Source: Spirochaetia bacterium | Lineage (GTDB): Bacteria; Spirochaetota; Spirochaetia; SZUA-6; Bin103 | Assembly (NCBI GenBank): GCA_965208575.1 | Contig: CBDBOV010000005.1 | Location: 1,024,001-1,088,000, forward strand | DNA: 64,000 nucleotides | Direction: 5' to 3' | In this document: piece by piece, positions 1 through 64,000 of the stretch | Numbering within the stretch: the stretch's first letter is position 1 | Layout of the letters: each line of letters opens with the position of its first letter | Position numbers and translations under genes: made by a program | Notes under the pieces: model-generated | Told to the model about the DNA's origin: nothing | Databases searched by the model: none | What the model saw: only the letters and a program-made list of their open reading frames with translations

Positions 1-416
1 AGGACGCCGCGCCCGCGGCGCGCGATCATCTTGTAGCGCTTCGCCTCGTCCGCCTCGTCGCGGTCCAGGATGACGCTGGGCCCGTGGATCTTCCAGTCGT
101 CGTCCATCACGATGTTGGTGCCGGGGACCACGTCCAAGCGGGGCTTGCGCCACGCGTAGCCGTCGTCCGACTCGGCGTACAGGAGGTGGCTCACCGGCTT
201 CGGCTCCTGCGTCGACGAGCTATACCACATCTGGAACAGGCGGCGATCCGGATCGTGCACCACCGAGCCGTACAGCAGCACGCGGTTGAACTCGTGCGGC
301 AGCTCCGGCGCCACGATCGGGTTGCCCGCATGCTCGACCGGCCGGTTGAGCCGGCGCCGGAAGCCGCGCACGTACTCGTTCAGGCGATTGTCCAGGAACA
401 GGAACTTGGTATTCAT
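1..416 (-). CDS. Beta-propeller glycoside hydrolase-like protein, 5' part (runs off window); paralog of 4006..5454
   Basis: Not in the ORF track. Manual translation from ATG at 416: MNTKFLFLDNRL...NPIVAPELPHE...LYGSVVHDPDRRLFQMWY...YAESDDGYAWRKP...HGPSVILDRDEADEAKRYKM, collinear with the N-terminus of the 4006..5454 protein (LFVDD, YGSVHHDP, FRMWY, YATSEDGVHWEKP, ERYRM). Confidence 0.75.
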   Translation of the reverse strand, partial: MNTKFLFLDNRLNEYVRGFRRRLNRPVEHAGNPIVAPELPHEFNRVLLYGSVVHDPDRRLFQMWYSSSTQEPKPVSHLLYAESDDGYAWRKPRLDVVPGTNIVMDDDWKIHGPSVILDRDEADEAKRYKMIARRGRGV

Positions 417-493
417 CGTTTCACCAGGCCGGGCGGGCCGGCGCGGGCTGGATTCGCCCGCGCCGGCCTCCTCCTCGTCGCCGAGCGCGGCAG

Positions 494-2110
494 CTACATG
501 CCGGCGCGGTGCTGGCGGGTGATTTCCTCCAGCAACTGGTCGCCGCCGGCGTTGTGCCAGGCGGCCACGTAGTCGTCCCAGGCGGCAGCGATGTCGACCT
601 CGCCGGCGATCGCCTTGAAGAAGAACTCGTCCTCCACCGTCTTTACCTCGGCGGCCAGGACCAGGAACTCCTCGTCGAGCGTCGGCAGGAACCCGAAGTC
701 CAGCGACACCTGGTTGTCGATGATGTAGCTGTTCACCGGGTAGCGCCAGGTGTTGCCGCCCATGTACAGAAACTCCACCGGCGTAGGCACCGCGGTCAGC
801 CGGAAGTAGGTGGCGCCCGACTGCATGAACGTTGCGGGTGCGGTCCAGCCCTCGGCCCGGATCGGGTCGCCGGCGTCGTTGTAGTCCCAGTGGGTGCCCT
901 TGATGCCGTAGAACGCCGTCGCGAACACCTCGGTGTTGTTGTACATCTCATCCAGGATCTGCAGGATCTTGGCCAGCTTGTCGTCCGACACGTTGGCGCC
1001 GACTGACGACGGGCTCCACACGGCGCTGCGCGAGTAGGTGCCGCGCATGCCGCCCGGGCCTTCCGGCGACACCACGATCACCGGCTCCACCTCCTCGTTG
1101 TTGGCCTTCAGCATCCCCCACGCCTGGTTGGTGGACGGGTTGGTGAGCTGCGCCGACCACGACTCGAATGCGCCGATCAGCCCGTTGCCGAACTTCTGGC
1201 GCATCTCGGCGCTGTCGGTGACCACGAACTCCGGGTGGATCAGCTCGCGCTCATACCAGTCGTTGAGGTACATCAGCGCGTCCCGGTACTCGGTGCGGAT
1301 CTGCGAGAAGCCGATGTCGTCGCCCATCATCTCCCAGGTGTTCAGCCGCACGCCGAACGCGCCCAGGATGTTGGGGAAGAACATGGCGCGGTCGCCGATC
1401 GAGCCGCCGCCCTGGTAGGGCATCAGCCCGAAGGTGTCGCGCTGGCCGTTGCCGTCCGGATCCTCGTTCCGGAACTTGAGGAAGATGTCCTCCAGCTCCG
1501 CGAGACTGTCGGGCCCCTCGTAGATGTAGGTGCCCGGCACCGGCGTGGTCGCGTAGCCGATGGCGTCCAGCCAGTCCTTGCGGATCACCATGCCCGGCCC
1601 CGCGGCGGCGATCGACAGCACGGCGGGAATGCCCATGTTCTTGCCGTTCACGGTGGTGCGGTGGTACAGGATGTCGCCGCCGAGCTTGAACGCCACCTTC
1701 ATGTAGCGCGGCATGTGCTCCAGCAGCATCGCCTCCGGCACTTCTCGCACCGCGCCGATGTGCACCAGGTCCTCGCGCCAGCGCACGTTGAAGTCGGGGA
1801 GGTCGCCGGACGCGATGCGCACCCGCCACTGCTCCTCCTGGCCGTGCGTGACCTCGTAGCCCCACGGCTCCAGGTTGACGTCGAACAGCTCTTCCAGGTG
1901 CAGCTCCACCGGCGTGTCGCGCTCCAGCAACTCGCCGCCGGCGTTGGTGCCGAGCCAGGTGATGGTCATCCGCTCGTCCGAGCCTGTCGCTTCCTCGGTG
2001 CCGGCCGCCCACGCGCCCGGCGCGGCGAGCAGTGCCAGCAACGGCAGCATCCACAGCAGCCTGCGGATCCTCGGTGGCGATTCCTTCGCGAAATGACATG
2101 ACGTTTTCAT
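494..2110 (-). CDS. Carbohydrate ABC transporter substrate-binding protein (LplA-like, family 1)
   Basis: Signal peptide, 'IASGDLPD', 'IRKDWLDAIG', 'FRNEDPDGNGQRDT', C-terminal 'WDDYVAAWHNAGG'; GGAGG RBS upstream; follows two sugar permeases. Confidence 0.9.
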   Translation of the reverse strand: MKTSCHFAKESPPRIRRLLWMLPLLALLAAPGAWAAGTEEATGSDERMTITWLGTNAGGELLERDTPVELHLEELFDVNLEPWGYEVTHGQEEQWRVRIASGDLPDFNVRWREDLVHIGAVREVPEAMLLEHMPRYMKVAFKLGGDILYHRTTVNGKNMGIPAVLSIAAAGPGMVIRKDWLDAIGYATTPVPGTYIYEGPDSLAELEDIFLKFRNEDPDGNGQRDTFGLMPYQGGGSIGDRAMFFPNILGAFGVRLNTWEMMGDDIGFSQIRTEYRDALMYLNDWYERELIHPEFVVTDSAEMRQKFGNGLIGAFESWSAQLTNPSTNQAWGMLKANNEEVEPVIVVSPEGPGGMRGTYSRSAVWSPSSVGANVSDDKLAKILQILDEMYNNTEVFATAFYGIKGTHWDYNDAGDPIRAEGWTAPATFMQSGATYFRLTAVPTPVEFLYMGGNTWRYPVNSYIIDNQVSLDFGFLPTLDEEFLVLAAEVKTVEDEFFFKAIAGEVDIAAAWDDYVAAWHNAGGDQLLEEITRQHRAGM

Positions 2111-2164
2111 GGCATACCTCCTCCAAATGAGGTTCTCACCCGCGCTCCGGGCGGGTGGCGGCGG

Positions 2165-3049
2165 TCATCCCTTCAGGGACCCCACCATGATTCCCTTGAC
2201 GAAATAGCGTTGAATGAACGGGTAGGCGATGATGATCGGCCCGATGCTGACGAACATGGTGGCCGCCTTCACGGTGTCCTCGGTCAGCGCCGTCACCGCG
2301 GTCTCCTCGGAGGCCAGCTCCAGCCACTCGGCGGCCTGGTTCTCGATCAGGATGCGGCGCAGCAGGAGCTGCAGCACGATCAGGTCGCGGCGGGCGGCGT
2401 AGATCATGGCGTCGAACCACTCGTTCCAGTGGTACACCACCGACCACAGCCCGACGGTGGCGATCACCGGCAGCGACAGCGGCGCGATGATCCGGGCCAG
2501 CAGGGTAAAGATGCCGGCGCCGTCGAGCACCGCCGACTCCTCCATCTCCGGCGGCAGCTCCTGGAAGAAGTTGCGCATGATGATGATGTAGAACGCCGAT
2601 GCGATGTTGGGCAGGATCAGCACGAAGCGGGTGTTGAGCAGGCCCATGCTCTTGAACCACAGGTAGGTGGGAATCAGCCCGCCGCCGAAGAACATCGTGA
2701 ACAGAATGAACACGGTGATGGTCTTCCGGAACGGCAGCGTCATCTTCGCGATCCCGTAGGCGGCGAGCATGCACACCACCAGGGTCAGGACGGTGCCGGA
2801 GATGGCCCGGATCAGGGTGTTCATGTAGCCGATCGCCACGCTGTTCTTGGAGAACACCTCCCGGTACGACTGCAGGCTCGCCTCCTCCGGAAACAGCTTC
2901 AGGCCCATCTTGATCGCCGCCGCCGGGGTGCTGAACGAGTCCACCAGCATCTTCCAGAACGGGTACACGATCGACAGCGACACCAGCACCATCACGATCA
3001 GCACCGTCGTGTCGATGGCCAGGTCCTCGCCGGTCCGCTGCCGTCTCAC
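2165..3049 (-). CDS. Carbohydrate ABC transporter permease (LplC/MalG-like)
   Basis: Multiple TM segments, EAA loop 'EESAVLDGAG', C-terminal 'YPFIQRYFVKGIMVGSLKG'. Confidence 0.93.
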   Translation of the reverse strand: MRRQRTGEDLAIDTTVLIVMVLVSLSIVYPFWKMLVDSFSTPAAAIKMGLKLFPEEASLQSYREVFSKNSVAIGYMNTLIRAISGTVLTLVVCMLAAYGIAKMTLPFRKTITVFILFTMFFGGGLIPTYLWFKSMGLLNTRFVLILPNIASAFYIIIMRNFFQELPPEMEESAVLDGAGIFTLLARIIAPLSLPVIATVGLWSVVYHWNEWFDAMIYAARRDLIVLQLLLRRILIENQAAEWLELASEETAVTALTEDTVKAATMFVSIGPIIIAYPFIQRYFVKGIMVGSLKG

Positions 3050-3079
3050 GCGATCCTCTCCGTCCTCACCGCACCGCCC

Positions 3080-4006
3080 TCACAGCACCGTCCCGCGGGC
3101 GCCGAGCCGCTTCACCACCCAGTTCATGATCAGCAGCATGATCAGGCCGAGGATGTTCTTGCTCAGCCCCACCGCCGTGGTGTAGCTGAACTGCAGGTTC
3201 ACCAGCCCCTGCCGGTAGACGTAGGTGTCGATGATGTCGCCCACCGAGTACACGATGGGACTGTACAGGTTGAAGATCTGGTCGAAGCCAGCGTCGAAGA
3301 TCTCGCCGATGCGCAGCAGGAACAGCACCACGATCACCGGCAGGATGGCGGGCAGGGTGATGTGCACGATGCGCTGCATGCGCCCGGCGCCGTCGATCTC
3401 GGCGGCGTCGTACAGTTCCGGGTCGATGCCGGCGATGGCGGCCAGGTAGATGATCGAGCCCCAGCCGACGGTCTTCCACACGCCGGAGGTGACCACCACC
3501 ATCATGAAGAAGAACGGGTCCTTCATGAACACCACGCGCTGATCGGTAAACAGCTCCAGCAGGTAGTTGACCGGTCCCTCGAACGACAGGAAGGAGCGGA
3601 ACAGGCCGGCCGCCACCACCCAGGAGATGAAGTGGGGCAGGTAGCTGATGGTCTGGAAGGTCTTCTTGAGGCGCAGGTTGAACACCTCGTTGAGCATCAG
3701 CGCGAACACGATCGGGGCCGGGAACACGGTGGCCATCTTGAGCAGGCTGATGACGATGGTGTTGCGGAACACGCGCAGGAAGTCGGCGCTGCCGAGCATG
3801 CGTTCGAAGTACTTGAAGCCGGCCCACTCGCTGCCCCAGATGCCGCCGGTGATGGTGTAGTTCTTGAACGCCAGCACGATGCCGCCGATCGGGATGTACT
3901 TGACGACGATGAAGCAGACGATGGCCGGCAGGATGATCAGGTAGTAGGCGCGATGACGGTACATCTCGCGCAGCAGCGCGCGTGTTCTGTCCGAGGCGAA
4001 CTCCAT
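3080..4006 (-). CDS. Carbohydrate ABC transporter permease (LplB/MalF-like)
   Basis: True start ATG at 4006 (MEFASDRTR...) overlapping the upstream stop (TGATG); 'YLPHFISWVV', 'LYDAAEIDGA', 'DIIDTYVY'. Confidence 0.93.
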   Translation of the reverse strand: MEFASDRTRALLREMYRHRAYYLIILPAIVCFIVVKYIPIGGIVLAFKNYTITGGIWGSEWAGFKYFERMLGSADFLRVFRNTIVISLLKMATVFPAPIVFALMLNEVFNLRLKKTFQTISYLPHFISWVVAAGLFRSFLSFEGPVNYLLELFTDQRVVFMKDPFFFMMVVVTSGVWKTVGWGSIIYLAAIAGIDPELYDAAEIDGAGRMQRIVHITLPAILPVIVVLFLLRIGEIFDAGFDQIFNLYSPIVYSVGDIIDTYVYRQGLVNLQFSYTTAVGLSKNILGLIMLLIMNWVVKRLGARGTVL

Positions 4007-5454
4007 CACGTCCGCAGGCGGAAGCTGTACAGGTCCGCGCCCCGCAGGTGGAACTGCAACCGCACCGGGCGCCCGGCGGGCAGGCGGTCGCCGCCGCTCC
4101 AGCGCACGCCGTGGCGTACCCGGTCGGCGCGCAGGGCAGTGCAGTCGCCGGCGCCGAAGCCGTCCAGCGGCGTGCCGTCCGCCGCCAGCACGGCCACTGT
4201 CAGGCTGCCCGCACCGGCGTCTGCGTTCACCTCCAGGCGCCGCCCGCCGGCGTCGAGCGGCACCGTCCGCACCCAGCCCTCGAAGGCGCCGGCGTCCAGC
4301 GACACGAAGCCGTCCAGGCGCCAGGAGACGCGTCCGATCACGCATTGCTTGGGCGGCAAGGGGCCGCCGTGCATGGTGTTGATGCCGGTGTAGTAGTGCC
4401 ACACCTCGTCGCCGTGCACTACCGGGCGGTCCGCCGAGCACAGGATGCAGCCGGCGTCGTAGCTGCCGCGCGGCCCGCGCGCGATCACCGGCGACCGGTC
4501 CGCGAACCGGTGCCAAGTGAGCCCGTCGCGGCTGTGCACCAGTTGCGCGGCGATCGGGCCCTCCCAGGGGCTCTGCTCGGTGCGCAGCTCCGGGTCGACG
4601 TCGCGCTCCAGCGTGGAGTGGATCATTACGTCGAACACCGGCAGGAAGCCCAGGAACTGGCCGCCGTAGCAGAATCCGGCCATGCCGTAGAACTCGCTGC
4701 GCTGCTCGTCGTCCTGCACCCACTCGTCGTCGCGTGCGTCGGGCGCCAGGATGGTGGTCGGCGCCGACCAGTGCTGGAAGTCGCTGCTGGTGGCTACCGC
4801 GATCAGGCGGCGTGCGAACCGGTCCGTGTCCCAGCGGCGGTGGAAGGCGAAGTACTCGCCGCCCTCGGGTTCGCGCGCCAGCGTGACCGTCTCCAGGATC
4901 TCGTCGCCGGAGTCCAGCACCGGGTTGGCCGGGTACTCGGTCCAGTCGATGCCGTCCGGCGAGTGCGCCACCCAGTAGCCGCGCTTCGCCTGCCGCCACT
5001 CCCACGCCATCATGCGGTAGCGTTCCTCAGCCGGCGCCGCGGGATCGACGATCACCGTCGGGCTGTGCTTGTCGAACATGACGATGTTGTTGTCGGTGGA
5101 GCCGTCGAACCGGTGGCGTCCGAGGTTGGGTTTCTCCCAGTGCACGCCGTCCTCGGAGGTGGCGTACAGCACCACGTCGCCCTGCCGCTCCTGCATGCCC
5201 GGCGCGCGGTGCTCGTTGCCGCGCCCGATCCGCGACAGGTACCACATCCGAAAGCCCCCGCCGTCCGGGTCGTGGTGCACCGAACCGTAGACGTACACCC
5301 GGTCCCCTTCCCACGGCCGGTCCGGCACCAGCACCGGCCGCTCCAGTCTCCGGCCGGGATGCAGCGTGCGCACCAAGCCGCGCACCGCGGCCACGATGCC
5401 GTCGTCCACGAACAACTGAGGAACATCGGTTGCTACGGTTGCCGGCCGGTCCAT
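4006..5454 (-). CDS. Beta-propeller glycoside hydrolase-like protein (GH32/43/130-like fold, family uncertain)
   Basis: Repeated S-x-D-G-x-x-W blade motifs (TSEDGVHW, HSPDGIDW, TSSDFQHW, HSRDGLTW), 'NPVL', C-terminal 'RLDGFVSL' domain; first gene of a sugar ABC operon. Start chosen at MDRP (5454); 5463 is also possible. Confidence 0.7.
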   Translation of the reverse strand: MDRPATVATDVPQLFVDDGIVAAVRGLVRTLHPGRRLERPVLVPDRPWEGDRVYVYGSVHHDPDGGGFRMWYLSRIGRGNEHRAPGMQERQGDVVLYATSEDGVHWEKPNLGRHRFDGSTDNNIVMFDKHSPTVIVDPAAPAEERYRMMAWEWRQAKRGYWVAHSPDGIDWTEYPANPVLDSGDEILETVTLAREPEGGEYFAFHRRWDTDRFARRLIAVATSSDFQHWSAPTTILAPDARDDEWVQDDEQRSEFYGMAGFCYGGQFLGFLPVFDVMIHSTLERDVDPELRTEQSPWEGPIAAQLVHSRDGLTWHRFADRSPVIARGPRGSYDAGCILCSADRPVVHGDEVWHYYTGINTMHGGPLPPKQCVIGRVSWRLDGFVSLDAGAFEGWVRTVPLDAGGRRLEVNADAGAGSLTVAVLAADGTPLDGFGAGDCTALRADRVRHGVRWSGGDRLPAGRPVRLQFHLRGADLYSFRLRT

Positions 5455-5648
5455 GGAACCCATAAGCATAGACCCACGCGCCGCACCCCGCAAGCTTGGG
5501 CGAGGGTCGTCGAGGTCGTCATGCCGGGAGGCACGCCAGATGCGCTCCAACAGGTCACGGCGCCATGCTGCGGCATCACCTCGGCGCCCGGATCTCTTCG
5601 GGGGCGCTACCTTCCCGGAACCGGGCGGACCACGATAGGATAACGCCA

Positions 5649-6752
5649 ATGAACACTGAAGCACACCGCACGGGCATGACCGCGGTCTCACCCGCCGACG
5701 GTCCGATCGGCGTCACCGGCGCAAGCGGGTATATCGGCTCCTGGATCGTCTACGATCTGATGGCGCAAGGCTACCGCGTCCACGCCTGCGTGCGCGACTT
5801 GAATAATCCTGCGAAGGTCGAGCATCTGACCGCGCTCAACAACAATCGCGACCTTCGTGGGGAGGTCGAGCTGTTTCGTGGCGAGCTGTTCGAGCGCGGC
5901 AGCTACGACGAGGCGTTCGCAGGTTGCAGCGCGGTGCTGCACGCCGGCGCGACAGTCGGATACAACCGTGAAACGCCGCAAGAGGTGTACGACGGCTGCT
6001 TCACCGAGAACGACCACGTGCTCGCCGCGGCGCGAAAGTCCGGCAATCTCAAACGCTTCGTCTTCACCAGCTCGTTCGCCGCCGTCAGCCATCCGCGACC
6101 GGCAGGGTACGTGTTCACCGAGAAGGACTGGTGTGGCGACAACCTCGAGGCCTATCGCGGTAGCTGGACCGAGGATCGTATTCCGGAAAACCGCGATCTC
6201 GCCTACGCCATGGCCAAGGCCAACACCGAGCGCATGATCTACCAGGCGGCCGAACAGGACGGCAGCTTCGACGCGATGGCCATCCTGCCGGTGCACGTGA
6301 TCGGCCCGCTGATGAGCGCCAACCATGACCAGGGCTGGAGCTGGCAGAACTGCATGAAGTTCATGATGGCGGGGCAGCCCTACAAGAAGACGCCCGGCGG
6401 CCGCATGCTGTGGAACATCGTCGACGTGCGCGACGCGGGCAAGGCGCACCGCCTCACGGCCGAGAGCACCACGGCGACGAATGGGTCGCGCTACATCCTG
6501 GCGGCCAGGGACCGCTCCGGGGAACTCTTCACCTGGCAGTTGCGGCAGCGCCTCCACCAGCTGTTCCCGGGGGTGCAAGAGATAGGCGGCGAGGAGATGG
6601 ATGGCGATCGGCCCGCCAAGGACACCCACGATGCGCCGCGCTCGTATTGCCTGCTGGCGATGCAGGAACTCGGCCTGGTGCCCCACGACGCCGACGACAC
6701 CATCCGCGCGACCATCGATTCATACTACGGGCTCGGGCTGATTCCCGTATAG
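5649..6752 (+). CDS. NAD(P)-dependent epimerase/dehydratase, extended SDR (dihydroflavonol/aldehyde-reductase-like)
   Basis: 'VTGASGYIGS' Rossmann motif, 'VFTSSFAAV', YxxxK 'YAMAK', 'VDVRDAG'; AGGA RBS before ATG 5649. Confidence 0.88.
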   Translation: MNTEAHRTGMTAVSPADGPIGVTGASGYIGSWIVYDLMAQGYRVHACVRDLNNPAKVEHLTALNNNRDLRGEVELFRGELFERGSYDEAFAGCSAVLHAGATVGYNRETPQEVYDGCFTENDHVLAAARKSGNLKRFVFTSSFAAVSHPRPAGYVFTEKDWCGDNLEAYRGSWTEDRIPENRDLAYAMAKANTERMIYQAAEQDGSFDAMAILPVHVIGPLMSANHDQGWSWQNCMKFMMAGQPYKKTPGGRMLWNIVDVRDAGKAHRLTAESTTATNGSRYILAARDRSGELFTWQLRQRLHQLFPGVQEIGGEEMDGDRPAKDTHDAPRSYCLLAMQELGLVPHDADDTIRATIDSYYGLGLIPV

Positions 6753-6757
6753 GAGCG

Positions 6758-7693
6758 TTATACGGACCCGGCGCCACCGGCATCGGCGCCGAGACGCCCG
6801 CCGCCCCGCAGCCGTGGGTCGAGCAGATCCCGGAGGGCATCGCCGAACATGTTGAGACTGTACACGACAATCGTCAGGAACAACCCCGGCCACAGCGCCA
6901 GCCAGGGCGCCTGCTCCATGTACTGTCGCCCTTCCGTGCTGAGCAGGCTGCCCCAGTCGGGACTCCCGGGGGGCAGCCCGAAGCCGAGGAAACTCAGCGA
7001 AGCCAGGCTCAGGATGTGGCCGCCGATGCTGATGCTGAACACGATGATCACTACCGGCATGATATTGGGCACGACATGTCGGATCAGGGTCCCCGCTCTG
7101 CGCTTGCCGATCGCGCCCGCCGCCAGAAAGTAGTCATTCTCCTTGATCGCGATCACGGCGCTTCTGATTACTCTGGAGCCGCCGATGCCGCCGCTTATCC
7201 CCATGACCAGTATGATCTGTAGTATGCCCGGCCCCACTATCGACATGATGGTCAACAGCAGCAGCAGGCCCGGAAAGACTATCCAGGCATCGACAAACCT
7301 CTGCACCATGATGTCGAACTTGCCGCCGAGGAATCCGGAAGTGCCGCCGATCAGGGTACTGATCACCGTACTCAGAGCGGTGATGGACAGGCCGATCAGG
7401 ATCGACAGACGACCCCCCAGGATCAGGCGGCTCAGGAAGTCGCGCCCGACGTGGTCGGTGCCCAGGAGATACTGGGCGGATGAGGGCTGAAGCCGGTCTC
7501 GCAAGTGGATTTCGGCAGGGGGATACGGGGTCAGCGCATCGGCAAAGATCGCCACCAGGATCCAGACCAGGATGATCAACGCGCCGAACGCCCCCAGGGG
7601 CTTCTCCTTTACCAGCCGGACGAGGAACTCGGTCAGTCGGCCCCGTCGTTGGGGCTCACCGACGGCGGCTGGCGCCGCTGTGGCGTGGCTCAT
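6758..7693 (-). CDS. Peptide/nickel ABC transporter permease (DppC/OppC-like)
   Basis: 'LLGTDHVGRDFLSRL', 'RHVVPN', 'SLSFLGFG..PDWG', 'GDALRDLLDPR'; start MSHAT at 7693. Confidence 0.93.
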   Translation of the reverse strand: MSHATAAPAAVGEPQRRGRLTEFLVRLVKEKPLGAFGALIILVWILVAIFADALTPYPPAEIHLRDRLQPSSAQYLLGTDHVGRDFLSRLILGGRLSILIGLSITALSTVISTLIGGTSGFLGGKFDIMVQRFVDAWIVFPGLLLLLTIMSIVGPGILQIILVMGISGGIGGSRVIRSAVIAIKENDYFLAAGAIGKRRAGTLIRHVVPNIMPVVIIVFSISIGGHILSLASLSFLGFGLPPGSPDWGSLLSTEGRQYMEQAPWLALWPGLFLTIVVYSLNMFGDALRDLLDPRLRGGGRLGADAGGAGSV

Positions 7694-7716
7694 GGTTATG
7701 CTTTCCTCACCGGCGA

Positions 7717-8682
7717 CTATCGATACCGGACCCTGGGGTCCAGGTAGGGATAGACCAGGTCGGTCAGGAGAATGCTCAACATCACTATGGAGGCGTAGAA
7801 CAGGTTGACTCCGGAGACCACCGTGTAGTCGCGGAGTTGCAGGGCGTTCAGCAGGAGACGGCCGATCCCCGGCAGGTTGAAGATGTGCTCCATGATCACC
7901 GAGCCTCCGATCAGAAGCGGCAACTGCATGCCGATCAGGGTCACGACCGGGATCAGCGCATTCTTGATGGCGTGTCTCACAACCACCACCCGCTCGGTGA
8001 GCCCCTTTGACCAGGCGGTGCGCACGTAATCCAGCCGGAGCACTTCCAGCATCGTGGTGCGCATCATCCGCATGGTGCTGGCAGAAGCGGCGGTCCCCAG
8101 AATCAGGCTGGGGATGAGGAGCACGCCGAGATTGCCCAGCGGGTCTTCGCTGAGCGGAACCCACCGCATCGGGGGCGACCAGCCCCACCAGATGGCCGGG
8201 AAGATCATCACCATCAGGGCCAGCCAGAAGTTGGGCGCGGCCAAACCGAGGATGGCGAGCGAGCGCCCGGCGTAGTCGGCGACGCTGTCCTGGCGCACCG
8301 CCGAATAGATGCCGACCGGCAACGCGATCACCAACCCGATGACGATGGCCAGGATACCCAGTTCCAGGGTGACCGGCAGTCTCTCGATGATCCCCTTCTC
8401 CACCGGCCAATCCCCCATCAGCGAAGTGCCAAGGCTGCCGTGCAGGAAAATACCTCCCATCCAGCGTCCATACTGCACCCAGACCGGCACGTCCAGTCCC
8501 AGCATGCGCTCCAGCGCTTCCCGGTCGAACCCCTCCCCGGTACCGCCGGCCACCACCGTCATTGACTCCATGACGTCGATCACGTCGCCGGGGATGAAGC
8601 GCACCGAGAGAAACACGATGATGCTCACCAGGAACAGGGTGGGGATGATCAGTAATATCCGCCTGATGATATAGGCTCTCAT
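7717..8682 (-). CDS. Peptide/nickel ABC transporter permease (DppB/OppB-like)
   Basis: 'MRAYIIRRILL', 'RLPVTLEL', 'DYVRTAWSKGL', 'HAIKNALIPV', 'LDPRVRY'. Confidence 0.93.
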   Translation of the reverse strand: MRAYIIRRILLIIPTLFLVSIIVFLSVRFIPGDVIDVMESMTVVAGGTGEGFDREALERMLGLDVPVWVQYGRWMGGIFLHGSLGTSLMGDWPVEKGIIERLPVTLELGILAIVIGLVIALPVGIYSAVRQDSVADYAGRSLAILGLAAPNFWLALMVMIFPAIWWGWSPPMRWVPLSEDPLGNLGVLLIPSLILGTAASASTMRMMRTTMLEVLRLDYVRTAWSKGLTERVVVVRHAIKNALIPVVTLIGMQLPLLIGGSVIMEHIFNLPGIGRLLLNALQLRDYTVVSGVNLFYASIVMLSILLTDLVYPYLDPRVRYR

Positions 8683-8708
8683 CTCGCACACCTCATCGCG
8701 GCGTAATC

Positions 8709-8759
8709 CGAAGTGGACCGGGCAGGCAGTTCTTCTGCCTTGCTGCCCGGTCCACTTCG
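8709..8759. terminator. Long stem-loop after the SBP gene (mRNA stabiliser or partial terminator)
   Basis: 17-bp perfect inverted repeat CGAAGTGGACCGGGCAG (8709-8725) / CTGCCCGGTCCACTTCG (8743-8759) between the SBP and permease genes; no U-tract. Confidence 0.7.
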
Positions 8760-8778
8760 CGTACTTCCCGTCGGCCTG

Positions 8779-10572
8779 CTACTGGCTCATGGCCTTCACT
8801 TCCTGGTCAATCCAGAGCCGGGCGTAGATGGGAGCGCTGTTGCACTGGTTGCACAACTCGCCTTCACCGTTGTAACCGATGACCCATGGCTGCGCCGCGG
8901 TGAACTGCGGGATCTTGGGACCCCATATGATCTCGTGCTTCTGTATCATGAGCATGTCGCACTCTTTGACCAGCCGCGCCTCCTCCTCATAGCTGGTGGC
9001 GGCCATGATCGCTTCATGCAAGGCCGTTTGCGCCGGATCATCCGGAACCTTCATGTAATGCGTCGCATCCGTATAGCACATGCCGGCAGGAGGATAGTCC
9101 AACCCCAGGAACCCCATGGCCAGCCCGGGCCAGGACGCGTCCCTGGCCTGGACCATCCAGGAAGGATGGTCCATCGGGTCCTTCTCCGCAGCAATGCCAA
9201 CCTCCGCCAAGTAGGCTATGACGATGTCGTAATAGCCCGTATCGTGGTAGGAACCGACGAATACCATGGGCAGTTCGAATCTCGTGCCGTCCTCGCCGCG
9301 CGGATACCCGGCCTCGTCGAGCAGCCGTTCGGCACCCTCCGGGTCATAGCGCCAGTATTGCTTGATCTCCTCCGGCCACTCTTCGAACGGGTTGTTGTAC
9401 CCGCCGAGGATATTGTCCCCGACTCGCCCTTGGGGCTCCCACTTGCCATAACCCTGGAAGTAGGTATCGTTGATGGTCTCAAGGTCCAACGCCATCTGTA
9501 TGGCGTGGCGCACGCGGATGTCGTCGGTGGGCGAGGGCACGAAAGGATTGTAAGCCCGGTAACTGTAGTTGGACCGATAATCCCACGGGTAGAGCCTGAT
9601 CTCGGGGTTGGTCTCCTGCAGGCTTTCCGCCATTTCGACATTGGCAAAGGAAGCCGCCGTGATGAGCATGTCAAGCTTGCCCGAGCGCAGTGCCGCGGCG
9701 ACGGTTGCCGGTTCCCGAATGATCAGGTTCGTCAACTCGTCGGTATAGGGCAAGCGGTTCTCGGGGTATTTCTCGTCGAAGCCCCAGTAGTTGGGATTCC
9801 TGGTATAGGTAATCGAGCTCTCTTCGACCCAGTCCGTTATCTCATAGGGCCCGGTGCCCACCAGGTTCTGCCAGTCCGCTCTGTTGATGTTGCCGTCTCG
9901 CTTGATTACCTCGGGGGGCATCATGTGCGCATTGTTGGCGATCTTCAACGGCCCATCGAGGATGGGATGCTTCAACTTGAACACCACCGTTCGTTCGTCG
10001 GGGGCCGTTACCGATTCGAGCGGCAAGGCCGCGCTGCGACCGCCCGCATAGCTGGGGCTCGGTTCGGTAAAGCCACTGCCCAGACCGAGAAAACGGTGAT
10101 AGTTGAATACGATGTCATCGGCAGTCAACTCCCGGCCGTTCATCGGTTCCTTGTCGTGCCAGTGAACGCCCTCGCGGATGCGGAATACGTACGTCAGCGG
10201 GTCGGAAACGTCCCAGCTTTCCGCGAGCTGACCGGTCAGGACCGAGGTCGGCAGATACACCGGGGCAAAGTCGAACGTGTCCCGGCTTATTCCCCAGTCC
10301 GCGATGGCGAGCGTCTCGTTGACGCCGCCGATGAAATACGCCGCCCCGCAGCAATAGGCTGCGTCTATCGAGTTCTCTGCATATCCCGGCTGGGAATAGG
10401 TGATTGTCCCGCCGTATTGTGGCGCGGTCACCATCTTGCCGGTGGTGGGGTCGGTCACCATTTCCTTCTCGGCGGCGGCCGCCGGTGCCTCTTCGCTGGC
10501 AGCGGCCCAGAGGCCGGTCGCGGTCAGAACGAGGACCAACGCAACCGCGAAGGTCTTTGTTGCAGTGTGCAT
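8779..10572 (-). CDS. Peptide/nickel ABC transporter substrate-binding protein (family 5, DppA/OppA-like)
   Basis: Signal peptide, 'PQYGGTIT', 'LAESWDVSD...FRIREGVHWHD...GRELTADD', 'VGTGPY', 'VRHAIQMALD', 'YDPEGAERLLDEAGYP'. Confidence 0.93.
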   Translation of the reverse strand: MHTATKTFAVALVLVLTATGLWAAASEEAPAAAAEKEMVTDPTTGKMVTAPQYGGTITYSQPGYAENSIDAAYCCGAAYFIGGVNETLAIADWGISRDTFDFAPVYLPTSVLTGQLAESWDVSDPLTYVFRIREGVHWHDKEPMNGRELTADDIVFNYHRFLGLGSGFTEPSPSYAGGRSAALPLESVTAPDERTVVFKLKHPILDGPLKIANNAHMMPPEVIKRDGNINRADWQNLVGTGPYEITDWVEESSITYTRNPNYWGFDEKYPENRLPYTDELTNLIIREPATVAAALRSGKLDMLITAASFANVEMAESLQETNPEIRLYPWDYRSNYSYRAYNPFVPSPTDDIRVRHAIQMALDLETINDTYFQGYGKWEPQGRVGDNILGGYNNPFEEWPEEIKQYWRYDPEGAERLLDEAGYPRGEDGTRFELPMVFVGSYHDTGYYDIVIAYLAEVGIAAEKDPMDHPSWMVQARDASWPGLAMGFLGLDYPPAGMCYTDATHYMKVPDDPAQTALHEAIMAATSYEEEARLVKECDMLMIQKHEIIWGPKIPQFTAAQPWVIGYNGEGELCNQCNSAPIYARLWIDQEVKAMSQ

Positions 10573-11001
10573 AACTCACTCCAGATGTGTGATTCCGAGA
10601 GCAGTGCGTGGCGAATTGCCGCTCCCTGCGCTCTCAGCGCCCGCAACGCGGGCGGCAAGCAGAGACGACAACGTGGAGCCGATGGGGAACTGTGCCGCGC
10701 GCGGCGTGTGACTCACGGGTGCACGCCGCGCGCGCGTTGAGGTTCTTTGCGTATCAAGTGCACCTCCTGAGCGCCGGAAATCGGCGGGGTGTGGCGAATG
10801 TGATTGACTGGCAACGGCGGCCGGCGGTCGGTTCTGCGACGGTGAGTCGGGGAGCGGGACCCAGGAGGTTTGCGATGGTAAGCGAACGAAGGTGGACTGA
10901 GCCGGTGCCGCGCGGAGCCGGCCGCGGCCCCGGCGCTGCCGGCGAAGGCGCCCGAGCGGCGATCAGCCGTGGAGGTTAAAGGTTTCTCGTATAAAGAGTT
11001 G

Positions 11002-11027
11002 CCCCCCGGGGGGGGGGGGGGGGGGGG
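11002..11027. repeat. C6-G20 homopolymer tract
   Basis: Seen directly: CCCCCC followed by 20 G. May be a sequencing or assembly artefact. Confidence 0.9.
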
Positions 11028-11194
11028 CGAGGGGCGTACCGGTTGCGTCAACTGGTAGCAGTTCTGAGTGCTATGGTCGCGCATGGTCGGCATGGGTCCG
11101 AAACCCCTCAGTCAGTGACCATGCACCATCCGATCCCGTCCGTCAACTGCTCGTTCTGCGCGTCTCTGCGCGTCTGGGTGGTCCGGGTGCGTCC

Positions 11195-12001
11195 CTACAA
11201 CTTGTACATGAACCCGCCGCCGACCTCGATGGTCTCGCCCGTGATGAAGCGGGCGTCCGCGGAACTGAGGAACAGGATCATGTTGGCGATGTCATCGGCC
11301 TGGAGCTGGCCGTCCAGGACCTGCAGCAGGTCGCGCAGTCCCTCGAGCCAGTGATGGCCCTGCTTGTCTACGATGAGCTGCGGACGGATCGCATTGACCC
11401 TGATGTGGTGCGGCCCGCCCATGCTGGCGGTGACGCGGGTCAGGCCTTCGAGTCCGGCCTTGGACGCATAGTAGCTAGACACGTCGAAGCCCCCACCAAC
11501 TTCCAGGAGCCTGGTCGTAAAGCCGCCGCCGGCGGCCCCCGACGATATGTTGGTGATGACCCCGCCTCCGGCTTCCACCAGGTGCGGCCACACCGCCCGG
11601 GTCATGTAGAAGGGACCGGTCAGGTTGGTACCGACAACGCGATCCCAGGTCTCGTTGTCTTCCAGCCGCATCGGTTCCCCGGCTCTGCCGCCGAGCGCGC
11701 CGCCGCCGGCGTTGTTCACCAGTATCTGCACGCCGCCGTAGGCTTCGACCGTCTGCGCCACCGCGGCCTCGACCGAAGCATGGTCGCTTACGTCGCAGGT
11801 CACGAAGGTGGCGTCGCCGCCGGCCGCGCGAATCTCGTCCTGCACGGCTCGACCCTTGTCCTGCCCTCTGGCCAGCAACGCGACCTTGGCGCCCGCGCGC
11901 GCCAGTACCTTGCCGGTGGCTTCACCGATCCCGCTGTTGCCGCCGGTAACGATGGCGACCCTGCCATCCAGTCTGTGTGCCCCATCCGGTCTGTGTGCCA
12001 T
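11195..12001 (-). CDS. Classical SDR oxidoreductase
   Basis: 'VTGGNSGIG', 'LVNNAG', 'NISS', YxxxK 'YYASK', 'IRVNAI', 'FITGETIEVGGG'. Confidence 0.93.
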   Translation of the reverse strand: MAHRPDGAHRLDGRVAIVTGGNSGIGEATGKVLARAGAKVALLARGQDKGRAVQDEIRAAGGDATFVTCDVSDHASVEAAVAQTVEAYGGVQILVNNAGGGALGGRAGEPMRLEDNETWDRVVGTNLTGPFYMTRAVWPHLVEAGGGVITNISSGAAGGGFTTRLLEVGGGFDVSSYYASKAGLEGLTRVTASMGGPHHIRVNAIRPQLIVDKQGHHWLEGLRDLLQVLDGQLQADDIANMILFLSSADARFITGETIEVGGGFMYKL

Positions 12002-12178
12002 TGTGCCTCACCGCCTCGTAGATCCCACGCCGGGTCGGATACTTCAGCATACTCCGGATCGAACAGCGGCGAGAACGCCGGCACGACCGGTTCGGTTTGC
12101 CCTGTTTGCACCAACTGCCAGAACTGTCAGGTGGAGGGCACACGGACCAGCCGGCTTCGCGTATGCTGAAAGCGTCCA

Positions 12179-12382
12179 ATGCACGACGAGAACTACAAGC
12201 GGATCTTCGCCTCCCCGCGCGTAATCGAGGATCTCCTGCGGGGCTTCGTCCCCGGCGACTGGCCGCACGACGCCGGCGCCCGGCATGGCGCCAACGGAGC
12301 TGAGCCAGCGCCGCGGATTCGCCGCGCGCAGGTAGGCTGTCGAACCGGCCCTTCAACCAACCACCATGACGCCCTTGTGTAG
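12179..12382 (+). pseudogene. Truncated Rpn/YhgA-like (recombination-promoting nuclease / putative transposase) remnant
   Basis: The first ~28 aa 'MHDENYKRIFASPRVIEDLLRGFVPGDW' match the typical Rpn N-terminus (HD..YK..F..P....DLL..F); the frame then degenerates, with no PD-(D/E)xK core. Confidence 0.7.
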
Positions 12383-12487
12383 TGCCGCTGCAGGCCGGCC
12401 GGGCCGGGATAGCGAGGTTCGGTCGACAGGCGGGAGTGATGTCCGGGCTTCCCTGTCACGGAGTGTTCGTGCAGACTCTCACGCGGT

Positions 12488-14377
12488 ATGAGCAAGGCGA
12501 CCCCGACCCTGGAGATTCGCGCGCACCTGGAGCGCGAGTATGAAGACGTGTACACCTCGGAGGTGCTCGACGCACTGCACGCCCTCGCCGGGTTCAACGA
12601 GCAGCGCAGGCGGCTGATGCGCGAGCGCATCGAGCGGCGGAGCCGGCGGGCGCGGGAAGGGGAGCGCATCGGCTTCCTCTTACCCGGCGCCACCATCGCC
12701 GGCACCGGCATCGGTGTGCAGGCGGCGCGCGTCGGCCGCTTCGCCGGCAGCGAGATACCGCACGACCTGCAGCGGCAGTGGATCCAGGGCACCGGCCCCG
12801 GCGCCAAGCCCAATACGCCGGTAGCTCGCAGCATCCGCAACGTCGCCTACGCGCTGCTGTCGGGGGCGGACGGCTGGATGTTCGACGGCGAGGATGCGCT
12901 CGGCCAGATCACCACCATGTCGCTTGACAACCAGCGCAACCTGCGCCTGGCGATCGCCGGCGACGACGTGTTCCTGAACGCCGCCGAGCAAGTGGCGGTC
13001 GGCATGAACACCTGGGGACAGAGCTTCTTCGGGCGCGCCATCGTCGACGACTGGCGGGCGCAGTTGGCGTTTACCACCAAGATCTTCCGCGCCCGCGGCC
13101 TGCACCTCGACGACCGCCACGTGCGCGAAGCGGGCGGTAGCGGGTTCTCGGCCTCCATCGTGGACGCCGTGATGTACGTGACCAACAACCACCGCCGCCT
13201 TGCGGAGCAGGGATCGTCGATCGTGCTCTACCTGCCCAAGATCCAGACCGCCGAGGAGGCGGCGCTGTGGGGCGCCATGCTCGACGCCCTGGAGGGCCAC
13301 CTCGGCATCGCCGCGGGGTCGATCAAGGCTTACGTGCTGGTCGAGCAACTGGAGGCGTCGTTCCAGCTCATGGAGATCCGCGCCGCCCTCGGGCAGCACT
13401 TCGTCGGCTTCAACACCGGGCGCTGGGACTACATCAACAGCGTCGCCGACGCCATGGCGTGGGACGGCTCGTTCATCAACCCCAACATCGACGCCATCCT
13501 GATGACCTACGGCTACATGCGCAACTACGAGGACCGCGTGCGGCGCGCCGTAAACACCGCGGATCAGAACGGCAACTACGCGCTGTGGCAGGGCGGCATG
13601 GAGCCCAACATCCCGGTCGGTTCGGAGGCTGGCGTGGAGGCGTCGATGAACAAGGCGGTGGCCGGCGGCGAGCGCGAGCAGCAGGCGGGCGCGAGCGGCA
13701 AGTGGGTGGCGCACTGGAAGATGGTGCACATCGTGCGCCCGGTGTGGGAGCGGGCGGGGGCGGCCAACCAGCTCGGGCGCGCGTTCCCGGCGCTCACCTA
13801 CACCGACGCGGACGCCGCCGGTCTGACCGAGCTGGAGGAGGCGCCGCGCACGGTGCGCGGGGCGCGCGACCTGCTGAGCGTGGCGCTGCAGTACGGCAAC
13901 GCGTTCGGGCAGGGCATGCAGGCCGCCGCCCTGAAGCCGGCCGACTCGTTCGGCGACGACGACGTGCTGTACCTGATGGAGGACATGGCCACCGGCGAGA
14001 TCCGCCTCAGCATCCTGTGGGAGTGGCTGCACAAGGGCGCCGCGCTCACCGCGGACGACCCCGACACCGGCCTGGCCGCCGGCACCCGCTTCACGGCGGA
14101 GATCTTCGAGCGCCTGCTGTCCGAGGAGTACGGCAAGCTGCAGGCCGCCGACAACCGCGACGTGCACGACGACTCCAAGCGCACCACGCTGCCGGTGGCG
14201 CGTGAGATCGCCGACGTGTACGTGCTCGACGGGGTAAAGACGCCGTGGTATATCGACCTCCTGAACATCAACCTCAACAACCACGACCTGGCCGAGGCCA
14301 AGCGGCGCATCGCGAGCTACGTGCAGGCGTTCCACCGCGACGGCACCCGCATCACCGAGAACCTCGACTTCGCCTAG
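12488..14377 (+). CDS. aceB: Malate synthase (A-type-like)
   Basis: 'WMFDGED', 'FRARGLHLDDRH', 'LYLPKIQTAEEAALW', 'IKAYVLVE', 'GFNTGRWDYINS', 'GKWVAH', catalytic 'LMEDMATGEIR'. Confidence 0.85.
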   Translation: MSKATPTLEIRAHLEREYEDVYTSEVLDALHALAGFNEQRRRLMRERIERRSRRAREGERIGFLLPGATIAGTGIGVQAARVGRFAGSEIPHDLQRQWIQGTGPGAKPNTPVARSIRNVAYALLSGADGWMFDGEDALGQITTMSLDNQRNLRLAIAGDDVFLNAAEQVAVGMNTWGQSFFGRAIVDDWRAQLAFTTKIFRARGLHLDDRHVREAGGSGFSASIVDAVMYVTNNHRRLAEQGSSIVLYLPKIQTAEEAALWGAMLDALEGHLGIAAGSIKAYVLVEQLEASFQLMEIRAALGQHFVGFNTGRWDYINSVADAMAWDGSFINPNIDAILMTYGYMRNYEDRVRRAVNTADQNGNYALWQGGMEPNIPVGSEAGVEASMNKAVAGGEREQQAGASGKWVAHWKMVHIVRPVWERAGAANQLGRAFPALTYTDADAAGLTELEEAPRTVRGARDLLSVALQYGNAFGQGMQAAALKPADSFGDDDVLYLMEDMATGEIRLSILWEWLHKGAALTADDPDTGLAAGTRFTAEIFERLLSEEYGKLQAADNRDVHDDSKRTTLPVAREIADVYVLDGVKTPWYIDLLNINLNNHDLAEAKRRIASYVQAFHRDGTRITENLDFA

Positions 14378-14392
14378 GCTTCCGGTAGTGCC

Positions 14393-14839
14393 ATGATCTA
14401 CGGCGCACTCGCCGACGGCGTCCTGCTCTTCCACTTCGCGTTCATCGTGTTCGTGGTGGCGGGCGGGGCGCTGGTGCTACGCTGGCGCTGGGTGGCGTGG
14501 CTGCACGTGCCGTCGTTCCTGTGGGGCGGGGTGATGGAGCTGGCCGGCTGGATCTGCCCGCTCACGCCGCTGGAACTGCACCTGCGCGCCCTGGCCGGCG
14601 CCGGCGGCTACGAGGTGCGCTTCCTGGAACACTACCTGCTGCGGCTCATCTACCCCGGCAGCCTGACCCGCGGCATGCAGATCGCCATCGGCATCGGCGT
14701 GCTCGCCATAAACGCTCTCATCTACGCCCGCCTCCTGCACCGGGCGCGGTCGCGCGCCCACACCGCAACGGAGCGGGCCGGTATCCGGAGGAAGTTCGGG
14801 AAGCCAGTTGCCCAGCAACGACCGCACTTGACTCCTTGA
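14393..14839 (+). CDS. DUF2784-like membrane protein
   Basis: 'LADGVLLFHFAFIVFVVAGG', 'WLHVP', 'CPLTPLE..LR..AG..GY...FLEHYL..LIYP' is the DUF2784 pattern as recalled. Confidence 0.8.
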   Translation: MIYGALADGVLLFHFAFIVFVVAGGALVLRWRWVAWLHVPSFLWGGVMELAGWICPLTPLELHLRALAGAGGYEVRFLEHYLLRLIYPGSLTRGMQIAIGIGVLAINALIYARLLHRARSRAHTATERAGIRRKFGKPVAQQRPHLTP

Positions 14840-14870
14840 AGATAAGTATGAGTCACCTTCCGGCGGTCCG

Positions 14871-15200
14871 CTACTCCTCTGGGTGGGGCTGCCGTTCCAG
14901 CCGTGCGCGCAAGCGCACCAGTAGGTCCATCTTCTCATGCAGCACTGCCACGATAAGCGGAACTTCGTCTTCCCGCATCTGCGCAAACACGTAGTGGTGT
15001 TCACAGCGCGAGACGCAAATGTCGGACCGGTGCTCGAAGACGGGTCTGGTCAGGGTCTCACCAGCGCCGATCCCCTTGAGGTTGTTCTCCAGCACGGCTT
15101 CGTACCGGCCCATCTGGGCGAGGCCCCAGGTCTTCAACGTGTAGAGTGCGATGTCGTGCAGGTCGGCTTCGGCGTCCGGAGTGAGTTCGTAATCAGGCAT
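14871..15200 (-). CDS. parE: ParE/RelE family toxin
   Basis: 'YELTPDAEADLHDIALYT...WG..Q..RY', 'HHYVF', 'IVAVLHEKMDL'; overlaps the upstream antitoxin. Confidence 0.88.
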   Translation of the reverse strand: MPDYELTPDAEADLHDIALYTLKTWGLAQMGRYEAVLENNLKGIGAGETLTRPVFEHRSDICVSRCEHHYVFAQMREDEVPLIVAVLHEKMDLLVRLRARLERQPHPEE

Positions 15201-15453
15201 CCGGGCTCGGGCCGGCCGTTTGGCGAGCCTGTCTGAAGATGCCTCCGACCGTTCGCTTGCTCGTGCCCTGTGCCGTCGCGCGGTCGATACGCTTGTCGAG
15301 CAGTTTCTCGAGCTCGGACAGATCGGCGTCCTGTGCCTGGTCGCCGATCGTCCGCGCGAGTACGAAGTGCTTGACGGACTGGCCGTTCAGCGCGGCCAGC
15401 GCCTTCAGTTTCCGGTGCTCGGCCTCGGTGACGTCGATGGAAATGCGGCTCAT
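15193..15453 (-). CDS. Antitoxin (ParD-like, ribbon-helix-helix)
   Basis: 86 aa from ATG 15453 'MSRISIDVTEAEHRKLKALAALNGQSVKHFVLARTI'; directly upstream of and overlapping parE; GGGAG RBS. Confidence 0.8.
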   Translation of the reverse strand: MSRISIDVTEAEHRKLKALAALNGQSVKHFVLARTIGDQAQDADLSELEKLLDKRIDRATAQGTSKRTVGGIFRQARQTAGPSPDA

Positions 15454-15579
15454 GGCGGTCTCCCTACTGTGGTGCTTCCAGTATCGCACCAATACCCACA
15501 TTTTATCAAATTGTGGGTTTCTTCTGCTGCCGGTGGACGTGCGCCGGTCAAAGCGTGTACGCAGAGTCCGGGAGAGCAC

Positions 15580-16629
15580 ATGCCGCGAGAGTTGATCGCT
15601 ACCGCGCCGCGCACACCGGAGTTGCGCGCCTACGAAGAGCCGCCGCTGGGGCCGGACGAGGTGCGCCTGCGGAGCGTCTTTTCCACCGTCAAGCATGGCA
15701 CGCAGTTGCGCGCCTACCGCGCCGACACCATGGATGCCACCCAGCCGTTCGACGCGGAGCTGAAACTGCACCGTCGCACTGGGACGCGGGCCGCCCACGG
15801 CATGAAGCCGCGCTTCCCGATGGCGCTCGGTACCGTGGCGGTGGGCGAGGTGATCGCCGTGGGCGGCGCCGTCGAGTCGTTCGCCGTGGGCGACCGGGTG
15901 TACGGAAACCTGTCGATCCGCGAGACACACACGGTCGCGGCGGAACGCCTGCACTTGGTGCCGCCGGCCATGCACCCGCACGCGGTGGTGTGCGGCGATC
16001 CGGCGTGCGTCGCCCTGTCCGGGGTGCGCGATTCGACCCTGGGCGTCGGCGACCGGGTGCTGGTGACCGGGCTCGGCGCGATCGGGCAGCTGGCGGTGCA
16101 GACGGCGCGCCTGCAGGGCGCCGCCTGGGTGGCGGGCGCCGATCCGATACCGCGCCGGCGCGCCCTTGCCGAACGCCTCGGCGCCGACCTGGTGATCGAC
16201 CCGCTCGCCGAGGACACCGGTCTGGTGGTCAAGACCGCTACCGGCAAGCGGGGCGCCGACGCCGTGATCGAGACCAGCGGCAACTACGCCGGCCTCAACG
16301 ACGCCCTGCGCGCCGCCGCCTACGGGGCGACCGTGGTGTCGGTGGCCTACTACCCGGGCGAGGGCCGCGGCCTCAGCCTGGAAGGCGAATGGCATCGCAA
16401 CCGCATCAACCTGATCTCCAGCCGCGACGTCAGCGCGCCGCACCGCCTGTTCCCGCGCTGGGACGCCGCCCGGCTCCATGACGCCGCCTTCGCGCTCCTG
16501 CAGCAGGGCCGGCTGCGGGTGGACGGCCTGCTCGACCCGGTGGTGCCGTTCGAAGACAGCGCCGCCGCCTACCGCGAGATCGACGAGAATCCGGCCGCAA
16601 GCATCAAGCTCGGCGTCACTTACGCGTAG
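15580..16629 (+). CDS. MDR-family (zinc-type) alcohol dehydrogenase
   Basis: GroES-like N-terminus, Rossmann 'VLVTGLGAIGQL', 'GADAVIETSG'; GGAGAG RBS before ATG 15580. Confidence 0.85.
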   Translation: MPRELIATAPRTPELRAYEEPPLGPDEVRLRSVFSTVKHGTQLRAYRADTMDATQPFDAELKLHRRTGTRAAHGMKPRFPMALGTVAVGEVIAVGGAVESFAVGDRVYGNLSIRETHTVAAERLHLVPPAMHPHAVVCGDPACVALSGVRDSTLGVGDRVLVTGLGAIGQLAVQTARLQGAAWVAGADPIPRRRALAERLGADLVIDPLAEDTGLVVKTATGKRGADAVIETSGNYAGLNDALRAAAYGATVVSVAYYPGEGRGLSLEGEWHRNRINLISSRDVSAPHRLFPRWDAARLHDAAFALLQQGRLRVDGLLDPVVPFEDSAAAYREIDENPAASIKLGVTYA

Positions 16630-16689
16630 CAGCGGTTCCGCTGCTCCTGCGTGGCAGCCAGCGATCGTGACGATGAAGCGGGTCGGCGA

Positions 16690-18279
16690 TCACTGCCCCT
16701 CGTGCAGAGAGGTCAGTGCGGGTGGGAAGATGTCGGCAAGTTCGGCGTCGACGCTGCGCAGGACTGCCGTGCACCGTTGGTACACGCGGCGGAAGCAGTC
16801 GTCGTACTGCTCGCGGCGGGCGGGATCGGGGGTGAACCGCCGCTGCACGCGGTATACGCGGCGCACGGCGGTCTCGTAGTCGGGGTAGATGCCGGCGGCG
16901 ATGCCGGCCAGCATGGCGCCGCCGAGCGAGGCCGCCTCCTCGGTGTCGAGCACCTCGACCGTGCGACCGGTGACGTCGGCGCGCAACTGGCTCCAGAACG
17001 GCGAGCGGGCGGCTCCGCCCACCGCCACCACGCGTTGCACGTCGGCGCCGAACAGGCGTTCGAATTCGTCGATGCGCGCCCTGACCTCGTAGCAGATCCC
17101 CTCCAGCATGGCGCGCACGAAGTCGCCGCCGGTGTGCGAGTCGCGGATGCCGAGGAAGGCGCCGCGCACCGCGGGGTCGGTCGGCGTGCCGCGCACGTTG
17201 GGCAGCCAGATCAGCCCGCGCGCCCGTGCCGCCGCCTGTTCGGCGCCCGCCAGCAGCAGGTCGTAAACGTTGTTTCCGGTCCGTGCGGCCTGCTCCCGCA
17301 CGTCGCCGCCGAACCGTTCCAGGTACCAGTCCAGCGCGGTGGCCCCGAACAGGATGCAGTCCATCACCTGGTAATGGTCGGCCAGGGGATGCGGATAGAC
17401 CGGGATGGCGGCATCGTGCGCCGCGTCGGACAGGCGCGCTTCCGGCAGCACGCCGAGCATCACGTCCGCCGTGCCGGTGGAGTTGAGCACCGAATCGGGC
17501 CCGAGCACGTTTGCCGGCAGCGACGTACAGCCGTGGTCATGGCCGCCGGTGGCCACCACGGTTCCCGGCGCGAGGCCGGTGACGGCGGAGGCGATCCCGG
17601 TCACGCCGCCCACCGCGGTGCCGCTGGGATAGGGCACCGCCATCAAGCCGGGGTCGAGGCCCGCCGCGGCGAACAACTCTTCCGACCAGCACTTGCGCTG
17701 CACGTCGAAGCCCATGGTGCGGCTGGCAATCGAGTAGTCGGTGGCGTACACGCCGGTCAGCTTGAACATCACGTAGTCTTCCACCACCAGCCAGCGCCGG
17801 GCGCGCCGGAACACTTCCGGCTCGTGCTCGCGCAGCCACAGCATGGCGTTCAGCGAAAGGAAAAAGCTGACCAGCTGGCCGGTGATCCCGTACACCCGGC
17901 GCGCGCCGACCTGGTCGCGCCACCACTGCGCCTGCGGCTCGGTGCGCCGGTCGAACCAGCAGATGGCCGGGTACAGCCAGTTGCCGCGCCCGTCGACCGG
18001 AATGATCGGCTCGCCCATGCCGACCACCGCCAGCGCCTTGATCTGCCCGGCGTCGGGTACCTGGCCGACCACCTCGCGGATGTTGGCGACCGTGGCCTGC
18101 CACAGCGCCTCCGGCGAATACTCCGCCCAGTCGGGATTGTGAGGATGCGCGTGTTCGGCCACGGTAGGCCGCGACGCGGCCGCGACGCGCCGTCCCGCCA
18201 CGTCATACAGGTTGGCCTTCAGGTTGGTGGTGCCGATGTCGATGCCCAGCAGGTAGGGCGGCTCGGTTGCGGCCTTCAC
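16690..18279 (-). CDS. FGGY-family carbohydrate kinase (xylulokinase/fuculokinase-like)
   Basis: 'LLGIDIGTTNLKA', 'WFDRRT', 'TDYSIASRT', 'GGHDH', 'RAMLEGI', 'VGGAARS..W', 'EAASLGGAMLAG'; GTG start overlaps the ureD stop. Confidence 0.9.
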   Translation of the reverse strand: MKAATEPPYLLGIDIGTTNLKANLYDVAGRRVAAASRPTVAEHAHPHNPDWAEYSPEALWQATVANIREVVGQVPDAGQIKALAVVGMGEPIIPVDGRGNWLYPAICWFDRRTEPQAQWWRDQVGARRVYGITGQLVSFFLSLNAMLWLREHEPEVFRRARRWLVVEDYVMFKLTGVYATDYSIASRTMGFDVQRKCWSEELFAAAGLDPGLMAVPYPSGTAVGGVTGIASAVTGLAPGTVVATGGHDHGCTSLPANVLGPDSVLNSTGTADVMLGVLPEARLSDAAHDAAIPVYPHPLADHYQVMDCILFGATALDWYLERFGGDVREQAARTGNNVYDLLLAGAEQAAARARGLIWLPNVRGTPTDPAVRGAFLGIRDSHTGGDFVRAMLEGICYEVRARIDEFERLFGADVQRVVAVGGAARSPFWSQLRADVTGRTVEVLDTEEAASLGGAMLAGIAAGIYPDYETAVRRVYRVQRRFTPDPARREQYDDCFRRVYQRCTAVLRSVDAELADIFPPALTSLHEGQ

Positions 18280-19235
18280 GCCGTATCGCTCCGCGTTGCG
18301 CGCGCCACGTCGGCGGCCAGGCGCGTGACCAGGTAGCCGTGCGGGTCGAGGATGCGGGCCACGGTCACGTCGTCGGTGAGGGCGCCCTGGCTGACGGCGG
18401 CGCCGTCGGCCGCCAGCCGGCGGCGAATGGCGGCCAGCTCGGCCACGGCGCGTGGGCCGCATGCCACGCAGGTGCCCCAACCCAGGTAGTCTCCGAAGCC
18501 GCTGGCCGCCAGCGGCACGGCCGGTGGGCGCAGGTCCCAGCGCTCGCGATACACCACGCGGTCATCGTGGAGCACGGTGAGCCGATAGGCAAGCCGGTTG
18601 AACGCCCAGCGTTCCCCCATCTGCGTGCGTCCGGGGCAGCCGCTCTCCACCAGCAGGCACTCGCCGCCGGCGGCAACGCACACGACGGTGGTCTGCGCCA
18701 CGGCGGCGCCGGCAAACGGAATCAGCGGCGGACCGGCAATGCGCAGGTAGCTGCCGCCGCCCACCCGCGCTGCCAGTTGCAGGTGGGAAACACCGCCACC
18801 GGCTTCGGACTCTTCCGGCGCACCGGAACCGCCGTGCGAACCGGGACCTCCGTGCGACCCCGGTCCTTCAGGCGAACGCGTTGCTCCAGGCGAACGCGTT
18901 GCTCCAGGCGAACCAGTTCCTCCAGGCGAATCCGGTCCTCCGGGCGAACCCGGTCCGCCGGGAGCACCCGGTCCTCCGGGCGAACCCGGGTCACCGGGAA
19001 GGCACAGGGTGCTTGCCGGCGGGGCCCAGGTCACCTCGGCGCCGTCCGCGAGCGCGACGCGCTGCAGGTGGCGTTCGCCGTTGCGCAGGCCGCCGCCCTG
19101 GTCCACCGGCGCCGCCAGCAGGCCGCCGCCGGGGCAGGGCAGCACGTTGACGAATAGCGGCGCCCGGTAGCGCGTCCGCCAGCGCCGCCCCTCGGCAGTA
19201 AGCCGCACCTCGCCGCGGCGCACCGCGTCAGTCAC
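18276..19235 (-). CDS. ureD: Urease accessory protein UreD (divergent, with internal Gly/Pro repeat insertion)
   Basis: 'GGGLRNGE', 'LIPFAGA', '[12 protein letters not shown]', 'VYRERW' are UreD-like; lies after ureFG. Start uncertain (GTG 19235 or ATG 19295). Confidence 0.7.
18813..18992 (-). repeat. In-frame 18-bp minisatellite, 10 degenerate units
   Basis: Encodes [60 protein letters not shown] inside ureD. Confidence 0.9.
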
Positions 19236-19377
19236 GGCGTCCGGTCCCGGCGTGCCGCGCAGGTGTCGATGCCCCGATGTCGGCACTCGCCGCATCGCTC
19301 ACCGGGCGACCGAGCCGGCTCCCCGGCGAGCCGCGGCCCGCCGGGGACGCGAGCGCTTCGCGGCGCGCAGCCGGCGG

Positions 19378-19420
19378 CGCCGCCCGCTGCGCACGCCGCC
19401 CGCTGCGCACGCCGCCCGCT
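19378..19420. repeat. 16-bp tandem repeat, ~2.7 copies
   Basis: CGCCGCCCGCTGCGCA x2 plus CGCCGCCCGCT in the ureG-ureD spacer. Confidence 0.8.
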
Positions 19421-19718
19421 CCGGACCAGCCGGGCGGCGCGTGCTGCCCGGACGGCGGTAGCACTCGTAGTCCCGTCGGTTGGGGTGCCGCGCCGCCGGC
19501 CTGCGCACCGGCCCGAGTGACTGCCCGGTAACGGCGTGCGGAGGAGTGGCGCTCGCCGTGGTAGTCCCTGTCGAAACATCGGTGTCATCCGAGCGGCGAC
19601 GCATCCCGTTCGGCAGCGTTGCGCCGCGCTCACCGACGACCGATACGCTCGTTCGTCTCGCCTTGCCAACCGGGCGCCTCGCCGGTCTCGGTGCGACGCC
19701 GGCTTCCGCCATGGCCTG

Positions 19719-20444
19719 CTACCGGTGGGCGTGCACGTGTGGGTGGTCGTGGTGGTGATGGTGGTGATGGTGGTGGTGGCCGCCCGCGCCCCACTCGGGG
19801 AGGCCGTCGCGCGGCGCCTCCGCGGTGCAGGCGTCGTGCACCCAGGCCGCCACCTGCTCCACCCCCACGCCGTCCTTCAGGTTGGTCATCACGAACGGGC
19901 GCCCGCCACGGGCGGCGCGCACGTCGGCGGTCATCCGCTCCAGGTCCACCTCGACGTACGGCGCCAGGTCGATCTTGTTGACCACCAGCAGGTCGCTGCG
20001 CGTGATGCCCAGGCCTCCCTTGCGCGGGATGTCGCCCCCCTGCGCAACGTCGATCACGTAGATCTGGTAATCGACCAGGTCGGGGCTGAAGCTGGCCGCC
20101 AGGTTGTCGCCGCCGCTCTCGATGAACGCCACGTGCGCATCCGGGAACCGGTCGTGGAGGCCGAGCAGCGCATCCGCGTTCACGGAGATGTCGTCGCGCA
20201 CCGCGGCATGGGGGCAGCCGCCCGTTTCCACGCCGACGATGCGGCCATCGTCCAGGGCGCCCGCCCGGATCAGGAAGTCGGCGTCCTCGCGCGAGTAGAT
20301 GTCGTTGGTAATGGCCACGATCGAGTGCTTGCCGCCGAGCCGCTGGCACAGGCGCAGCAGCAGGTGGCTCTTGCCCGAACCCACCGGCCCGCCGATGCCG
20401 AAGCGCGTAGCGCCGCGATGGTGTGCGTGTGGAGCGTCAGTCAC
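19719..20444 (-). CDS. ureG: Urease accessory GTPase UreG with C-terminal poly-His tail
   Basis: P-loop 'GGPVGSGKS', '[10 protein letters not shown]', 'VETGGCPH', 'IESGGDNL', 'NKIDLAP'; tail [18 protein letters not shown]. Confidence 0.96.
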
Positions 20445-20513
20445 GGGAAACTCCTTGAAAACAAATATAACGGAGCGAGCCGGCCACGATGCGCACGACG
20501 CGGCCGTGCCGGA

Positions 20514-21257
20514 TCAACTGCGAAAGTAGCGCGCATCGAGTTCGCTGTGCCCGGCCACCGCCAAGTCCCAGCCGGGCGTAACCGAAGCCGGTGGACGGCG
20601 GCAGCAAACCGTCTCTGCGGCAAGGTCTGAGATCTCGTCGAGCAGTGAGCCGACTACGTCGAGAGCCGCGGACTGACCGATGGGAATGGTGCGAATCGCC
20701 ACCTGCGACCACTGCCGCGCAGTGTTCAGCAGGTGCGCCCGCACCAGCACCTCGGCGCCAATCGCCAGCAGGCCGCCTACGAATCCCCACGCCACCGCGA
20801 ATTGGACGCGCTCCCGGTGGCGGTGGCTAACCCGCACCACCTCGACATGGCCGGCTGTGCGCCGCAACAACGGGAATGCGGCGCCGGCAGTAGTCAGCAG
20901 TGAGCGCCCCAATTGGCCGCTGGCGCTGCGCGCCTCGTGAGATGGCAGAAAGCTTGCCAACTCGTCGCTAAGCCTTACGACGCGGTCTGCAGCGCGCGTC
21001 GCATCGGCTCGCTTCCCGTCGGCGCAGGAGCCTGCTAACCGCGCGCCCCGCGCGACGGCGCGTCCCTCCAACGGCGCAACCCCGAAGCGCAACGCATCGC
21101 GGATCCAGGGATGCAGGTCGACGGCGCCCGTGACCCACCCGCTCCGTATCGCCCACTCCAGCCCCCACGAGTGCGCGTATGCACCAGTAGGGAAGGCACT
21201 ATCCGCCAGCACCAGCAGCCGAAGCTGCTCCACTCTACGCGAATCCGTCACCCACAC
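20514..21257 (-). CDS. ureF: Urease accessory protein UreF
   Basis: 'LADSAFPTGAYAHSWGLE', 'ASGQLGRSLL', 'AIRTIPIGQ', C-terminal 'H....RYFRS'. Confidence 0.92.
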   Translation of the reverse strand: MWVTDSRRVEQLRLLVLADSAFPTGAYAHSWGLEWAIRSGWVTGAVDLHPWIRDALRFGVAPLEGRAVARGARLAGSCADGKRADATRAADRVVRLSDELASFLPSHEARSASGQLGRSLLTTAGAAFPLLRRTAGHVEVVRVSHRHRERVQFAVAWGFVGGLLAIGAEVLVRAHLLNTARQWSQVAIRTIPIGQSAALDVVGSLLDEISDLAAETVCCRRPPASVTPGWDLAVAGHSELDARYFRS

Positions 21258-21321
21258 GTTGGCGCTGCAACAAACCTCGCCGCAGAGTGAGCCCCGTCAC
21301 AGGTGACGAAGGAATGACGAT

Positions 21322-22008
21322 TCATAGCCCCAACTTGTGCTTGGCAGCACCCATATTGGGTGCATATTCCAAGCTTATTACCGCGAATTCGCTCTGGATG
21401 TCGGGACGTAGCTCTCCGTGTAATTGATAGTCTCTAGTGTTGGAAGATACGAAGACTGCGGCAACCATCACTCCCGAGTTGCGAAGTTTACGAATATGGT
21501 CAAGATAGGTTTCGATAATCGTACAATCTGCGAGCGACTCTTTTCCTTTGCGCGCCGGAGCCCGTAATTCCTTTGCGCGCCGATAAGCAGCTAATTCTGT
21601 TTGCTCGGTTTGCAACGCGACTGCGCTGACACTCAACCAGCGTTCCGCAACGCCACGGCAACGAGTCAAATGACCTTCCCAATGCTCAGTATTCGCCTTT
21701 CCCGGGGATCCGTGAAGTGCCGCCAATCGGTCAAGTTTGTCAATATCCTCTCGCATCCTGCGAATGCTCCTCGCTGCTTCTTCTTGTACATGGTCGACAC
21801 TTTCGGAAAACTCCGAGCGGACCAAGTCCGTGACAACGGCCACGAGGTTTACGCCGGACTCGGCCTCTAACAGAAGTGCCAACGAAGCCTCTTGGTGATC
21901 CGCATAGACGTCGTTTCGAGCAGGATCACGTATAACATCGAGAATGGCACACGTATCAAGGCATAGAATGGGGGCATGACTTGATATGGGATCTACTCTT
22001 GTTGACAA
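21322..22008 (-). CDS. PIN-domain protein (putative ribonuclease)
   Basis: PIN acidic motifs 'LCLDTCAILD', 'VRSEF', 'KESLADCTIIE', 'FVSSNTRDY'; visibly lower GC than the flanks; TTG start. Confidence 0.75.
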   Translation of the reverse strand: MSTRVDPISSHAPILCLDTCAILDVIRDPARNDVYADHQEASLALLLEAESGVNLVAVVTDLVRSEFSESVDHVQEEAARSIRRMREDIDKLDRLAALHGSPGKANTEHWEGHLTRCRGVAERWLSVSAVALQTEQTELAAYRRAKELRAPARKGKESLADCTIIETYLDHIRKLRNSGVMVAAVFVSSNTRDYQLHGELRPDIQSEFAVISLEYAPNMGAAKHKLGL

Positions 22009-22025
22009 GGGTTACGAATTCTTGC

Positions 22026-22739
22026 TTAGTTCCGATCGTATTCTTTTAACAGGGCCATTCCGAACTCAAATTCAAGCGTGAGATCGCGCGCCACCTCTGG
22101 TGGCCACTGATCGACTTCTACCAACCAGCGACCTAAGGTGTGAGTGTCTAACTCTCCATTTGCTCTATGCACGGCAAACAGAAACTCGAACCACCTTTGC
22201 TGATCCGACGGATGGGAGGATCCAGTGGACTTGTTGGCCGCGACCGAAAAACGGCGTAGTGCGCGGGCAGCCTCATGAGATGTCCAGTCGGTGATGCACC
22301 GCTCACGCTTGCCGAGTTCGAAGGAGAACATGGACTCGTCGGAAGCAGGTACTACAACTCGACTGACAAAGTCGTTGAGCACGTCATTGTACCCTCTCAC
22401 ACCGAGTTCACTGATCTCTTTCGGTACTATGTTGGCAACCGTAAAGCCGTCGGTTCTTTCCCACAGCGTCAGAACGGAAGCTTCAATGTCGTTTACTCCC
22501 TCACGTTCGAAATTCATCATGTCTTCGCCTAGTGCCAGCTTGTGTTCTTCCGAATAACGCCAAGGTGCCTTGGCATGCTGACGAAGCTTGTCACGAAGTT
22601 CCTGACGGCCTCCATCGTGGGTTGTCAGGAACAGATCCTGAAAGACTTCGATTGAGTCGATCTTGCGTCGCATCGCTTGCCTCATATCACCTGCTATGGC
22701 GAGCGGCGGATTCGTGGACACTCTGCCAGAGAGAGCCAC
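22026..22739 (-). CDS. Hypothetical protein (low-GC cassette, upstream partner of the PIN gene)
   Basis: Open 237-codon frame with globular-protein composition and motif 'ANKSTGSSHPSDQQRWFEF'; low GC; 17 nt from the PIN gene. True start may be a downstream ATG. Confidence 0.7.
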   Translation of the reverse strand: MALSGRVSTNPPLAIAGDMRQAMRRKIDSIEVFQDLFLTTHDGGRQELRDKLRQHAKAPWRYSEEHKLALGEDMMNFEREGVNDIEASVLTLWERTDGFTVANIVPKEISELGVRGYNDVLNDFVSRVVVPASDESMFSFELGKRERCITDWTSHEAARALRRFSVAANKSTGSSHPSDQQRWFEFLFAVHRANGELDTHTLGRWLVEVDQWPPEVARDLTLEFEFGMALLKEYDRN

Positions 22740-22954
22740 TGACCGGAGCCATTCTCAAGATAATGTATCCTCGACATTGTTGCATTCGTCAAGGTAAGGC
22801 GGGGTGCCGCGCGGGGAACGACACGGGCGCACAACGGCTCCTGTGCACACAAGTAGCGTACCCGTAGGGCGATGTCTCCACTGGTGCGGTTACGGACACA
22901 CAGTACCGCTACCATGGCCCGCAGCACGGCTCTCGACCTTGGGCCGTCTAACCT

Positions 22955-24728
<1,774 letters not shown>

Positions 24729-24736
<8 letters not shown>

Positions 24737-25187
24737 TGCCGAACTCCTGTTTCCGCATCTTCGCCATCGCCGCCGCGCGCACCGCGGGGTCGTCGAGCGC
24801 GCCGCCCACCAGGCCGTTCAGCCCGTGGCATACGCGCTCACCGCCCAGCGCCACCAGGCGCACCAGGTGGCGCTGGCCGGGCTCGAAGCGCACCGCGGTG
24901 CCGGCGGCAATGGCCAGCCTCATGCCGTACGCGCGCGAGCGGTCGAACACCAGCGCGCGATTGACCTCGAAGAAGTGGAAGTGGCTGCCCACCTGGATCG
25001 GCCGGTCGCCGGTGTTGGCCACCGCCAGTTGCACGGCCGTCCGCTCCGCCAGGCTGCGCCACGAGTTGCGCGCCGTCCACACCTGTCCCGGCGCCCAGCC
25101 GTTGCCGGCCCCGGCGCCATGCTCGCCCTCCGCGGCGGCCGCCGCGCGGCCGTGTCCCGCCGCCGGACTCGTTTCCCTGTCCTTCAT
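24729..25187 (-). CDS. ureB: Urease subunit beta
   Basis: '[45 protein letters not shown]'. Confidence 0.97.
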
Positions 25188-25215
25188 GGTCCTCCCTTCC
25201 CTACTCGGTTCGTGC

Positions 25216-25515
25216 TCACTGGATCGGGTGGTGCAGCGTCACCAGCTTGGTGCCGTCCGGAAACGTGGCCTCCACCTGCACGCTGGGGATCATCTCCGGA
25301 ACGCCGCTCATCACTTCGTCTGCCGACAGAATCGTCGGGCCGAGTTCGACGATGTCGGGCAGCGAACGGCCCTCCCGCGCCCATTCCATGATCTGCGTCG
25401 CGATCATCGCGGTCGCTTCCGGGTAGTTGAGCTTGATCCCGCGCCCGAGCCGGTCGCGCGCCACCATCGCGGCGACCGACAACAGCAGCTTCTCTCGTTC
25501 ATGCGGCGTAAACAT
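25216..25515 (-). CDS. ureA: Urease subunit gamma
   Basis: '[11 protein letters not shown]', '[10 protein letters not shown]', '[19 protein letters not shown]'; start ATG 25515 with GGAGAGG RBS. Confidence 0.97.
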
Positions 25516-25611
25516 CTTGCCTCTCCATGAACGGCGCGATTCTCCGCCGTGAACAACGTGGTATTCTGCCGTGAGCACTGCGACTCGCAGTCGTAAACAC
25601 TGTCCCAGCTC

Positions 25612-26310
25612 CTACAACATCAGGTGGCTCTCGACGACCGCGCGGTTCTCGGCCCCGGCGCGCCCTTCGTGGACGAAGTTGCCGTGGTCCATCACGTACA
25701 CGCGGTCGGCGAGGCGCAGCGCGAAATCGAGCGATTGCTCAACCAGCAGGATCGCCAGCTCGCCCTGATCGCGGATTTCGCGGATCGCCCGTTCTATCTC
25801 CTGGACGATGGATGGTTGAATGCCCTCGGTCGGTTCGTCCAGCAGCAGCAGGCGCGGGCCGGTGATCAGCACGCGGGCTATCGCAAGTTGCTGCTGCTGG
25901 CCGCCGCTGAGGTCGCCGCCGCGCCGGTCCAGGATGCCGGCGAGGTCGGGAAACAGCTCGAACAGCCAGGGCGGCGCCTGGTCGCGCGACCGGTTGCGCG
26001 CCTCCAGGCCGATGTAGAGGTTCTCGGATACGGTCAGAAACGGAAAGATCTCGCGCCCCTGCGGCACGTAGCCGATGCCGGCGCGCGCGCGCCGGTCCGC
26101 GTGCCAGCGCGTCACGTCGTCCCCGCCAAAGGTGATCGTCCCGCCGCTGGTGCCGAGCACGCCCATCAGCGTTTTCAGCAGCGTGCTCTTGCCGACGCCG
26201 TTGCGTCCCATCACCGCCACCACTTCGCCGGCGCTCACCTGCAGATCGAGATCGTGCACGATCACCGAACTGCCGTACCCGGAACGCAGAGCGCTGGTCT
26301 CAAGCAGCAT
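25612..26310 (-). CDS. urtE: Urea ABC transporter ATP-binding protein UrtE
   Basis: 'GRNGVGKST', 'YVPQGREIFPFLTV', 'LSGGQQQQLAIAR', 'LDEPTEGIQPSIV'. Confidence 0.93.
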   Translation of the reverse strand: MLLETSALRSGYGSSVIVHDLDLQVSAGEVVAVMGRNGVGKSTLLKTLMGVLGTSGGTITFGGDDVTRWHADRRARAGIGYVPQGREIFPFLTVSENLYIGLEARNRSRDQAPPWLFELFPDLAGILDRRGGDLSGGQQQQLAIARVLITGPRLLLLDEPTEGIQPSIVQEIERAIREIRDQGELAILLVEQSLDFALRLADRVYVMDHGNFVHEGRAGAENRAVVESHLML

Positions 26311-27082
26311 TTCCGCCTCCCGGCGCATCGGCGCCTCCCGGTTCGCGGCCCAGGTATACGTCGATCACGGTGGGGTCCTGCTTTACCGTGGCAAAATCGC
26401 CCTCGCAGATCACCCGCCCGGCATGCAGGACGGTCACCAGGCTGGCGAAGCGGCTCACGAACTGCATGTCATGCTCCACCACCACTACCGAGCGCTCGCG
26501 GGCGATCGCCTCCAGGATCTCGCCGGTGCGTTCCCGCTCGCCGGCGGTCATGCCGGCCACCGGCTCGTCCACCAGCAGCAGTTCCGGATCCTGCACGATC
26601 GCCATGCCCAGTTCCAGCCACTGCTTCTCGCCGTGCGCCAGGGTGCCGGCCACGCCGCCGCGCCGGTCGGCCAGCCCCACCATGTCCAGCACTTCGTCGA
26701 TGCGCCGCCGCGCGGCACGCCCCTCGCGGTGGAACGCCGCCGCCAGAAAGCCGCGCGGCACCTCCGCCGCCAGCGCCATGTTCTGCTGCACGGTGAGGCT
26801 GTCGAACACCGACGGCGCCTGGAACTTGCGGCTGATGCCCATGCGTGCAACGGAGTGCTCGTCGTGCGCCAGCAGGTCGATCTCGTTGGCGAACTGCACG
26901 CGGCCCTCCACCGGCTTCACCTTGCCGCAGATCACGTCCAGCAGCGTCGTCTTGCCGGCGCCGTTGGGGCCGATCAGGAAGCGCAGTTCCCCCTTGCGCA
27001 CGATCAGGTTGACATGCTCCAGCGCCCTGAATCCGTCGAACTCGACGGTCACCGATTCCATGTACAGGATGTCGTAAAACAT
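26300..27082 (-). CDS. urtD: Urea ABC transporter ATP-binding protein UrtD
   Basis: 'VEFDGFRAL', 'GELRFLIGPNGAGKTT', 'LAHGEKQWLELGM', 'DEPVAGMT'. Confidence 0.93.
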   Translation of the reverse strand: MFYDILYMESVTVEFDGFRALEHVNLIVRKGELRFLIGPNGAGKTTLLDVICGKVKPVEGRVQFANEIDLLAHDEHSVARMGISRKFQAPSVFDSLTVQQNMALAAEVPRGFLAAAFHREGRAARRRIDEVLDMVGLADRRGGVAGTLAHGEKQWLELGMAIVQDPELLLVDEPVAGMTAGERERTGEILEAIARERSVVVVEHDMQFVSRFASLVTVLHAGRVICEGDFATVKQDPTVIDVYLGREPGGADAPGGGNAA

Positions 27083-28245
27083 CAGGACTTCCGCTCCGCG
27101 GCGGCTGCCACGGGCTCGGCCACCGGCGGCGCCAGCGTGCCGTTCCGGTGCGCGGTGTCCGCCACGGCGGCGCGCGGGGGTGCTGCCGACCGCTTGGCGG
27201 CCCGCGCCTTGCCCAGCAGCTCACGGAATTGCGCCGCAATTCCGGCCAGCCCGCGCGGGAACAGCAGCACCACGCCGATGAACAGCGCCCCGAACACGTA
27301 CAGCCACGCCTCCGGCAGCGACTCGCTGAACACCGTCTTGGCCCAGTTCACCACCACCGCTCCGGCAGCCGCGCCCACAATCGTGCCGCGCCCGCCGACC
27401 GCCACCCAGATCGCCATCTCCACCGACGGCAGAATGCTCATCGAAGACGGACTGATAATGCCCACCTGCGGCACGAACAGTGCCCCGGCGAAGCCGGCGA
27501 TGCCCGCCGACAACGCGAACGTCGCCAGCTTGTAGCGCACCGGGTTGTAGCCCAGGAAGCGCAGGCGGTTCTCACCGTCGCGAATGGCCATCAGCACGGT
27601 GCCGGTCCTGGTGTTCACCAGCCACAGCGCCAGCGCCGCCACCCCCACCAGCGTGATAACCGTGGCCAGGTACAGGCCCAGGCGCATCCCCGACTTGTAC
27701 AGGGAGATGCCGGCCAGCGACTGGAAGTTGGTCATGCCGTTGGTGCCGCCGGTGTAGGGCTGCTGGCCGATGAACAGGATGCTCATCGCCAGCGCCATCG
27801 CCTGCGTGAGGATGGAGAAGTAGACTCCGCGGATGCCCGACCGGAAGGTGGGGTAGCCGATGATGAGCGCGAACACGGCGGGAATGACCACCGCCATCGG
27901 CAGGGCAAACGCGAAGTGCCGGAACGGCTCCCAGAACCAGGGCAACTGCTCCAGGCCGCTCCACACCATGAAGTCCGGCAGCGCCTCCGACTGCAGCTTC
28001 ATGTGCATCGCCATGCTGTAGGCGCCGAGGCTGAAGAACACGGCGTGGCCCAGGCTGAGCACGCCGGCGTAGCCCCACAGCAAATCGAGCCCGACCGCGG
28101 CCACCGCGAACGCCAGGTACTTGCCGACCAGCGCGAGGCGGAAGTCGGACAGGAACAGCGGCAGCACCAGCAACACACCCACCATCAGTCCGTACGCGAG
28201 GTACTGCCGGCGCGACGGCGGTCCGGCGATCAGCTTGTCGAGCAT
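27082..28245 (-). CDS. urtC: Urea ABC transporter permease UrtC
   Basis: 'GLDLLWGYAGVLSLGH', 'LPDFMVWSG..LPWFW', 'RGVYFSILTQA', 'GGTNG', 'WVAVGGRGT'; start ATG 28245. Confidence 0.93.
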   Translation of the reverse strand: MLDKLIAGPPSRRQYLAYGLMVGVLLVLPLFLSDFRLALVGKYLAFAVAAVGLDLLWGYAGVLSLGHAVFFSLGAYSMAMHMKLQSEALPDFMVWSGLEQLPWFWEPFRHFAFALPMAVVIPAVFALIIGYPTFRSGIRGVYFSILTQAMALAMSILFIGQQPYTGGTNGMTNFQSLAGISLYKSGMRLGLYLATVITLVGVAALALWLVNTRTGTVLMAIRDGENRLRFLGYNPVRYKLATFALSAGIAGFAGALFVPQVGIISPSSMSILPSVEMAIWVAVGGRGTIVGAAAGAVVVNWAKTVFSESLPEAWLYVFGALFIGVVLLFPRGLAGIAAQFRELLGKARAAKRSAAPPRAAVADTAHRNGTLAPPVAEPVAAAAERKS

Positions 28246-29156
28246 CAATGCTGCCCCTCCAGGGCGCGGGTGCGCTGCACCAGGAAACCGGACGGCCGGA
28301 ACTGCAGAAACACCACGATGAGGGCGAAGATGATCACCTTGCCCATCGACGAGGTGGTGATGAACTCGAACAGTGGGCTGGCCGCCCCGATCAGCACGGC
28401 GCCGGCCACCGCACCGGCGATCGAACCGACCCCGCCGAGCACCACCACCATGAACGAGTCGATGATCCAGTTCTGCCCGGTGGCCGGTCCCACCGAGCCG
28501 AGCAGGCTCACCACGCAGCCGGCGATGCCGGCGAGGCCGCTGCCAAGCGCGAAGGTGCGGGCATCGACGGCCGCGGTATTGATTCCCAATGCTCCGGCCA
28601 TCGACCGATTCTGCATCACCGCGCGCATGCTGCGCCCGGCGCCGGTGCGGTTCAGGAACAGGTAGGTTCCCCACACGCACAGCACGGCCACCGCGATGAT
28701 GAACAACCTGTTGGTGGGCAGTTGGATGCCGTCGGCGAGCGCGAGCCCGCCCTGCAGCCAGCCGGGCGTACGTACCTCCACGTTGGAGGCGCCGAAGATG
28801 TTGCGCGCAAGCTGCTGCAGGATCAGGCTCAGGCCCCAGGTGGCCAGAATGCTTTCGAACGGCCGTCCATACAGGAACCTTATGAGTGAGCGCTCGGTCA
28901 GATACCCGATCGCCGCCGTGACCACGAACGCGGCCAGCAGCGCCACCAGGAACCAGCTTCCGCCGCCGAGCGCGTCGTACAGCAGGCGGTCGGTGAGGAA
29001 GGTGACGTAGGCGCCGATCATCACGAACTCGCCGTGCGCGAAGTTGATCACGCGCATGATGCCGAAGGTGATGCTCAATCCCAGCGCTACCATCAGCAAT
29101 ACGCTGCTGATCGAGAGGCTGTTGAAGATCTGCATTGCGGTGGTGGTGAGACTCAT
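28245..29156 (-). CDS. urtB: Urea ABC transporter permease UrtB
   Basis: 'GIMRVINFAHGEFVMIGAY', 'LYGRPFESILATWG', 'IIDSFMVVVLGGVG'; start ATG 29156. Confidence 0.93.
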   Translation of the reverse strand: MSLTTTAMQIFNSLSISSVLLMVALGLSITFGIMRVINFAHGEFVMIGAYVTFLTDRLLYDALGGGSWFLVALLAAFVVTAAIGYLTERSLIRFLYGRPFESILATWGLSLILQQLARNIFGASNVEVRTPGWLQGGLALADGIQLPTNRLFIIAVAVLCVWGTYLFLNRTGAGRSMRAVMQNRSMAGALGINTAAVDARTFALGSGLAGIAGCVVSLLGSVGPATGQNWIIDSFMVVVLGGVGSIAGAVAGAVLIGAASPLFEFITTSSMGKVIIFALIVVFLQFRPSGFLVQRTRALEGQH

Positions 29157-29271
29157 GTCGCTCCAGGTTGGCAGGTTGTATTGGCAGGTTGGTGAGACGC
29201 CGCGGCCGGAGGCCCCGCAGTGGGAACCTCCGGCCACGGACGCTCGACGCCCTGGTTCCGGTTCGTGCCCG

Positions 29272-30510
29272 CTACGAGCGCGGTCCCATGACGCCGGGTT
29301 CGATTACGTCTTCGTCCGGCGAGATCAACTCGGGAAACGGGTCGGGGCGCACCGGCTCGCCGGTGGACCACAGAATGTCGAATTGGCCTTCCGCGTTGGC
29401 GGCGCCGATCTGGACGATCTTCCAGGTGTGGTTGTTGACCGGGTCGATCTTGACCATGCCCTCGGGTGCCTCGTACTCGACGCCGCGCAGCGCCATCCGC
29501 ACCTCGGCGGTGTCCGCGGTGCCCGCCTTTCTGACCGCTTCCGCCCACAGGTAGACACCGAAGTAGCCAGCCTCGATCGGATCGTCGGTCACCCGGTTCT
29601 CGCCGTAGGCCGCCTTGTAGCGCTCCACGAAGCCGGCGTTCTTGGGGCTGTCCATGCTCTGGAAGTAGTTCCAGGCCGCCAGGTGGCCGGCGATGTTCTC
29701 GGCGCCGATGCCCTTGATCTCCTCCTCGGCGACGCTCACCGACATGACGGGAATGTCATCCGGGCCGATGCCGGCCGCCTTGAGCTGCTTGAAGAACGCG
29801 ACGTTGCTGTCGCCGTTGAGGGTATTGAAGATCACGTCCGGCTCGGCTGCCTTGATCTTGGTGATCACGGTGGCGTACTCGGTGTGGCCGAGCGGGGTGT
29901 ACTCCTCCGCCACCGTGTTGCCGCCTTCGGCCTCGAGCTGAATCTTGATGATCTTGTTGGCGGTGCGCGGAAACACGTAGTCGGAACCGAGCAGGAAGAA
30001 ATCCTTGCCCTTCTCCTGCAGCAGCCAGGAGACCGCCGGCATGATCTGCTGGTTCGGGGCGGCGCCGGTGTAGATGATGTTCTTGGATGCCTCCAGGCCC
30101 TCGTACTGGACCGGGTAGAACAGCAGGTGGTCGAGACCCTCGAATACCGGCAGCACGGCCTTGCGGCTCGCCGACGTCCAGCAGCCGAATACCACCTCGA
30201 CCTCGTCACGCTCGATCAGCTTGCGCGCCTTCTCGGCGAACGTGGGCCAGTCGGACGCGCCGTCCTCGATGATCGGCACGATCTGCTTGCCGAGCAGTCC
30301 GCCGGCGGCGTTGATCTCGTTGATCGCCAGAATGGTAGCGTCCTTTACGGCTACTTCGCTGATCGACATGGTGCCGCTCAGGGAGTGCAGGACCCCGACC
30401 TTGATGACATCGCCGTCTTCTCCTTCGCCGCCGGCGAACGCGGCAAACGGTAGAAGAAGGGCGAAACCGGTGAAGAGCAGAGCTCTGAGCATCGCTCTTG
30501 GGAAACGCAT
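29272..30510 (-). CDS. urtA: Urea ABC transporter substrate-binding protein UrtA
   Basis: '[17 protein letters not shown]', '[14 protein letters not shown]', '[14 protein letters not shown]', 'YPVQYEG', '[11 protein letters not shown]'; ATG 30510 with GGAGG RBS. Confidence 0.96.
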
Positions 30511-30573
30511 GGGTTCCTCCATGGAAATTGATGTGGTCGAGAGACGCTCGACGCGATCTCTCGTCCACGGTAG

Positions 30574-30590
30574 TGCAAGAACGGTGCCAA
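30574..30590 (-). promoter_or_regulatory. Sigma-54 (-24/-12) promoter of the urt-ure operon
   Basis: Minus strand reads TTGGCACCGTTCTTGCA: GG-N10-GC with the TGGCAC and TTGCA consensus halves, 63 nt upstream of the urtA start. Confidence 0.85.
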
Positions 30591-30673
30591 CCAATTCGGC
30601 CCCGGCATGGCTGATGATCGATCGTGCGTAGACCCACAGGTGCCTACGTTTGCGTAGGTGTATACGGTGGATG

Positions 30674-31696
30674 CTACATATTGGTCGCTTCGTTGGCATG
30701 ATGGGGCGGGGCCGACTCCTCGGGCCGCCAGTAGCGTTCATGCGTCCCGATTCGCTGGTGTGCGCCGCAGGCGGCGAGATCGCGGCGCATCGTCGCGTTG
30801 TCGCCGTATATCGCCGCAACCTGCGATTCGTAGCATGCGACGGCGGCGATCTTGGTGTCGAACTGACCGCCGATGTCGGTCAACTCGGGACGCAGCACCA
30901 GGCGGCTCCTGCGACGGGCCCCGAAACGGGCGCGGGCGAACCGCGCCAGCAGCAGGATGAACAGCAGCCGCCGGGCGACCGGCCCGGCGTGGCGGGACAG
31001 TTGCGCAGACGACATGAGTGCGCCGTACGCCTCGCGGGCGCACACCGCGACGGAGGGCGGCGCGCCAGGCGCGGATGCGATGCCTGCCTGCTCGAACCTC
31101 TGCCGCAAGAGGTGAGGGACGCACACGTAGGGGGCATCTTCGAAATACGTGATCTCGCCTCCGGCGCGGACGCCGGACCGGTGCAGGTCGAACCCGGCCG
31201 CCGCCACGATCTGGTGGTCGACGTGGTTGCCTACTGCCAGTGGAAAGTAGAGCCGGGCGGTCGGCCAGCGGCGGACGATGCGCGCCACCTCGTGCGCGAC
31301 CTCGGCGCGCAGCGGTCCCTCGCGTTGCCCGACCGGAGCGGTGATGCCGGCCAGCGAGGCGTAGCGCCGGTGGCGTTGGATGGCATCGGGGAAATCGAGC
31401 CAGCGGTGGTCCGCGCCCACCACGTCGAGCGCGCGACGGTCCTCGCGGCGCCGGGAGGGTATGTCCTGAAACGGTGCGAACGCCGGTGGCGGGCGCGTGG
31501 CGCCGGCGCCGCAGCCGGCGAACACGGTGACCACCAGCACCGGGAGTCCGGCACCGGTCTGGCCGGCGATGCGGCCCGCGCACGACAGCACTGCGTCGTC
31601 GAGGTGCGGAGAAAAGTAGATATGCCCGTATTCCGGTTTCGAATTGCCGGACGGCGGGCGATGCCCGGGTATGGAATTCATCGTCTTCCCTGTCAC
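30674..31696 (-). CDS. PIG-L/LmbE family N-deacetylase
   Basis: Zn motifs '[12 protein letters not shown]' and 'AVGNHVDH', plus 'RRREDRRA', 'YFEDAPY', '[10 protein letters not shown]', 'ERYW'. Confidence 0.9.
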
Positions 31697-31751
31697 GCAG
31701 CGACCGCTACCGACTCGTCAAGATGCACCGAAAGGGTATAGTCTCCCTGTC

Positions 31752-33017
31752 GTGACGGTCTGCATAGTAACGCTTGGCACCCTTGGGGACGTACTGCCCC
31801 TATGCGCGTTGGGTGCCGGACTTACCCGCGCGGGCCACACCGTGCGCGTGGCCACGCACGATCACTACCGGCGCTTCGTGCTCGACCACGGGCTCGAGCA
31901 TGCATCCATGCCGCTGGATCCCGTGGAGTTGTTCAGCGGCGTGTGGGGCAGTGATTGGCTCGCTTCGCGCAACAACCCGCTGCGTTTCATGAGCGGGTTG
32001 GCAAGGGTGGGGCGCGCGGTCATTCCCCACATGACGCGCGATGCCCGCGCGGCGTGCGCCGGCGCGGACGCGGTGGTGTTCACCCCGTTGGGGATGGTGG
32101 CCCATCACATCGCCGAACAGCGCGGCATTCCCGCGTTCCTGGCAGCCCTGCAACCGATCACGCCGACCACCCGGTTCCCGAGCGTGGTGGCGCCGGCCGG
32201 GTTGCGTCTCGGCCGCGGTTACAACCTGTTGAGCCATCTCGCCACCGAGCAGGCGTTCTGGCTGCCGTGGCGCCGCCAGTTCAATCGCGTGCGCCGCGAA
32301 CAGTTCGACCTGCCGCCGATGCGCTTCGGCGGCGTCGCCCGGCAACTGCGCCGCCAGGGTACGCCGCACCTGTACGGGTTCAGCCCGCTGGTCGTGCCGC
32401 CGCCGGACGACTGGCCCGGATGGGCGCACGTCACCGGCTATTGGTTTCCGGCCACGCGCGACCTGTGGGGTGTGCCGGAGGAGTTGCAGCGGTTCCTGGA
32501 CGCCGGTCCGGCGCCGGTGTGCGTCGGCTTCAGCAGTCTCAAGGTGGACGATCCGGAGGCGCTGACGCGGACCGTCATGGCGGCGTTGCGCCGCGCCGGG
32601 CGGCGCGGCGTGCTGCTGCGCGGGTGGGGTGCGCTGCAGCCGGGGCAGCACGGCCCCGACATGCTGGTGATCGACTCGGCGCCCCACGACTACCTGTTCG
32701 AGCACGTTGCCGCGGTGGTGCATCCGGGCGGCGCCGGTACCAGCGCGGCGTCCCTGCGCGCCGGCATACCGTCGGTGGTGGTGCCCGGCTTCTCCGACCA
32801 GTTCTTCTGGGCCCAGCGCCTGGTCGCCCTCGGCGTGGCGCCGCCGCCGCTGCGCTGGCGCAATCTCGATGCCGCCGTGCTCGGCCATGCCATCGAGCGT
32901 GCCGCCACCGACACGGCAATCCGGCAGGCGGCCCAGGCCGCGCGCCGCCGACTGCGTGCCGAGGACGGCGTCGGACGGGCCGTCTCCACCATTCAGCACT
33001 ACTTGGAAGCGGCCTAG
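31752..33017 (+). CDS. GT1 glycosyltransferase, sterol 3-beta-glucosyltransferase/rhamnosyltransferase-like
   Basis: 'TLGTLGDVLP', 'LYGFSP..VP.P.DW', 'HVTGYWF', 'PHDYLF', 'VHPGGAGT', 'DQFFW'; start GTG 31752. Confidence 0.9.
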   Translation: MTVCIVTLGTLGDVLPLCALGAGLTRAGHTVRVATHDHYRRFVLDHGLEHASMPLDPVELFSGVWGSDWLASRNNPLRFMSGLARVGRAVIPHMTRDARAACAGADAVVFTPLGMVAHHIAEQRGIPAFLAALQPITPTTRFPSVVAPAGLRLGRGYNLLSHLATEQAFWLPWRRQFNRVRREQFDLPPMRFGGVARQLRRQGTPHLYGFSPLVVPPPDDWPGWAHVTGYWFPATRDLWGVPEELQRFLDAGPAPVCVGFSSLKVDDPEALTRTVMAALRRAGRRGVLLRGWGALQPGQHGPDMLVIDSAPHDYLFEHVAAVVHPGGAGTSAASLRAGIPSVVVPGFSDQFFWAQRLVALGVAPPPLRWRNLDAAVLGHAIERAATDTAIRQAAQAARRRLRAEDGVGRAVSTIQHYLEAA

Positions 33018-33070
33018 CCGCGCGTGGCCACACTCCCGCTGCATTCGAGCGGCGTGCCGGGCGGGCGCCG

Positions 33071-33838
33071 TCAGGCGCGCAGGTGAGTCCGGTCGCCCTC
33101 GAGGTTCAGCGTCAGCAACTTGAGGTACCATCGCTCACCGGTGAGCGCGGACCACAGCGTAAAGCGGCGTTGCGCCGCAACCCGGCACCCGTACAGGGTC
33201 TGGGTGCGTCCGGTGATGAAGTCTTGATTGTGCGGCTCCGCGATCTGCCCGTGCAGGCCGCGTATTCCCCGCTCGCACAGGTGCCGGATCAGGGCGTCGC
33301 CGAGGCGTACCATGCACAGGTAGATCAGGAACCCGTCGCGCTGCAACTCGGCGTCCACGCCGAGGTGGGCGTGCGCCGGGAACTGCCTCAGGTCCGCCTC
33401 CGGAACCTCACGCCAGCCGCGCGACAGCGCCCACCACAGGGTGCGGTAGGTGGCGATCCGCCGATAGCGGCCGGTGAGCAGCCGCGCCATCACCCGCACC
33501 GCGAGTTGCGGGCCGTAGCGCAGCAGCACCATGCGCTGGTAGCGGCGGGTGTCCTTGCAGCCCATGATGTAGCCGACCACGCGCCCGGCGCGCTCGGCGA
33601 CGAAGCAGGACTCCGGCTCGTAGCGCAGGTAGTAGTCCATGAACAGCTTGAGCAGCACCGGCTGGTCCTCGAAGAACGCGGCGAGAGGCCGCCCGCGCAG
33701 CGCGGTGGCGGCGATGATCGCCGCGATGCGGCGCCGGTCGCCGGCCCGGTAGGCACGGATGCGAAGGCGGCGCGCCGACGGCGCCGCGGACGCCCTGCGG
33801 TCCTGTTCCCAGACCCGGCTCGCCGATCGTTTGCTCAT
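33071..33838 (-). CDS. GNAT-like acyltransferase
   Basis: 'IRAYRAGD', 'YYLRYEPESCFVAE..GRVVGYIMG..DT', 'PAHAHLGV'; the CoA-binding Q/R-x-x-G-x-G motif is degenerate. Confidence 0.7.
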   Translation of the reverse strand: MSKRSASRVWEQDRRASAAPSARRLRIRAYRAGDRRRIAAIIAATALRGRPLAAFFEDQPVLLKLFMDYYLRYEPESCFVAERAGRVVGYIMGCKDTRRYQRMVLLRYGPQLAVRVMARLLTGRYRRIATYRTLWWALSRGWREVPEADLRQFPAHAHLGVDAELQRDGFLIYLCMVRLGDALIRHLCERGIRGLHGQIAEPHNQDFITGRTQTLYGCRVAAQRRFTLWSALTGERWYLKLLTLNLEGDRTHLRA

Positions 33839-33912
33839 GGCCGCCGCCAGCATACCACTCATCACCGCGTTGCCGTCCGCCCATGCGCGGGCGCAGCGCG
33901 CGCGGTGCCGCA

Positions 33913-36315
33913 ATGACCGGCGCCGGCACCCGTCCGCCGCGCACCGCCGCGCAGCGGGCGTTCGAGGTGGTCGCCCGCTCCGTGGCCCGCCACGGCACGG
34001 CGGTGCTGGCGGGCGTGGCCCTGGTTACCGCGGCCGCCGCCTGGCAGGCCGCGCGCATCGGCGTGGATGCCAACATCGCCGGCCTCCTGCCGCAGGATTC
34101 GCAGACGCGCCGGCTGATTGACGAGTACGGCGACACTACCGCGGCCAGCGAACTGCTGGTCGTCGGGGTGAGTCATCCTGAACTGCTGAGCCTGCCGCAG
34201 CTTGCCCGGGTGGGCGAGATCGACCGGCGCATAGCCGCACTGCCGGAAGTGGTCGGCAGCGTGACGCCGTTCAACGTGGTGACCTTCCAGCGGCGGCGCG
34301 GCGGCCTGGTGCTCGGGCCGCTGGCAGCCGGCGGCACGGCGCCGGCCAGCGCGGCCGCCCTGGCGGAGTTCGATGGCCGGCGGGAGGCGGCTCCGGACGT
34401 GCTGTCGGCGCTGCTCGATCCCGATATCGCCGCGGCGAGCATGATCTACTCGGTCGCGGTGCAGGGCGACTACGCGGACTTCCTGGCCCGGGTGCACGAC
34501 ATTCTCGCGCAACACGCGGCCGGGCTGTCGACGGCGCTCGGCGGGTGGCTTCCGCTCTACGAGGCTACCAGGCGCTACATCACCGGCGAGGTCCCGCTGC
34601 TGTCCGGACTGGCCGCACTCATCACCCTGCTGATGTACCTCGTGAGCTTCGCATCGCTGCGCGCGGTCATCCTGCCGCTGCTGACCATCTGCACCGCACT
34701 GCTGTGGACCTTCGGCCTGATGTCGCTGGCCGGCGTGCCGCTGAGCATGGCCAGCCTCATGCTGCCGCCACTGATCTTCGCGCTCGGCAGTTCCTACAGC
34801 ATCCACCTGCTGCACCGCTACTTCAGTACCGCGCGGGCGCGCGCCGCGGAGGCCGGGCCGGGCGGCGGGCCGGCGCCGCGGGCCACCCGCGCGCTGCGCG
34901 GCGTGGAGGTGGCGCGCGCCACCGCCGGCGTCAGCCAGACCATCATGCTCGCCGCTCTCACCACGGCCGCCGGCTTCGCGAGCCTGCTGCTCAGCGGCAT
35001 GCAGCGCGTGCGCGAGTTCGGGCTGTTCGCGGCACTCGGCATCGTGATGTGCGCACTGGTCACGATGCTGGTCTACCCGGCGGTACTGGCACGTTTGCCG
35101 CTGCCGGCGCCGCGCCTGCGGGACCGCCTGGAGAGCGGCTGGCTGGCGGCGCAGGTGATGCGCCTGCGCCGCCTGGTCCCGCGCCGGCCGCGCTGGGTGT
35201 ACGCGTTCCTGGCGGTGCTGGCGGGCGCGCTGGCCGTCTCCGCCGCCAATCTGAGCTATCAGACCGACGTAGCCGGCTTCTTTCGCGGATCGGTGGCGGC
35301 GGTGGAGGACAACCGCCTCCTGGTGCGGCGTTTTGGAAGCTACGTCGACCTGAACCTGACCGTCTCCGTGCCGGCATCGTCGGGCTTGCCGAGCGCCGAA
35401 ATCCTGCGCCGGCTCGACCGATTCGCGAGCGTGATGAGCGAGCATCCCGACGTGAGCCACGTGACCTCGATCACCGCCTACGCGCGGTCTCTGAACCAGG
35501 TTCTTACCGGGTCGCGGGAGTACCCGGACAACCGCGCGGTCGAGCAGCTCTTTCAGCGGCTGCTCGCGCTCGCGGCCGCGGATGGCACAGACCTCGGCGG
35601 GCTGCTCGACCTGGAGCGCCGGCGCGTGACCACGCGCATCTGGGTGCGCGACGGCGCCACCGGGTGGTTGCTGTCGGAGTCGGCGCTGAGCGCTCTGGTC
35701 GCCTCCGTGGAGGACACCGGGCGGCGCATCTTCGCCGCCGAGGCGGAGCCCGCGGTGTGGGGCTGGAGCATGGTCACCCTGCGCGTGGCGGAGCTGCTCA
35801 CTCGCGAGCAGTTCACCTCCACGGTGTTGTCTGCGCTGCTCGTGCTGCTCATCACCTCCGCGGCGTTTCGTTCGCTGCGCTTCGGATTGCTGACACTGCT
35901 TCCGCTGGTCACGGCGATCATGGTTACGTTTGTGGTGATGGCGGTTGCCGGGATTCCGTTCGACGTACTCACCGTCAGTTTCGCGGGCGTGGCGATCGGG
36001 GTAGGAGTGGATGACTCCATCCACTTCCTGTTGCACTACCGGCGGGCGGCGCGGCGCGACCCGCACACCGCCGTCGAGGTAGCGATGCAACACGCCGGGC
36101 GCGCGATCCTGATCACCACGGCGGCAATCGTGGCCGGCCTGCTGGCGCTCGCGGTCTCCCGCTTCCTGCCGGTGGTCTACCTGGGCATGCTGATCTCGGT
36201 CACGCTGATCGCCGCCACGTTCGGCACCCTGGTCCTGGTGCCGCCGCTGCTCGGCGGCCGGGGGCGCCGCCGTCTGCCGGGCCGCGCCGCGCAGCGCCAG
36301 GCGGCGGGCTCATGA
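33913..36315 (+). CDS. MMPL/RND-family lipid transporter
   Basis: Two repeats of TM + periplasmic domain + TM bundle; 'AALTTAAGFASL', 'VREFG', 'IGVGVDDSIHF', 'GRAILIT'. Confidence 0.9.
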   Translation: MTGAGTRPPRTAAQRAFEVVARSVARHGTAVLAGVALVTAAAAWQAARIGVDANIAGLLPQDSQTRRLIDEYGDTTAASELLVVGVSHPELLSLPQLARVGEIDRRIAALPEVVGSVTPFNVVTFQRRRGGLVLGPLAAGGTAPASAAALAEFDGRREAAPDVLSALLDPDIAAASMIYSVAVQGDYADFLARVHDILAQHAAGLSTALGGWLPLYEATRRYITGEVPLLSGLAALITLLMYLVSFASLRAVILPLLTICTALLWTFGLMSLAGVPLSMASLMLPPLIFALGSSYSIHLLHRYFSTARARAAEAGPGGGPAPRATRALRGVEVARATAGVSQTIMLAALTTAAGFASLLLSGMQRVREFGLFAALGIVMCALVTMLVYPAVLARLPLPAPRLRDRLESGWLAAQVMRLRRLVPRRPRWVYAFLAVLAGALAVSAANLSYQTDVAGFFRGSVAAVEDNRLLVRRFGSYVDLNLTVSVPASSGLPSAEILRRLDRFASVMSEHPDVSHVTSITAYARSLNQVLTGSREYPDNRAVEQLFQRLLALAAADGTDLGGLLDLERRRVTTRIWVRDGATGWLLSESALSALVASVEDTGRRIFAAEAEPAVWGWSMVTLRVAELLTREQFTSTVLSALLVLLITSAAFRSLRFGLLTLLPLVTAIMVTFVVMAVAGIPFDVLTVSFAGVAIGVGVDDSIHFLLHYRRAARRDPHTAVEVAMQHAGRAILITTAAIVAGLLALAVSRFLPVVYLGMLISVTLIAATFGTLVLVPPLLGGRGRRRLPGRAAQRQAAGS

Positions 36316-36983
36316 AGCTGAGCATCGTGATTCCGGCGCACAACGAGGAGCGCGTGATCGGCGCCGCGCTGAGCGCAATCCGGACGCAATGCCCCCCGGC
36401 GCACGAAGTGATCGTGGTGTGCAATGGTTGCCGAGACGCGACCGCGGCGCGCGCGCGGGCCGGGGGCGCCCGCGTGGTGGTGACCGAGCACAGCGGGGTG
36501 AGCCTGGCGCGCAACCTGGGCGCCGCGCACGCGACCGGCGACACGCTGCTGTTCGTGGACGCGGACGTGCGCCTCGCGCCGGGGCTGACCGGCGCCATAC
36601 GCGCCGCGGCGTCGGTTCGCCGGGCCACGGTCGGCACGGTGCGCGTGGTGCCCGACTGCCGGCGCTACCTGTTGCACTACGCGGTGGCGGCGTTGATGAT
36701 CCGCTCGTTGCGCGCCGCCTGCAACGGGCTGATCTTCTGCTCGGCGCCGCTGTTCGCGGCGGCCGGCGGGTTCCCGGAGGGAATCCAGGTCGGTGAGGAC
36801 AACCTGTTCATGCGCCGCGCGCGCCGGGTGCCGGGCACCCGCTACCGGTTCATCCCGCGTCCGCCGGCAATCTCGGACACGCGCCGGCTGCGGCGCTGGG
36901 GCAGCCTGCGGCTGCTGTACACCTGGCTGCGCGCCATGGTCGCGCGCGACAAGCGCTCGGTAGGGTACGCCGCCGTCCGCTGA
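36312..36983 (+). CDS. GT2 glycosyltransferase
   Basis: 'SIVIPAHNEE', 'ARNLGA', DxD 'FVDAD', 'GGF...GED'; ATGA overlap with the MMPL gene. Confidence 0.92.
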   Translation: MKLSIVIPAHNEERVIGAALSAIRTQCPPAHEVIVVCNGCRDATAARARAGGARVVVTEHSGVSLARNLGAAHATGDTLLFVDADVRLAPGLTGAIRAAASVRRATVGTVRVVPDCRRYLLHYAVAALMIRSLRAACNGLIFCSAPLFAAAGGFPEGIQVGEDNLFMRRARRVPGTRYRFIPRPPAISDTRRLRRWGSLRLLYTWLRAMVARDKRSVGYAAVR

Positions 36984-37088
36984 GCCAGGCAAACGCGGTG
37001 GGCCTGCCGCCGGCGCGGATGTCGCGCGCAGGCTTGCCAGTGCGCCGCCGTGCCCGCCATCCTTAGACCACTGATGGAGGTGGATTTC

Positions 37089-38267
37089 ATGAGCAAGATT
37101 GCAAGGGCGCTCGGGATCGCCTGCGCGGCGCTGTCCTGTTGCGCGGCGCTTGCCGTTGCGACGCCGATCAAGGTGGGCGTGCTGCTGCCCTCCTCGGGCG
37201 TGTACGCCGGGCTGGGCAACGACCAGACGCTGGCGCTGGAACTGGGCTTCGACGAGTTCGGGCGCGCGGTGGCCGGCCGCGAAATCGAGCTGGTATACGC
37301 CGACAGCGAGGCGAAGCCGAGCACCGGACTCGCCCAGATCAAGAAGCTGGTATTGCGCGACCGCGTCGACGTGGTGGTCGGCATCATCTCATCGGCGGTA
37401 GCCGGAGCGGTGCGCGACTTCATCCATAACGCGCAGGTTCCGCTGGTGATCACCAACGCCGGCAACGACCACCTGACCGGCGAGCAGTGCAGCCCGTGGA
37501 TCATGCGCAGCTCGTTCTCCAATGCACAGATCAGCCGGGAGATGGGCCCGTGGATGGCGGCCGCGGGCTACCGGAACGTGTTTCTGATGGCGTTCGACTA
37601 CGCCGCCGGACACCAGGCCATGGACGCGTTCCGGGGCGGCTTCCTCGCCGCCGGCGGCACCATCGCCGGCGAGGAGTACCCGCCGCTCGGCGAAACCGAG
37701 GACTTCGGACCCTACTTGGCCAAGATCAGGGCCGCCGGGCCCGACGCCGCCTACGTGTTCTTTGCCGGCGGTCCGGCGATCAAGTTCGTCAAGGAGTGGG
37801 CCGCGTTCGGGCTGCATGGCGAGGTGCAACTGGCGGGCGCGGGCTGGCTCAACTCCGCCCTGTACATCGACGCCCAGGGTGCCGACGCGGAAGGCACGCT
37901 GGGTATTCTCAACTACGTGCCGTCCATCGACACGGTGGAGAACCGCACGTTTCAGGAGCGCTTTCAGGCGGCGCACGGCCGTTCCGGATCGGAGTTCGGC
38001 GTCGCGGCCTACGACACGGCGCGGATGATCGTGGCAGCACTGCAGGCGACCGGCGGCAACACCGACGACAAGGCGGCGCTGGCGGCCGCCATGCGGGCGA
38101 CCACGTTCGACGGGCCGCGCGGGCCGTTCCGGATCGACCCGGCCACCAACAACGTGATCCAGAACCTGTACATCTTCGAGGTGCAGAAGCAGGGCGACGG
38201 TGTCGCGGCGGTGGTGCAGGAGGTGATTCCGCACGTCCAGGATGCCCCCAACGGCTGCTCGCTGTAG
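37089..38267 (+). CDS. Liv-type ABC transporter substrate-binding protein (aromatic/organic-acid subgroup)
   Basis: Signal peptide, 'IKVGVLLPSSGVYAGLG', 'DYAAG', 'FDGPRGPF'; GGAGGTG RBS before ATG 37089. Confidence 0.88.
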   Translation: MSKIARALGIACAALSCCAALAVATPIKVGVLLPSSGVYAGLGNDQTLALELGFDEFGRAVAGREIELVYADSEAKPSTGLAQIKKLVLRDRVDVVVGIISSAVAGAVRDFIHNAQVPLVITNAGNDHLTGEQCSPWIMRSSFSNAQISREMGPWMAAAGYRNVFLMAFDYAAGHQAMDAFRGGFLAAGGTIAGEEYPPLGETEDFGPYLAKIRAAGPDAAYVFFAGGPAIKFVKEWAAFGLHGEVQLAGAGWLNSALYIDAQGADAEGTLGILNYVPSIDTVENRTFQERFQAAHGRSGSEFGVAAYDTARMIVAALQATGGNTDDKAALAAAMRATTFDGPRGPFRIDPATNNVIQNLYIFEVQKQGDGVAAVVQEVIPHVQDAPNGCSL

Positions 38268-38370
38268 GCCGGGCGGGCGCCGCCGCGCCGGTCGGGGCGG
38301 CGCGGCGCGGCGCGCGCGAACAGGCTGAGTCGGTACGGTCACCCCGTGACACGGAAGACGATGAACACCG

Positions 38371-39288
38371 ATGTACGCGCATCGCCCGCTGGCCGGCCGG
38401 TTCGGACCAGTGCTGCTTGATCCCGGTTTCCTGATCGTCCAGACCCTCAACGGGCTGCAGCTTGCGGCACTGCTGTTCCTGCTGTCGATCGGTCTGTCGG
38501 TGGTATTCGGGCTGATGAATTTCATCAACCTCGCGCATGGCACGCTGTTCATGGCCGGCGCCTACCTGGCGCTGAGCGCCATGCGCGCGTTCGACTCGTT
38601 CTGGCTCGCTCTGCTGCTCGCGCCGCTCGGCGTGGCCGTGCTCGGGGCACTGCTCTACCTGGTGCTGCTGCGCCACCTGGAGCGCGCCGACCCGATGCGC
38701 CAGGTGCTGGCTACCTTCGGCCTGATCTTCGTCGGCGTCGAACTGGTCGACCTGGTGTGGGGCTCGCTGCCGCACACCATAGCGGTACCGCCCATGCTCG
38801 CCGGCAGCAGCACCATTCTCGGCCAGGTGTATCCCACCTACCGGCTGTTCATCATCGCCCTCGGCGCGGTGCTGTTCGTGCTGCTGTACGCCGCGCTCGA
38901 GCGCACGCGCCTCGGTGCGGTGGTGCGCGCCGGGGTCGACAACCGGACCATGGTCGCGGCGCTCGGGATCAACATCGGCTCGGTGTTCTTCCTGGTGTTC
39001 TGCCTGGGCTGCCTGCTCGCCGGACTCGCGGGTGCGGTGGCGGCGCCGGTGTTCTCGATTTTTCCCGGCATGGACATGTCGGTGCTGATACTCGCCCTGA
39101 TCGTGGTGGTGCTCGGCGGCCCCGGCAGTCTGAAGGGCGTGGCCGCCGGTTCGCTGATCATCGGCGTCGTCGACACCTATGGCCAGGTGGTGGCGCCGGG
39201 CCTGGCGCGGTTGACCGTGTACGGCCTGATGGCCGCGATCCTGCTGTGCAAGCCCGCGGGCCTGATTCCCGTGCGCAGCGGAAGCTGA
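38371..39288 (+). CDS. Liv-type ABC permease (LivH-like)
   Basis: 'GLSVVFGLMNFINLAHG', 'VVVLGGPGSL'. Start may be GTG 38410. Confidence 0.9.
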   Translation: MYAHRPLAGRFGPVLLDPGFLIVQTLNGLQLAALLFLLSIGLSVVFGLMNFINLAHGTLFMAGAYLALSAMRAFDSFWLALLLAPLGVAVLGALLYLVLLRHLERADPMRQVLATFGLIFVGVELVDLVWGSLPHTIAVPPMLAGSSTILGQVYPTYRLFIIALGAVLFVLLYAALERTRLGAVVRAGVDNRTMVAALGINIGSVFFLVFCLGCLLAGLAGAVAAPVFSIFPGMDMSVLILALIVVVLGGPGSLKGVAAGSLIIGVVDTYGQVVAPGLARLTVYGLMAAILLCKPAGLIPVRSGS

Positions 39289-39301
39289 CGGCGGCGGGGC
39301 C

Positions 39302-40300
39302 ATGCACAGCCGCGATCGATTGCAGCTTCCCGCCGCCGCCCTGCTGGCCGCGGTGGCGGCGGTGGTGTGGTGGCGCGCGGACTTCTTCACCATGGAGCTG
39401 CTGGCCGAGATCGCGATCCTCGCCATCTTCACCATGAGCCTGCAGCTCCTGGTCGGAACGACCGGCATGGTGTCGCTCGGTCACGCGGGATTCCTCGCCG
39501 TGGGCGCATATTCGACTGCGGCCGCGACGCTGTTCATGGGCTGGCCGCCGGCCGCCGCCCTGCTGCTGTCGGTGGCGGCAGCCGCGTTGCTGGCCGCTGT
39601 CGTAGGCGTGTTCGTGATCCGCCTTTCCGGCGTGTTCTTCATCATGATCACGCTCGCCGTGGGCCAGATGTTCCACGCCCTGTTGTTCCGCGCGAAGCTG
39701 TTCGGCGGCGACAACGGGCTGGCCGGCACGCCGCGGTTCGACCTGGCGCCGTTGGGTCTCGACGCGGGCGACTCCGGCACCTTCGCGGCACTCGCGCTGC
39801 TGTGCGCGGCGCTGGTCTACCTGCTGTTGCTGCGGCTCACCCGCTCGCCGTTCGGCATGATGCTCACCGCGATCCACCAGAATGAAAGCCGGCTCGCCTC
39901 GCTCGGCTGCCCGGTGCGGCGCTACAAGCTGGCGGCGTTCGCGGCGGCCGGCGCGGTGGCGGGAGTGGCGGGCGGGCTGACCGCCCAGCACACCGGATTC
40001 ATCTCGCCCGACCTGGCGTTCTGGACCTTCTCAGGTGAGGCGCTGATCATCGTCATTCTCGGCGGCAGCGGGTCGCTGGCCGGCGCCGCCGCCGGCGCCG
40101 CGCTGTTCGTGCTGCTGCGCGACCTGTTCAGCACGGGCTCGTTCTGGAGCGGCCTGTCCCTGCCGCCGGAATTCGCCGCGCACTGGCAACTGGTCATGGG
40201 AGTGCTGTTCATCGCGGTGGTGCTCGCGGCCCGCGACGGTCTGTACGGCCGGCTGGTGTGGCTGATCGACGCGCTGCGCGCGCGCCGCCGCACGCCGTGA
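39302..40300 (+). CDS. Liv-type ABC permease (LivM-like)
   Basis: 'GMVSLGHAGF', 'GVFFIMITLA', 'SPFG..L.AI..NE.R'. Confidence 0.9.
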   Translation: MHSRDRLQLPAAALLAAVAAVVWWRADFFTMELLAEIAILAIFTMSLQLLVGTTGMVSLGHAGFLAVGAYSTAAATLFMGWPPAAALLLSVAAAALLAAVVGVFVIRLSGVFFIMITLAVGQMFHALLFRAKLFGGDNGLAGTPRFDLAPLGLDAGDSGTFAALALLCAALVYLLLLRLTRSPFGMMLTAIHQNESRLASLGCPVRRYKLAAFAAAGAVAGVAGGLTAQHTGFISPDLAFWTFSGEALIIVILGGSGSLAGAAAGAALFVLLRDLFSTGSFWSGLSLPPEFAAHWQLVMGVLFIAVVLAARDGLYGRLVWLIDALRARRRTP

Positions 40301-41052
40301 TGAGCGCAGACGCATTGCGGGCCGAGGGCCTGTACAAGTCGTTCGGGTCGCTGCGCGTGGCCGACGGCGTGTCGATACGTCTCCCCGCCGGCGGCCGCCA
40401 CGGCCTGATCGGACCCAACGGCGCCGGCAAGACGACGCTGTTCAACCTGATCACCGGCGACGTGAAGGCCGACGCGGGCCGGGTGTACGTGGGCGGTCGC
40501 GACCTGAGCGGCACCCCGCCCGACCGCCGGGCACGCGCCGGGCTGGCGCGCAGCTTCCAGCGCAACAACCTGTTCTCGGAACTTACCGTGGCAGACAACC
40601 TGGCGCTCGCGTGCGCGCTGAAGCGGCGCATCGGCCACGTATTCTGGCGCCGCGCGGCAGGCTACCCGGCGCTGCGCGAGGAGGCCGCGGAGCACGCCGC
40701 CCGGCTCGGCCTGGCGGACCGCCGCGGCGAGCGGGTGAGCTCGCTCGGCTACGGCACCCAGCGCCAGCTTGAAATCGGCCTGGCGCTGTTGCAGGAGCCG
40801 CTGGTGCTGCTGCTCGACGAACCCACCGCCGGCATGAGCCCACGGGAGACCGCTGCCATGGTCGACCTGCTCGCCGGCCTGCCGTCCGAGCTGGCGCTGG
40901 TGGTGATCGAGCACGACATGGACGTGGTGTTCGGCCTGGCCGACCGCATCACCGTGCTCGACTACGGGCGCATACTGGTCGAAGGCACGCCGGCGGAGGT
41001 GCGCGGCTCGCTCGAGGTGCGGCGTCGCTACCTCGGCGCCGCCGGCGCGTGA
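40300..41052 (+). CDS. Liv-type ABC ATPase (LivG-like)
   Basis: 'LIGPNGAGKTT', 'LLDEPTAGMS', 'IEHDMD'. Confidence 0.92.
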   Translation: MSADALRAEGLYKSFGSLRVADGVSIRLPAGGRHGLIGPNGAGKTTLFNLITGDVKADAGRVYVGGRDLSGTPPDRRARAGLARSFQRNNLFSELTVADNLALACALKRRIGHVFWRRAAGYPALREEAAEHAARLGLADRRGERVSSLGYGTQRQLEIGLALLQEPLVLLLDEPTAGMSPRETAAMVDLLAGLPSELALVVIEHDMDVVFGLADRITVLDYGRILVEGTPAEVRGSLEVRRRYLGAAGA

Positions 41053-41059
41053 GGGCGCC

Positions 41060-41758
41060 ATGCTCCGGGTAGCGGAGATCGACGCCTACTACGGCGCGAG
41101 CCACACCCTGCAAGGGGTCAGTCTCGACGTGCCGCGCGGCAGCGTGGTGGCCCTGCTCGGCCGCAACGGCGCCGGCAAGTCGACCACCTTGAAGGCGATC
41201 ATGGGCGTGGTGCCGGTCGCGCGCGGTACGATTCGATTCGCCGGCGAGGCGATCCACCGCCTGCCGCTGCACCGGATCGCGCGCCGCGGCATCGCCTACG
41301 TGCCGGAGGAGCGCGGCATCTTCGCATCGCTGACCGTGGACGAGCACCTGGCCGTGAGCCGCCCGCGCGGCGGCGGCGAGCGCCGGTTCCCGGCCGAGAA
41401 GCTGTACGAAACCTTCCCCGCTCTCGCCGAGCGGCGCCGCCACCGCGGCAACGAGCTCAGCGGCGGCGAGCAGCAGATGCTCGCCATCGCGCGGGCGTTG
41501 CGGCAGGAGCCGCGCCTGCTGATCCTGGACGAACCCACCGAGGGCCTGGCCCCGGTGATCGTGGAGCGCATAGCGGCCGCGCTGCACACGCTCAAGCGGG
41601 ACGGCATGAGCATGCTGCTGGTGGAACAGAATTACCCGTTCGCCCTGTCGTTGGCGGAACGGATCTCCGTGCTCGGCAAGGGGCGCGTGCGCTGGCGCGG
41701 CACGGCGGACGAACTGGCCGCCACCCCCGCCGTAGCCCACGCCTGGCTGGGCGTGTGA
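41060..41758 (+). CDS. Liv-type ABC ATPase (LivF-like)
   Basis: 'GRNGAGKST', 'LSGGEQQMLAIAR', 'LDEPTEGLAP'. Confidence 0.92.
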   Translation: MLRVAEIDAYYGASHTLQGVSLDVPRGSVVALLGRNGAGKSTTLKAIMGVVPVARGTIRFAGEAIHRLPLHRIARRGIAYVPEERGIFASLTVDEHLAVSRPRGGGERRFPAEKLYETFPALAERRRHRGNELSGGEQQMLAIARALRQEPRLLILDEPTEGLAPVIVERIAAALHTLKRDGMSMLLVEQNYPFALSLAERISVLGKGRVRWRGTADELAATPAVAHAWLGV

Positions 41759-41783
41759 CGGAGTCGTTGCGGGCCGGCTCGCA

Positions 41784-43265
41784 CTACTCGGTGTCCGGCT
41801 CCCATATGCGGCTCTCGCGCGCGTCGAAGAAGCCCTCGTTGGTGGGTTTGAGCTTCCAGGTCTCGACCGCGCGCAGCGTCAGAGGCGGCGTGAATGGCCG
41901 GCGTCCGAACAGGTAGCCGCGCAACTCGCCTCCGCCGTCGCGATACGCCGTGAACACCGTCAGCAACGCCTGGCGGCCGTTGACGAACACTTCCACCAGG
42001 TACTTGTCGACGAAGATGCGCAGTTCCAGGGGTTCGCCCGGCGGCAGGTCGGCGACGGCGAACGGCGCCTCGGTGTCGCCGGCACAGATGGTGCCGGCCT
42101 CGGGCCGGATCAGCACCGGCAACCCTTCGTGGTCGTCGTCGGCGAACAGCAACACACCGAAGCGGCGGCGCTCCGCCTCGGCCCGATCCACCGTGACCCG
42201 CACCTCGAACGCGTCGCCGTCGAGCGAAGCGATGGTGGTGGTGCCGTCGACCACGATGTCGCGCCGTGTCACCGGGTCGTGGCGCAGCGACTCCAGTTCG
42301 CGCAGGGGTTCGATGCGCAGCGTGCCGTCGTCATGCAGGCTCAGTTCGCGCGGCAGCGACTGCACGCTCTTCAGGTCGATCGTCGGGTCGGCCGTGCACA
42401 GCCACGCCCACATCACGCGCCGCCCGTCAGGGGTCAGTACGCTCTCGGGCGCGAAGAAGTCGCGGTACACCGGCTCGGTGAGCGACTGGCCGGGGCGCCG
42501 CCAGTTCATGCGCCCGTGCACGTGCGGCACGAATTGTTCCGCCTCGGCGTCCCAGTCGCCCAGGTAGTAGCGGCAGCCGATCTGATGGCTGATGCACAGC
42601 AGCATCCACGTGCCGCCGAACGGGAACAGGTTGGCGCACGAGGTGTCCTCGCCGATGGCGACGTCGGGCAGGTAGCGCTGCAGCAGCGGTCCCACGTAGC
42701 GCCAGTTGACCAGGTCGGTGGAACTGACCAGCTCCAGGTTGTCGCCGGCGGAGTAGGCGTAGTAGGTGTCGCCCACCTGGAACAGGTCGGGGTCGCCGGC
42801 CAGCACCACCCGTTTGCCCTCCGGCACGCCGGTGGGCAGCACCGGGTAGGGCTTGCTCCAGCCGCTGAGCTGGTTGTCGTCCGCCACCGTGATGTAGCTG
42901 CGGCCCGGATCGGACAGCCCCGGGTAGATCGCCGCCGGCTTGCCCTCCTTGGTGATGAAACCGGTGCCGCTGAATATGCCGTGACCGGCGAAGCTCGGTT
43001 GCAGCTTGGTGGTGTGCCAGGTCCAGTGCAGCATGTCCGGGCTGGTCACGTGAATGAAGCTGAACGATGAGTTGCCGTCGCGCAACCGCGCCGTGCCGCC
43101 CTTCCAGGGGTGGCGCAGAATGTAGTGCAGGTGATAGACGCCGTCCAGGCAAAAGGCGACGTTGGGGTCGCCCGGGGCGCTGTCCTCGCCCGGGTGCATC
43201 AGGTGGAAGTTGAGTGCCAGTTCGTCGGTCACGGTACTGTCGTCGAAACCCTTGTTGGTTGCCAT
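41784..43265 (-). CDS. GH32-like glycoside hydrolase with variant catalytic motifs
   Basis: 'GDPN', 'SPDMLHW', 'FSGTG', 'GDPDLF', 'SCANLF', 'DGRRVMWAW', 'SLPREL', 'LRIFVDKYLVEVFVN'. Confidence 0.82.
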   Translation of the reverse strand: MATNKGFDDSTVTDELALNFHLMHPGEDSAPGDPNVAFCLDGVYHLHYILRHPWKGGTARLRDGNSSFSFIHVTSPDMLHWTWHTTKLQPSFAGHGIFSGTGFITKEGKPAAIYPGLSDPGRSYITVADDNQLSGWSKPYPVLPTGVPEGKRVVLAGDPDLFQVGDTYYAYSAGDNLELVSSTDLVNWRYVGPLLQRYLPDVAIGEDTSCANLFPFGGTWMLLCISHQIGCRYYLGDWDAEAEQFVPHVHGRMNWRRPGQSLTEPVYRDFFAPESVLTPDGRRVMWAWLCTADPTIDLKSVQSLPRELSLHDDGTLRIEPLRELESLRHDPVTRRDIVVDGTTTIASLDGDAFEVRVTVDRAEAERRRFGVLLFADDDHEGLPVLIRPEAGTICAGDTEAPFAVADLPPGEPLELRIFVDKYLVEVFVNGRQALLTVFTAYRDGGGELRGYLFGRRPFTPPLTLRAVETWKLKPTNEGFFDARESRIWEPDTE

Positions 43266-43377
43266 AGCGATTGGCCGCGAGTGTAGGCGCGGCCGCCGGT
43301 CATCGCAACCACGCCGCAACGCGCCGGCCGCTGCCGTCGAGCGCGGCGACGCGGGTGATACGCGGTGTCATGCGCTG

Positions 43378-44037
43378 TCAGAACGCGATGCCCAGGTCCA
43401 GTCCCCAGCCGAAGGAGAAACCGGAGAAGGCGGCGCTCGCGGTTCGCTCGAGATCGGCCGAGATGCCCTCGGCCTCGGTGGTCAGGTAGTGATAGGCCAG
43501 GCCCGCGCGCGGCGTGATCGCGATCAGCCCCAGCAGCACGCGGTAGCCGACGTGCACTCCGCCGCCGATCTTGAAGGTGTCCACCTCCAGGTCCTCCGCG
43601 TCCTTGTCTGCAAGCGCACTGCCCTTGAAGGTCGCGTACAGGTAGCCGGGTTCCACCGATCCGCCGACGAACAGGCCGACGGGCGCCCGGTCGGTCAGGA
43701 AGTAGTTCGCTCCCAGGGCGCCGGAAATGGACCAGAGCTCGTAATCGTCCGGCTCCACCCCCGCGATCTCGAACAGTGCGCCGAGCAGACTGCCCTTGGC
43801 ATTGAAGTAGGTGGGCACCACGAACACGCTCCACTCCTCGTCGAGCGCGATTTCCAGCGACCCGCTGTAGATACCGACCAGCGGTCCGAACAGGTTCAGC
43901 CCGAAGACGCCGGTCGCGGACCGGCCTTCCTCGGTACTGGCGTGGGTTTGTGCGAATCCCGCCGTCGCGACCGTGAGCATGCACGCCGCGACCAGAAGAC
44001 GGGAAACGGGGGAGCGAGTGCTCCGCGTCTCCTGCAT
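43378..44037 (-). CDS. Small outer-membrane beta-barrel protein (DUF3575-like)
   Basis: Signal peptide ending AGFA-Q, alternating amphipathic strands, C-terminal 'GLDLGIAF' with terminal Phe. Confidence 0.72.
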   Translation of the reverse strand: MQETRSTRSPVSRLLVAACMLTVATAGFAQTHASTEEGRSATGVFGLNLFGPLVGIYSGSLEIALDEEWSVFVVPTYFNAKGSLLGALFEIAGVEPDDYELWSISGALGANYFLTDRAPVGLFVGGSVEPGYLYATFKGSALADKDAEDLEVDTFKIGGGVHVGYRVLLGLIAITPRAGLAYHYLTTEAEGISADLERTASAAFSGFSFGWGLDLGIAF

Positions 44038-44146
44038 GATTGTCCCCCTCCCAGTGGACGCAGGAAACATACCGGCCGGCGGGCGCTTGTTTCTACCCGT
44101 CCGGCGGATGTTTGTGGTTCAATCCGCAAAAAGAACGCTCGCCGCG

Positions 44147-44298
44147 TGTGGATAACATGTGGATGAAGCGGGCAACGGCGGCGGCCAACGGGGCAGTCGG
44201 CGACGGCAGGTCATGCAGTCCTGGTCGTCGGGCGCCAGTTCAATACGACAGACTGTCAAAAATACCGTTTGGTCGGAATGTGGATAACATGTGAACGA
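44147..44298. promoter_or_regulatory. DnaA-box cluster (two tandem pairs)
   Basis: Perfect TGTGGATAA (=TTATCCACA) at 44147-44155 and 44279-44287, each followed after 'CA' by a degenerate box (TGTGGATGA 44158-44166; TGTGAACGA 44290-44298), in non-coding DNA. Confidence 0.7.
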
Positions 44299-44338
44299 GT
44301 GACGGCGTGGCGTACCGAGCGGTCGAAATGAACGCAGG

Positions 44339-46012
44339 TCAGAAGCGGTGCGAGCCGGTAAGGCTCGGATCCCAACGCTCGGCGGTCAGCATGCTGAAGG
44401 CGGCATCGAGGGCGGACGGCGTGCCGAGTCGGCGCAGGGCGGCGAGCACCACCGTGGTCACTTGTCCACACGGATCGTCGAGGGCGGCGATCAGGTCCGA
44501 CTCCGCGTCCGCGGCGCGGCGGCCGAGGCGTGCCAGGGAGGTGGCGGCGTTGAAGCGGACCTGGTCGCGGACGCACCAGCCGCGCACCAGCGGCGTGTCC
44601 CAGCCGGGTCGCTCCTGGTGCAGCAGCCTGCCGAGGGGGCCGGCTGCCTCGGCAGCCGCGATGGTGCCGAGGGAATCCGCCGCGGTGCGCACCACGAAGT
44701 GCGAATCGTCCGCGAGCGCGCGTGTCAGGGCTGGTACGGCGGCGCCCGCCGCGTGATCCATCTCGCCGAGCGCAAAGGCGGCGTTTACCCGCGACCACTC
44801 GTCGTGGTCGTCCGCGAGCAGGTCGATCAGCGCCGGAATCGCGTCGCTGCCGATGGCTGCCAGCGCGTGGGAGGCGTCGTCCATCACCAGCGCCTGCTCG
44901 CGCCACGTACCGCCGTGATTGCCGCCTCCGACGCCGCGCAGCAGGTGGGGCAGGGCGGCCCCGGACCCGCGCAGTGCATCGGTCAGTGCGGGTATGGCGG
45001 GCGAGCCGATGGCGCCGAGGGCATAGGTGGCGGCAACGCGCACCGAATCGGGCTCCCGGTTGAGGCAGGCGATCAGCGCCGGAATCGCCGCCACCGCCTC
45101 CGCGCCGCCGTGCGCCAGCGTCTCGGCAGCCGCCACCCGGTCCGCTGCCGGACCGGCGGCCAGCCGCCGCTGCAGGCCGTCCTCCGCCGAGCCGGCGGCG
45201 CGTGTCTCGCCGTTGGCCCGTGCCGCGCCGCCCGCGGCGAAGCTGGCATAGCGGTGCGGCGCGCCGCGCAGCCAGTCCCACAGGTGGGACCAGGCCATGT
45301 CCAGGCGGTCATGGGTGGACAACTCCCGCGGACCGCGCCAGGTCCACTCCGGACCGGACCAGCCGTTCGCCATCGGGGCCGCCGAGCGCATGTAGATGAA
45401 CTTCACCATGAAGCGGCGCTGCGCGGTCACGTTGACGCCGGCGGCGTGCCCGACGTCGAAGTGGGTCAGGCTCACGAGACCGGCCGGACCGCTGACCGGG
45501 AACTGGTGCGCCTTGTCGGCGTCCGACAGCCCCCGGTTCAGGTGGGTGCCGGGGATCACGTGCGTCGGGCCCAGCTCGGGCGGCGTATCCTGCGGGTAAT
45601 ACATGACGCGCACGAAGCGGAGATGGTGATGCCTCGGTCGCCCCAGCGGCGTGTAGGAGTCCTGGTGGCTGTTGGCGGCCAGCTTGGCCGCATGGTCGAC
45701 GCCGCCCAGATCCTGCAGCGCCTCGATGTGGCAGAAGCGGTGCGGGTGCTCCAGGTAGCCGGGACCGAGCAGGGTGAGCAGGGCGCCGCACACCTCGGGC
45801 GACTCCAGCACGTGGCGCATCTCCGGCACCAGCGGCAGGACGTTGTTGCCGGGGTTGTCGGTGCCGGGAATCGCCTCGGCCAGCTTGCGGTAAATGGTCC
45901 GATGCAGTTCTGCCGGCACCGAAGGCTTCAGCACCAGGAACCCGTCGGCGATGAACCGGTGCACCTGCTCGGCGGTCAGCGGGACCGGCTTCGTACCTGT
46001 CGTGGCTACCAT
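44339..46012 (-). CDS. PhyH-like Fe(II)/2-oxoglutarate dioxygenase fused to HEAT repeats
   Basis: 'LTAEQVHRFIADGFLV', HxD 'HQD', 'YYPQDTP.E.GPT.VIPG', distal His 'HFDVGH'; C-terminal 'VRVAATYALGAIG', 'AIPAL', 'VRFNAATSLARLG' repeats. Confidence 0.85.
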   Translation of the reverse strand: MVATTGTKPVPLTAEQVHRFIADGFLVLKPSVPAELHRTIYRKLAEAIPGTDNPGNNVLPLVPEMRHVLESPEVCGALLTLLGPGYLEHPHRFCHIEALQDLGGVDHAAKLAANSHQDSYTPLGRPRHHHLRFVRVMYYPQDTPPELGPTHVIPGTHLNRGLSDADKAHQFPVSGPAGLVSLTHFDVGHAAGVNVTAQRRFMVKFIYMRSAAPMANGWSGPEWTWRGPRELSTHDRLDMAWSHLWDWLRGAPHRYASFAAGGAARANGETRAAGSAEDGLQRRLAAGPAADRVAAAETLAHGGAEAVAAIPALIACLNREPDSVRVAATYALGAIGSPAIPALTDALRGSGAALPHLLRGVGGGNHGGTWREQALVMDDASHALAAIGSDAIPALIDLLADDHDEWSRVNAAFALGEMDHAAGAAVPALTRALADDSHFVVRTAADSLGTIAAAEAAGPLGRLLHQERPGWDTPLVRGWCVRDQVRFNAATSLARLGRRAADAESDLIAALDDPCGQVTTVVLAALRRLGTPSALDAAFSMLTAERWDPSLTGSHRF

Positions 46013-46099
46013 GCCGTTCACGTTGCCCCGCCCGCCGCCGTCGGTCAATACCCATGTCGCCGGCCAGGCTGCCGGAGGTCCGCGGCGCCCGCGTCCGCC

Positions 46100-47158
46100 T
46101 CAGGCCGCCGTGCCGGTGCGCGGGTCGACCGGCTGCCCGGTGCGGGCGCTCTCATACATGGCCAGAACGATATTGACCGCCTTGCACGCCTCGGCTCCGT
46201 CGACGGCCGGCACCAGGCCCCCCTGCAGCGCCCGCGCGAAGTCCTCGAACTGAGCCTGGTGCCCCTCGATGCCGATGTCGGCCGGGTTCGAGGCACCGCC
46301 CGCGCCGGCCTCGCCCTGGCCGTGGCGGGCGCGAATGGCGGCGTCGCCCGGATGCTCGTCGGCGAACGTCCAGTGCTCCAGGCGGTCCTGCACCGATGCG
46401 ACGCTGCCGGCGGTGCCGTATATCTCGACGCGCTGCGGGAATCCGGGCCAGGCGGCGGTGCAACCTTCGATGGTGCCCAGGGCGCCGTCCGCGAACTGCA
46501 CCACCGCGGCGCCGGTGTCCTCCACCTCGATGCCGTGGTGGCCGAGCGTGGCCGTCGCGCTGATCACGCGCGCGGCCGGCCCCATGAACCACTGCAGCAG
46601 GTCGATGGCATGGATCGATTGATTCATCAGTGCGCCGCCGCCGTCCAGGCGCCGGGTGCCGTGCCAGCCGCCGTCGTCGTAGTACTGCTGCGTGCGATAC
46701 CACTTGACAGAGGCGTCGCCGAGCACGACGCGGCCGAGGCGACCGGCGTCGACCGCCTCCTTGATGAGGCGCGACACCGGCAGGAAGCGCGACGGGAAGA
46801 TACCCGCCACCGTGACGCCGCGCCGGTCGGCCGCCTCCAGGAGCCGCGTGCAGCGCTCCCGCGTCACCTCCAGGGGCTTCTCGACAATCAGGTGCTTGCC
46901 GGCGTCGATCGCCGCCAGGGCCGGCTCCAGGTGAGCGCCCGACGGGGAGCAGATCGACACCGCCTGCAGGCCGGGGTGGCGCAGGAACGCCGTCATGTCG
47001 CCGTAGGCCGCACACCGGTGCCGGGCGCCGAACTGCGCGGCGCGCGCGGCGCTGCGCGAGGCGCACGCCACCAGTTCGGCGCCGCCGGCCGCGTGCAGCG
47101 CGCGGGCGTGAAAGTCGGCGATCATCCCGAGGCCCACGACGCCGAAGCCGATGCTCAC
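46100..47158 (-). CDS. Gfo/Idh/MocA oxidoreductase
   Basis: 'GVVGLGMIA', 'AGKHLIVEKP', 'GGGALMNQSIHAIDL', 'EVED'. Confidence 0.92.
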   Translation of the reverse strand: MSIGFGVVGLGMIADFHARALHAAGGAELVACASRSAARAAQFGARHRCAAYGDMTAFLRHPGLQAVSICSPSGAHLEPALAAIDAGKHLIVEKPLEVTRERCTRLLEAADRRGVTVAGIFPSRFLPVSRLIKEAVDAGRLGRVVLGDASVKWYRTQQYYDDGGWHGTRRLDGGGALMNQSIHAIDLLQWFMGPAARVISATATLGHHGIEVEDTGAAVVQFADGALGTIEGCTAAWPGFPQRVEIYGTAGSVASVQDRLEHWTFADEHPGDAAIRARHGQGEAGAGGASNPADIGIEGHQAQFEDFARALQGGLVPAVDGAEACKAVNIVLAMYESARTGQPVDPRTGTAA

Positions 47159-47297
47159 GCCGGCTCCGTCCCGATGCGTTCCTGCATCATCACTGCTCGT
47201 CTCCTCCTGCCGGGGATCCCGGTTGGTGGCGCGCATGGTACGGCGTGCGCCGCCGCCTGTTCAATGCGTGGACCGCGGCTGCTATGCTCGGGCGGCA

Positions 47298-48299
47298 ATG
47301 AGTGGGACCATCAGCGTAATGCAGTTCGGCTGCGGCCCGATCGGGTGCAGCATCGTGCGGCTGGCCGCACGGCGCGCGTCGCTGTCGGTGTGCGGAGCAG
47401 TCGACATCGACCCGGCACTGGCCGGGCGCGACCTCGGACAGGTGGCGGCCGCGGGCGGTACGCGGGGAGCGCTGGTCCATGGCGACGCGCGCGCGGCGCT
47501 CGCCGAGTTGCGTCCCGACCTGGTGTTCCACTCCACCGGCTCGAAGGTGGCCGAGGTGTACGAACAGCTCGCCGTGATCGTTGCGGCGGGCGCCAACGTC
47601 GTTTCCACCTGCGAGGAGCTGGCGTTCCCGGCGTACCGTGATCCCGAGCTGGCCGATCGGCTGCACGCGCTGGCGGTGCGCCACGGCGTGGCGATCCTGG
47701 GCACCGGGGTCAATCCCGGCTTCCTCATGGACACGTGGCCGCTGTTCATGTCGACGCTGTGTGCGGACGTGCGGCGGGTGCGCGTGGTGCGCGTACAGGA
47801 CGCCTCCGGGCGCCGGGTTCCGTTTCAGCGCAAGATCGGCGCCGGCCTGTCGGTGGCCGAGTTCGAGACCGCGGTGGCCGGCGGCGCGTTCGGCCACGTG
47901 GGGCTGCAGGAATCGGCCGCGATGCTGGCGGCCGGCCTGGGCTGGCGCCTGGACCGGATCAGCGAATCGATCGAGCCGGTCGTGCTCGACCGCGAGGTGC
48001 GCAGCGCACACGTGACGGTCCCGGCCGGCACGGTCGCCGGACTGAAGCAGGCGGCGGTCGGCACACGCGCCGGCGAAGCGGCGGTGGAATTGGAGTTCGA
48101 GGCCTACCTGGGCGCGCCGCGCTCCTACGAGACCGTGTCGCTGGCCGGTACGCCGCCGTTGGAAGTGACCATCGAGGGCGGCACCCCCGGCGACACCGCC
48201 ACCGCCGCCATCGTGGTCAACAGCGCGCCCGCGGTGGCCGCCGCCGCCCCCGGCCTGTACAGCATGAACGACATGCCCGTGGTGGGCTGCACGGCCTGA
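47298..48299 (+). CDS. NAD(P)H-dependent amine dehydrogenase family (2,4-diaminopentanoate dehydrogenase/DapB-like)
   Basis: 'QFGCGPIG', 'NVVSTCEEL', 'GTGVNPGFLMD', 'FQRKIGAGL', 'GHVGL.ES', 'GDTATAAIVVN'. Confidence 0.8.
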   Translation: MSGTISVMQFGCGPIGCSIVRLAARRASLSVCGAVDIDPALAGRDLGQVAAAGGTRGALVHGDARAALAELRPDLVFHSTGSKVAEVYEQLAVIVAAGANVVSTCEELAFPAYRDPELADRLHALAVRHGVAILGTGVNPGFLMDTWPLFMSTLCADVRRVRVVRVQDASGRRVPFQRKIGAGLSVAEFETAVAGGAFGHVGLQESAAMLAAGLGWRLDRISESIEPVVLDREVRSAHVTVPAGTVAGLKQAAVGTRAGEAAVELEFEAYLGAPRSYETVSLAGTPPLEVTIEGGTPGDTATAAIVVNSAPAVAAAAPGLYSMNDMPVVGCTA

Positions 48300-48308
48300 C
48301 CTGCAATG

Positions 48309-48346
48309 CAGCAGGCCGGCTCCCCGCGCGGGAAGCCGGCCTGCTG
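48309..48346. terminator. Hairpin between convergent genes (probable bidirectional terminator)
   Basis: 13-bp stem CAGCAGGCCGGCT / AGCCGGCCTGCTG. Confidence 0.75.
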
Positions 48347-48372
48347 TTCATGACCGCGTAGTCGGTGGGAAC

Positions 48373-49047
48373 TTAGAAGCTGAAGCGCACGCCGAGTTCG
48401 GCGCGGTGCGCCATCAGGGTCGGCTTGACGTACCTGTCTTCGTCGTCGGGGTCGGTAACCTGAGTCTCCAGGGTGCCGAAGAACTTGTAGCCGAGGGTAA
48501 GCGCCACCGCGTCGATGATCTCGTACGCCACGCCGAGGTTGGCCTGGTAGGCAAAGCCCCAGCCGCTGCCCTCGAAGCTGGGATCGGTGTCGTCGTTTCC
48601 GTCATCGAGCTTGACCGCCAGGTTGACGGCGCCGGCGCCGATGCCGATGAACGGCACGAACGGGGTGCCGGTGTCCAGGTCGAAGAAGCCGTTGGCCAGC
48701 ATCGACATCACGGTGAGATTGTCGTCGGCCTTGTTGTCGTCATCGATCTCGTCGTCGTGCAGGAAATTTGCGGACTGGAAGGAGAACTCCGCCTCGGCGC
48801 GAAAGTCGCCGAAGTCGTAGCCCGCGGAACCGCCGGCGCCGAAGCCGAAGTCGAGGTCCCAGTTGGCCTCCTTCTGGTTGCCGTCGATTCCCTTCTCGGG
48901 CACTTCCTCGATATCGGTTATCAGCGTGATCCCGCCGCCGGCGGCCACGTAGAAGCCGGTGCCGGCCATCATCATGTCCTGGGCGAACAGGCTCGCGCCC
49001 GGTATCGACAGCAGCGCGACGGACAGGAGCGTAGCGAATGTGCGCAT
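48373..49047 (-). CDS. Outer-membrane beta-barrel protein (OmpA/opacity-like 8-strand family)
   Basis: Signal peptide, 'GFYVAAGGG', 'GYDFGDFRAEAE', 'MLANGFFD', 'PFIGIGAG', 'FAYQANLGVAY', C-terminal 'GVRFSF'. Confidence 0.88.
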   Translation of the reverse strand: MRTFATLLSVALLSIPGASLFAQDMMMAGTGFYVAAGGGITLITDIEEVPEKGIDGNQKEANWDLDFGFGAGGSAGYDFGDFRAEAEFSFQSANFLHDDEIDDDNKADDNLTVMSMLANGFFDLDTGTPFVPFIGIGAGAVNLAVKLDDGNDDTDPSFEGSGWGFAYQANLGVAYEIIDAVALTLGYKFFGTLETQVTDPDDEDRYVKPTLMAHRAELGVRFSF

Positions 49048-49137
49048 GTATTGGTGCCTCACTTGGAGTCGGATAAGCGGGAAAGTACAGGATTTTTCCA
49101 TGTACGGCAATCGAAGGGAAAATCGAAGAGTGCGCGG

Positions 49138-50214
49138 TCACGGCGCCGAAATCGGGACCGGTTGCACACGTTTCGACGCCTGCTCGACGCGGCTGACGTG
49201 CAGCTTGATCGTTGCCGCATCGCTGCTCGCCCGTTGCACCGCGGCGGCCGTTTCGGCCATCGGCATGACGCCGGTGATCAGCGACTCGACTTCGATGCGG
49301 CGCGCGGCCAGCAGCGCCGCGCCGACCCGAAAGGCGCCGGCAAAGCGGAACGATCCGACCACGCGCAGCTCGCGCGCCATGATGGTGTTGAGCGGCGCCG
49401 CGAACGGTTGTTGCAGGGTGCCGATCTGCACCACGGTTCCGCCCGCGGCGGTGTGCTGCAGCGCCCACCGGAACGATGCCTCGGCGCCGGCGGCCTCGAA
49501 GGTCACCTCCGGGGCGCCGCCGTTCGCCATCGCGCGGGCTGAGGCCTGTTCGTCGCCGGGATCGAGCACCGCGTCGGCACGTGCGGCCGCCGCCTCCCGC
49601 GCCGCGCCGCGCGGGTCGCTCACCACCACCCGCACGGCGCCGAGCGCGCGCGCCACGGTGGCCACCAGCAGGCCGATGGTGCCGGCGCCGCTCACCGCCA
49701 CCACCTTGCCGGCGACGCCGTCCGCGCGCAGCACGGCATGGCATGCGACCGCCAGCGGCTCCAGCAGCGCGCCCACCGCGTAGCTCAGGTGGTCATCGAG
49801 CCGGTAGCAGTTGGCCGCCGGGACCGCCTTCAGGCCGCACAACACGCCGTCGGTGGGCGGGTCGGTGGCGGCGCTGCCGAAGTAGCGCATCTGCGGGCAC
49901 AGGTTGGAGCGCCCGCGCCGGCACCACGAACAGCGCAGGCACGCCCGCGACGGGTCCACCGCCACCCGGTCGCCGACCGCGATGCCGCCGGCCGCGCGCC
50001 CGACCGCGACCACCTCGCCGGCGAACTCGTGGCCGAGTATGAACGGACGCGACGGCACGAACGCGCCGACCCGCCCGTGCCGATAGTAGTGGATGTCGCT
50101 GCCGCAGATGCCCACCCGCTCCACGCGTACCAGCACCTCGTGGTCGTCCGGCCGCGGGTCGGGGCGCAGTTCGCGGCGCAGATCGTGCGTGCCGTGCAAT
50201 ACCCAGGCGTCCAT
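49138..50214 (-). CDS. Zn-dependent sugar-alcohol/L-idonate dehydrogenase (MDR)
   Basis: 'GICGSDIHYY', 'LGHEFAG', structural Zn 'CLRCSWC...NLC', 'EPLAVACHA', 'GAGTIG', 'GSFRF'. Confidence 0.9.
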   Translation of the reverse strand: MDAWVLHGTHDLRRELRPDPRPDDHEVLVRVERVGICGSDIHYYRHGRVGAFVPSRPFILGHEFAGEVVAVGRAAGGIAVGDRVAVDPSRACLRCSWCRRGRSNLCPQMRYFGSAATDPPTDGVLCGLKAVPAANCYRLDDHLSYAVGALLEPLAVACHAVLRADGVAGKVVAVSGAGTIGLLVATVARALGAVRVVVSDPRGAAREAAAARADAVLDPGDEQASARAMANGGAPEVTFEAAGAEASFRWALQHTAAGGTVVQIGTLQQPFAAPLNTIMARELRVVGSFRFAGAFRVGAALLAARRIEVESLITGVMPMAETAAAVQRASSDAATIKLHVSRVEQASKRVQPVPISAP

Positions 50215-50247
50215 CGCCGCCCACTCTATACCAGCCGCGTGCGCGGC

Positions 50248-50297
50248 GCGACCGCGGCGACCGGCGTGCGACCGTGCGCCGAGCGACCGAGCGACCG
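50248..50297. repeat. Five GCGACCG direct repeats in a divergent promoter region
   Basis: Copies at 50248, 50257, 50268, 50283, 50291. Confidence 0.7.
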
Positions 50298-50331
50298 CAA
50301 GTGATCGCATAACGCCTATACTGCACCGGTC

Positions 50332-50775
50332 ATGACCGCATCTCCGGCCCGGCGCACACCGGTCAGCGTCCGCCGTGCCCGAATCGTCGATACGCTCCTG
50401 ATCGCCCTGGTCGTGTTCGACCTCGTCGTGGCGGTCGGCGCATTCCTGTTTCCGCAGCTCTGGTACCGGATCCTGCACGGCGCCGAGCACGTGGATCCGG
50501 CGGGTCTGCTGAGGCGCACCGGAGCAATCTGGGTGGCGTTCACGGTCGTGCAGGTGCTCGCGCTGCCGCGCTGGCGTACCGCTCCCCACTGGCTGGTCCT
50601 GGTGTGCGGCATCCGGCTCAGCGAGCTGTTCGCCGACTGGACCTGGCTGGTGTTCGCCGAGCAGGTGACGCCGTTCGGCACCGCCGCGCTGCTGTTCACC
50701 CTGCCTGCCAACCTGCTGATCTGCTGGTTTCTGTTCGCCACCTACCGGCACGCGGTGCGGGAGCGCTCGGAGTAG
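50332..50775 (+). CDS. Hypothetical 4-TM membrane protein
   Basis: 147 aa, four hydrophobic segments carrying D/E/R/Q residues; high-GC3 codon usage; TATACT 9 nt upstream. Confidence 0.75.
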   Translation: MTASPARRTPVSVRRARIVDTLLIALVVFDLVVAVGAFLFPQLWYRILHGAEHVDPAGLLRRTGAIWVAFTVVQVLALPRWRTAPHWLVLVCGIRLSELFADWTWLVFAEQVTPFGTAALLFTLPANLLICWFLFATYRHAVRERSE

Positions 50776-50861
50776 CCGGGGATGCGATCCACCTGCGGGC
50801 CGGGCCCGGCGCGGCCCGCGAGCGGCGTTCGAGTTGGCGGCGGTCGCCGCTCGCGGGTGCG

Positions 50862-51881
50862 ATGCGAGTCCTGGTAACGGGAGGCGGCGGATTCGTCGGC
50901 CGCGCCGTCGTCGAGCGGCTGCTTGCCCGCGGCTACCAGGTGCGCTGCTTCGCCCGATCGGCCTACCCGGAACTGGCGGGCCGCGGGGTGGAAGTGATGC
51001 GTGGCGACCTGGCCGACCGGCGCGCTGCCGCGACTGCCTGCGCCGGCTGCGATGCGGTGGTGCACGCGGCGGCGCTGATCCCCGGCGTCGCCGAGCCGGC
51101 ACACCGCTACCGCGCCGTGAACGTGGGCGGCACGGAGGCGATCGTCGCCGGCTGCCGCGCCCATGGCGTGCCGCGGCTGGTATTCACCAGTTCGCCGAGC
51201 GTGGTGTTCGGCGGCCATGACCTGTGCGGGGTCGACGAGTCGGTTCCCTACCCGCGGCGCTACGACTCCCCCTACGCGCGTACCAAGGCGGAGGCCGAGC
51301 GCGTGGTGCTGGCCGCCAACGACGGCAGCCTGGCCACCACGGCGCTGCGGCCCCACCTGGTGTGGGGGCCGGGCGACGCGCACCTGGTGCCGGAGCTGAT
51401 CGCCCGGGCGCGCGCGGGCCGGCTGGTGCGCGTGGGGCGCGGCCCGTTCCGGGTCGACGTGACCTACATCGACTGCGCCGCCGAGGCGCACCTGCTGGCG
51501 CTCGACGCCCTGTCGCCCGGCAGCGCCGCGGCCGGCCGCGCCTACTTCATCTCGCAGGGCGAGCCGGTGGACCTGTGGCAGTTCGTCGGCCGGCTGCTGA
51601 ACATGGCCGGCGTAGCGCCGGTGCGCCGCCAGGTACCGCGCTGGCTGGCACTGGCCGCGGCCGGCGCCGTGGAGGGCGCGTTCCGAGTCTCCGGGCGCAC
51701 GGCGGCGCCGCCGCTGACCCGCTTCCTGGTGCGCGAGATCTCTTCCTCGCACTGGTTCGACACAGGCGCCGCGCGCCGCGACCTCGGCTACCGGCCGCCG
51801 GTTTCGATCGACGAGGGCCTCGTCCGGCTCGCGCGGTGGTGGCAGGCCGGCGGCGCAGCAGTCGGCGGTTACCGCGGCTAG
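50862..51881 (+). CDS. OleD-like 2-alkyl-3-oxoacyl reductase / 3-beta-HSD-family extended SDR
   Basis: 'MRVLVTGGGGFVG', 'YPEL...GV...RGDLAD', 'FTSSPSVV', 'YARTKAEAER.VLAAND', 'LRPHLVWGPGD', 'TYID.AA.AH', 'PLTRFL', 'ARRDLGY.P.VSIDEGL' match OleD as recalled over the whole length. Confidence 0.82.
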   Translation: MRVLVTGGGGFVGRAVVERLLARGYQVRCFARSAYPELAGRGVEVMRGDLADRRAAATACAGCDAVVHAAALIPGVAEPAHRYRAVNVGGTEAIVAGCRAHGVPRLVFTSSPSVVFGGHDLCGVDESVPYPRRYDSPYARTKAEAERVVLAANDGSLATTALRPHLVWGPGDAHLVPELIARARAGRLVRVGRGPFRVDVTYIDCAAEAHLLALDALSPGSAAAGRAYFISQGEPVDLWQFVGRLLNMAGVAPVRRQVPRWLALAAAGAVEGAFRVSGRTAAPPLTRFLVREISSSHWFDTGAARRDLGYRPPVSIDEGLVRLARWWQAGGAAVGGYRG

Positions 51882-53485
51882 CCGGTCTTCCAGTCGACCA
51901 GCTCGCTGAGCACCAGCATGCCGTCGTGCGGCATGCCGGGGTAGGTGTAGCCGGCCTGGCCGAGCGGCGGCACGTTGCTTACGCCGCGCGCCGCGATCCG
52001 CACCGCAAGCTCGCGTCGGCGCGGCTCGGGATACACCCCGGCGGTTGCCACGCCGGGATGCAGGAAGCGCAGCGCGCGCTCCAGGCTGGCTACCGGGCGG
52101 ACCACGATGAGCCGGCACAGCGGGTGCTCGGTGATGTTGAACTCCTGCGGCATCACCGCCACCGCGGAGTGGAACTCGCCGTCGGCACGGTTCTCGAACC
52201 AGGTGGCGCCCAGGAAGCTGCCGCGCTTCATGCGCCGGATCTGGCCCTGCTGGCTCCGGCTCAGCGCGGCCGGCGCGAAGCGGTCCCAGCGCCCGAGCTC
52301 GTCGCGCAGCGCGGCGGCGTAGCGCTCGGCGCCCGCCTGGTCCGCCTCCAGGTAGTGGATCTGCGAGGCGATGCACGCCTTCTGGCTTTGGATCAGCGTG
52401 TCGCACACCGCGCGGCCCACCACCTGCGGCAGGTCGTCGAACGCCTCGCGTCCGATCAGGCTTACGCCGTAGCGCGGGTTGAAGGTCACGGTCTTGGTGA
52501 AGGCGGCGCGCTCGCGCACCGACAGCACCGCGCCGGGGGCGCCCCACACCACGATGCGGTCGTAGCGGCCCGGCAGGAACAGCGGCGCCTCGAACTGCTC
52601 GTCGCCGCCCGGCCAGTACAGCACCGACAGGTGGCGGGTAAGCGGATGATCGGGAAAGGTGCGCGCGGCCAGCAGGGCCAGGTAGGCGCCCGCCAGGGTG
52701 GCGCCGTACGGCAGCTTGATGGTCGCGGCCGACTTGGTCCACAGGGCGCGCAGGAGCGAGGCCAGCGGCACCAGCGGCGAGTTGCCGGCGGTAATGTGGA
52801 GTTGGCGGGTGGGCAGGGCGCGCAGGCGCGGCACCGCGGCGGCGGGGTCGTAGCCGGCGATCGGCGGCAGATGCTGGGCGTGGATCAGGTGCACGGGAGC
52901 GGGATACACGGTGCCCGGCACCTCCACCCAGCCATCCAGGAAGCGCCGCCCCGGTATCTCCCAGGTAGCCAGGTCGGTGTCCACCATGGTCTCGGCGACG
53001 GCGCCCGCAAGCATCACCGGGAACATCGCAAAACCCGCTTCCACGTAGGGATCCGGTGCCTCCGACGTGGCGCGCACCCATGCCTTGACCTGGCGCAGCA
53101 ACTCCGCGTCGGCGCCGTACGCCTGCTGCAGGCCGTCCACGTAGCGCACCACGTCGCCGAATTCGAGGTCGTACAGCCCCGCGGCGAGCGTATCGAGATC
53201 GTCCTCCACCAGGTCGAGCGGCGTCACCTCCGGCAGCACCTGGTACTGCCAGGCGCCGGAGGCACGCATCGAGGCGCGGTCCAGTACCGGCTCACGCAGC
53301 ACCCACGCCCCGTTCAACCTGACCAGGGTCGGGGGATCGCCGCCGCCGCGCTGCCGCTCTTCGGTCGCGAAGGCGGCCTCGATTTCCCGCCTGCCGACCG
53401 CCGGCGGCGCAACCAGCGTGCCGCGCACCAGCGCCGGCACCGAGATTACGCCGTCGTCATCGGCCGCAATGGTCGGCTCGTCCAT
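51878..53485 (-). CDS. LuxC-like acyl-CoA/acyl-protein reductase
   Basis: 'HITAGNSP', 'LLRALWTKSAATIK', 'YWPGGD', 'IVVWG', catalytic 'QKACIAS', C-terminal 'PHDGMLVLSELV'. Confidence 0.85.
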   Translation of the reverse strand: MDEPTIAADDDGVISVPALVRGTLVAPPAVGRREIEAAFATEERQRGGGDPPTLVRLNGAWVLREPVLDRASMRASGAWQYQVLPEVTPLDLVEDDLDTLAAGLYDLEFGDVVRYVDGLQQAYGADAELLRQVKAWVRATSEAPDPYVEAGFAMFPVMLAGAVAETMVDTDLATWEIPGRRFLDGWVEVPGTVYPAPVHLIHAQHLPPIAGYDPAAAVPRLRALPTRQLHITAGNSPLVPLASLLRALWTKSAATIKLPYGATLAGAYLALLAARTFPDHPLTRHLSVLYWPGGDEQFEAPLFLPGRYDRIVVWGAPGAVLSVRERAAFTKTVTFNPRYGVSLIGREAFDDLPQVVGRAVCDTLIQSQKACIASQIHYLEADQAGAERYAAALRDELGRWDRFAPAALSRSQQGQIRRMKRGSFLGATWFENRADGEFHSAVAVMPQEFNITEHPLCRLIVVRPVASLERALRFLHPGVATAGVYPEPRRRELAVRIAARGVSNVPPLGQAGYTYPGMPHDGMLVLSELVDWKTG

Positions 53486-53494
53486 GGGTCGCCG

Positions 53495-54907
53495 TCAGCC
53501 CTGCATGGCGGCCATGATGCCGCCGCAGCCCTTTACCTCCCGTCCGGTAGCGCGCCCGATGTCGGAAATCGTCACGCCGCCCACCCCGCACGGGCAACCG
53601 CCGGTGCGGCGCCGCACGTTGTCGCCGGTGATGATGAATCCCGGATAGCAGGCCGCATAGGGATCGAGAAACCCGAAGCCGCCATGGATGTCGTCTCCGG
53701 TCACCGGCTCCAGGGCCTCGTCGAAGATCACCGTCTCGGTGATCGGCGGCACGTGGAAGCGGCCTTCGCGGCAGCGCGGGAACACCACCTGCGCCTCGGT
53801 CATCGAGTAACCCTCGTTGACGCGCTCCGGGCGGACGCCCAGGCTCTGCTCGATCAGCGCCAGGAACGCCGGCTCGTCGATCCGGTCGCCTTCGAAGCTC
53901 TTCCAGCCGCCGCCGTGAGACAGCATGCTGCCGGGCCGCAGTACGACTTCCTCGCCCTCCGCCACCAGCCACTCGCAGAACTCCTTGATCATGAACGGGG
54001 CGCCGAACAGCAGCGTTCGGCGGCGCGCGGCGATCGAGTCGCGCAGTGCGGCCAGCACGCGCCGGAAGTTGTCGGCCCGGCGCCGCACGGTGGCGTCCAG
54101 GAACGCATCGGAGAGCTGCCGTTCGCGCTCGTCGGCCGGACCGCGCACCAGCGCGCGCACCACCGTCGCCGACAGCTCCAGATCGAACAGAAAGGTGGCG
54201 CGCCCGACCATCCGGGCGAGCGTCTGCCCCACCACCTGCGTGCCCTGGGTACCGCCGGAGAACGACAGAAAGACGCCGTCGAAGCCGCGCAGGCCGCGGC
54301 GCCGGAAGAACTCGCCAAAGCCGTCCGGGCCGAGCATGCGCGCCGCGGTGCGGGCGGCGGTGCGTTCCCAGGCGCGCGCGGCGCCCTGGCGCATCTGAAA
54401 CAGGGGAATGTAGGACACCCCGAGCCCGGTAAGCTGCGACCAGGTGTAGGCATCGCGCGGGACGAACGAAATGTGCCCGCTGGTACCGGAACTGAATACC
54501 GTGTGGATGCCGTGCTCCGCCAGGCAGGCGAGCCATTGGTCGATCGAGGTCACGCCGTCGACGTCGGTTTCCACGGGACGGTCGAACACCTGCCGCAGCC
54601 AGCCATTCATGGCGCCGTAGTCGTGGTTGTCAATGTGTTCCTGGGGATACGACTTGAAGATGTGGTCGGTGGACATCATCTCGGCGGCGATCTGCGCCGT
54701 GTCGGCGTCGCGCTGCACCTCTGCCTGGTCGGCGAGCCGGCGATAGATCGGAACACGGTCGTAGTAGTGCCGGTGATTCGTGCGGATTGCCGCGAAGCGC
54801 AGTTTACGCGCATAATCCTCATCCACCGTACCGCTCATCGCCCAGCGCATTGCGAGGGCCGTGAGTTGCAGGTGGAGCGCGCGTATTTCGGCGTGGTGGT
54901 CAGACAT
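53495..54907 (-). CDS. LuxE-like acyl-protein synthetase (adenylate-forming)
   Basis: P-loop 'FSSGTSG', 'GGGWKS', 'YSMTE', 'FLDP....YPGFIITGD', C-terminal acylation motif 'GR..GREVKGCG'. Confidence 0.83.
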   Translation of the reverse strand: MSDHHAEIRALHLQLTALAMRWAMSGTVDEDYARKLRFAAIRTNHRHYYDRVPIYRRLADQAEVQRDADTAQIAAEMMSTDHIFKSYPQEHIDNHDYGAMNGWLRQVFDRPVETDVDGVTSIDQWLACLAEHGIHTVFSSGTSGHISFVPRDAYTWSQLTGLGVSYIPLFQMRQGAARAWERTAARTAARMLGPDGFGEFFRRRGLRGFDGVFLSFSGGTQGTQVVGQTLARMVGRATFLFDLELSATVVRALVRGPADERERQLSDAFLDATVRRRADNFRRVLAALRDSIAARRRTLLFGAPFMIKEFCEWLVAEGEEVVLRPGSMLSHGGGWKSFEGDRIDEPAFLALIEQSLGVRPERVNEGYSMTEAQVVFPRCREGRFHVPPITETVIFDEALEPVTGDDIHGGFGFLDPYAACYPGFIITGDNVRRRTGGCPCGVGGVTISDIGRATGREVKGCGGIMAAMQG

Positions 54908-55054
54908 GGGCCGCGATGCCGGCGCGCCAAACTACACAGGTTGGCCCTTCCCGGTCAACGGGCCGCTCGCACGTGGCGCAGCGGCGGATCGTGCCCTGTG
55001 CCCGCTAAGGATGTAGCAGTTGAACATGACCACGCGCCGACCCGGAGGCGCAGC

Positions 55055-57040
55055 GTGACCGCGAACACCAGCGTCGAGAGCCTCGGCGTCTATCTTCCCG
55101 AACGGGAAGTGACCACCACCGAAGTGGTAAAGGGCTGCCGGCGGCGCGTGTTGATTCCCCTGGAACGCCTGACCGGCATTCGCAGCCGGCGCATGGCCGG
55201 CGACACCGAGTTCTCCGTCGACCTGGCCCACAACGCGGTAGCGAGGTGCCTCGCCGGGTCGCGTCATGGCGCGGCGGATATCGACCTGATCGTCGCTGCC
55301 AATATCTCCAAGCAGGATTCGCCGCTTACCTACAACGTCGAGCCGACCACCGCCGCGGTGCTGCGCCGCCAGTTCGGCCTGCACCGCGCCCTTGCCTTCG
55401 ATCTGAGCAATGCGTGCGCCGGCGTATTCACGGCGATCATGGCGGTGGACGAGCTTATTCGGCGCGGTGACGTGCGCCGCGCGCTGGTGGTCAGCGGCGA
55501 GTACATCACCCATCTCACCGCCACCGCGCAGCGCGAGCTGCACGGGCTGCACGACGAACGGTTGGCGTGCCTGACCCTCGGGGATGCCGGCGTGTGCCTG
55601 CTGCTCGAGCACGGCGCGGGCTTCGACTTCATCGAAATCTACACCGTACCGGAGCACGCCGAGCTGTGCATTGCCCACTCTGCCGAGTCGCACGGGGCGA
55701 TCATGTTTACCGACTCGGTGCGCCTCGCTCGCGCCGGCATCGCCGAGGTTGTCACCCAGTACGAAAATGTCGCGGAGTCGGGCAGGGTCACCACCGAACC
55801 GCGCTACTTCATTCCGCACCAGACTTCCTCCAACTCGATCAAGGAAGCCACGCGCGCCACCAATCGCCGTCTCGGACGCCGCGTCTGCCACTCGGACAAC
55901 ATGGTGGACAACCTGCGGCACCGCGGCAACACGGCAACCACTTCGCACTGGGTAGCGGTCAAGGACCTGGTCGAGAGGTCTGCGTTGCAACCGGGCGATC
56001 GCGTGTTGTTCAGCATCACGGCGTCCGGGATCACCGTGGGCCTCGCTCAGTATCGCGTCGAGCAGTTCGCCGCCCGCATGGCGAACGGCGAGCCGGCGCC
56101 GCAGCCGCCACCGGCAGCCGCGTCGGACAACGCCGCGCGCGGTTACTACCGCGCCGTTCCCCCGGGTGAGCGCGTGCGGGTGAGCGCGGCGGCCACTGCT
56201 ACACCGGAAACGGATGCCGAACGCGGCAACGTCAAGCTCGCCGCGCATGCGGTGCGGCGTGCCCTGGACGCCGCGCACGCGCCGGCCGGCCAGCCGGGGC
56301 TGCTGGTGTATTCGGGGGTGTACCGGGAGGCGTTCATCTCCGAGCCGGCGCTGGCCACCATGGTGGCCAAGGAGCTGGGCATCAAGGGGTCTCGCCTCGA
56401 CCACAACGGGCCGCCGTTTCTGGCGTTCGACCTGATGAATGGACCGCCCGGCGTGTTGATGGCGTGCCAGGTAGCGGGTCGCATGCTGCTGTCGCGCGAC
56501 GGCGTGGCGGTGATCGCCGCCTCGGAGTTCAACGAAACCCCGGTCGACGGTCAGCCGCCGCTGGGACTGGCCAGTGCCGGCTCCGCCCTGGTGCTGGAGC
56601 GCAGTACCGGCCGGGCCGGCTTCCGCAGTTTCTTCGTCGACACGCATGCCGAGTACCTGGACTGGTACCGCGCGTACGCCTATACGGACGACTCGGGGCC
56701 GCCGCGGCTGCGCGTGGAACGCGACGACCGTCTGGCCGAGCGGCTGCCGGAGGCGGTGGCGGGGAGCGTGACCGAGCTGCTGCGCCGGGAGCGTGTTTCT
56801 CTCGACGACTTCGCGGTGATCTTTCCGCCGCAGCTTGGGCCGGAGTTCCTGGACCGGCTGGCGGACTGCCTCGGCGTGGAGCGCAGCAGGTTCGTGTCGT
56901 GCGGCGGCGGAAACCTGTTTACGGCCGCCCCGGCGGCGGGGTGGGAAGCGGCCGGCGCGCGCGCGGTCCCGGGCAGCCTGGGCCTGTTTCTTGCGGCCGG
57001 CGCCGGCATCGAAGTCGCCTGCGCCACCTACGAATTCTGA
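55055..57040 (+). CDS. Didomain KAS III/OleA-like condensing enzyme (active N-terminal + degenerate C-terminal thiolase-fold domain)
   Basis: GTG 55055 with GGAGG RBS. Domain 1: 'LTGIRSRR', 'VEPTTA', 'FDLSNAC', 'LTLGDAG', 'IPHQ', 'RGNT'. Domain 2: 'SEPALA', 'FDLMNGP', 'FPPQ', 'GNLF'. Confidence 0.85.
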   Translation: MTANTSVESLGVYLPEREVTTTEVVKGCRRRVLIPLERLTGIRSRRMAGDTEFSVDLAHNAVARCLAGSRHGAADIDLIVAANISKQDSPLTYNVEPTTAAVLRRQFGLHRALAFDLSNACAGVFTAIMAVDELIRRGDVRRALVVSGEYITHLTATAQRELHGLHDERLACLTLGDAGVCLLLEHGAGFDFIEIYTVPEHAELCIAHSAESHGAIMFTDSVRLARAGIAEVVTQYENVAESGRVTTEPRYFIPHQTSSNSIKEATRATNRRLGRRVCHSDNMVDNLRHRGNTATTSHWVAVKDLVERSALQPGDRVLFSITASGITVGLAQYRVEQFAARMANGEPAPQPPPAAASDNAARGYYRAVPPGERVRVSAAATATPETDAERGNVKLAAHAVRRALDAAHAPAGQPGLLVYSGVYREAFISEPALATMVAKELGIKGSRLDHNGPPFLAFDLMNGPPGVLMACQVAGRMLLSRDGVAVIAASEFNETPVDGQPPLGLASAGSALVLERSTGRAGFRSFFVDTHAEYLDWYRAYAYTDDSGPPRLRVERDDRLAERLPEAVAGSVTELLRRERVSLDDFAVIFPPQLGPEFLDRLADCLGVERSRFVSCGGGNLFTAAPAAGWEAAGARAVPGSLGLFLAAGAGIEVACATYEF

Positions 57041-57052
57041 TCCGGGAATCTT

Positions 57053-58099
57053 CTATTCGCGAATCGCGGCCGTGCGCAAGCCTCCGGCGGCCAGCACCAG
57101 CGCCAGCCCGGCGCGGAAGTCGATTTCCGGTCGAAACCCGAAGTCGCGGTACGAGCGGCTCATGTCGTAGAACACGTCGCGCGAGAGGTAGGCCAGCGCG
57201 TCGCGCGTTACCATGGCGCTCATGCCGGGGGCGAGCAACCGCACCGCCGCCGGCAGCAGCGGCCCGAGCAGCCGGCACAAGCCGGCGGGCACCGGCACTA
57301 TGGCCGGGGAAGACCGGCCGGTGAGTTCCGCATGCACGTCGAACAGGGCGCGCAGCGGCTGCGGATTGCCGGTAGCGGCGTTGTAGGTGGCGCCATCCGC
57401 CGCCGGAGCGGCCGCCGCCTGCACCATGAGGCGTGCGACATCGCTCACGTATCCGAAGTCGACCAGGTGGCGGCCGCCGTCCACCAGCGGAACGCGCCGC
57501 ATGCGCGCCATGGCCAGCGCGGCGGGCAGGAAGTGGCGGTCGCCCGGCCCATAGGTGGCGCTCGGCCGCACGATCGTGTAACCCAGCCCGCGCGCGCCGT
57601 ACTCGCGCACCACGCCTTCCGCTTCCACCTTGGAGCGTCCGTAGGCGGACAGCGGCGCCAGCGGGCTGTGCTCCCCGATCGGGGACGCCGCGCCGGGGCG
57701 ATAGACGCCGGTGGTACTGGCGAACACGAAGCGCCGTACGCCGGCATCGGTGCTCGCGGCGAGCATCCGCTCGGTCAGATCCACGTTGGCGGCGCGATAG
57801 GGCGCATAGTCCTCGCCGGCGCTGAACGGCGCGCCGGCGTGCAGATAGCCGGCAACGTGGAACACCGAGACCACGCCGCGCAGCGCGGCGGCGACGGCGG
57901 CGCGGTCGGACAGGTCGGCGCGCAGCACGTCGATGTTGGGGTGGCGGACGGCCGGCGGCCCGCTCGACGGGCGCAGCAGGCAGCGCACGGGATGGCCGGC
58001 GGCGGCCAGTTGGGCGGCCACTTCGCCGCCGATCATGCCGGAGGCGCCGGTGACCAGCGCCGGCGGACGGTCCGGTTCGCTGCGCCGCCTCGCCGTCAC
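57053..58099 (-). CDS. NAD-dependent epimerase/dehydratase, extended SDR (3-beta-HSD/HpnA-like)
   Basis: 'LVTGASGMIG', 'VFHVAG', 'FVFASTTGVY', 'YGRSK', 'RPSATYGPGD'; GTG start overlaps the GT1 stop. Confidence 0.88.
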   Translation of the reverse strand: MTARRRSEPDRPPALVTGASGMIGGEVAAQLAAAGHPVRCLLRPSSGPPAVRHPNIDVLRADLSDRAAVAAALRGVVSVFHVAGYLHAGAPFSAGEDYAPYRAANVDLTERMLAASTDAGVRRFVFASTTGVYRPGAASPIGEHSPLAPLSAYGRSKVEAEGVVREYGARGLGYTIVRPSATYGPGDRHFLPAALAMARMRRVPLVDGGRHLVDFGYVSDVARLMVQAAAAPAADGATYNAATGNPQPLRALFDVHAELTGRSSPAIVPVPAGLCRLLGPLLPAAVRLLAPGMSAMVTRDALAYLSRDVFYDMSRSYRDFGFRPEIDFRAGLALVLAAGGLRTAAIRE

Positions 58100-59379
58100 G
58101 ACGACCGCCCGTGCAGGCGGCGCCGGAGTGCGCGTACCGCGGTCGCCACGCCATCCTCGCTCCTGATCCGGGCCCCTATCTCGGCGGCGCGGGCACGCAC
58201 CGAGGGATCGGAGGCGGCGCTGCACAACGCGTCAGCCAGCCGGTCGGCGGTGAGGCGCCGCCGCGGCACCGGCCGCGGCCCCACTGCCAGTTCGTGCACC
58301 CGGCTGCCCCAGAAGTGCTGATCGCCGAAGAACGGCACCACCACCTGCGGCACGCCGTGGCGCAGGCCGGTGGCGGTGGTGCCGGCGCCGCCGTGATGGA
58401 TCACCGCGGCCGTGCGCGGGAACAGCCAGTCGTGCGGTACCCAGTCGAGCATCAGCATGTCGGGTGGAAGTTGCGCCGGGGTGAGGCCGCCCCAGCCGGT
58501 GGCCAGCACGCCGCGCAGCCCGCAGCGGCGCAGCGCGCTGAACACGATACCGGTGAGATCCTCCTCGCCGTCGCTGCTCATGCTGCCGAATCCGACATAC
58601 ACCGGCGGTGCGCCGCCGGCGAGGAAGCGCTGCAACTGTGCATCCGGGCGCCAGCCGTCGCCGTCCTCGTCCAGGAACCAGTAGCCGGTCACCTGGACGT
58701 GGTCGTCCCAGTCGGCCGGGCGCGGCAGCACCGCCGGGCTGAACCCGTACAGCAGGAGACTGCCGCGCAGGTTGGACGCGAACGTGTGCCGGCGCGGCGC
58801 CGGAGGCAGCTCCAGGAGGTCGGCTCGTACCGCGTTGGTGGGCGCACGCAGCACGTGCCAGAGCAGAAACTCGACCAGCCGGTGACTGGCGTAATTGTAC
58901 GTGCGGCGCACCGGCGCCGGTCCCGGCAACTCGTGGAAGAACACCGACGGCAGGTACCCGCTCGGGGTGGCAGGCTGCAGGAACGCCGCGGCCAGCGGCA
59001 CCTCGAGCCGCTCCGCGAGGTTCCAGGCGGCGAAGTAACCGAGCAGTCCGGTCACGATTGCCTCGGCGTCGCGGCATGCCCGGAAGCAATCGTTCATCAG
59101 CTCCTGGCCGAAGGAGAGCGCGAGTTCGCGGAAGTGGCGGATGAACAACAGCGGGTTGGTGCCGCTGCGCACCCAGCCGCGGCCGAGGCGGCTGTCGATG
59201 ATGTCGCGTGGATTGACCTCGACGGCGCGGAAGCCGAGCCCGCGGTCGGTCACCATCCTCTCGAAATAGCGGTGCGTGGCGAAGATGACCTGTTCGCCGG
59301 CGCGGCTCAGACCCTCGGCGAGGGCGAGCAACGGACGAACGTCCCCGTGGGTGCCGAGAGCGACGACGCAGATGCGCAT
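58096..59379 (-). CDS. GT1 glycosyltransferase, sterol 3-beta-glucosyltransferase-like
   Basis: '[10 protein letters not shown]', '[15 protein letters not shown]', 'VTGYWFL', '[10 protein letters not shown]', 'PHDWLFP', 'IHHGGAGTT', '[10 protein letters not shown]'. Confidence 0.92.
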
Positions 59380-59498
59380 GCAGCAAGGTGCTCGCAACGC
59401 GAGCGCCGGCAGTATAGGGCGCGCGTTCCCCGCTCCGCAACGCCGAAGCAACGCGGCTGCCGAGCGGCCGTCGCGGCGCAGCGGTTACCCGCGCTTCC

Positions 59499-59527
59499 TT
59501 GACGATTCGCCGGGCGCAGGCTACCTT
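59499..59527 (+). promoter_or_regulatory. Sigma-70-type promoter of the DtxR-family gene
   Basis: TTGACG-N17-TACCTT, 22 nt upstream of GTG 59550. Confidence 0.55.
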
Positions 59528-59549
59528 GCAGACTCCGCGGGACTGCTGA

Positions 59550-60236
59550 GTGACACGCCCAAGTTCATCATCGACCGAAAACGAATACCTGATTCAGCTC
59601 TACATGCTGCTCCGCGAGGGCCGGCCGGTGATCGGCGCGCGCATCGCGGAGCGCATGGGGGTTTCTCCCCCCGCGGTGACGCAGGCAATGAAGCGCCTGG
59701 CGCAGCACGGGCTGGCGGTGCTCGATCCCGACGACGGCGTGCGCCTGACGCCGCGCGGGCGCGACCAGGCGGAGCGCACGATCCGCCGCCACTACCTGCT
59801 GGAGCGCCTGCTGGTCGACGAACTGGGATTCGACTGGGTCGAAGTGGACGAGGAGGCGGACCGGCTGGAGCATTCGCTGTCGCCGCGCCTGGAGGCGCAC
59901 CTGTTCGAACGTCTCGGGCGGCCTACCACCTGCCCGCACGGCAACCCGTTTCCCGGATCGCGCGACGAGCGCCGGCTGCTCGATGCGCGCCGCCTGTCGG
60001 AAGTGGAGGAGGGCGCAGTCATCACCATCCTGCGCATTACCGAGGAGGCGGAGGAGAACTCCGACCTGATGCGGCTCCTGTACACCAACCGGCTGCTGCC
60101 GGGCACCTCCGTCAAGCTGACGCAGGCAACCGACGAGGAGTTGGTCCTGGAGCGTTCCGGCACAGCCGGCGGCGCGGAGATGGTGACCATTTCGCAGGAT
60201 CTCGCGCGTTTCGTGCGCGTCGATGGGCCGGAGTAG
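59550..60236 (+). CDS. DtxR/MntR/IdeR family metal-dependent repressor
   Basis: 'TENEYL', HTH '[13 protein letters not shown]', '[10 protein letters not shown]', 'EADRLEH', '[11 protein letters not shown]', FeoA-like C-terminus. Confidence 0.93.
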
Positions 60237-60247
60237 AGGACAACAGC

Positions 60248-61024
60248 ATGGAACCAACCAAGGTGGCGGTCATTACCGGTGCCGGCAGCGGAGTGGGGCA
60301 GGCGGCCGCGGTCACCCTGTACCGGAACGGCTTCGCGGTAGTGGTGGCTGGGCGCCGTGAGGCGGCGCTGCAGGACACCGTCGCGCAGATGTGCGCGGCC
60401 TGGAGTGGCCCGCCCGGCGACGCCCCGGGAACGCTGGCCGTGCCCACCGACGTGACCTCGCAGGACTCGGTACGGGCACTGTTCGCAGCCGCAACGGATG
60501 GCTACGGGCGCGTCGACGTGCTGTTCAACAACGCCGGCATCGGCGCCCCGGGCGTCCCGCTCGAAGAGCTTGAGCTGGCGGCGTGGCAGCGCGTGGTGGA
60601 CACCAACCTCACCGGTTCGTTCCTGTGTACCCAGGAGGCGGTGCGGATCATGAAGGCGCAGGATCCGCGCGGCGGACGCATCATCAACAACGGCTCCATT
60701 TCCGCGCATGTGCCGCGGCCCAACTCCACCCCCTACACCGCCACCAAGCACGCGATCACCGGATTGACCAAGTCGACGTCGCTCGACGGGCGGGCGTTCG
60801 ACATTGCCTGCGGCCAGATCGACATCGGCAACGCCGGCACGCCCATGACCGCGCGCATGGCGGAGGGAGTCGCGCAGCCGAGCGGCACCACCAGGGTGGA
60901 GCCCACCATGGACGTGCAGCACGTGGCCGACGCCGTGCTGTACATCGCCAACCTGCCGCTCGACACCAACGTCCCGTTCCTGACCGTGATGGCGAACACC
61001 ATGCCCTACATCGGCCGCGGCTGA
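60248..61024 (+). CDS. Classical SDR oxidoreductase
   Basis: 'ITGAGSGVG', 'LFNNAG', 'IINNGSISA', 'YTATKHA', '[10 protein letters not shown]'; GAGGA RBS. Confidence 0.93.
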
Positions 61025-61039
61025 GCCGGGAGCGATTCG

Positions 61040-62146
61040 CTGGACGCCGCGCGCCCGTACGACGAGCTGGTCAGCTACATCGCGCTGTCGGCCCCCGCGA
61101 CGCGGCGCCCCGGCACCGGCGACGAGCCGTTTCTGCGCCCAGAGTTCGGCTTCACGCCCAAGTGGTACCGCGACGCCGTGGGTATCGACTTCGGCGCGCG
61201 CTGGCACACCGATCCCGAGTACCGCCGCTCCGCGCTGGTACGGATGGCGCGCGAAGTGCGGCGCCGCTTTCCGGGGCTGCCGATCGGCCGGGTGGAAGAT
61301 CCGGAGGCGCCGACCGACCTGCTGACCGGCGTCTACGGCGCGTCGTTCGTGGCGCTGCTGTACGGCATCCCGATCGAGTACCAGGAGGACAACTGGCCGT
61401 GGAGCGCGCGCGAGCATCTCGATGGCGAGGCGGTGGACCGGCTGCAGCCTCCCGACCTGGAGCGCAGCGCGGCGTTCGCGGAACTGATGGAGCAGGTGGA
61501 CTGGATCGAGCGCGAGACCGGCACCGTGCGCGGCTACCTCAACTGGCAGGGCGTGCTGAACAGCGCCTACCGCATCCGCGGCGAGGACCTGTTCCTGGAG
61601 ATGGTGCGCGAGCCGGACCGCGTGCACCACCTGTTGTCGTGCGTTGCCGCCACCATGATCGAGGGCGCGCAACGGCTGTACGCCCGGCAGCGCGAGGCGG
61701 GCGTGGACAACCGCCACTTCACGGTCAGCAACTGCCTGGTGAACATGGTGTCACCGAAGCACTACGAGCAGTTCCTGCTGGCGCACGACCGTCGCATCGC
61801 CGAGACCTTCGGCCTGATCGGCATCCACAACTGCGCCTGGAACGCCAACCCCTACCTGGACCACTACGCATCCGTGCCCGACGTGGCGTACGTCGACATG
61901 GGGCTCGACTCCGACCTGCCCAAGGCGCGCGCCCTGTTTCCCGCCGGCCGCCGCGCGCTCATGTACACGCCGATGGAGGTGCGCGACAAGAGCAGCGAGC
62001 AGTTGCGCGCCGACCTGGAAATGATCGCCGCCGAGTACGGCCCCTGCGACCTGGTGTTCGCCGACATCGAGTCCGGCACCCCGGACGAACGGGTGGCCGA
62101 GCTGGCCCGCATGTGCCAGGAAATCAGCGCCGCCAACGAGCCGTAG
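61040..62146 (+). CDS. Uroporphyrinogen decarboxylase/MtaA-like fold protein (start uncertain; candidate CTG at 61040)
   Basis: 'GVLNSAYRIRGEDLFLEM..EPD', 'MVSPKHYEQF', 'IHNC', 'GTPDE' are URO-D/cobamide-methyltransferase-like; coding-type sequence extends 46 codons upstream of the track's GTG 61178. Confidence 0.65.
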   Translation: MDAARPYDELVSYIALSAPATRRPGTGDEPFLRPEFGFTPKWYRDAVGIDFGARWHTDPEYRRSALVRMAREVRRRFPGLPIGRVEDPEAPTDLLTGVYGASFVALLYGIPIEYQEDNWPWSAREHLDGEAVDRLQPPDLERSAAFAELMEQVDWIERETGTVRGYLNWQGVLNSAYRIRGEDLFLEMVREPDRVHHLLSCVAATMIEGAQRLYARQREAGVDNRHFTVSNCLVNMVSPKHYEQFLLAHDRRIAETFGLIGIHNCAWNANPYLDHYASVPDVAYVDMGLDSDLPKARALFPAGRRALMYTPMEVRDKSSEQLRADLEMIAAEYGPCDLVFADIESGTPDERVAELARMCQEISAANEP

Positions 62147-62192
62147 ACGACCAGCCGGACACCCGGAACCCTTCCGTTCCGTGGCCGTCACC

Positions 62193-63494
62193 TCATCCCG
62201 CGATATCGAGCCGATGCGCCGCGTCGATGCGGGCGGCCACGGCACCCGGCACTCCTGCCTGCCCGGCGAACTCCGGCCAGCGCCGCACGGCCTCTCCGAC
62301 CTGGCCCAGAATGTCGGAGGCACGGCCACGCTGCATGGCGGCGTTGCGCGCGCAAGCGACGAAGTCGTCTGCCGCGAAGCGGTCGCGTTTGCCGTTCAGG
62401 GACATCTGGTGAACGCCGGTCCAGGATCCTGATGGGTTGTAGCTATAGGTGACGTCGAATGCGGGTGCGAGCGACCAGCGCCCCGACCGATCCATCAGGA
62501 ACGCGATGTTCTTGACGTGGTCGTCCTGGTTGCGAGCGACCACGTTGAACGCCATGCGGCGGAACTGCTCCTCCACTGCATCCTTGCCAAGCTCCAGTTG
62601 TTCGATCACGCGGAGCGCTTGCTCGTAGGAGTGGGCGCCGGCCTGGTTGAAGTCGAAGTGCGCCATCGCGCCGAGCGACAGCAGGTGAATCTTGTCGCCT
62701 GCCGCGGATCGGTCGAAGCGCCTGGTCATGAAGTGATCGCGTCCGCCCTCGCGCAGGATTCGGCACGCGGCCATGGTGATGCCCGCGGCTCGAGCCATCA
62801 GGTGATAAGCGTATTCGATCAGTCCGTATCCACGTGGATCCTCGAGCTCGCGGTCACGGTTCCCGGCTACCCCGTCGAACTTCAGCAGCCAGGAGGAGAA
62901 CCGGTCGCCGGCGGAGACCTGCCCGGAACGCACCTCGCCGGTGGTAGGATTCCAGGCGATGATCGCCTTGGCGCGGGCGCCGCCGGCCGAGGTACCCACG
63001 CGGAGGATGCTTTGCAGCGCCTGCTGCCGCCGGTGCGCCGTGAAGGAGCCGGCGAGACTCCTCCGGTTCGTGAGTATCTCACCCGCCAGTTCGACGAGAG
63101 CCGCCACCTCTACCGCGGACTGTCGATGGGCGGGGCCGGTGGCCGGCACGAACTCCAGGGCTCCCATGCCGCGTTCGCCGACGTAACAGAGCCGTTCCAC
63201 CGGATTGAAGTCGCCCGGAGCGCGACCCTGTGCGGCCAGCCAGGCGTCGATGAGTGCGTGGCCGAAGCGGTCGGGGAGCGAGTCGGCAAGCAGTCCCGGA
63301 AGTCCGTGGAACGTCTCCCGCGCCAGGGCGGGGAACGAGTAGATGCCGGCGGCCAGCGGCATCGTGAGCGGGGCAACCTGCCGGCCGCTTGGCAGAAAAT
63401 CCGGAGCGTACTCGAAGGCGGCGTAGCCACGTTCGTCATCCCAGGTCACGGCGCCGATCGTGGTACCCCACATGAGCGCTTCGGCCACCGTCAT
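62193..63494 (-). CDS. hipA: HipA-family kinase toxin
   Basis: N-terminal couple_hipA ('LADSLPD.FG', 'GERGMGALEF'), P-loop 'GTSAGGARAK', 'LLKFD', 'RRFDR', 'NQDDHVKN', 'LAPAFD'. Confidence 0.93.
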   Translation of the reverse strand: MTVAEALMWGTTIGAVTWDDERGYAAFEYAPDFLPSGRQVAPLTMPLAAGIYSFPALARETFHGLPGLLADSLPDRFGHALIDAWLAAQGRAPGDFNPVERLCYVGERGMGALEFVPATGPAHRQSAVEVAALVELAGEILTNRRSLAGSFTAHRRQQALQSILRVGTSAGGARAKAIIAWNPTTGEVRSGQVSAGDRFSSWLLKFDGVAGNRDRELEDPRGYGLIEYAYHLMARAAGITMAACRILREGGRDHFMTRRFDRSAAGDKIHLLSLGAMAHFDFNQAGAHSYEQALRVIEQLELGKDAVEEQFRRMAFNVVARNQDDHVKNIAFLMDRSGRWSLAPAFDVTYSYNPSGSWTGVHQMSLNGKRDRFAADDFVACARNAAMQRGRASDILGQVGEAVRRWPEFAGQAGVPGAVAARIDAAHRLDIAG

Positions 63495-63847
63495 GGCTCA
63501 TCGCCCCAGGTCCATGCCGCGGGGCGCTCACGGATGTGGGTGCCGCCCGGTGAGGACGCGCGGCGGCGCAGCTTGCCGCTCATTCTGAGCTGCTGCATCG
63601 GGCTCGCCGGCGGCTCGGGGACGAGGCCGTCGAGGTGCTCCAGCAACTTGAGGGCGCGCAGGATTCGGATCAGGCTGGAAGCCTGACACGACCTGCCCTG
63701 CTCCAGGCGCTGTACCGTCGGCGCCGAGACCCCCGCCTCGACAGCCAGCGCCGCCTGGGTGAGATTCCGGTTCAGCCGATGGCGCGCAATGCGGGCGCCC
63801 AGTTCCTGCATCGCGGCGGTGTCGTTGGTATGGTGGGTGATCCTCAT
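63491..63847 (-). CDS. XRE/HTH antitoxin (HipB-like)
   Basis: 'LGARIARHRLNRNLTQAALAVEAGVSAPTVQRLEQG'; ATGA overlap with hipA. Confidence 0.85.
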   Translation of the reverse strand: MRITHHTNDTAAMQELGARIARHRLNRNLTQAALAVEAGVSAPTVQRLEQGRSCQASSLIRILRALKLLEHLDGLVPEPPASPMQQLRMSGKLRRRASSPGGTHIRERPAAWTWGDEP

Positions 63848-64000
63848 AGTATAGCAATTCTGATAGGTTGCACGCCTTTCGCTTTCGTTAGCAACCATTT
63901 CTCATTCCTTATATGTTAGCTGAGCGCATCGGGTTGGATCAAGCCGAGGGGCGCTCTTAATACACCTAATTTGATAATTATAGGATCATATCAGTACTTA

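Follow-up and report, generated by a model that had tools for sequence, protein, structure and literature searches.

The oleABCD genes encode a thiolase (OleA), a reductase (OleD), a beta-lactone synthetase (OleC) and a decarboxylase (OleB). The OleA-type reaction sets free an acid, and beta-hydroxy acids, unlike beta-keto acids, are stable against decarboxylation. The 2-alkyl-3-hydroxy acid motif is also that of mycolic acids, where it is made by Pks13 and CmrA. A Glu117 with Pro next after it is reported to mark OleA (PMC7064751), and the corresponding Glu is indispensable to PpyS (PMC4578411), to NocG (PMC9486936) and to LstB, the partner of LstA with its Cys-His-Asn triad (PMC12141560). 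LstAB and NltAB belong to the lipstatin and nocardiolactone beta-lactone clusters, and natural fusions of LstAB type are hinted at in a review citing the original LstAB paper. The LuxE of the lux operon carries its acyl group on a Cys within a flexible loop at the C-terminus, and the catalytic Cys of LuxC is Cys296 (PMC9157457). Simplexides and clathrosides come from sponges and are glycosides whose alcohols are two-tailed and very long; they have two bacterial-type long alkyl chains, a sugar head and no glycerol (PMC4229102; PMC6163716).

The spirochaete locus considered here lies at 50332-59379 of the window, by which we mean the whole stretch of 64,000 nucleotides that was analysed. It is a real, co-conserved cluster, and we put at about 0.5 the probability that it specifies head-to-head fatty-acid condensation of ole/lst type in which a Lux-type fatty acid reductase takes the place of OleC and OleB. 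If this reading holds, the cluster represents a form of the ole/lst pathway that is new. Literature searches turned up no account of the gene combination, in agreement with the preliminary description, whose author knew of none.

With oleABCD the locus has in common the KAS-III fold, the Glu-Pro and Cys-His-Asn residues and an OleD-like reductase alongside the condensing enzyme; unlike oleABCD it has LuxE and LuxC, a second SDR and a GT1 glycosyltransferase, with no OleC or OleB found in the window or genome. Whereas OleA is a homodimer, the window enzyme is a fused pseudo-heterodimer, and it is nearer to FabH than to X. campestris OleA. Its halves are divided as are LstA and LstB, a likeness drawn from their published description, though here there is one chain and no beta-lactone synthetase. 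The families of LuxC and LuxE (PF05893 and PF04443), both catalytic cysteines, the SSGTSG motif and the adjacency of the two genes are as in the lux operon; the differences are that luxA, luxB and luxD are missing, that only the C-terminal parts align to 7xc6 (E about 1e-13) and that the window LuxC and LuxE are each about 60-100 residues longer. The intermediate predicted below would carry the 2-alkyl-3-hydroxy acid motif of mycolic acids, but the type I PKS used there is unrelated to KAS-III, and the carboxylate is here predicted to be reduced, not esterified. The predicted product would be like simplexides and clathrosides in its two alkyl chains, its sugar and its want of glycerol.

Organization of the locus

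Matches to Pfam, NCBIfam and PDB entries bear out the seven contiguous genes, and their domains, that had been picked out from the sequence. Their strand order, + + / - - / + / - -, implies at least four transcription units instead of a single operon. The LuxE and KAS-III genes diverge from a 147-bp region (54908-55054), presumed to be a shared promoter region, and their distance is 150-620 bp in all eight genus-mates having LuxE. A sequencing-run search found no RNA runs containing the stretch. A 1938-aa ORF at 51224-57040 was rejected as a high-GC artefact, save for its last 661 codons.

The condensing enzyme

The fused didomain KAS-III (55055-57040, + strand; 661 aa; Pfam ACP_syn_III and ACP_syn_III_C) starts with GTG, preceded by GGAGG. 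Its N-half keeps E96-P97, C121, H255 and N292, with Cys-His-Asn intact; the C-half is without the Cys and His, yet keeps E430-P431. These residues are invariant in nine family members and kept in split homologues. In an AF2 model (pLDDT 86, pTM 0.91) the protein is one compact two-domain body whose sole disordered part is the linker 350-359. To judge from its sequence, what had been taken for a didomain OleA is a fused KAS-III of LstA/LstB type with a catalytic N-half. The head-to-head OleA/LstAB signature thus survives from the earlier assignment, but overall likeness to OleA does not, since the protein is closer to FabH both by sequence (E 3.6e-16, against 5.5e-7 for OleA) and by fold. Its OleA-type character comes from motifs and gene context, not overall sequence similarity, and the Glu-Pro in both halves supports a head-to-head, non-decarboxylative condensation. 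Among the best 150 relatives in a representative library 46, by our count, form the C-terminal part of proteins at least 1000 aa long, with NRPS/PKS genes as the neighbours examined at the loci of such long relatives; this suggests that the family often acts on carrier-bound substrates.

The OleD-like reductase and the Lux-type pair

The first extended SDR (50862-51881, + strand) scores 378.7 bits against NF042422 (OleD) over positions 1-329, short of the cut-off of 580 yet well clear of the 141 bits for HpnA, the family that comes next, and matches 3Beta_HSD in Pfam (E 2.6e-51). Its designation as OleD-like is well founded, and it is predicted to be a 2-alkyl-3-oxoacid reductase. In L095 and L097, which represent another family of this phylum, ole-type operons run KS-A, KS-B, OleC-like, OleD-like and alpha/beta hydrolase, and their OleD-like gene shares 49% identity with the window's. 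KS-A and KS-B are split homologues of the two KAS-III halves, the OleC-like gene scores 585 bits against NF045786 (under the cut-off of 900) and 678 bits against PRK09274 (over that of 478), and there is no LuxC or LuxE in these operons. In the window's own genome, 95% complete, the best match to NF045786, located outside the window, reaches 64 bits. Together with this lack of an own-genome OleC, the gene order in L095 and L097 places LuxE and LuxC in the position of OleC and OleB, which supports the substitution first proposed from the window sequence.

LuxE (53495-54907, - strand; 470 aa; PF04443, 72.3 bits, E 4.5e-20) has LuxE 7xc6_E as its sole PDB match, with the SSGTSG motif and the C-terminal KGC cysteine aligned. 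C460 corresponds to Cys364 of LuxE, and K458, G459 and C460 are invariant across 27 relatives. After a 9-bp gap on its 3' side comes LuxC (51878-53485, - strand; 535 aa; PF05893, 129.9 bits, E 1.5e-37), again with a sole PDB match, LuxC 7xc6_A, and the catalytic Cys aligned (QKAC against QQAC). Both genes fall under the NCBIfam equivalog cut-offs. The family to which they belong has no name and is widespread (449 matches; about 470 aa and 535 aa), and in 64 of 79 metagenome loci the two genes stand as a pair. FabH2 is near LuxE in 3 of the 19 loci with sufficient downstream flank, and an OleD-like gene in 3 of the 43 with sufficient upstream flank.

No PKS or luciferase family was met among the 45 window ORFs scanned, and carrier domains (PF00550) number none in the window and four elsewhere in the genome. 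The window accordingly appears, as had been noted, to be without oleB/oleC, luxAB/luxD, ACP or PKS genes, in scans that covered small ORFs in part. As LuxD (PF02273) has no match in the genome, the free acid must have another source.

Second reductase, glycosyltransferase and alcohol dehydrogenase

SDR2 (57053 to about 58105, - strand) has an uncertain start, its ORF being open up to 58225. It matches an epimerase family in Pfam (E 2.9e-43), scores 124 bits for OleD, 122 for HpnA and 69 for GalE in NCBIfam, finds MoeE5 (1.7e-22) and NSDHL (9e-14) in the PDB and is 70-85% identical among genus-mates. From these matches it could be an aldehyde/keto reductase or a sugar-nucleotide epimerase; being equally close to epimerases such as MoeE5 and to OleD/HpnA, it does not establish the diol-forming step once assigned to it. 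An equally good candidate for that step is the conserved neighbouring Zn-dependent alcohol dehydrogenase (49138-50196, - strand, divergent from TM4; ADH_N and ADH_zinc_N). It is possibly an accessory gene acting from aldehyde to alcohol, its cluster membership being uncertain. Though it is adjacent and syntenic in L001, L002, L003/L099, L100 and L011 (72-85% identity), synteny reaches beyond it, so that it marks no cluster boundary.

GT1 (58096-59379, - strand), which shares its strand with SDR2 and immediately precedes it, has a Glyco_transf_28 N-terminal domain and EryCIII-like_C/UDPGT in Pfam, and its relatives align from the ATG at 59379. That it is of sterol type is confirmed by its closest PDB match, yeast sterol 3-beta-glucosyltransferase (5xvm/5gl5; E 1.5e-61, residues 5-422, full length), the next being GtfA (4e-32). 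This closest solved relative acts on a lipid alcohol, the secondary 3-beta-OH of sterols; a squalene cyclase to supply the cell's own sterol or hopanoid acceptor was not found. A GT1 paralogue at 31.7 kb is kept in genus-mates without the cluster, which weakens the suggested link to the genes at 30.7-37.0 kb.

Distribution

All seven genes are syntenic in the same five settings as the dehydrogenase, but genus synteny reaches past the block on both sides and by itself proves nothing. All 10 genus-mates have KAS-III and eight have LuxE; in the two without LuxE the cluster GT1 and OleD-like orthologues were likewise not found. Neither KAS-III nor LuxE was found in 13 sister-genus genomes, nor the KAS-III gene in 68 genomes from other families of the order. 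Elsewhere, OleD-like, LuxE, LuxC, a classical SDR and fused KAS-III occur together in L013/L014 and L018/L019 at 36-50% identity (47-50% for the OleD-like SDR), and L012 holds part of this five-gene core. The second lineage is probably acidobacterial, its LuxE being 78% identical to a record named Acidisarcina. GT1, SDR2 and TM4 are absent from it and confined to the spirochaete genus. Co-conservation, the check suggested at the outset, is then partial: the OleD-like, LuxE, LuxC and fused KAS-III genes recur in a distant lineage, whereas the other three are of one genus. Six of ten genome loci with didomain KAS-III have neither LuxC nor LuxE. Runs that carry the label sponge metagenome, from four studies, contain fragments nearly identical to parts of the cluster.

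Proposed pathway and alternatives

On the favoured reading, motifs and context suggest that the fused KAS-III would join two acyl thioesters without decarboxylation to a 2-alkyl-3-oxo acid, the acyl-Cys being on the N-half and the Glu of the C-half serving as base. The OleD-like SDR, by family and context, would give the 2-alkyl-3-hydroxy acid. LuxE would adenylate the free carboxylate and pass the acyl group via its C-terminal Cys to LuxC, yielding an aldehyde; the conserved catalytic residues indicate this chemistry and the context the substrate. A further reductase (SDR2 or Zn-ADH here, the classical SDR in the second lineage) would produce a 2-alkyl-1,3-diol and, in the spirochaete genus, the sterol-glucosyltransferase-like GT1 would glycosylate it. 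The product would most likely be an undescribed two-tailed lipid in which two fatty acids are joined, the acid group reduced and a sugar added. Against this we count the FabH-like sequence and fold of KAS-III, the sub-cut-off scores of the OleD-like, LuxC and LuxE proteins, the mostly separate occurrence of the modules (3/19 and 3/43 LuxE loci), the didomain loci without LuxC/LuxE (6/10), a KAS-III family often carrier-linked in a window without a carrier domain, the possible epimerase nature of SDR2, and the absence of GT1, SDR2 and TM4 from the second lineage along with the four or more transcription units.

Should one think of a single pathway at all? KAS-III/OleD (branched acid or ketone), LuxE/LuxC (ordinary fatty aldehyde or alcohol) and GT1/SDR2 (a glycosyltransferase and sugar epimerase with another acceptor, such as host sterols) might simply be juxtaposed. 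The several transcription units, the wide occurrence of LuxE/LuxC pairs without the remaining genes, the likeness of SDR2 to UDP-sugar epimerases and of GT1 to sterol glucosyltransferase, and synteny extending past the block would all suit this. We nevertheless consider it unlikely given the recurrence of the five-gene core at 36-50% identity, the two genus-mates where GT1 and OleD-like orthologues, like LuxE, were not found while the GT1 paralogue stays, and a GT1 homologue (27%) that adjoins split KS-OleD-OleC genes in L096.

Improbable too, in our estimation, is loss of CO2 from the 2-alkyl-3-oxo acid to a mid-chain ketone, which an SDR would reduce to a long-chain secondary alcohol for GT1, giving a simplexide-like glycolipid, with LuxE and LuxC serving some other purpose such as fatty aldehyde or alcohol supply. 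The simplexide aglycone, having no further functional group, fits this decarboxylation and not the LuxEC route; the secondary hydroxyl used by the solved relative of GT1 and the sponge-labelled runs point the same way, and OleA products do decarboxylate to ketones, as with NocG (PMC9486936). However, it gives no reason why LuxE/LuxC should lie so close to OleD-like and KAS-III genes across phyla, OleD-type reduction stabilises the acid against decarboxylation, and the second lineage is without GT1.

We rate as low the chance that LuxE is instead an acyl-loading and carrier partner of KAS-III, its acyl-Cys tail replacing carrier domains, with LuxC releasing the product reductively; compared with the favoured reading the order of steps would differ and the end product be similar. 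Many KAS-III relatives are fused to or beside NRPS C-A-T modules, NocG draws both substrates from one FAAL-ACP (PMC9486936), the LuxE acyl-Cys sits on its flexible loop (PMC9157457) and the LuxE and KAS-III genes share the divergent 147-bp region, but four family members (L004, L006, L007 and L101) stand alone without LuxE or carrier nearby, and the split homologues of ole-type operons accompany OleC, an enzyme of the free acid. That KAS-III is an ordinary FabH starting fatty-acid synthesis is highly improbable: FabH enzymes do match it best in sequence and fold, but it is a 661-aa pseudo-dimer with a second half lacking Cys and His, E96 stands opposite the Phe of FabH in alignment, searches of the sister genus and of other families of the order did not find its gene, and the genome has a separate FabH-like gene at another place (C6:439749-440699).

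The first gene of the block, TM4 (50332-50775, + strand; 147 aa), is separated by 86 bp from the OleD-like gene that follows it. It has four hydrophobic segments by hydropathy, no match in Pfam or NCBIfam, and 70-80% identity among genus-mates. Its closest Atlas cluster (score 0.96), a lead only, has no name and is found most often in Acidobacteriota.

The gene block and what it lacks

The G+C content of the window is about 70%, which gives rise to many long spurious open reading frames, and genes were picked by third-position G+C together with family matches. An example is the 1938-aa plus-strand open frame at 51224-57040, antisense through LuxC and LuxE, which was set aside as a high-G+C artefact except for its last 661 codons. 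The seven genes of the preliminary description are all present by these measures. They are TM4, encoding a 147-aa membrane protein with no family match (50332-50775, +); an OleD-like extended SDR (50862-51881, +; NF042422); a LuxC-like gene (51878-53485, −; PF05893); a LuxE-like gene (53495-54907, −; PF04443); a double KAS-III of 661 aa with a GTG start behind GGAGG (55055-57040, +); and, both recognized by family matches, a second extended SDR, here SDR2 (57053 to about 58105, −), and a GT1 glycosyltransferase (58096-59379, −). The order + + / − − / + / − − implies at least four transcription units, with the LuxE and KAS-III genes diverging from a spacer of 147 bp.

The absences claimed at the outset (OleC, LuxD, a carrier domain, PKS and luciferase) hold within the scope covered. 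In the 95%-complete genome to which the window belongs no OleC-like gene was found (NF045786), the best match, outside the window, scoring 64 bits as compared with 585 bits for L095 and 555 for L096, two ole-type loci of another family of the same phylum; the OleC-type beta-lactone synthetase of oleABCD and lstABCD clusters was thus not detected. There are 0 matches to LuxD (PF02273) in the genome and no carrier domain within the window, and the 45 window ORFs scanned gave neither a PKS nor a luciferase family; the luxD and luxAB of a lux operon were thus not seen alongside LuxC and LuxE.

Kinship with ole-type clusters and the proposed route

When 401 genomes of the phylum were scanned with KAS-III, the only full-length match was in the window's own genome, and matches to its N-terminal half alone came from nine genomes of another family. 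That family has ole-type clusters whose condensing enzyme is split in the manner of LstA/LstB (L095:2159-10156, L097 and L096). In L095 and L097 the order is KS-A, KS-B, an OleC-like ligase, an OleD-like gene, a small ORF and an alpha/beta hydrolase, the last of which we infer to be the OleB counterpart. KS-A is 37% identical to the N-half of KAS-III and KS-B 28-33% identical to its C-half, the residue pattern of the pair being that of the two halves; the OleD-like protein is 49% identical to the window's, and the ligase scores 585 bits with NF045786, below its cut-off of 900, and 678 bits with PRK09274, above its cut-off. Neither locus has LuxC or LuxE. L096 has KS-A, KS-B, OleD-like and OleC-like genes plus a divergent GT1 homologue (27%), and also a weak PapA5-like acyltransferase. 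Since homologues of KAS-III and of the OleD-like SDR serve in ole-type clusters, LuxE and LuxC of the window would stand in the place of OleC (and OleB). This substitution had been proposed in the preliminary description, and the comparison with L095-L097 is its strongest support.

The cluster is real and co-conserved, and we take it for a variant of the ole/lst pathways. For its chemistry we favor, at roughly one chance in two, a five-step ole/lst-type route from condensation to a glycosylated diol, the substrates being putative throughout. KAS-III would carry out a head-to-head condensation, the OleD-type enzyme would reduce the product, LuxE and LuxC would adenylate and reduce the free carboxylate, a further reduction would give a 2-alkyl-1,3-diol and, in the spirochaete genus, this would be glycosylated. 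The LuxE step is favored because a free carboxylate is the substrate of LuxE as it is of OleC, because no LuxD was found that could provide a different free acid and because the genes travel together across phyla.

Co-conservation, and the case for chance

Could independent units have come together by chance, with GT1 and SDR2 working on other acceptors? We consider it unlikely, but it has to be set against the distribution of the genes. LuxE/LuxC pairs mostly occur without the other cluster genes. Where the upstream flank is 1100 bp or longer, 3 of 43 LuxE loci have an OleD-like gene, and where the downstream flank is 3500 bp or longer, 3 of 19 have KAS-III. At the positive loci (L013/L014, L018/L019 and L012), LuxE is closer to that of the window than anywhere else (48-50% identity); they stand for two or three genomes, the LuxE of L013 and L018 being 81% identical. 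This second lineage, whose arrangement is seen in part in L012, has the order OleD-like (−), LuxE, LuxC (+), classical SDR (−) and fused KAS-III (+), and is probably acidobacterial, as a record named Acidisarcina has a LuxE 78% identical to its own. A five-gene core is thereby common to different phyla at 36-50% identity. Of the co-occurrence first envisaged, OleD-like, LuxE, LuxC and KAS-III stood across phyla, and GT1 fell outside this core. Next to the core in L013, L014 and L018 lies a gene for a B12-binding radical SAM protein with DUF4070, followed in L013 and L014 by a fatty-acid desaturase and in L014 by a PAP2 phosphatase-type gene, and L018 has a type III PKS-like gene near the core (L014:11821-15471; L018:7248-10462). 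These neighbors may tailor the same lipid.

Nearer home, among 92 genomes of the order, KAS-III is in 10 of 10 genus-mates, in 0 of 13 sister-genus genomes and in 0 of 68 from the other families, and LuxE is in 8 of the 10 genus-mates, every time 150-620 bp from the KAS-III gene. Synteny of all seven genes is seen in L001, L002, L003/L099, L100 and L011, with L008 a partial contig, but within the genus this is weak evidence alone, since the synteny continues past the block on both sides. In the two genus-mates lacking LuxE, KAS-III lies beside a methyltransferase (G406, 90% complete; 60% identity) or an OYE-type reductase (G404, 81% complete; 39%). Neither of these genomes, at that completeness, has orthologues of the cluster GT1 and OleD-like genes, and both retain a GT1 paralogue.

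As for the acceptors, GT1 has a GT28-type N-domain and a UDPGT/EryCIII-type C-domain and aligns from end to end with the yeast sterol 3-beta-glucosyltransferase, UGT51 (E 1.5e-61; next match GtfA, 4e-32), as its earlier designation as sterol-type had it. Sterols or hopanoids of the bacterium's own were rejected as acceptor, as no squalene cyclase domain was found in the 95%-complete genome; a host sterol might serve instead. The family assignment of SDR2, whose gene is downstream of GT1 on the same strand, is ambiguous on sequence grounds: NCBIfam scores are 124 bits for OleD, 122 for HpnA and 69 for GalE, and among solved structures its closest matches are sugar-nucleotide epimerases (MoeE5, 1.7e-22), followed by NSDHL (9e-14). 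Given this ambiguity, the reduction after LuxC may fall either to SDR2 or to the neighboring, conserved Zn-ADH at 49138-50196. For the OleD-like SDR, NF042422 is by far the best family, with a full-length match of 378.7 bits that does not reach the equivalog cut-off of 580, and it lies beside an OleA-type condensing enzyme in the window, the second lineage and L095-L097 alike. TM4 belongs to no family and has only unnamed clusters in the Atlas; kinship to the small proteins beside KAS-III or OleD-like genes in L006, L013 and L014 was rejected (phmmer E above 0.3).

A stretch at 30674-36315, which resembles a module for glycosylating and exporting lipids, has a PIG-L-type deacetylase (−), a GT1 paralogue 43% identical to the cluster GT1 (31620-33017, +), an unassigned ORF and an MMPL/sterol-sensing-domain exporter (33718-36315, +). 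A link between the cluster and the genes at 30.7-37.0 kb had been suggested, but it was set aside: G406 and G404 keep the paralogue, in G406 some 500 kb away from KAS-III, and both are without the cluster, so the 30.7-36.3 kb genes are not counted in it.

LuxE and LuxC, as reductase or otherwise

The LuxC-like and LuxE-like proteins exceed the Pfam cut-offs (129.9 bits with PF05893 and 72.3 bits with PF04443) and fall far short of the NCBIfam equivalog scores of true LuxC and LuxE (75.2 against 750 bits and 57.4 against 550 bits). The sole solved relative of each is a Lux protein (7xc6, E about 2e-13). Retained in the alignments are the SSGTSG motif and C-terminal KGC cysteine of LuxE (its Cys364) and the catalytic cysteine of LuxC (its Cys296), the roles of these residues being those given in PMC9157457. 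Two rival routes are conceivable for the cluster. The condensation product could lose its carboxylate and the resulting secondary alcohol be glycosylated, simplexide-like, which we think rather improbable. Just as hard to favor is that LuxE acts as acyl carrier for KAS-III with LuxC releasing the product reductively. Reduction of a free carboxylate by the pair, the reading preferred here, has the shared substrate type of LuxE and OleC on its side.

The family to which the two belong is unnamed and widespread, with 449 matches whose named sources are Acidobacteriota, Chloroflexota, Desulfobacterota and Myxococcota. With near relatives excluded, LuxC is beside LuxE at 64 of 79 metagenome loci, after it in 63 and before it in L029; 13 of the 15 loci without LuxC have at most 518 bp of flank, the others having 1330 bp (L031) and 1965 bp (L073). 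The pair (about 470 aa and 535 aa; L013-L090) has no assigned function and is often beside a classical SDR. Such an SDR adjoins the pair or the didomain at 12 of 87 clustered loci (L004-L090), ten of them LuxE loci, and the pair may be a general module taking acid to aldehyde to alcohol.

The condensing enzyme

Neither in sequence nor in fold is KAS-III nearer to characterized OleA than to FabH. The phmmer match of its N-half is E 3.6e-16 for FabH (1ub7) as against 5.5e-7 for OleA of X. campestris (3row), and a Foldseek search with its confident AF2 model (pLDDT 86, pTM 0.91) ranks FabH 1-18 and OleA from 20, TM on the target reaching 0.90, and does not tell the two apart. Motifs, as read from the alignment, do separate KAS-III from FabH. 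The enzyme has a thiolase/KAS-III fold, and in nine family members of 37-86% identity E96-P97 and the triad C121, H255 and N292 are invariant in the N-half; in the C-half Cys and His are gone and E430-P431 is kept. This Glu-Pro, about 25 residues before the Cys position, is invariant in the 9 fused members and also in split ones, and in the alignment E96 takes the position of the Phe in the ‘FP’ motif of FabH. Glu then Pro at this place is a reported hallmark of OleA, where the Glu enters the other subunit and serves as base (PMC7064751), and the equivalent Glu is essential in PpyS (PMC4578411), NocG (PMC9486936) and LstB, whose partner LstA is the subunit with Cys-His-Asn (PMC12141560). From the motif pattern of its halves and the reported role of the Glu, KAS-III is best read as a fused pseudo-heterodimer of LstA/LstB type, set beside LstA/LstB by motif. 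That it is an ordinary FabH is hardly credible and was rejected, since Glu-Pro stands where FabH has Phe-Pro and the C-half is without Cys and His. Of the OleA-like didomain described earlier, the Glu-Pro motifs and triad fit the name, while sequence and fold are nearer FabH.

The family is small, with 270 representatives at E ≤1e-30 among 1.84 billion, and in 46 of the best 150 of these it forms the C-terminal end of proteins of at least 1000 aa. At the long-protein loci examined (L005, L009 and L010) the neighbors are NRPS/PKS. The fused enzyme is often C-terminal in NRPS or PKS-NRPS, for instance as C-A-T-KASIII-KASIII (L005:6587-12043, L010, L009; library relatives P0125-P0251), which suggests chain release by Claisen condensation. 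In a Saprospiraceae MAG (L004:9989-16105) the genes after the didomain are those of a fatty-acid hydroxylase, a fatty-acid desaturase and a GH3-family protein. An MMPL exporter comes after it in L006 and L007, L006 also having a methyltransferase and a LolA-like gene. The homologue in a Planctomycetota MAG (L009:10001-11995) is broken by 4 stop codons, with matches in three frames, and may be a pseudogene or reflect assembly errors.

Novelty, habitat and other window genes

In the literature searched, with few subscription journals in it, no cluster of OleA/LstAB-type, OleD and LuxC/LuxE genes was found described, in keeping with the original impression that the combination was new. There LuxC, LuxE and OleA are mentioned together only in biofuel, lux-reporter or semiochemical work, and 2-alkyl-1,3-diol terms do not occur in the papers listed for them; a preprint about ether lipids of sponges has none of the terms either. 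If the route is true, a branched acid reduced Lux-style and then glycosylated would be a third branch and a new lipid class, the glycosyl 2-alkyl-1,3-diol amounting to a glycosylceramide analogue made of carbon throughout. The widespread and unexplained LuxE/LuxC-like pairs that non-luminous bacteria carry would also gain a new job. Cultivable Acidobacteriota may give access to the second-lineage version, and the idea would then be testable.

Four runs that bear the label sponge metagenome and come from four studies have contigs 90-99% alike to the stretch, with all 30 of its bins covered, and a single sponge-run contig spans 53889-58435; there is no RNA run among the matching runs listed. It is conceivable, if quite doubtful, that a spirochaete genus known from sponge metagenomes makes a two-tailed glycosyl 2-alkyl-1,3-diol, free of glycerol and esters, via OleA/LstAB-type condensation and Lux-type reduction, that this pathway or a close variant is the bacterial source of CD1d-engaging sponge glycolipids of the simplexide and clathroside kind, and that soil Acidobacteriota make the non-glycosylated diol. 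The third branch would also offer a concrete gene-to-molecule hypothesis for two-tailed glycerol-free sponge glycolipids, some of which modulate immune cells via CD1d.

Elsewhere in the window, urease subunits and a UreG-like GTPase are encoded beside a branched-chain/urea-type ABC transporter with a binding protein, permease and two ATPase genes (19719-30879), and a HipA-like kinase gene with HipA_C and Couple_hipA domains is at 62193-63497 (−).

Follow-up and report, generated by a model that had tools for sequence, protein, structure and literature searches.

The window, by which we mean the whole stretch of 64,000 nucleotides that was analysed, holds a gene for a protein of 661 residues in which two domains of the KAS III type (D1 and D2) follow one another. 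The gene, its neighbours and the key residues of its product are as follows.

50332..50775, plus strand: small hydrophobic protein with no Pfam match, kept in the cluster
50862..51881, plus strand: OleD/LstD-like reductase (378 bits, E 5e-113, with its best model, 2-alkyl-3-oxoalkanoate reductase, whose cut-off is 580)
51878..53485, minus strand: LuxC-like acyl reductase, with Cys371 in QKACIASQ
53495..54907, minus strand: LuxE-like acyl-protein synthetase, oriented divergently to the didomain gene, with Cys461 in KGCGG
55055..57040, plus strand: fused LstA/LstB-type KAS III didomain gene, 661 aa
55055..56074, plus strand: D1, catalytic A-type KAS III domain, residues 1-340
55340-55342, plus strand: E96 of D1 (VEP at 95)
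55415-55417, plus strand: C121 of D1 (NAC at 119)
55817-55819, plus strand: H255 of D1 (PHQ at 254)
55928-55930, plus strand: N292 of D1 (GNT at 291)
56075..56167, plus strand: flexible Ala/Pro-rich linker, about residues 341-371
56168..57040, plus strand: D2, B-type KAS III fold without Cys and His, residues 372-661
56342-56344, plus strand: E430 of D2 (SEPALA at 429), residue 59 of D2
56444-56446, plus strand: P464 of D2, at the Cys site (DLMNGP at 459)
56828-56830, plus strand: P592 of D2, at the His site (PPQ at 591)
56912-56914, plus strand: N620 of D2
57053..58063, minus strand: second extended SDR of the epimerase/3-beta-HSD type, start uncertain, open reading frame to 58225
58096..59379, minus strand: family 1-type UDP-glycosyltransferase

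The didomain gene is a single open frame from a GTG start (55055) to a TGA stop (57040), with no internal stop and with GGAGG at 55044-55048 ahead of the GTG. A promoter scan of 54850-55120 returned 0 sites. The frame also extends open upstream to a total of 1938 codons (51224-57040, plus strand), antisense to luxC and luxE. This extension is probably a GC-rich shadow, given that the open frames of relatives measure 674-750 aa, the closest relative excepted.

Within the 661-aa protein, the Pfam model for the KAS III N-terminal part matches once and that for the C-terminal part twice. Profile-profile alignment of D1 with D2 (probability 99.96, E 4.1e-39, 274 columns, 22% identity) pairs E96 with E430, C121 with P464, H255 with P592 and N292 with N620; D2 is a true duplicate of the KAS III fold. 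At 290 residues it is the shorter copy, with about 31 residues of the N-terminal cap deleted and about 12 missing from the active-site flap after the SGE motif, losses that the original prediction does not mention. The original prediction had read the motifs NAC, PHQ, GNT and EP in the first domain, and all are in place (C121, H255, N292, E96-P97). It had also described a second domain that lost its Cys (NGP) and His (PPQ) and retained SEPALA, which P464, P592 and E430-P431 confirm. That this domain "keeps only" the Glu was too strong, as N620 is kept and G421, R424, A434, D459 and E491 are 93-100% conserved.

Conservation was examined in two homologue sets. A protein search gave 878 matches among 8000 candidates, of which 120 were listed; the full-length homologues among the matches listed (600-830 aa, query included) are invariant at C121, H255, N292 and E430-P431 (113/113), and E96 is Glu in 112/113. 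Searching 1.84 billion representatives with a profile yielded 719 matches at E 1e-30, and 118 of the best 150, forming 118 clusters at 50% identity, span both domains at 26-48% identity. In these 118 representatives from the best 150 of 719, E430, P431, H255 and N292 are each present in 118/118 and C121 in 117/118 (1 gap), whereas 0/118 have Cys at 464 or His at 592. E96 is always an acid there (Glu in 113, Asp in 5), and position 620 is Asn in 13/118 and Asp in 92/118. At least 90% conservation is found at 42 of 331 positions in D1 and at 11 of 289 in D2, and five of those 11 make up the loop G421-R424-E430-P431-A434. Eight relatives carry the gene complete and with an intact frame, and against these dN/dS is 0.08-0.29 for D1 and 0.20-0.44 for D2 (8/8 pairwise comparisons). 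From the conservation counts and dN/dS, D2 is maintained, and its Glu loop most of all. Sequencing error or a pseudogene is ruled out by the invariant E430-P431, the intact frames in 8 relatives and dN/dS.

A maintained D2 could nonetheless be a non-catalytic scaffold, its Glu-Pro loop kept for folding or for the interface and the chemistry carried out by D1 residues alone. PqsB is such a non-catalytic scaffold partner, of PqsC. This reading, which we regard as very unlikely, draws on the conservation of both Glu-Pro motifs, including that of E96, which would face the dead site, and on the retention in D2 of other structural positions (D459, E491, G522); the near-equal conservation of E96 and E430 would also fit a Glu-Pro loop that serves the structure of each domain. 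Against it stand an E430 that is never even Asp in the 118 representatives, together with the structural comparisons and the published mutants of split partners described below. The conservation of E96 is itself expected, since the A subunits of split pairs keep their own Glu-Pro (8/8 examined).

An AlphaFold2 model of the 661 residues (100-row alignment) has a pLDDT of 91.4 and a pTM of 0.94, and its confidence falls below 50 only at residues 352-360 of the linker. D1 and D2 are thus placed confidently against each other and are modelled as one rigid two-domain body. The best structural match of D1 is OleA (Z 40.4, rmsd 1.9, 316 residues), with FabH at 38.3 and lower. D2 modelled alone (pLDDT 90.0) superposes on KAS III chains over 270-279 residues at Z 30-32 and rmsd 2.4-2.6, with FabH, PqsD, BioZ and OleA as its best rows. 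The full model gives Z 39.8 with OleA, and PqsB (5dwz_B) fits its D1 over 262 residues with Z 20.4 and rmsd 3.6, a difference that leans against the scaffold reading. A wide fold search found no solved single chain covering both domains among 48,161 structure representatives. In the same search, the match of several HMG-CoA-synthase-type chains extends to D2 residues 541-555, a weak hint that this D2 hairpin lies against D1.

The position of E430 was compared with that of the OleA glutamate E117. Aligned with OleA chains, the D2 profile scores 72.0-74.3 bits with E117 and 68.6, 68.0 and 67.4 bits with the E117D, E117Q and E117A mutants; the whole protein gives the same order (31.7 with E117 vs 30.2, 30.2 and 29.1). 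The lower scores of the mutants indicate that the Glu column of the D2 profile falls on OleA E117, a residue described as entering the active site of the opposite subunit (PMC8180931; PMC7064751). FabH chains, among the alignments listed, have no Glu at the position equivalent to E430, which also speaks against a scaffold. OleA was not among the matches of short-segment searches.

The likeness of D1 to a homodimeric enzyme raises another arrangement, in which two chains would pair through D1 as in OleA and supply Glu96 in trans, leaving D2 to pair with itself or to act as an accessory. In favour of such pairing are that best structural match and the conservation of E96-P97, at 96-99% across both homologue sets (from the matches listed) and always with an acid at position 96. 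The single-chain model, in contrast, packs D1 on D2 (pTM 0.94), the invariance of E430 would be left unexplained, and LstA and NltA are inactive alone although A-type subunits keep the equivalent Glu. We therefore consider D1-D1 pairing more improbable still than the scaffold. A complex prediction with two copies of D1 gave a median of 0.28 (mark 0.42), which carries no weight either way.

The two halves of the protein have separate counterparts in split A/B pairs. The closest annotated plasmid matches of the didomain are the A genes of Streptomyces and Rhodococcus pairs, and three Streptomyces loci have the order A, B, acyl ligase, reductase and NRPS, as in published clusters of the lipstatin type (bioRxiv 10.1101/856955). 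D1 shares 32-37% identity with the A proteins of split pairs, and D2 is 28-32% identical to B proteins over 258-295 residues (L012-L015) and 45% over 105 residues (L011). D2 and the B subunits have GVYR-x5-EPALA and FDLMNG in common, and E430 aligns with their E59/E60. In L015, the A protein has C128, H271 and N305, to which the D1 triad aligns, and the B protein has E60. These numbers equal those reported for LstA (C128/H271/N305) and LstB (E60; PMC12141560), which makes L015 a fair stand-in; the comparison with A and B was made through such plasmid-cluster stand-ins, not the LstA/LstB or NltA/NltB sequences themselves. LstB E60 and NltB E57 are required for condensation, and LstA and NltA are inactive alone (PMC12141560; bioRxiv 10.1101/856955). 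The essential Glu of LstB and NltB thus argues against a scaffold role for D2. The original prediction that an LstA/LstB-type heterodimer has been fused naturally into one chain with a single active site is supported, as the halves align with A and B and an OleD-like reductase lies in the locus.

Split versions of the same family also occur. In Reichenbachiella (L007) the A and B genes overlap, and in two spirochaete-phylum genomes (L112, L113) they lie beside OleC, OleD and an alpha/beta hydrolase (OleC and hydrolase labels assigned by eye). In a quick-method tree of 54 rows (45 of the 119 didomain rows, 8 split pairs and FabH), seven LstA-like split proteins group on a branch of their own (SH-aLRT 99), separate from the fused ones, and the Reichenbachiella pair stands next to a fused protein (94, unstarred). 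The long FabH branch makes the root unreliable, so the tree gives no order of fusion first or fission first. On the Rhodococcus plasmids L012 and L013, neither a C nor a D gene accompanies the A-B pairs, which are surrounded by universal-stress, CBS, trehalose and wax-ester genes.

Around the didomain gene of the window, the OleD-like reductase is 37-40% identical to the D genes of lipstatin-type clusters, and the LuxC-like and LuxE-like proteins score far below their model cut-offs. An atlas search with the small neighbour (147 aa) returned unnamed clusters alone. Of 10 related loci, 7 have all seven genes of the cluster, 1 has part of it (contig end) and 2 (L108 and L109) have the didomain but not the cluster. 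The L109 gene (L109:8898-11024) encodes a didomain with all motifs but has no LuxCE, reductase or glycosyltransferase neighbours, and it shows the highest D2 dN/dS (0.44). Further along the window, at 62193-63898 on the minus strand, lies a pair whose translations suggest to us a kinase of the HipA type with a small HTH partner. No OleC/LstC beta-lactone synthetase was found in the locus or in the genome, which is 95% complete; two C-type queries gave partial matches of 27-29% on another contig. An ordinary FabH is encoded elsewhere in the genome (C6).

The didomain gene was found in 11/11 genomes of the genus and in 0/81 others of the order (92 genomes; one match is a 41% copy), and is a genus-level trait in this lineage. 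LuxE occurs in 9 of the same 92 genomes, all 9 in the didomain genus. In a phylum sample, 9/301 genomes matched at E 1e-30, and only the genome of the window gave a full-length fused match.

The same one-site architecture might serve other chemistry, either the transfer of an acyl group to O or N, or a condensation in which carrier-bound malonyl is decarboxylated. KAS III homologues are known as acyltransferases, also beside NRPSs (OxaC; PMC12308425), and in 59 of 91 loci the didomain is joined to a PKS, NRPS or adenylation gene or lies close to one. These acyltransferases use Ser-His-Asp (PMC12308425), whereas C121, H255 and N292 are kept here; the locus has an OleD-like reductase, and the known substrate of OleD is a 2-alkyl-3-oxo acid; and neither a carrier-protein nor a PKS domain was detected between positions 47001 and 64000 of the window. 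Among the alternatives considered, other chemistry seems to us the least probable.

The evidence as a whole makes it likely that the protein is a single-chain pseudo-heterodimer of the LstAB type, with one site per chain, in which Glu430 would act as the base in a Claisen condensation that is non-decarboxylative; the geometry, the role of Glu430 and the chemistry are what we infer from sequence, model and neighbours. D2 would pack on D1 in the way that one subunit of a KAS III dimer packs on the other, and an acyl thioester would be loaded on Cys121. Glu430 would then reach from D2 into the D1 site and take the alpha proton, with His255 and Asn292 stabilising the enolate, and the carbanion would attack a second acyl thioester to give a 2-alkyl-3-oxo acid with no malonyl and no decarboxylation. 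The OleD-like enzyme may convert this product to a 2-alkyl-3-hydroxy acid, LuxE and LuxC with the second SDR would most likely take the carboxyl to the alcohol, and the glycosyltransferase could add a sugar, yielding a two-tailed, glycerol-free glycolipid. The simplest pathway would therefore comprise condensation, keto reduction, carboxyl reduction and glycosylation. With no beta-lactone synthetase found, our tentative choice of product is a glycosylated branched lipid, to which the gene neighbours point with somewhat less than even probability. A literature search found no biochemical reports on any fused member.

It had further been proposed that the asymmetry of the site selects two different acyl chains. 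This idea is unsupported: NltAB condenses two myristoyl-CoA (bioRxiv 10.1101/856955), OleA already has two channels per site (PMC8180931), and the single-gene NocG is strictly selective for C6 plus C8 (PMC9486936).

Beyond the window, the family extends to the ends of NRPSs. The 118 representatives (from the best 150 of 719) include 44 long proteins, almost all of which finish an NRPS with T-D1-D2. Such ends of NRPS and PKS-NRPS proteins are found in P0146-P0269, L005, L030, L037, L041, L043 and others. Counted above 780 aa, 44/47 end T-D1-D2, placing the didomain where a thioesterase is usual, and 34 of these 44 have the order C-A-T-D1-D2. By locus, the didomain is NRPS-fused in 33 of the 91, lies near a PKS, NRPS or adenylation gene in 26, and shows neither in 32 (many loci are short or near-identical). 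The carrier directly before D1 bears the unusual motif GGAS in 55/77 cases, against 6/43 other carriers, and the condensation domains keep HHxxxD in 51/55. The terminal A domains, judged by eye from specificity codes, presumably resemble Ser, Gly or aromatic types. Named organisms that carry members of the family include Roseimaritima ulvae, with a T-D1-D2 protein (WP_162275898.1), and Nocardia arizonensis. It is plausible, with a chance that we would put only just short of even, that D1-D2 is a portable termination unit at NRPS and PKS-NRPS ends, where it would stand in for the thioesterase and free the aminoacyl or peptidyl chain from its carrier through a head-to-head Claisen condensation with a fatty acyl group.

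In L041, L045-L048 and L086 (about 2200-12900), a FAAL-carrier gene, C-A(Ser-like)-T-D1-D2, a short-chain reductase and an MGDG-synthase-like glycosyltransferase occur together. These clusters are candidates, judged by their gene content, for a route to a ceramide-like glycolipid without serine palmitoyltransferase. If D1-D2 does terminate such assembly lines, FAAL-ACP, C-A(Ser)-T-D1-D2, reductase and glycosyltransferase would lead, minus CO2, to a ceramide-like skeleton without that enzyme, and the free didomain of the window would make a glycerol-free branched glycolipid.

Other didomain neighbourhoods are varied. OleC-like, OleD-like and fused D1-D2 genes stand in a row at L078:5237-10001, L081:1113-5964 and L085 (ligase cut by the contig end), which are putative beta-lactone or olefin clusters with a fused enzyme. 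At L058:2545-8078, a 1402-aa chain has a FAAL upstream of D1-D2 and is followed by a family 1-type glycosyltransferase like that of the window. L018-L020, L027, L028, L066, L067 and others combine D1-D2 with a P450 and a PPTase, often with a divergent FAAL, a luciferase-like gene and a PKS; a P450 occurs in 17/91 didomain loci. In L008, L054, L080 and L084, D1-D2 is followed by a fatty acid hydroxylase and a desaturase, and three of the four also carry a GH3-family gene and two SDRs. Further didomain neighbours in the family are FAALs and MMPL.

Fusion of known partner proteins is common, so the single gene is a variant of the LstAB type and not a new type; its value lies in its tractability and in the NRPS-terminal form. 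A literature search that did not extend to the primary LstAB paper (PubMed 30763089) or to supplements found no description of a fused LstAB/OleA didomain or of its NRPS-terminal form, and no paper on LuxCE with OleD and a glycosyltransferase. The fused didomain, free or NRPS-terminal, is thus apparently undescribed. The primary paper may mention fused homologues, and the supplements of the bioRxiv preprint might show some. A review cites the primary paper when speaking of fusion chimeras (PMC12141560). The natural chimeras named in the consulted part of a 2026 article are TalA and Lsd19, not LstAB (PMC13311259), and an introduction of 2025 that deals with chain termination and fusion names FabH-like, AfsA-like, CorB/MxnB and GrgF proteins only (PMC12304814). 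On their own, LstA and NltA are insoluble, and NltAB loses its activity once purified (PMC12141560; bioRxiv 10.1101/856955); no LstAB structure is reported in the 2025 review (PMC12141560). A natural single chain would allow each Glu to be mutated independently while the ratio stays at 1:1, and it offers a direct way to the structure of a one-site enzyme. The family is broad, and its occurrence at the ends of NRPSs suggests a release chemistry that has gone unrecognised and classes of lipids whose genes have yet to be assigned.

Among known systems, OleA of Xanthomonas campestris resembles the didomain in its Glu-Pro loop (E117) and in the structural match of D1 at Z about 40. It differs as a homodimer with two sites, whose single KAS III domain holds both Glu and triad, whereas the present protein is a 661-aa didomain. 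The label OleA, given in the original prediction, is therefore loose: D1 does match OleA best in structure, but identity is about 21% and the score falls short of the OleA model, NF006720, which we take to be the OleA family model (141 bits, cut-off 285). Neither VEPTTA (D1) nor SEPALA (D2) agrees in full with the OleA motif [LIVYF]-E-P-x-x-[VIL] as given in PMC8180931. The FabH model TIGR00747 likewise scores below its cut-off (117 bits against 292), and the didomain differs from FabH in having a Glu in both domains. PqsBC is a KAS III-fold heterodimer with one site, but it consists of two chains and is the weaker structural match, whereas the didomain is one chain; we know of no report that its partner subunit gives a catalytic Glu. 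NocG and PpyS share with the didomain a non-decarboxylative Claisen condensation with Glu, Cys, His and Asn (E100, C125, H275 and N304 in NocG; PMC9486936), but all four residues, by the description in that source, lie in one KAS III domain with no dead second domain.

LstA/LstB and NltA/NltB are the closest counterparts. They resemble the didomain in the Cys-His-Asn of the large part, in a shorter, triad-less part with its Glu at position 57-60, as in D2, and in an OleD/LstD-type reductase nearby. The lstABCD and nltABCD clusters include OleC/LstC, in place of which the window has LuxC/LuxE and a glycosyltransferase. LstAB and NltAB are two polypeptides from adjacent genes, whereas the didomain is one polypeptide, a fused variant of the same type.
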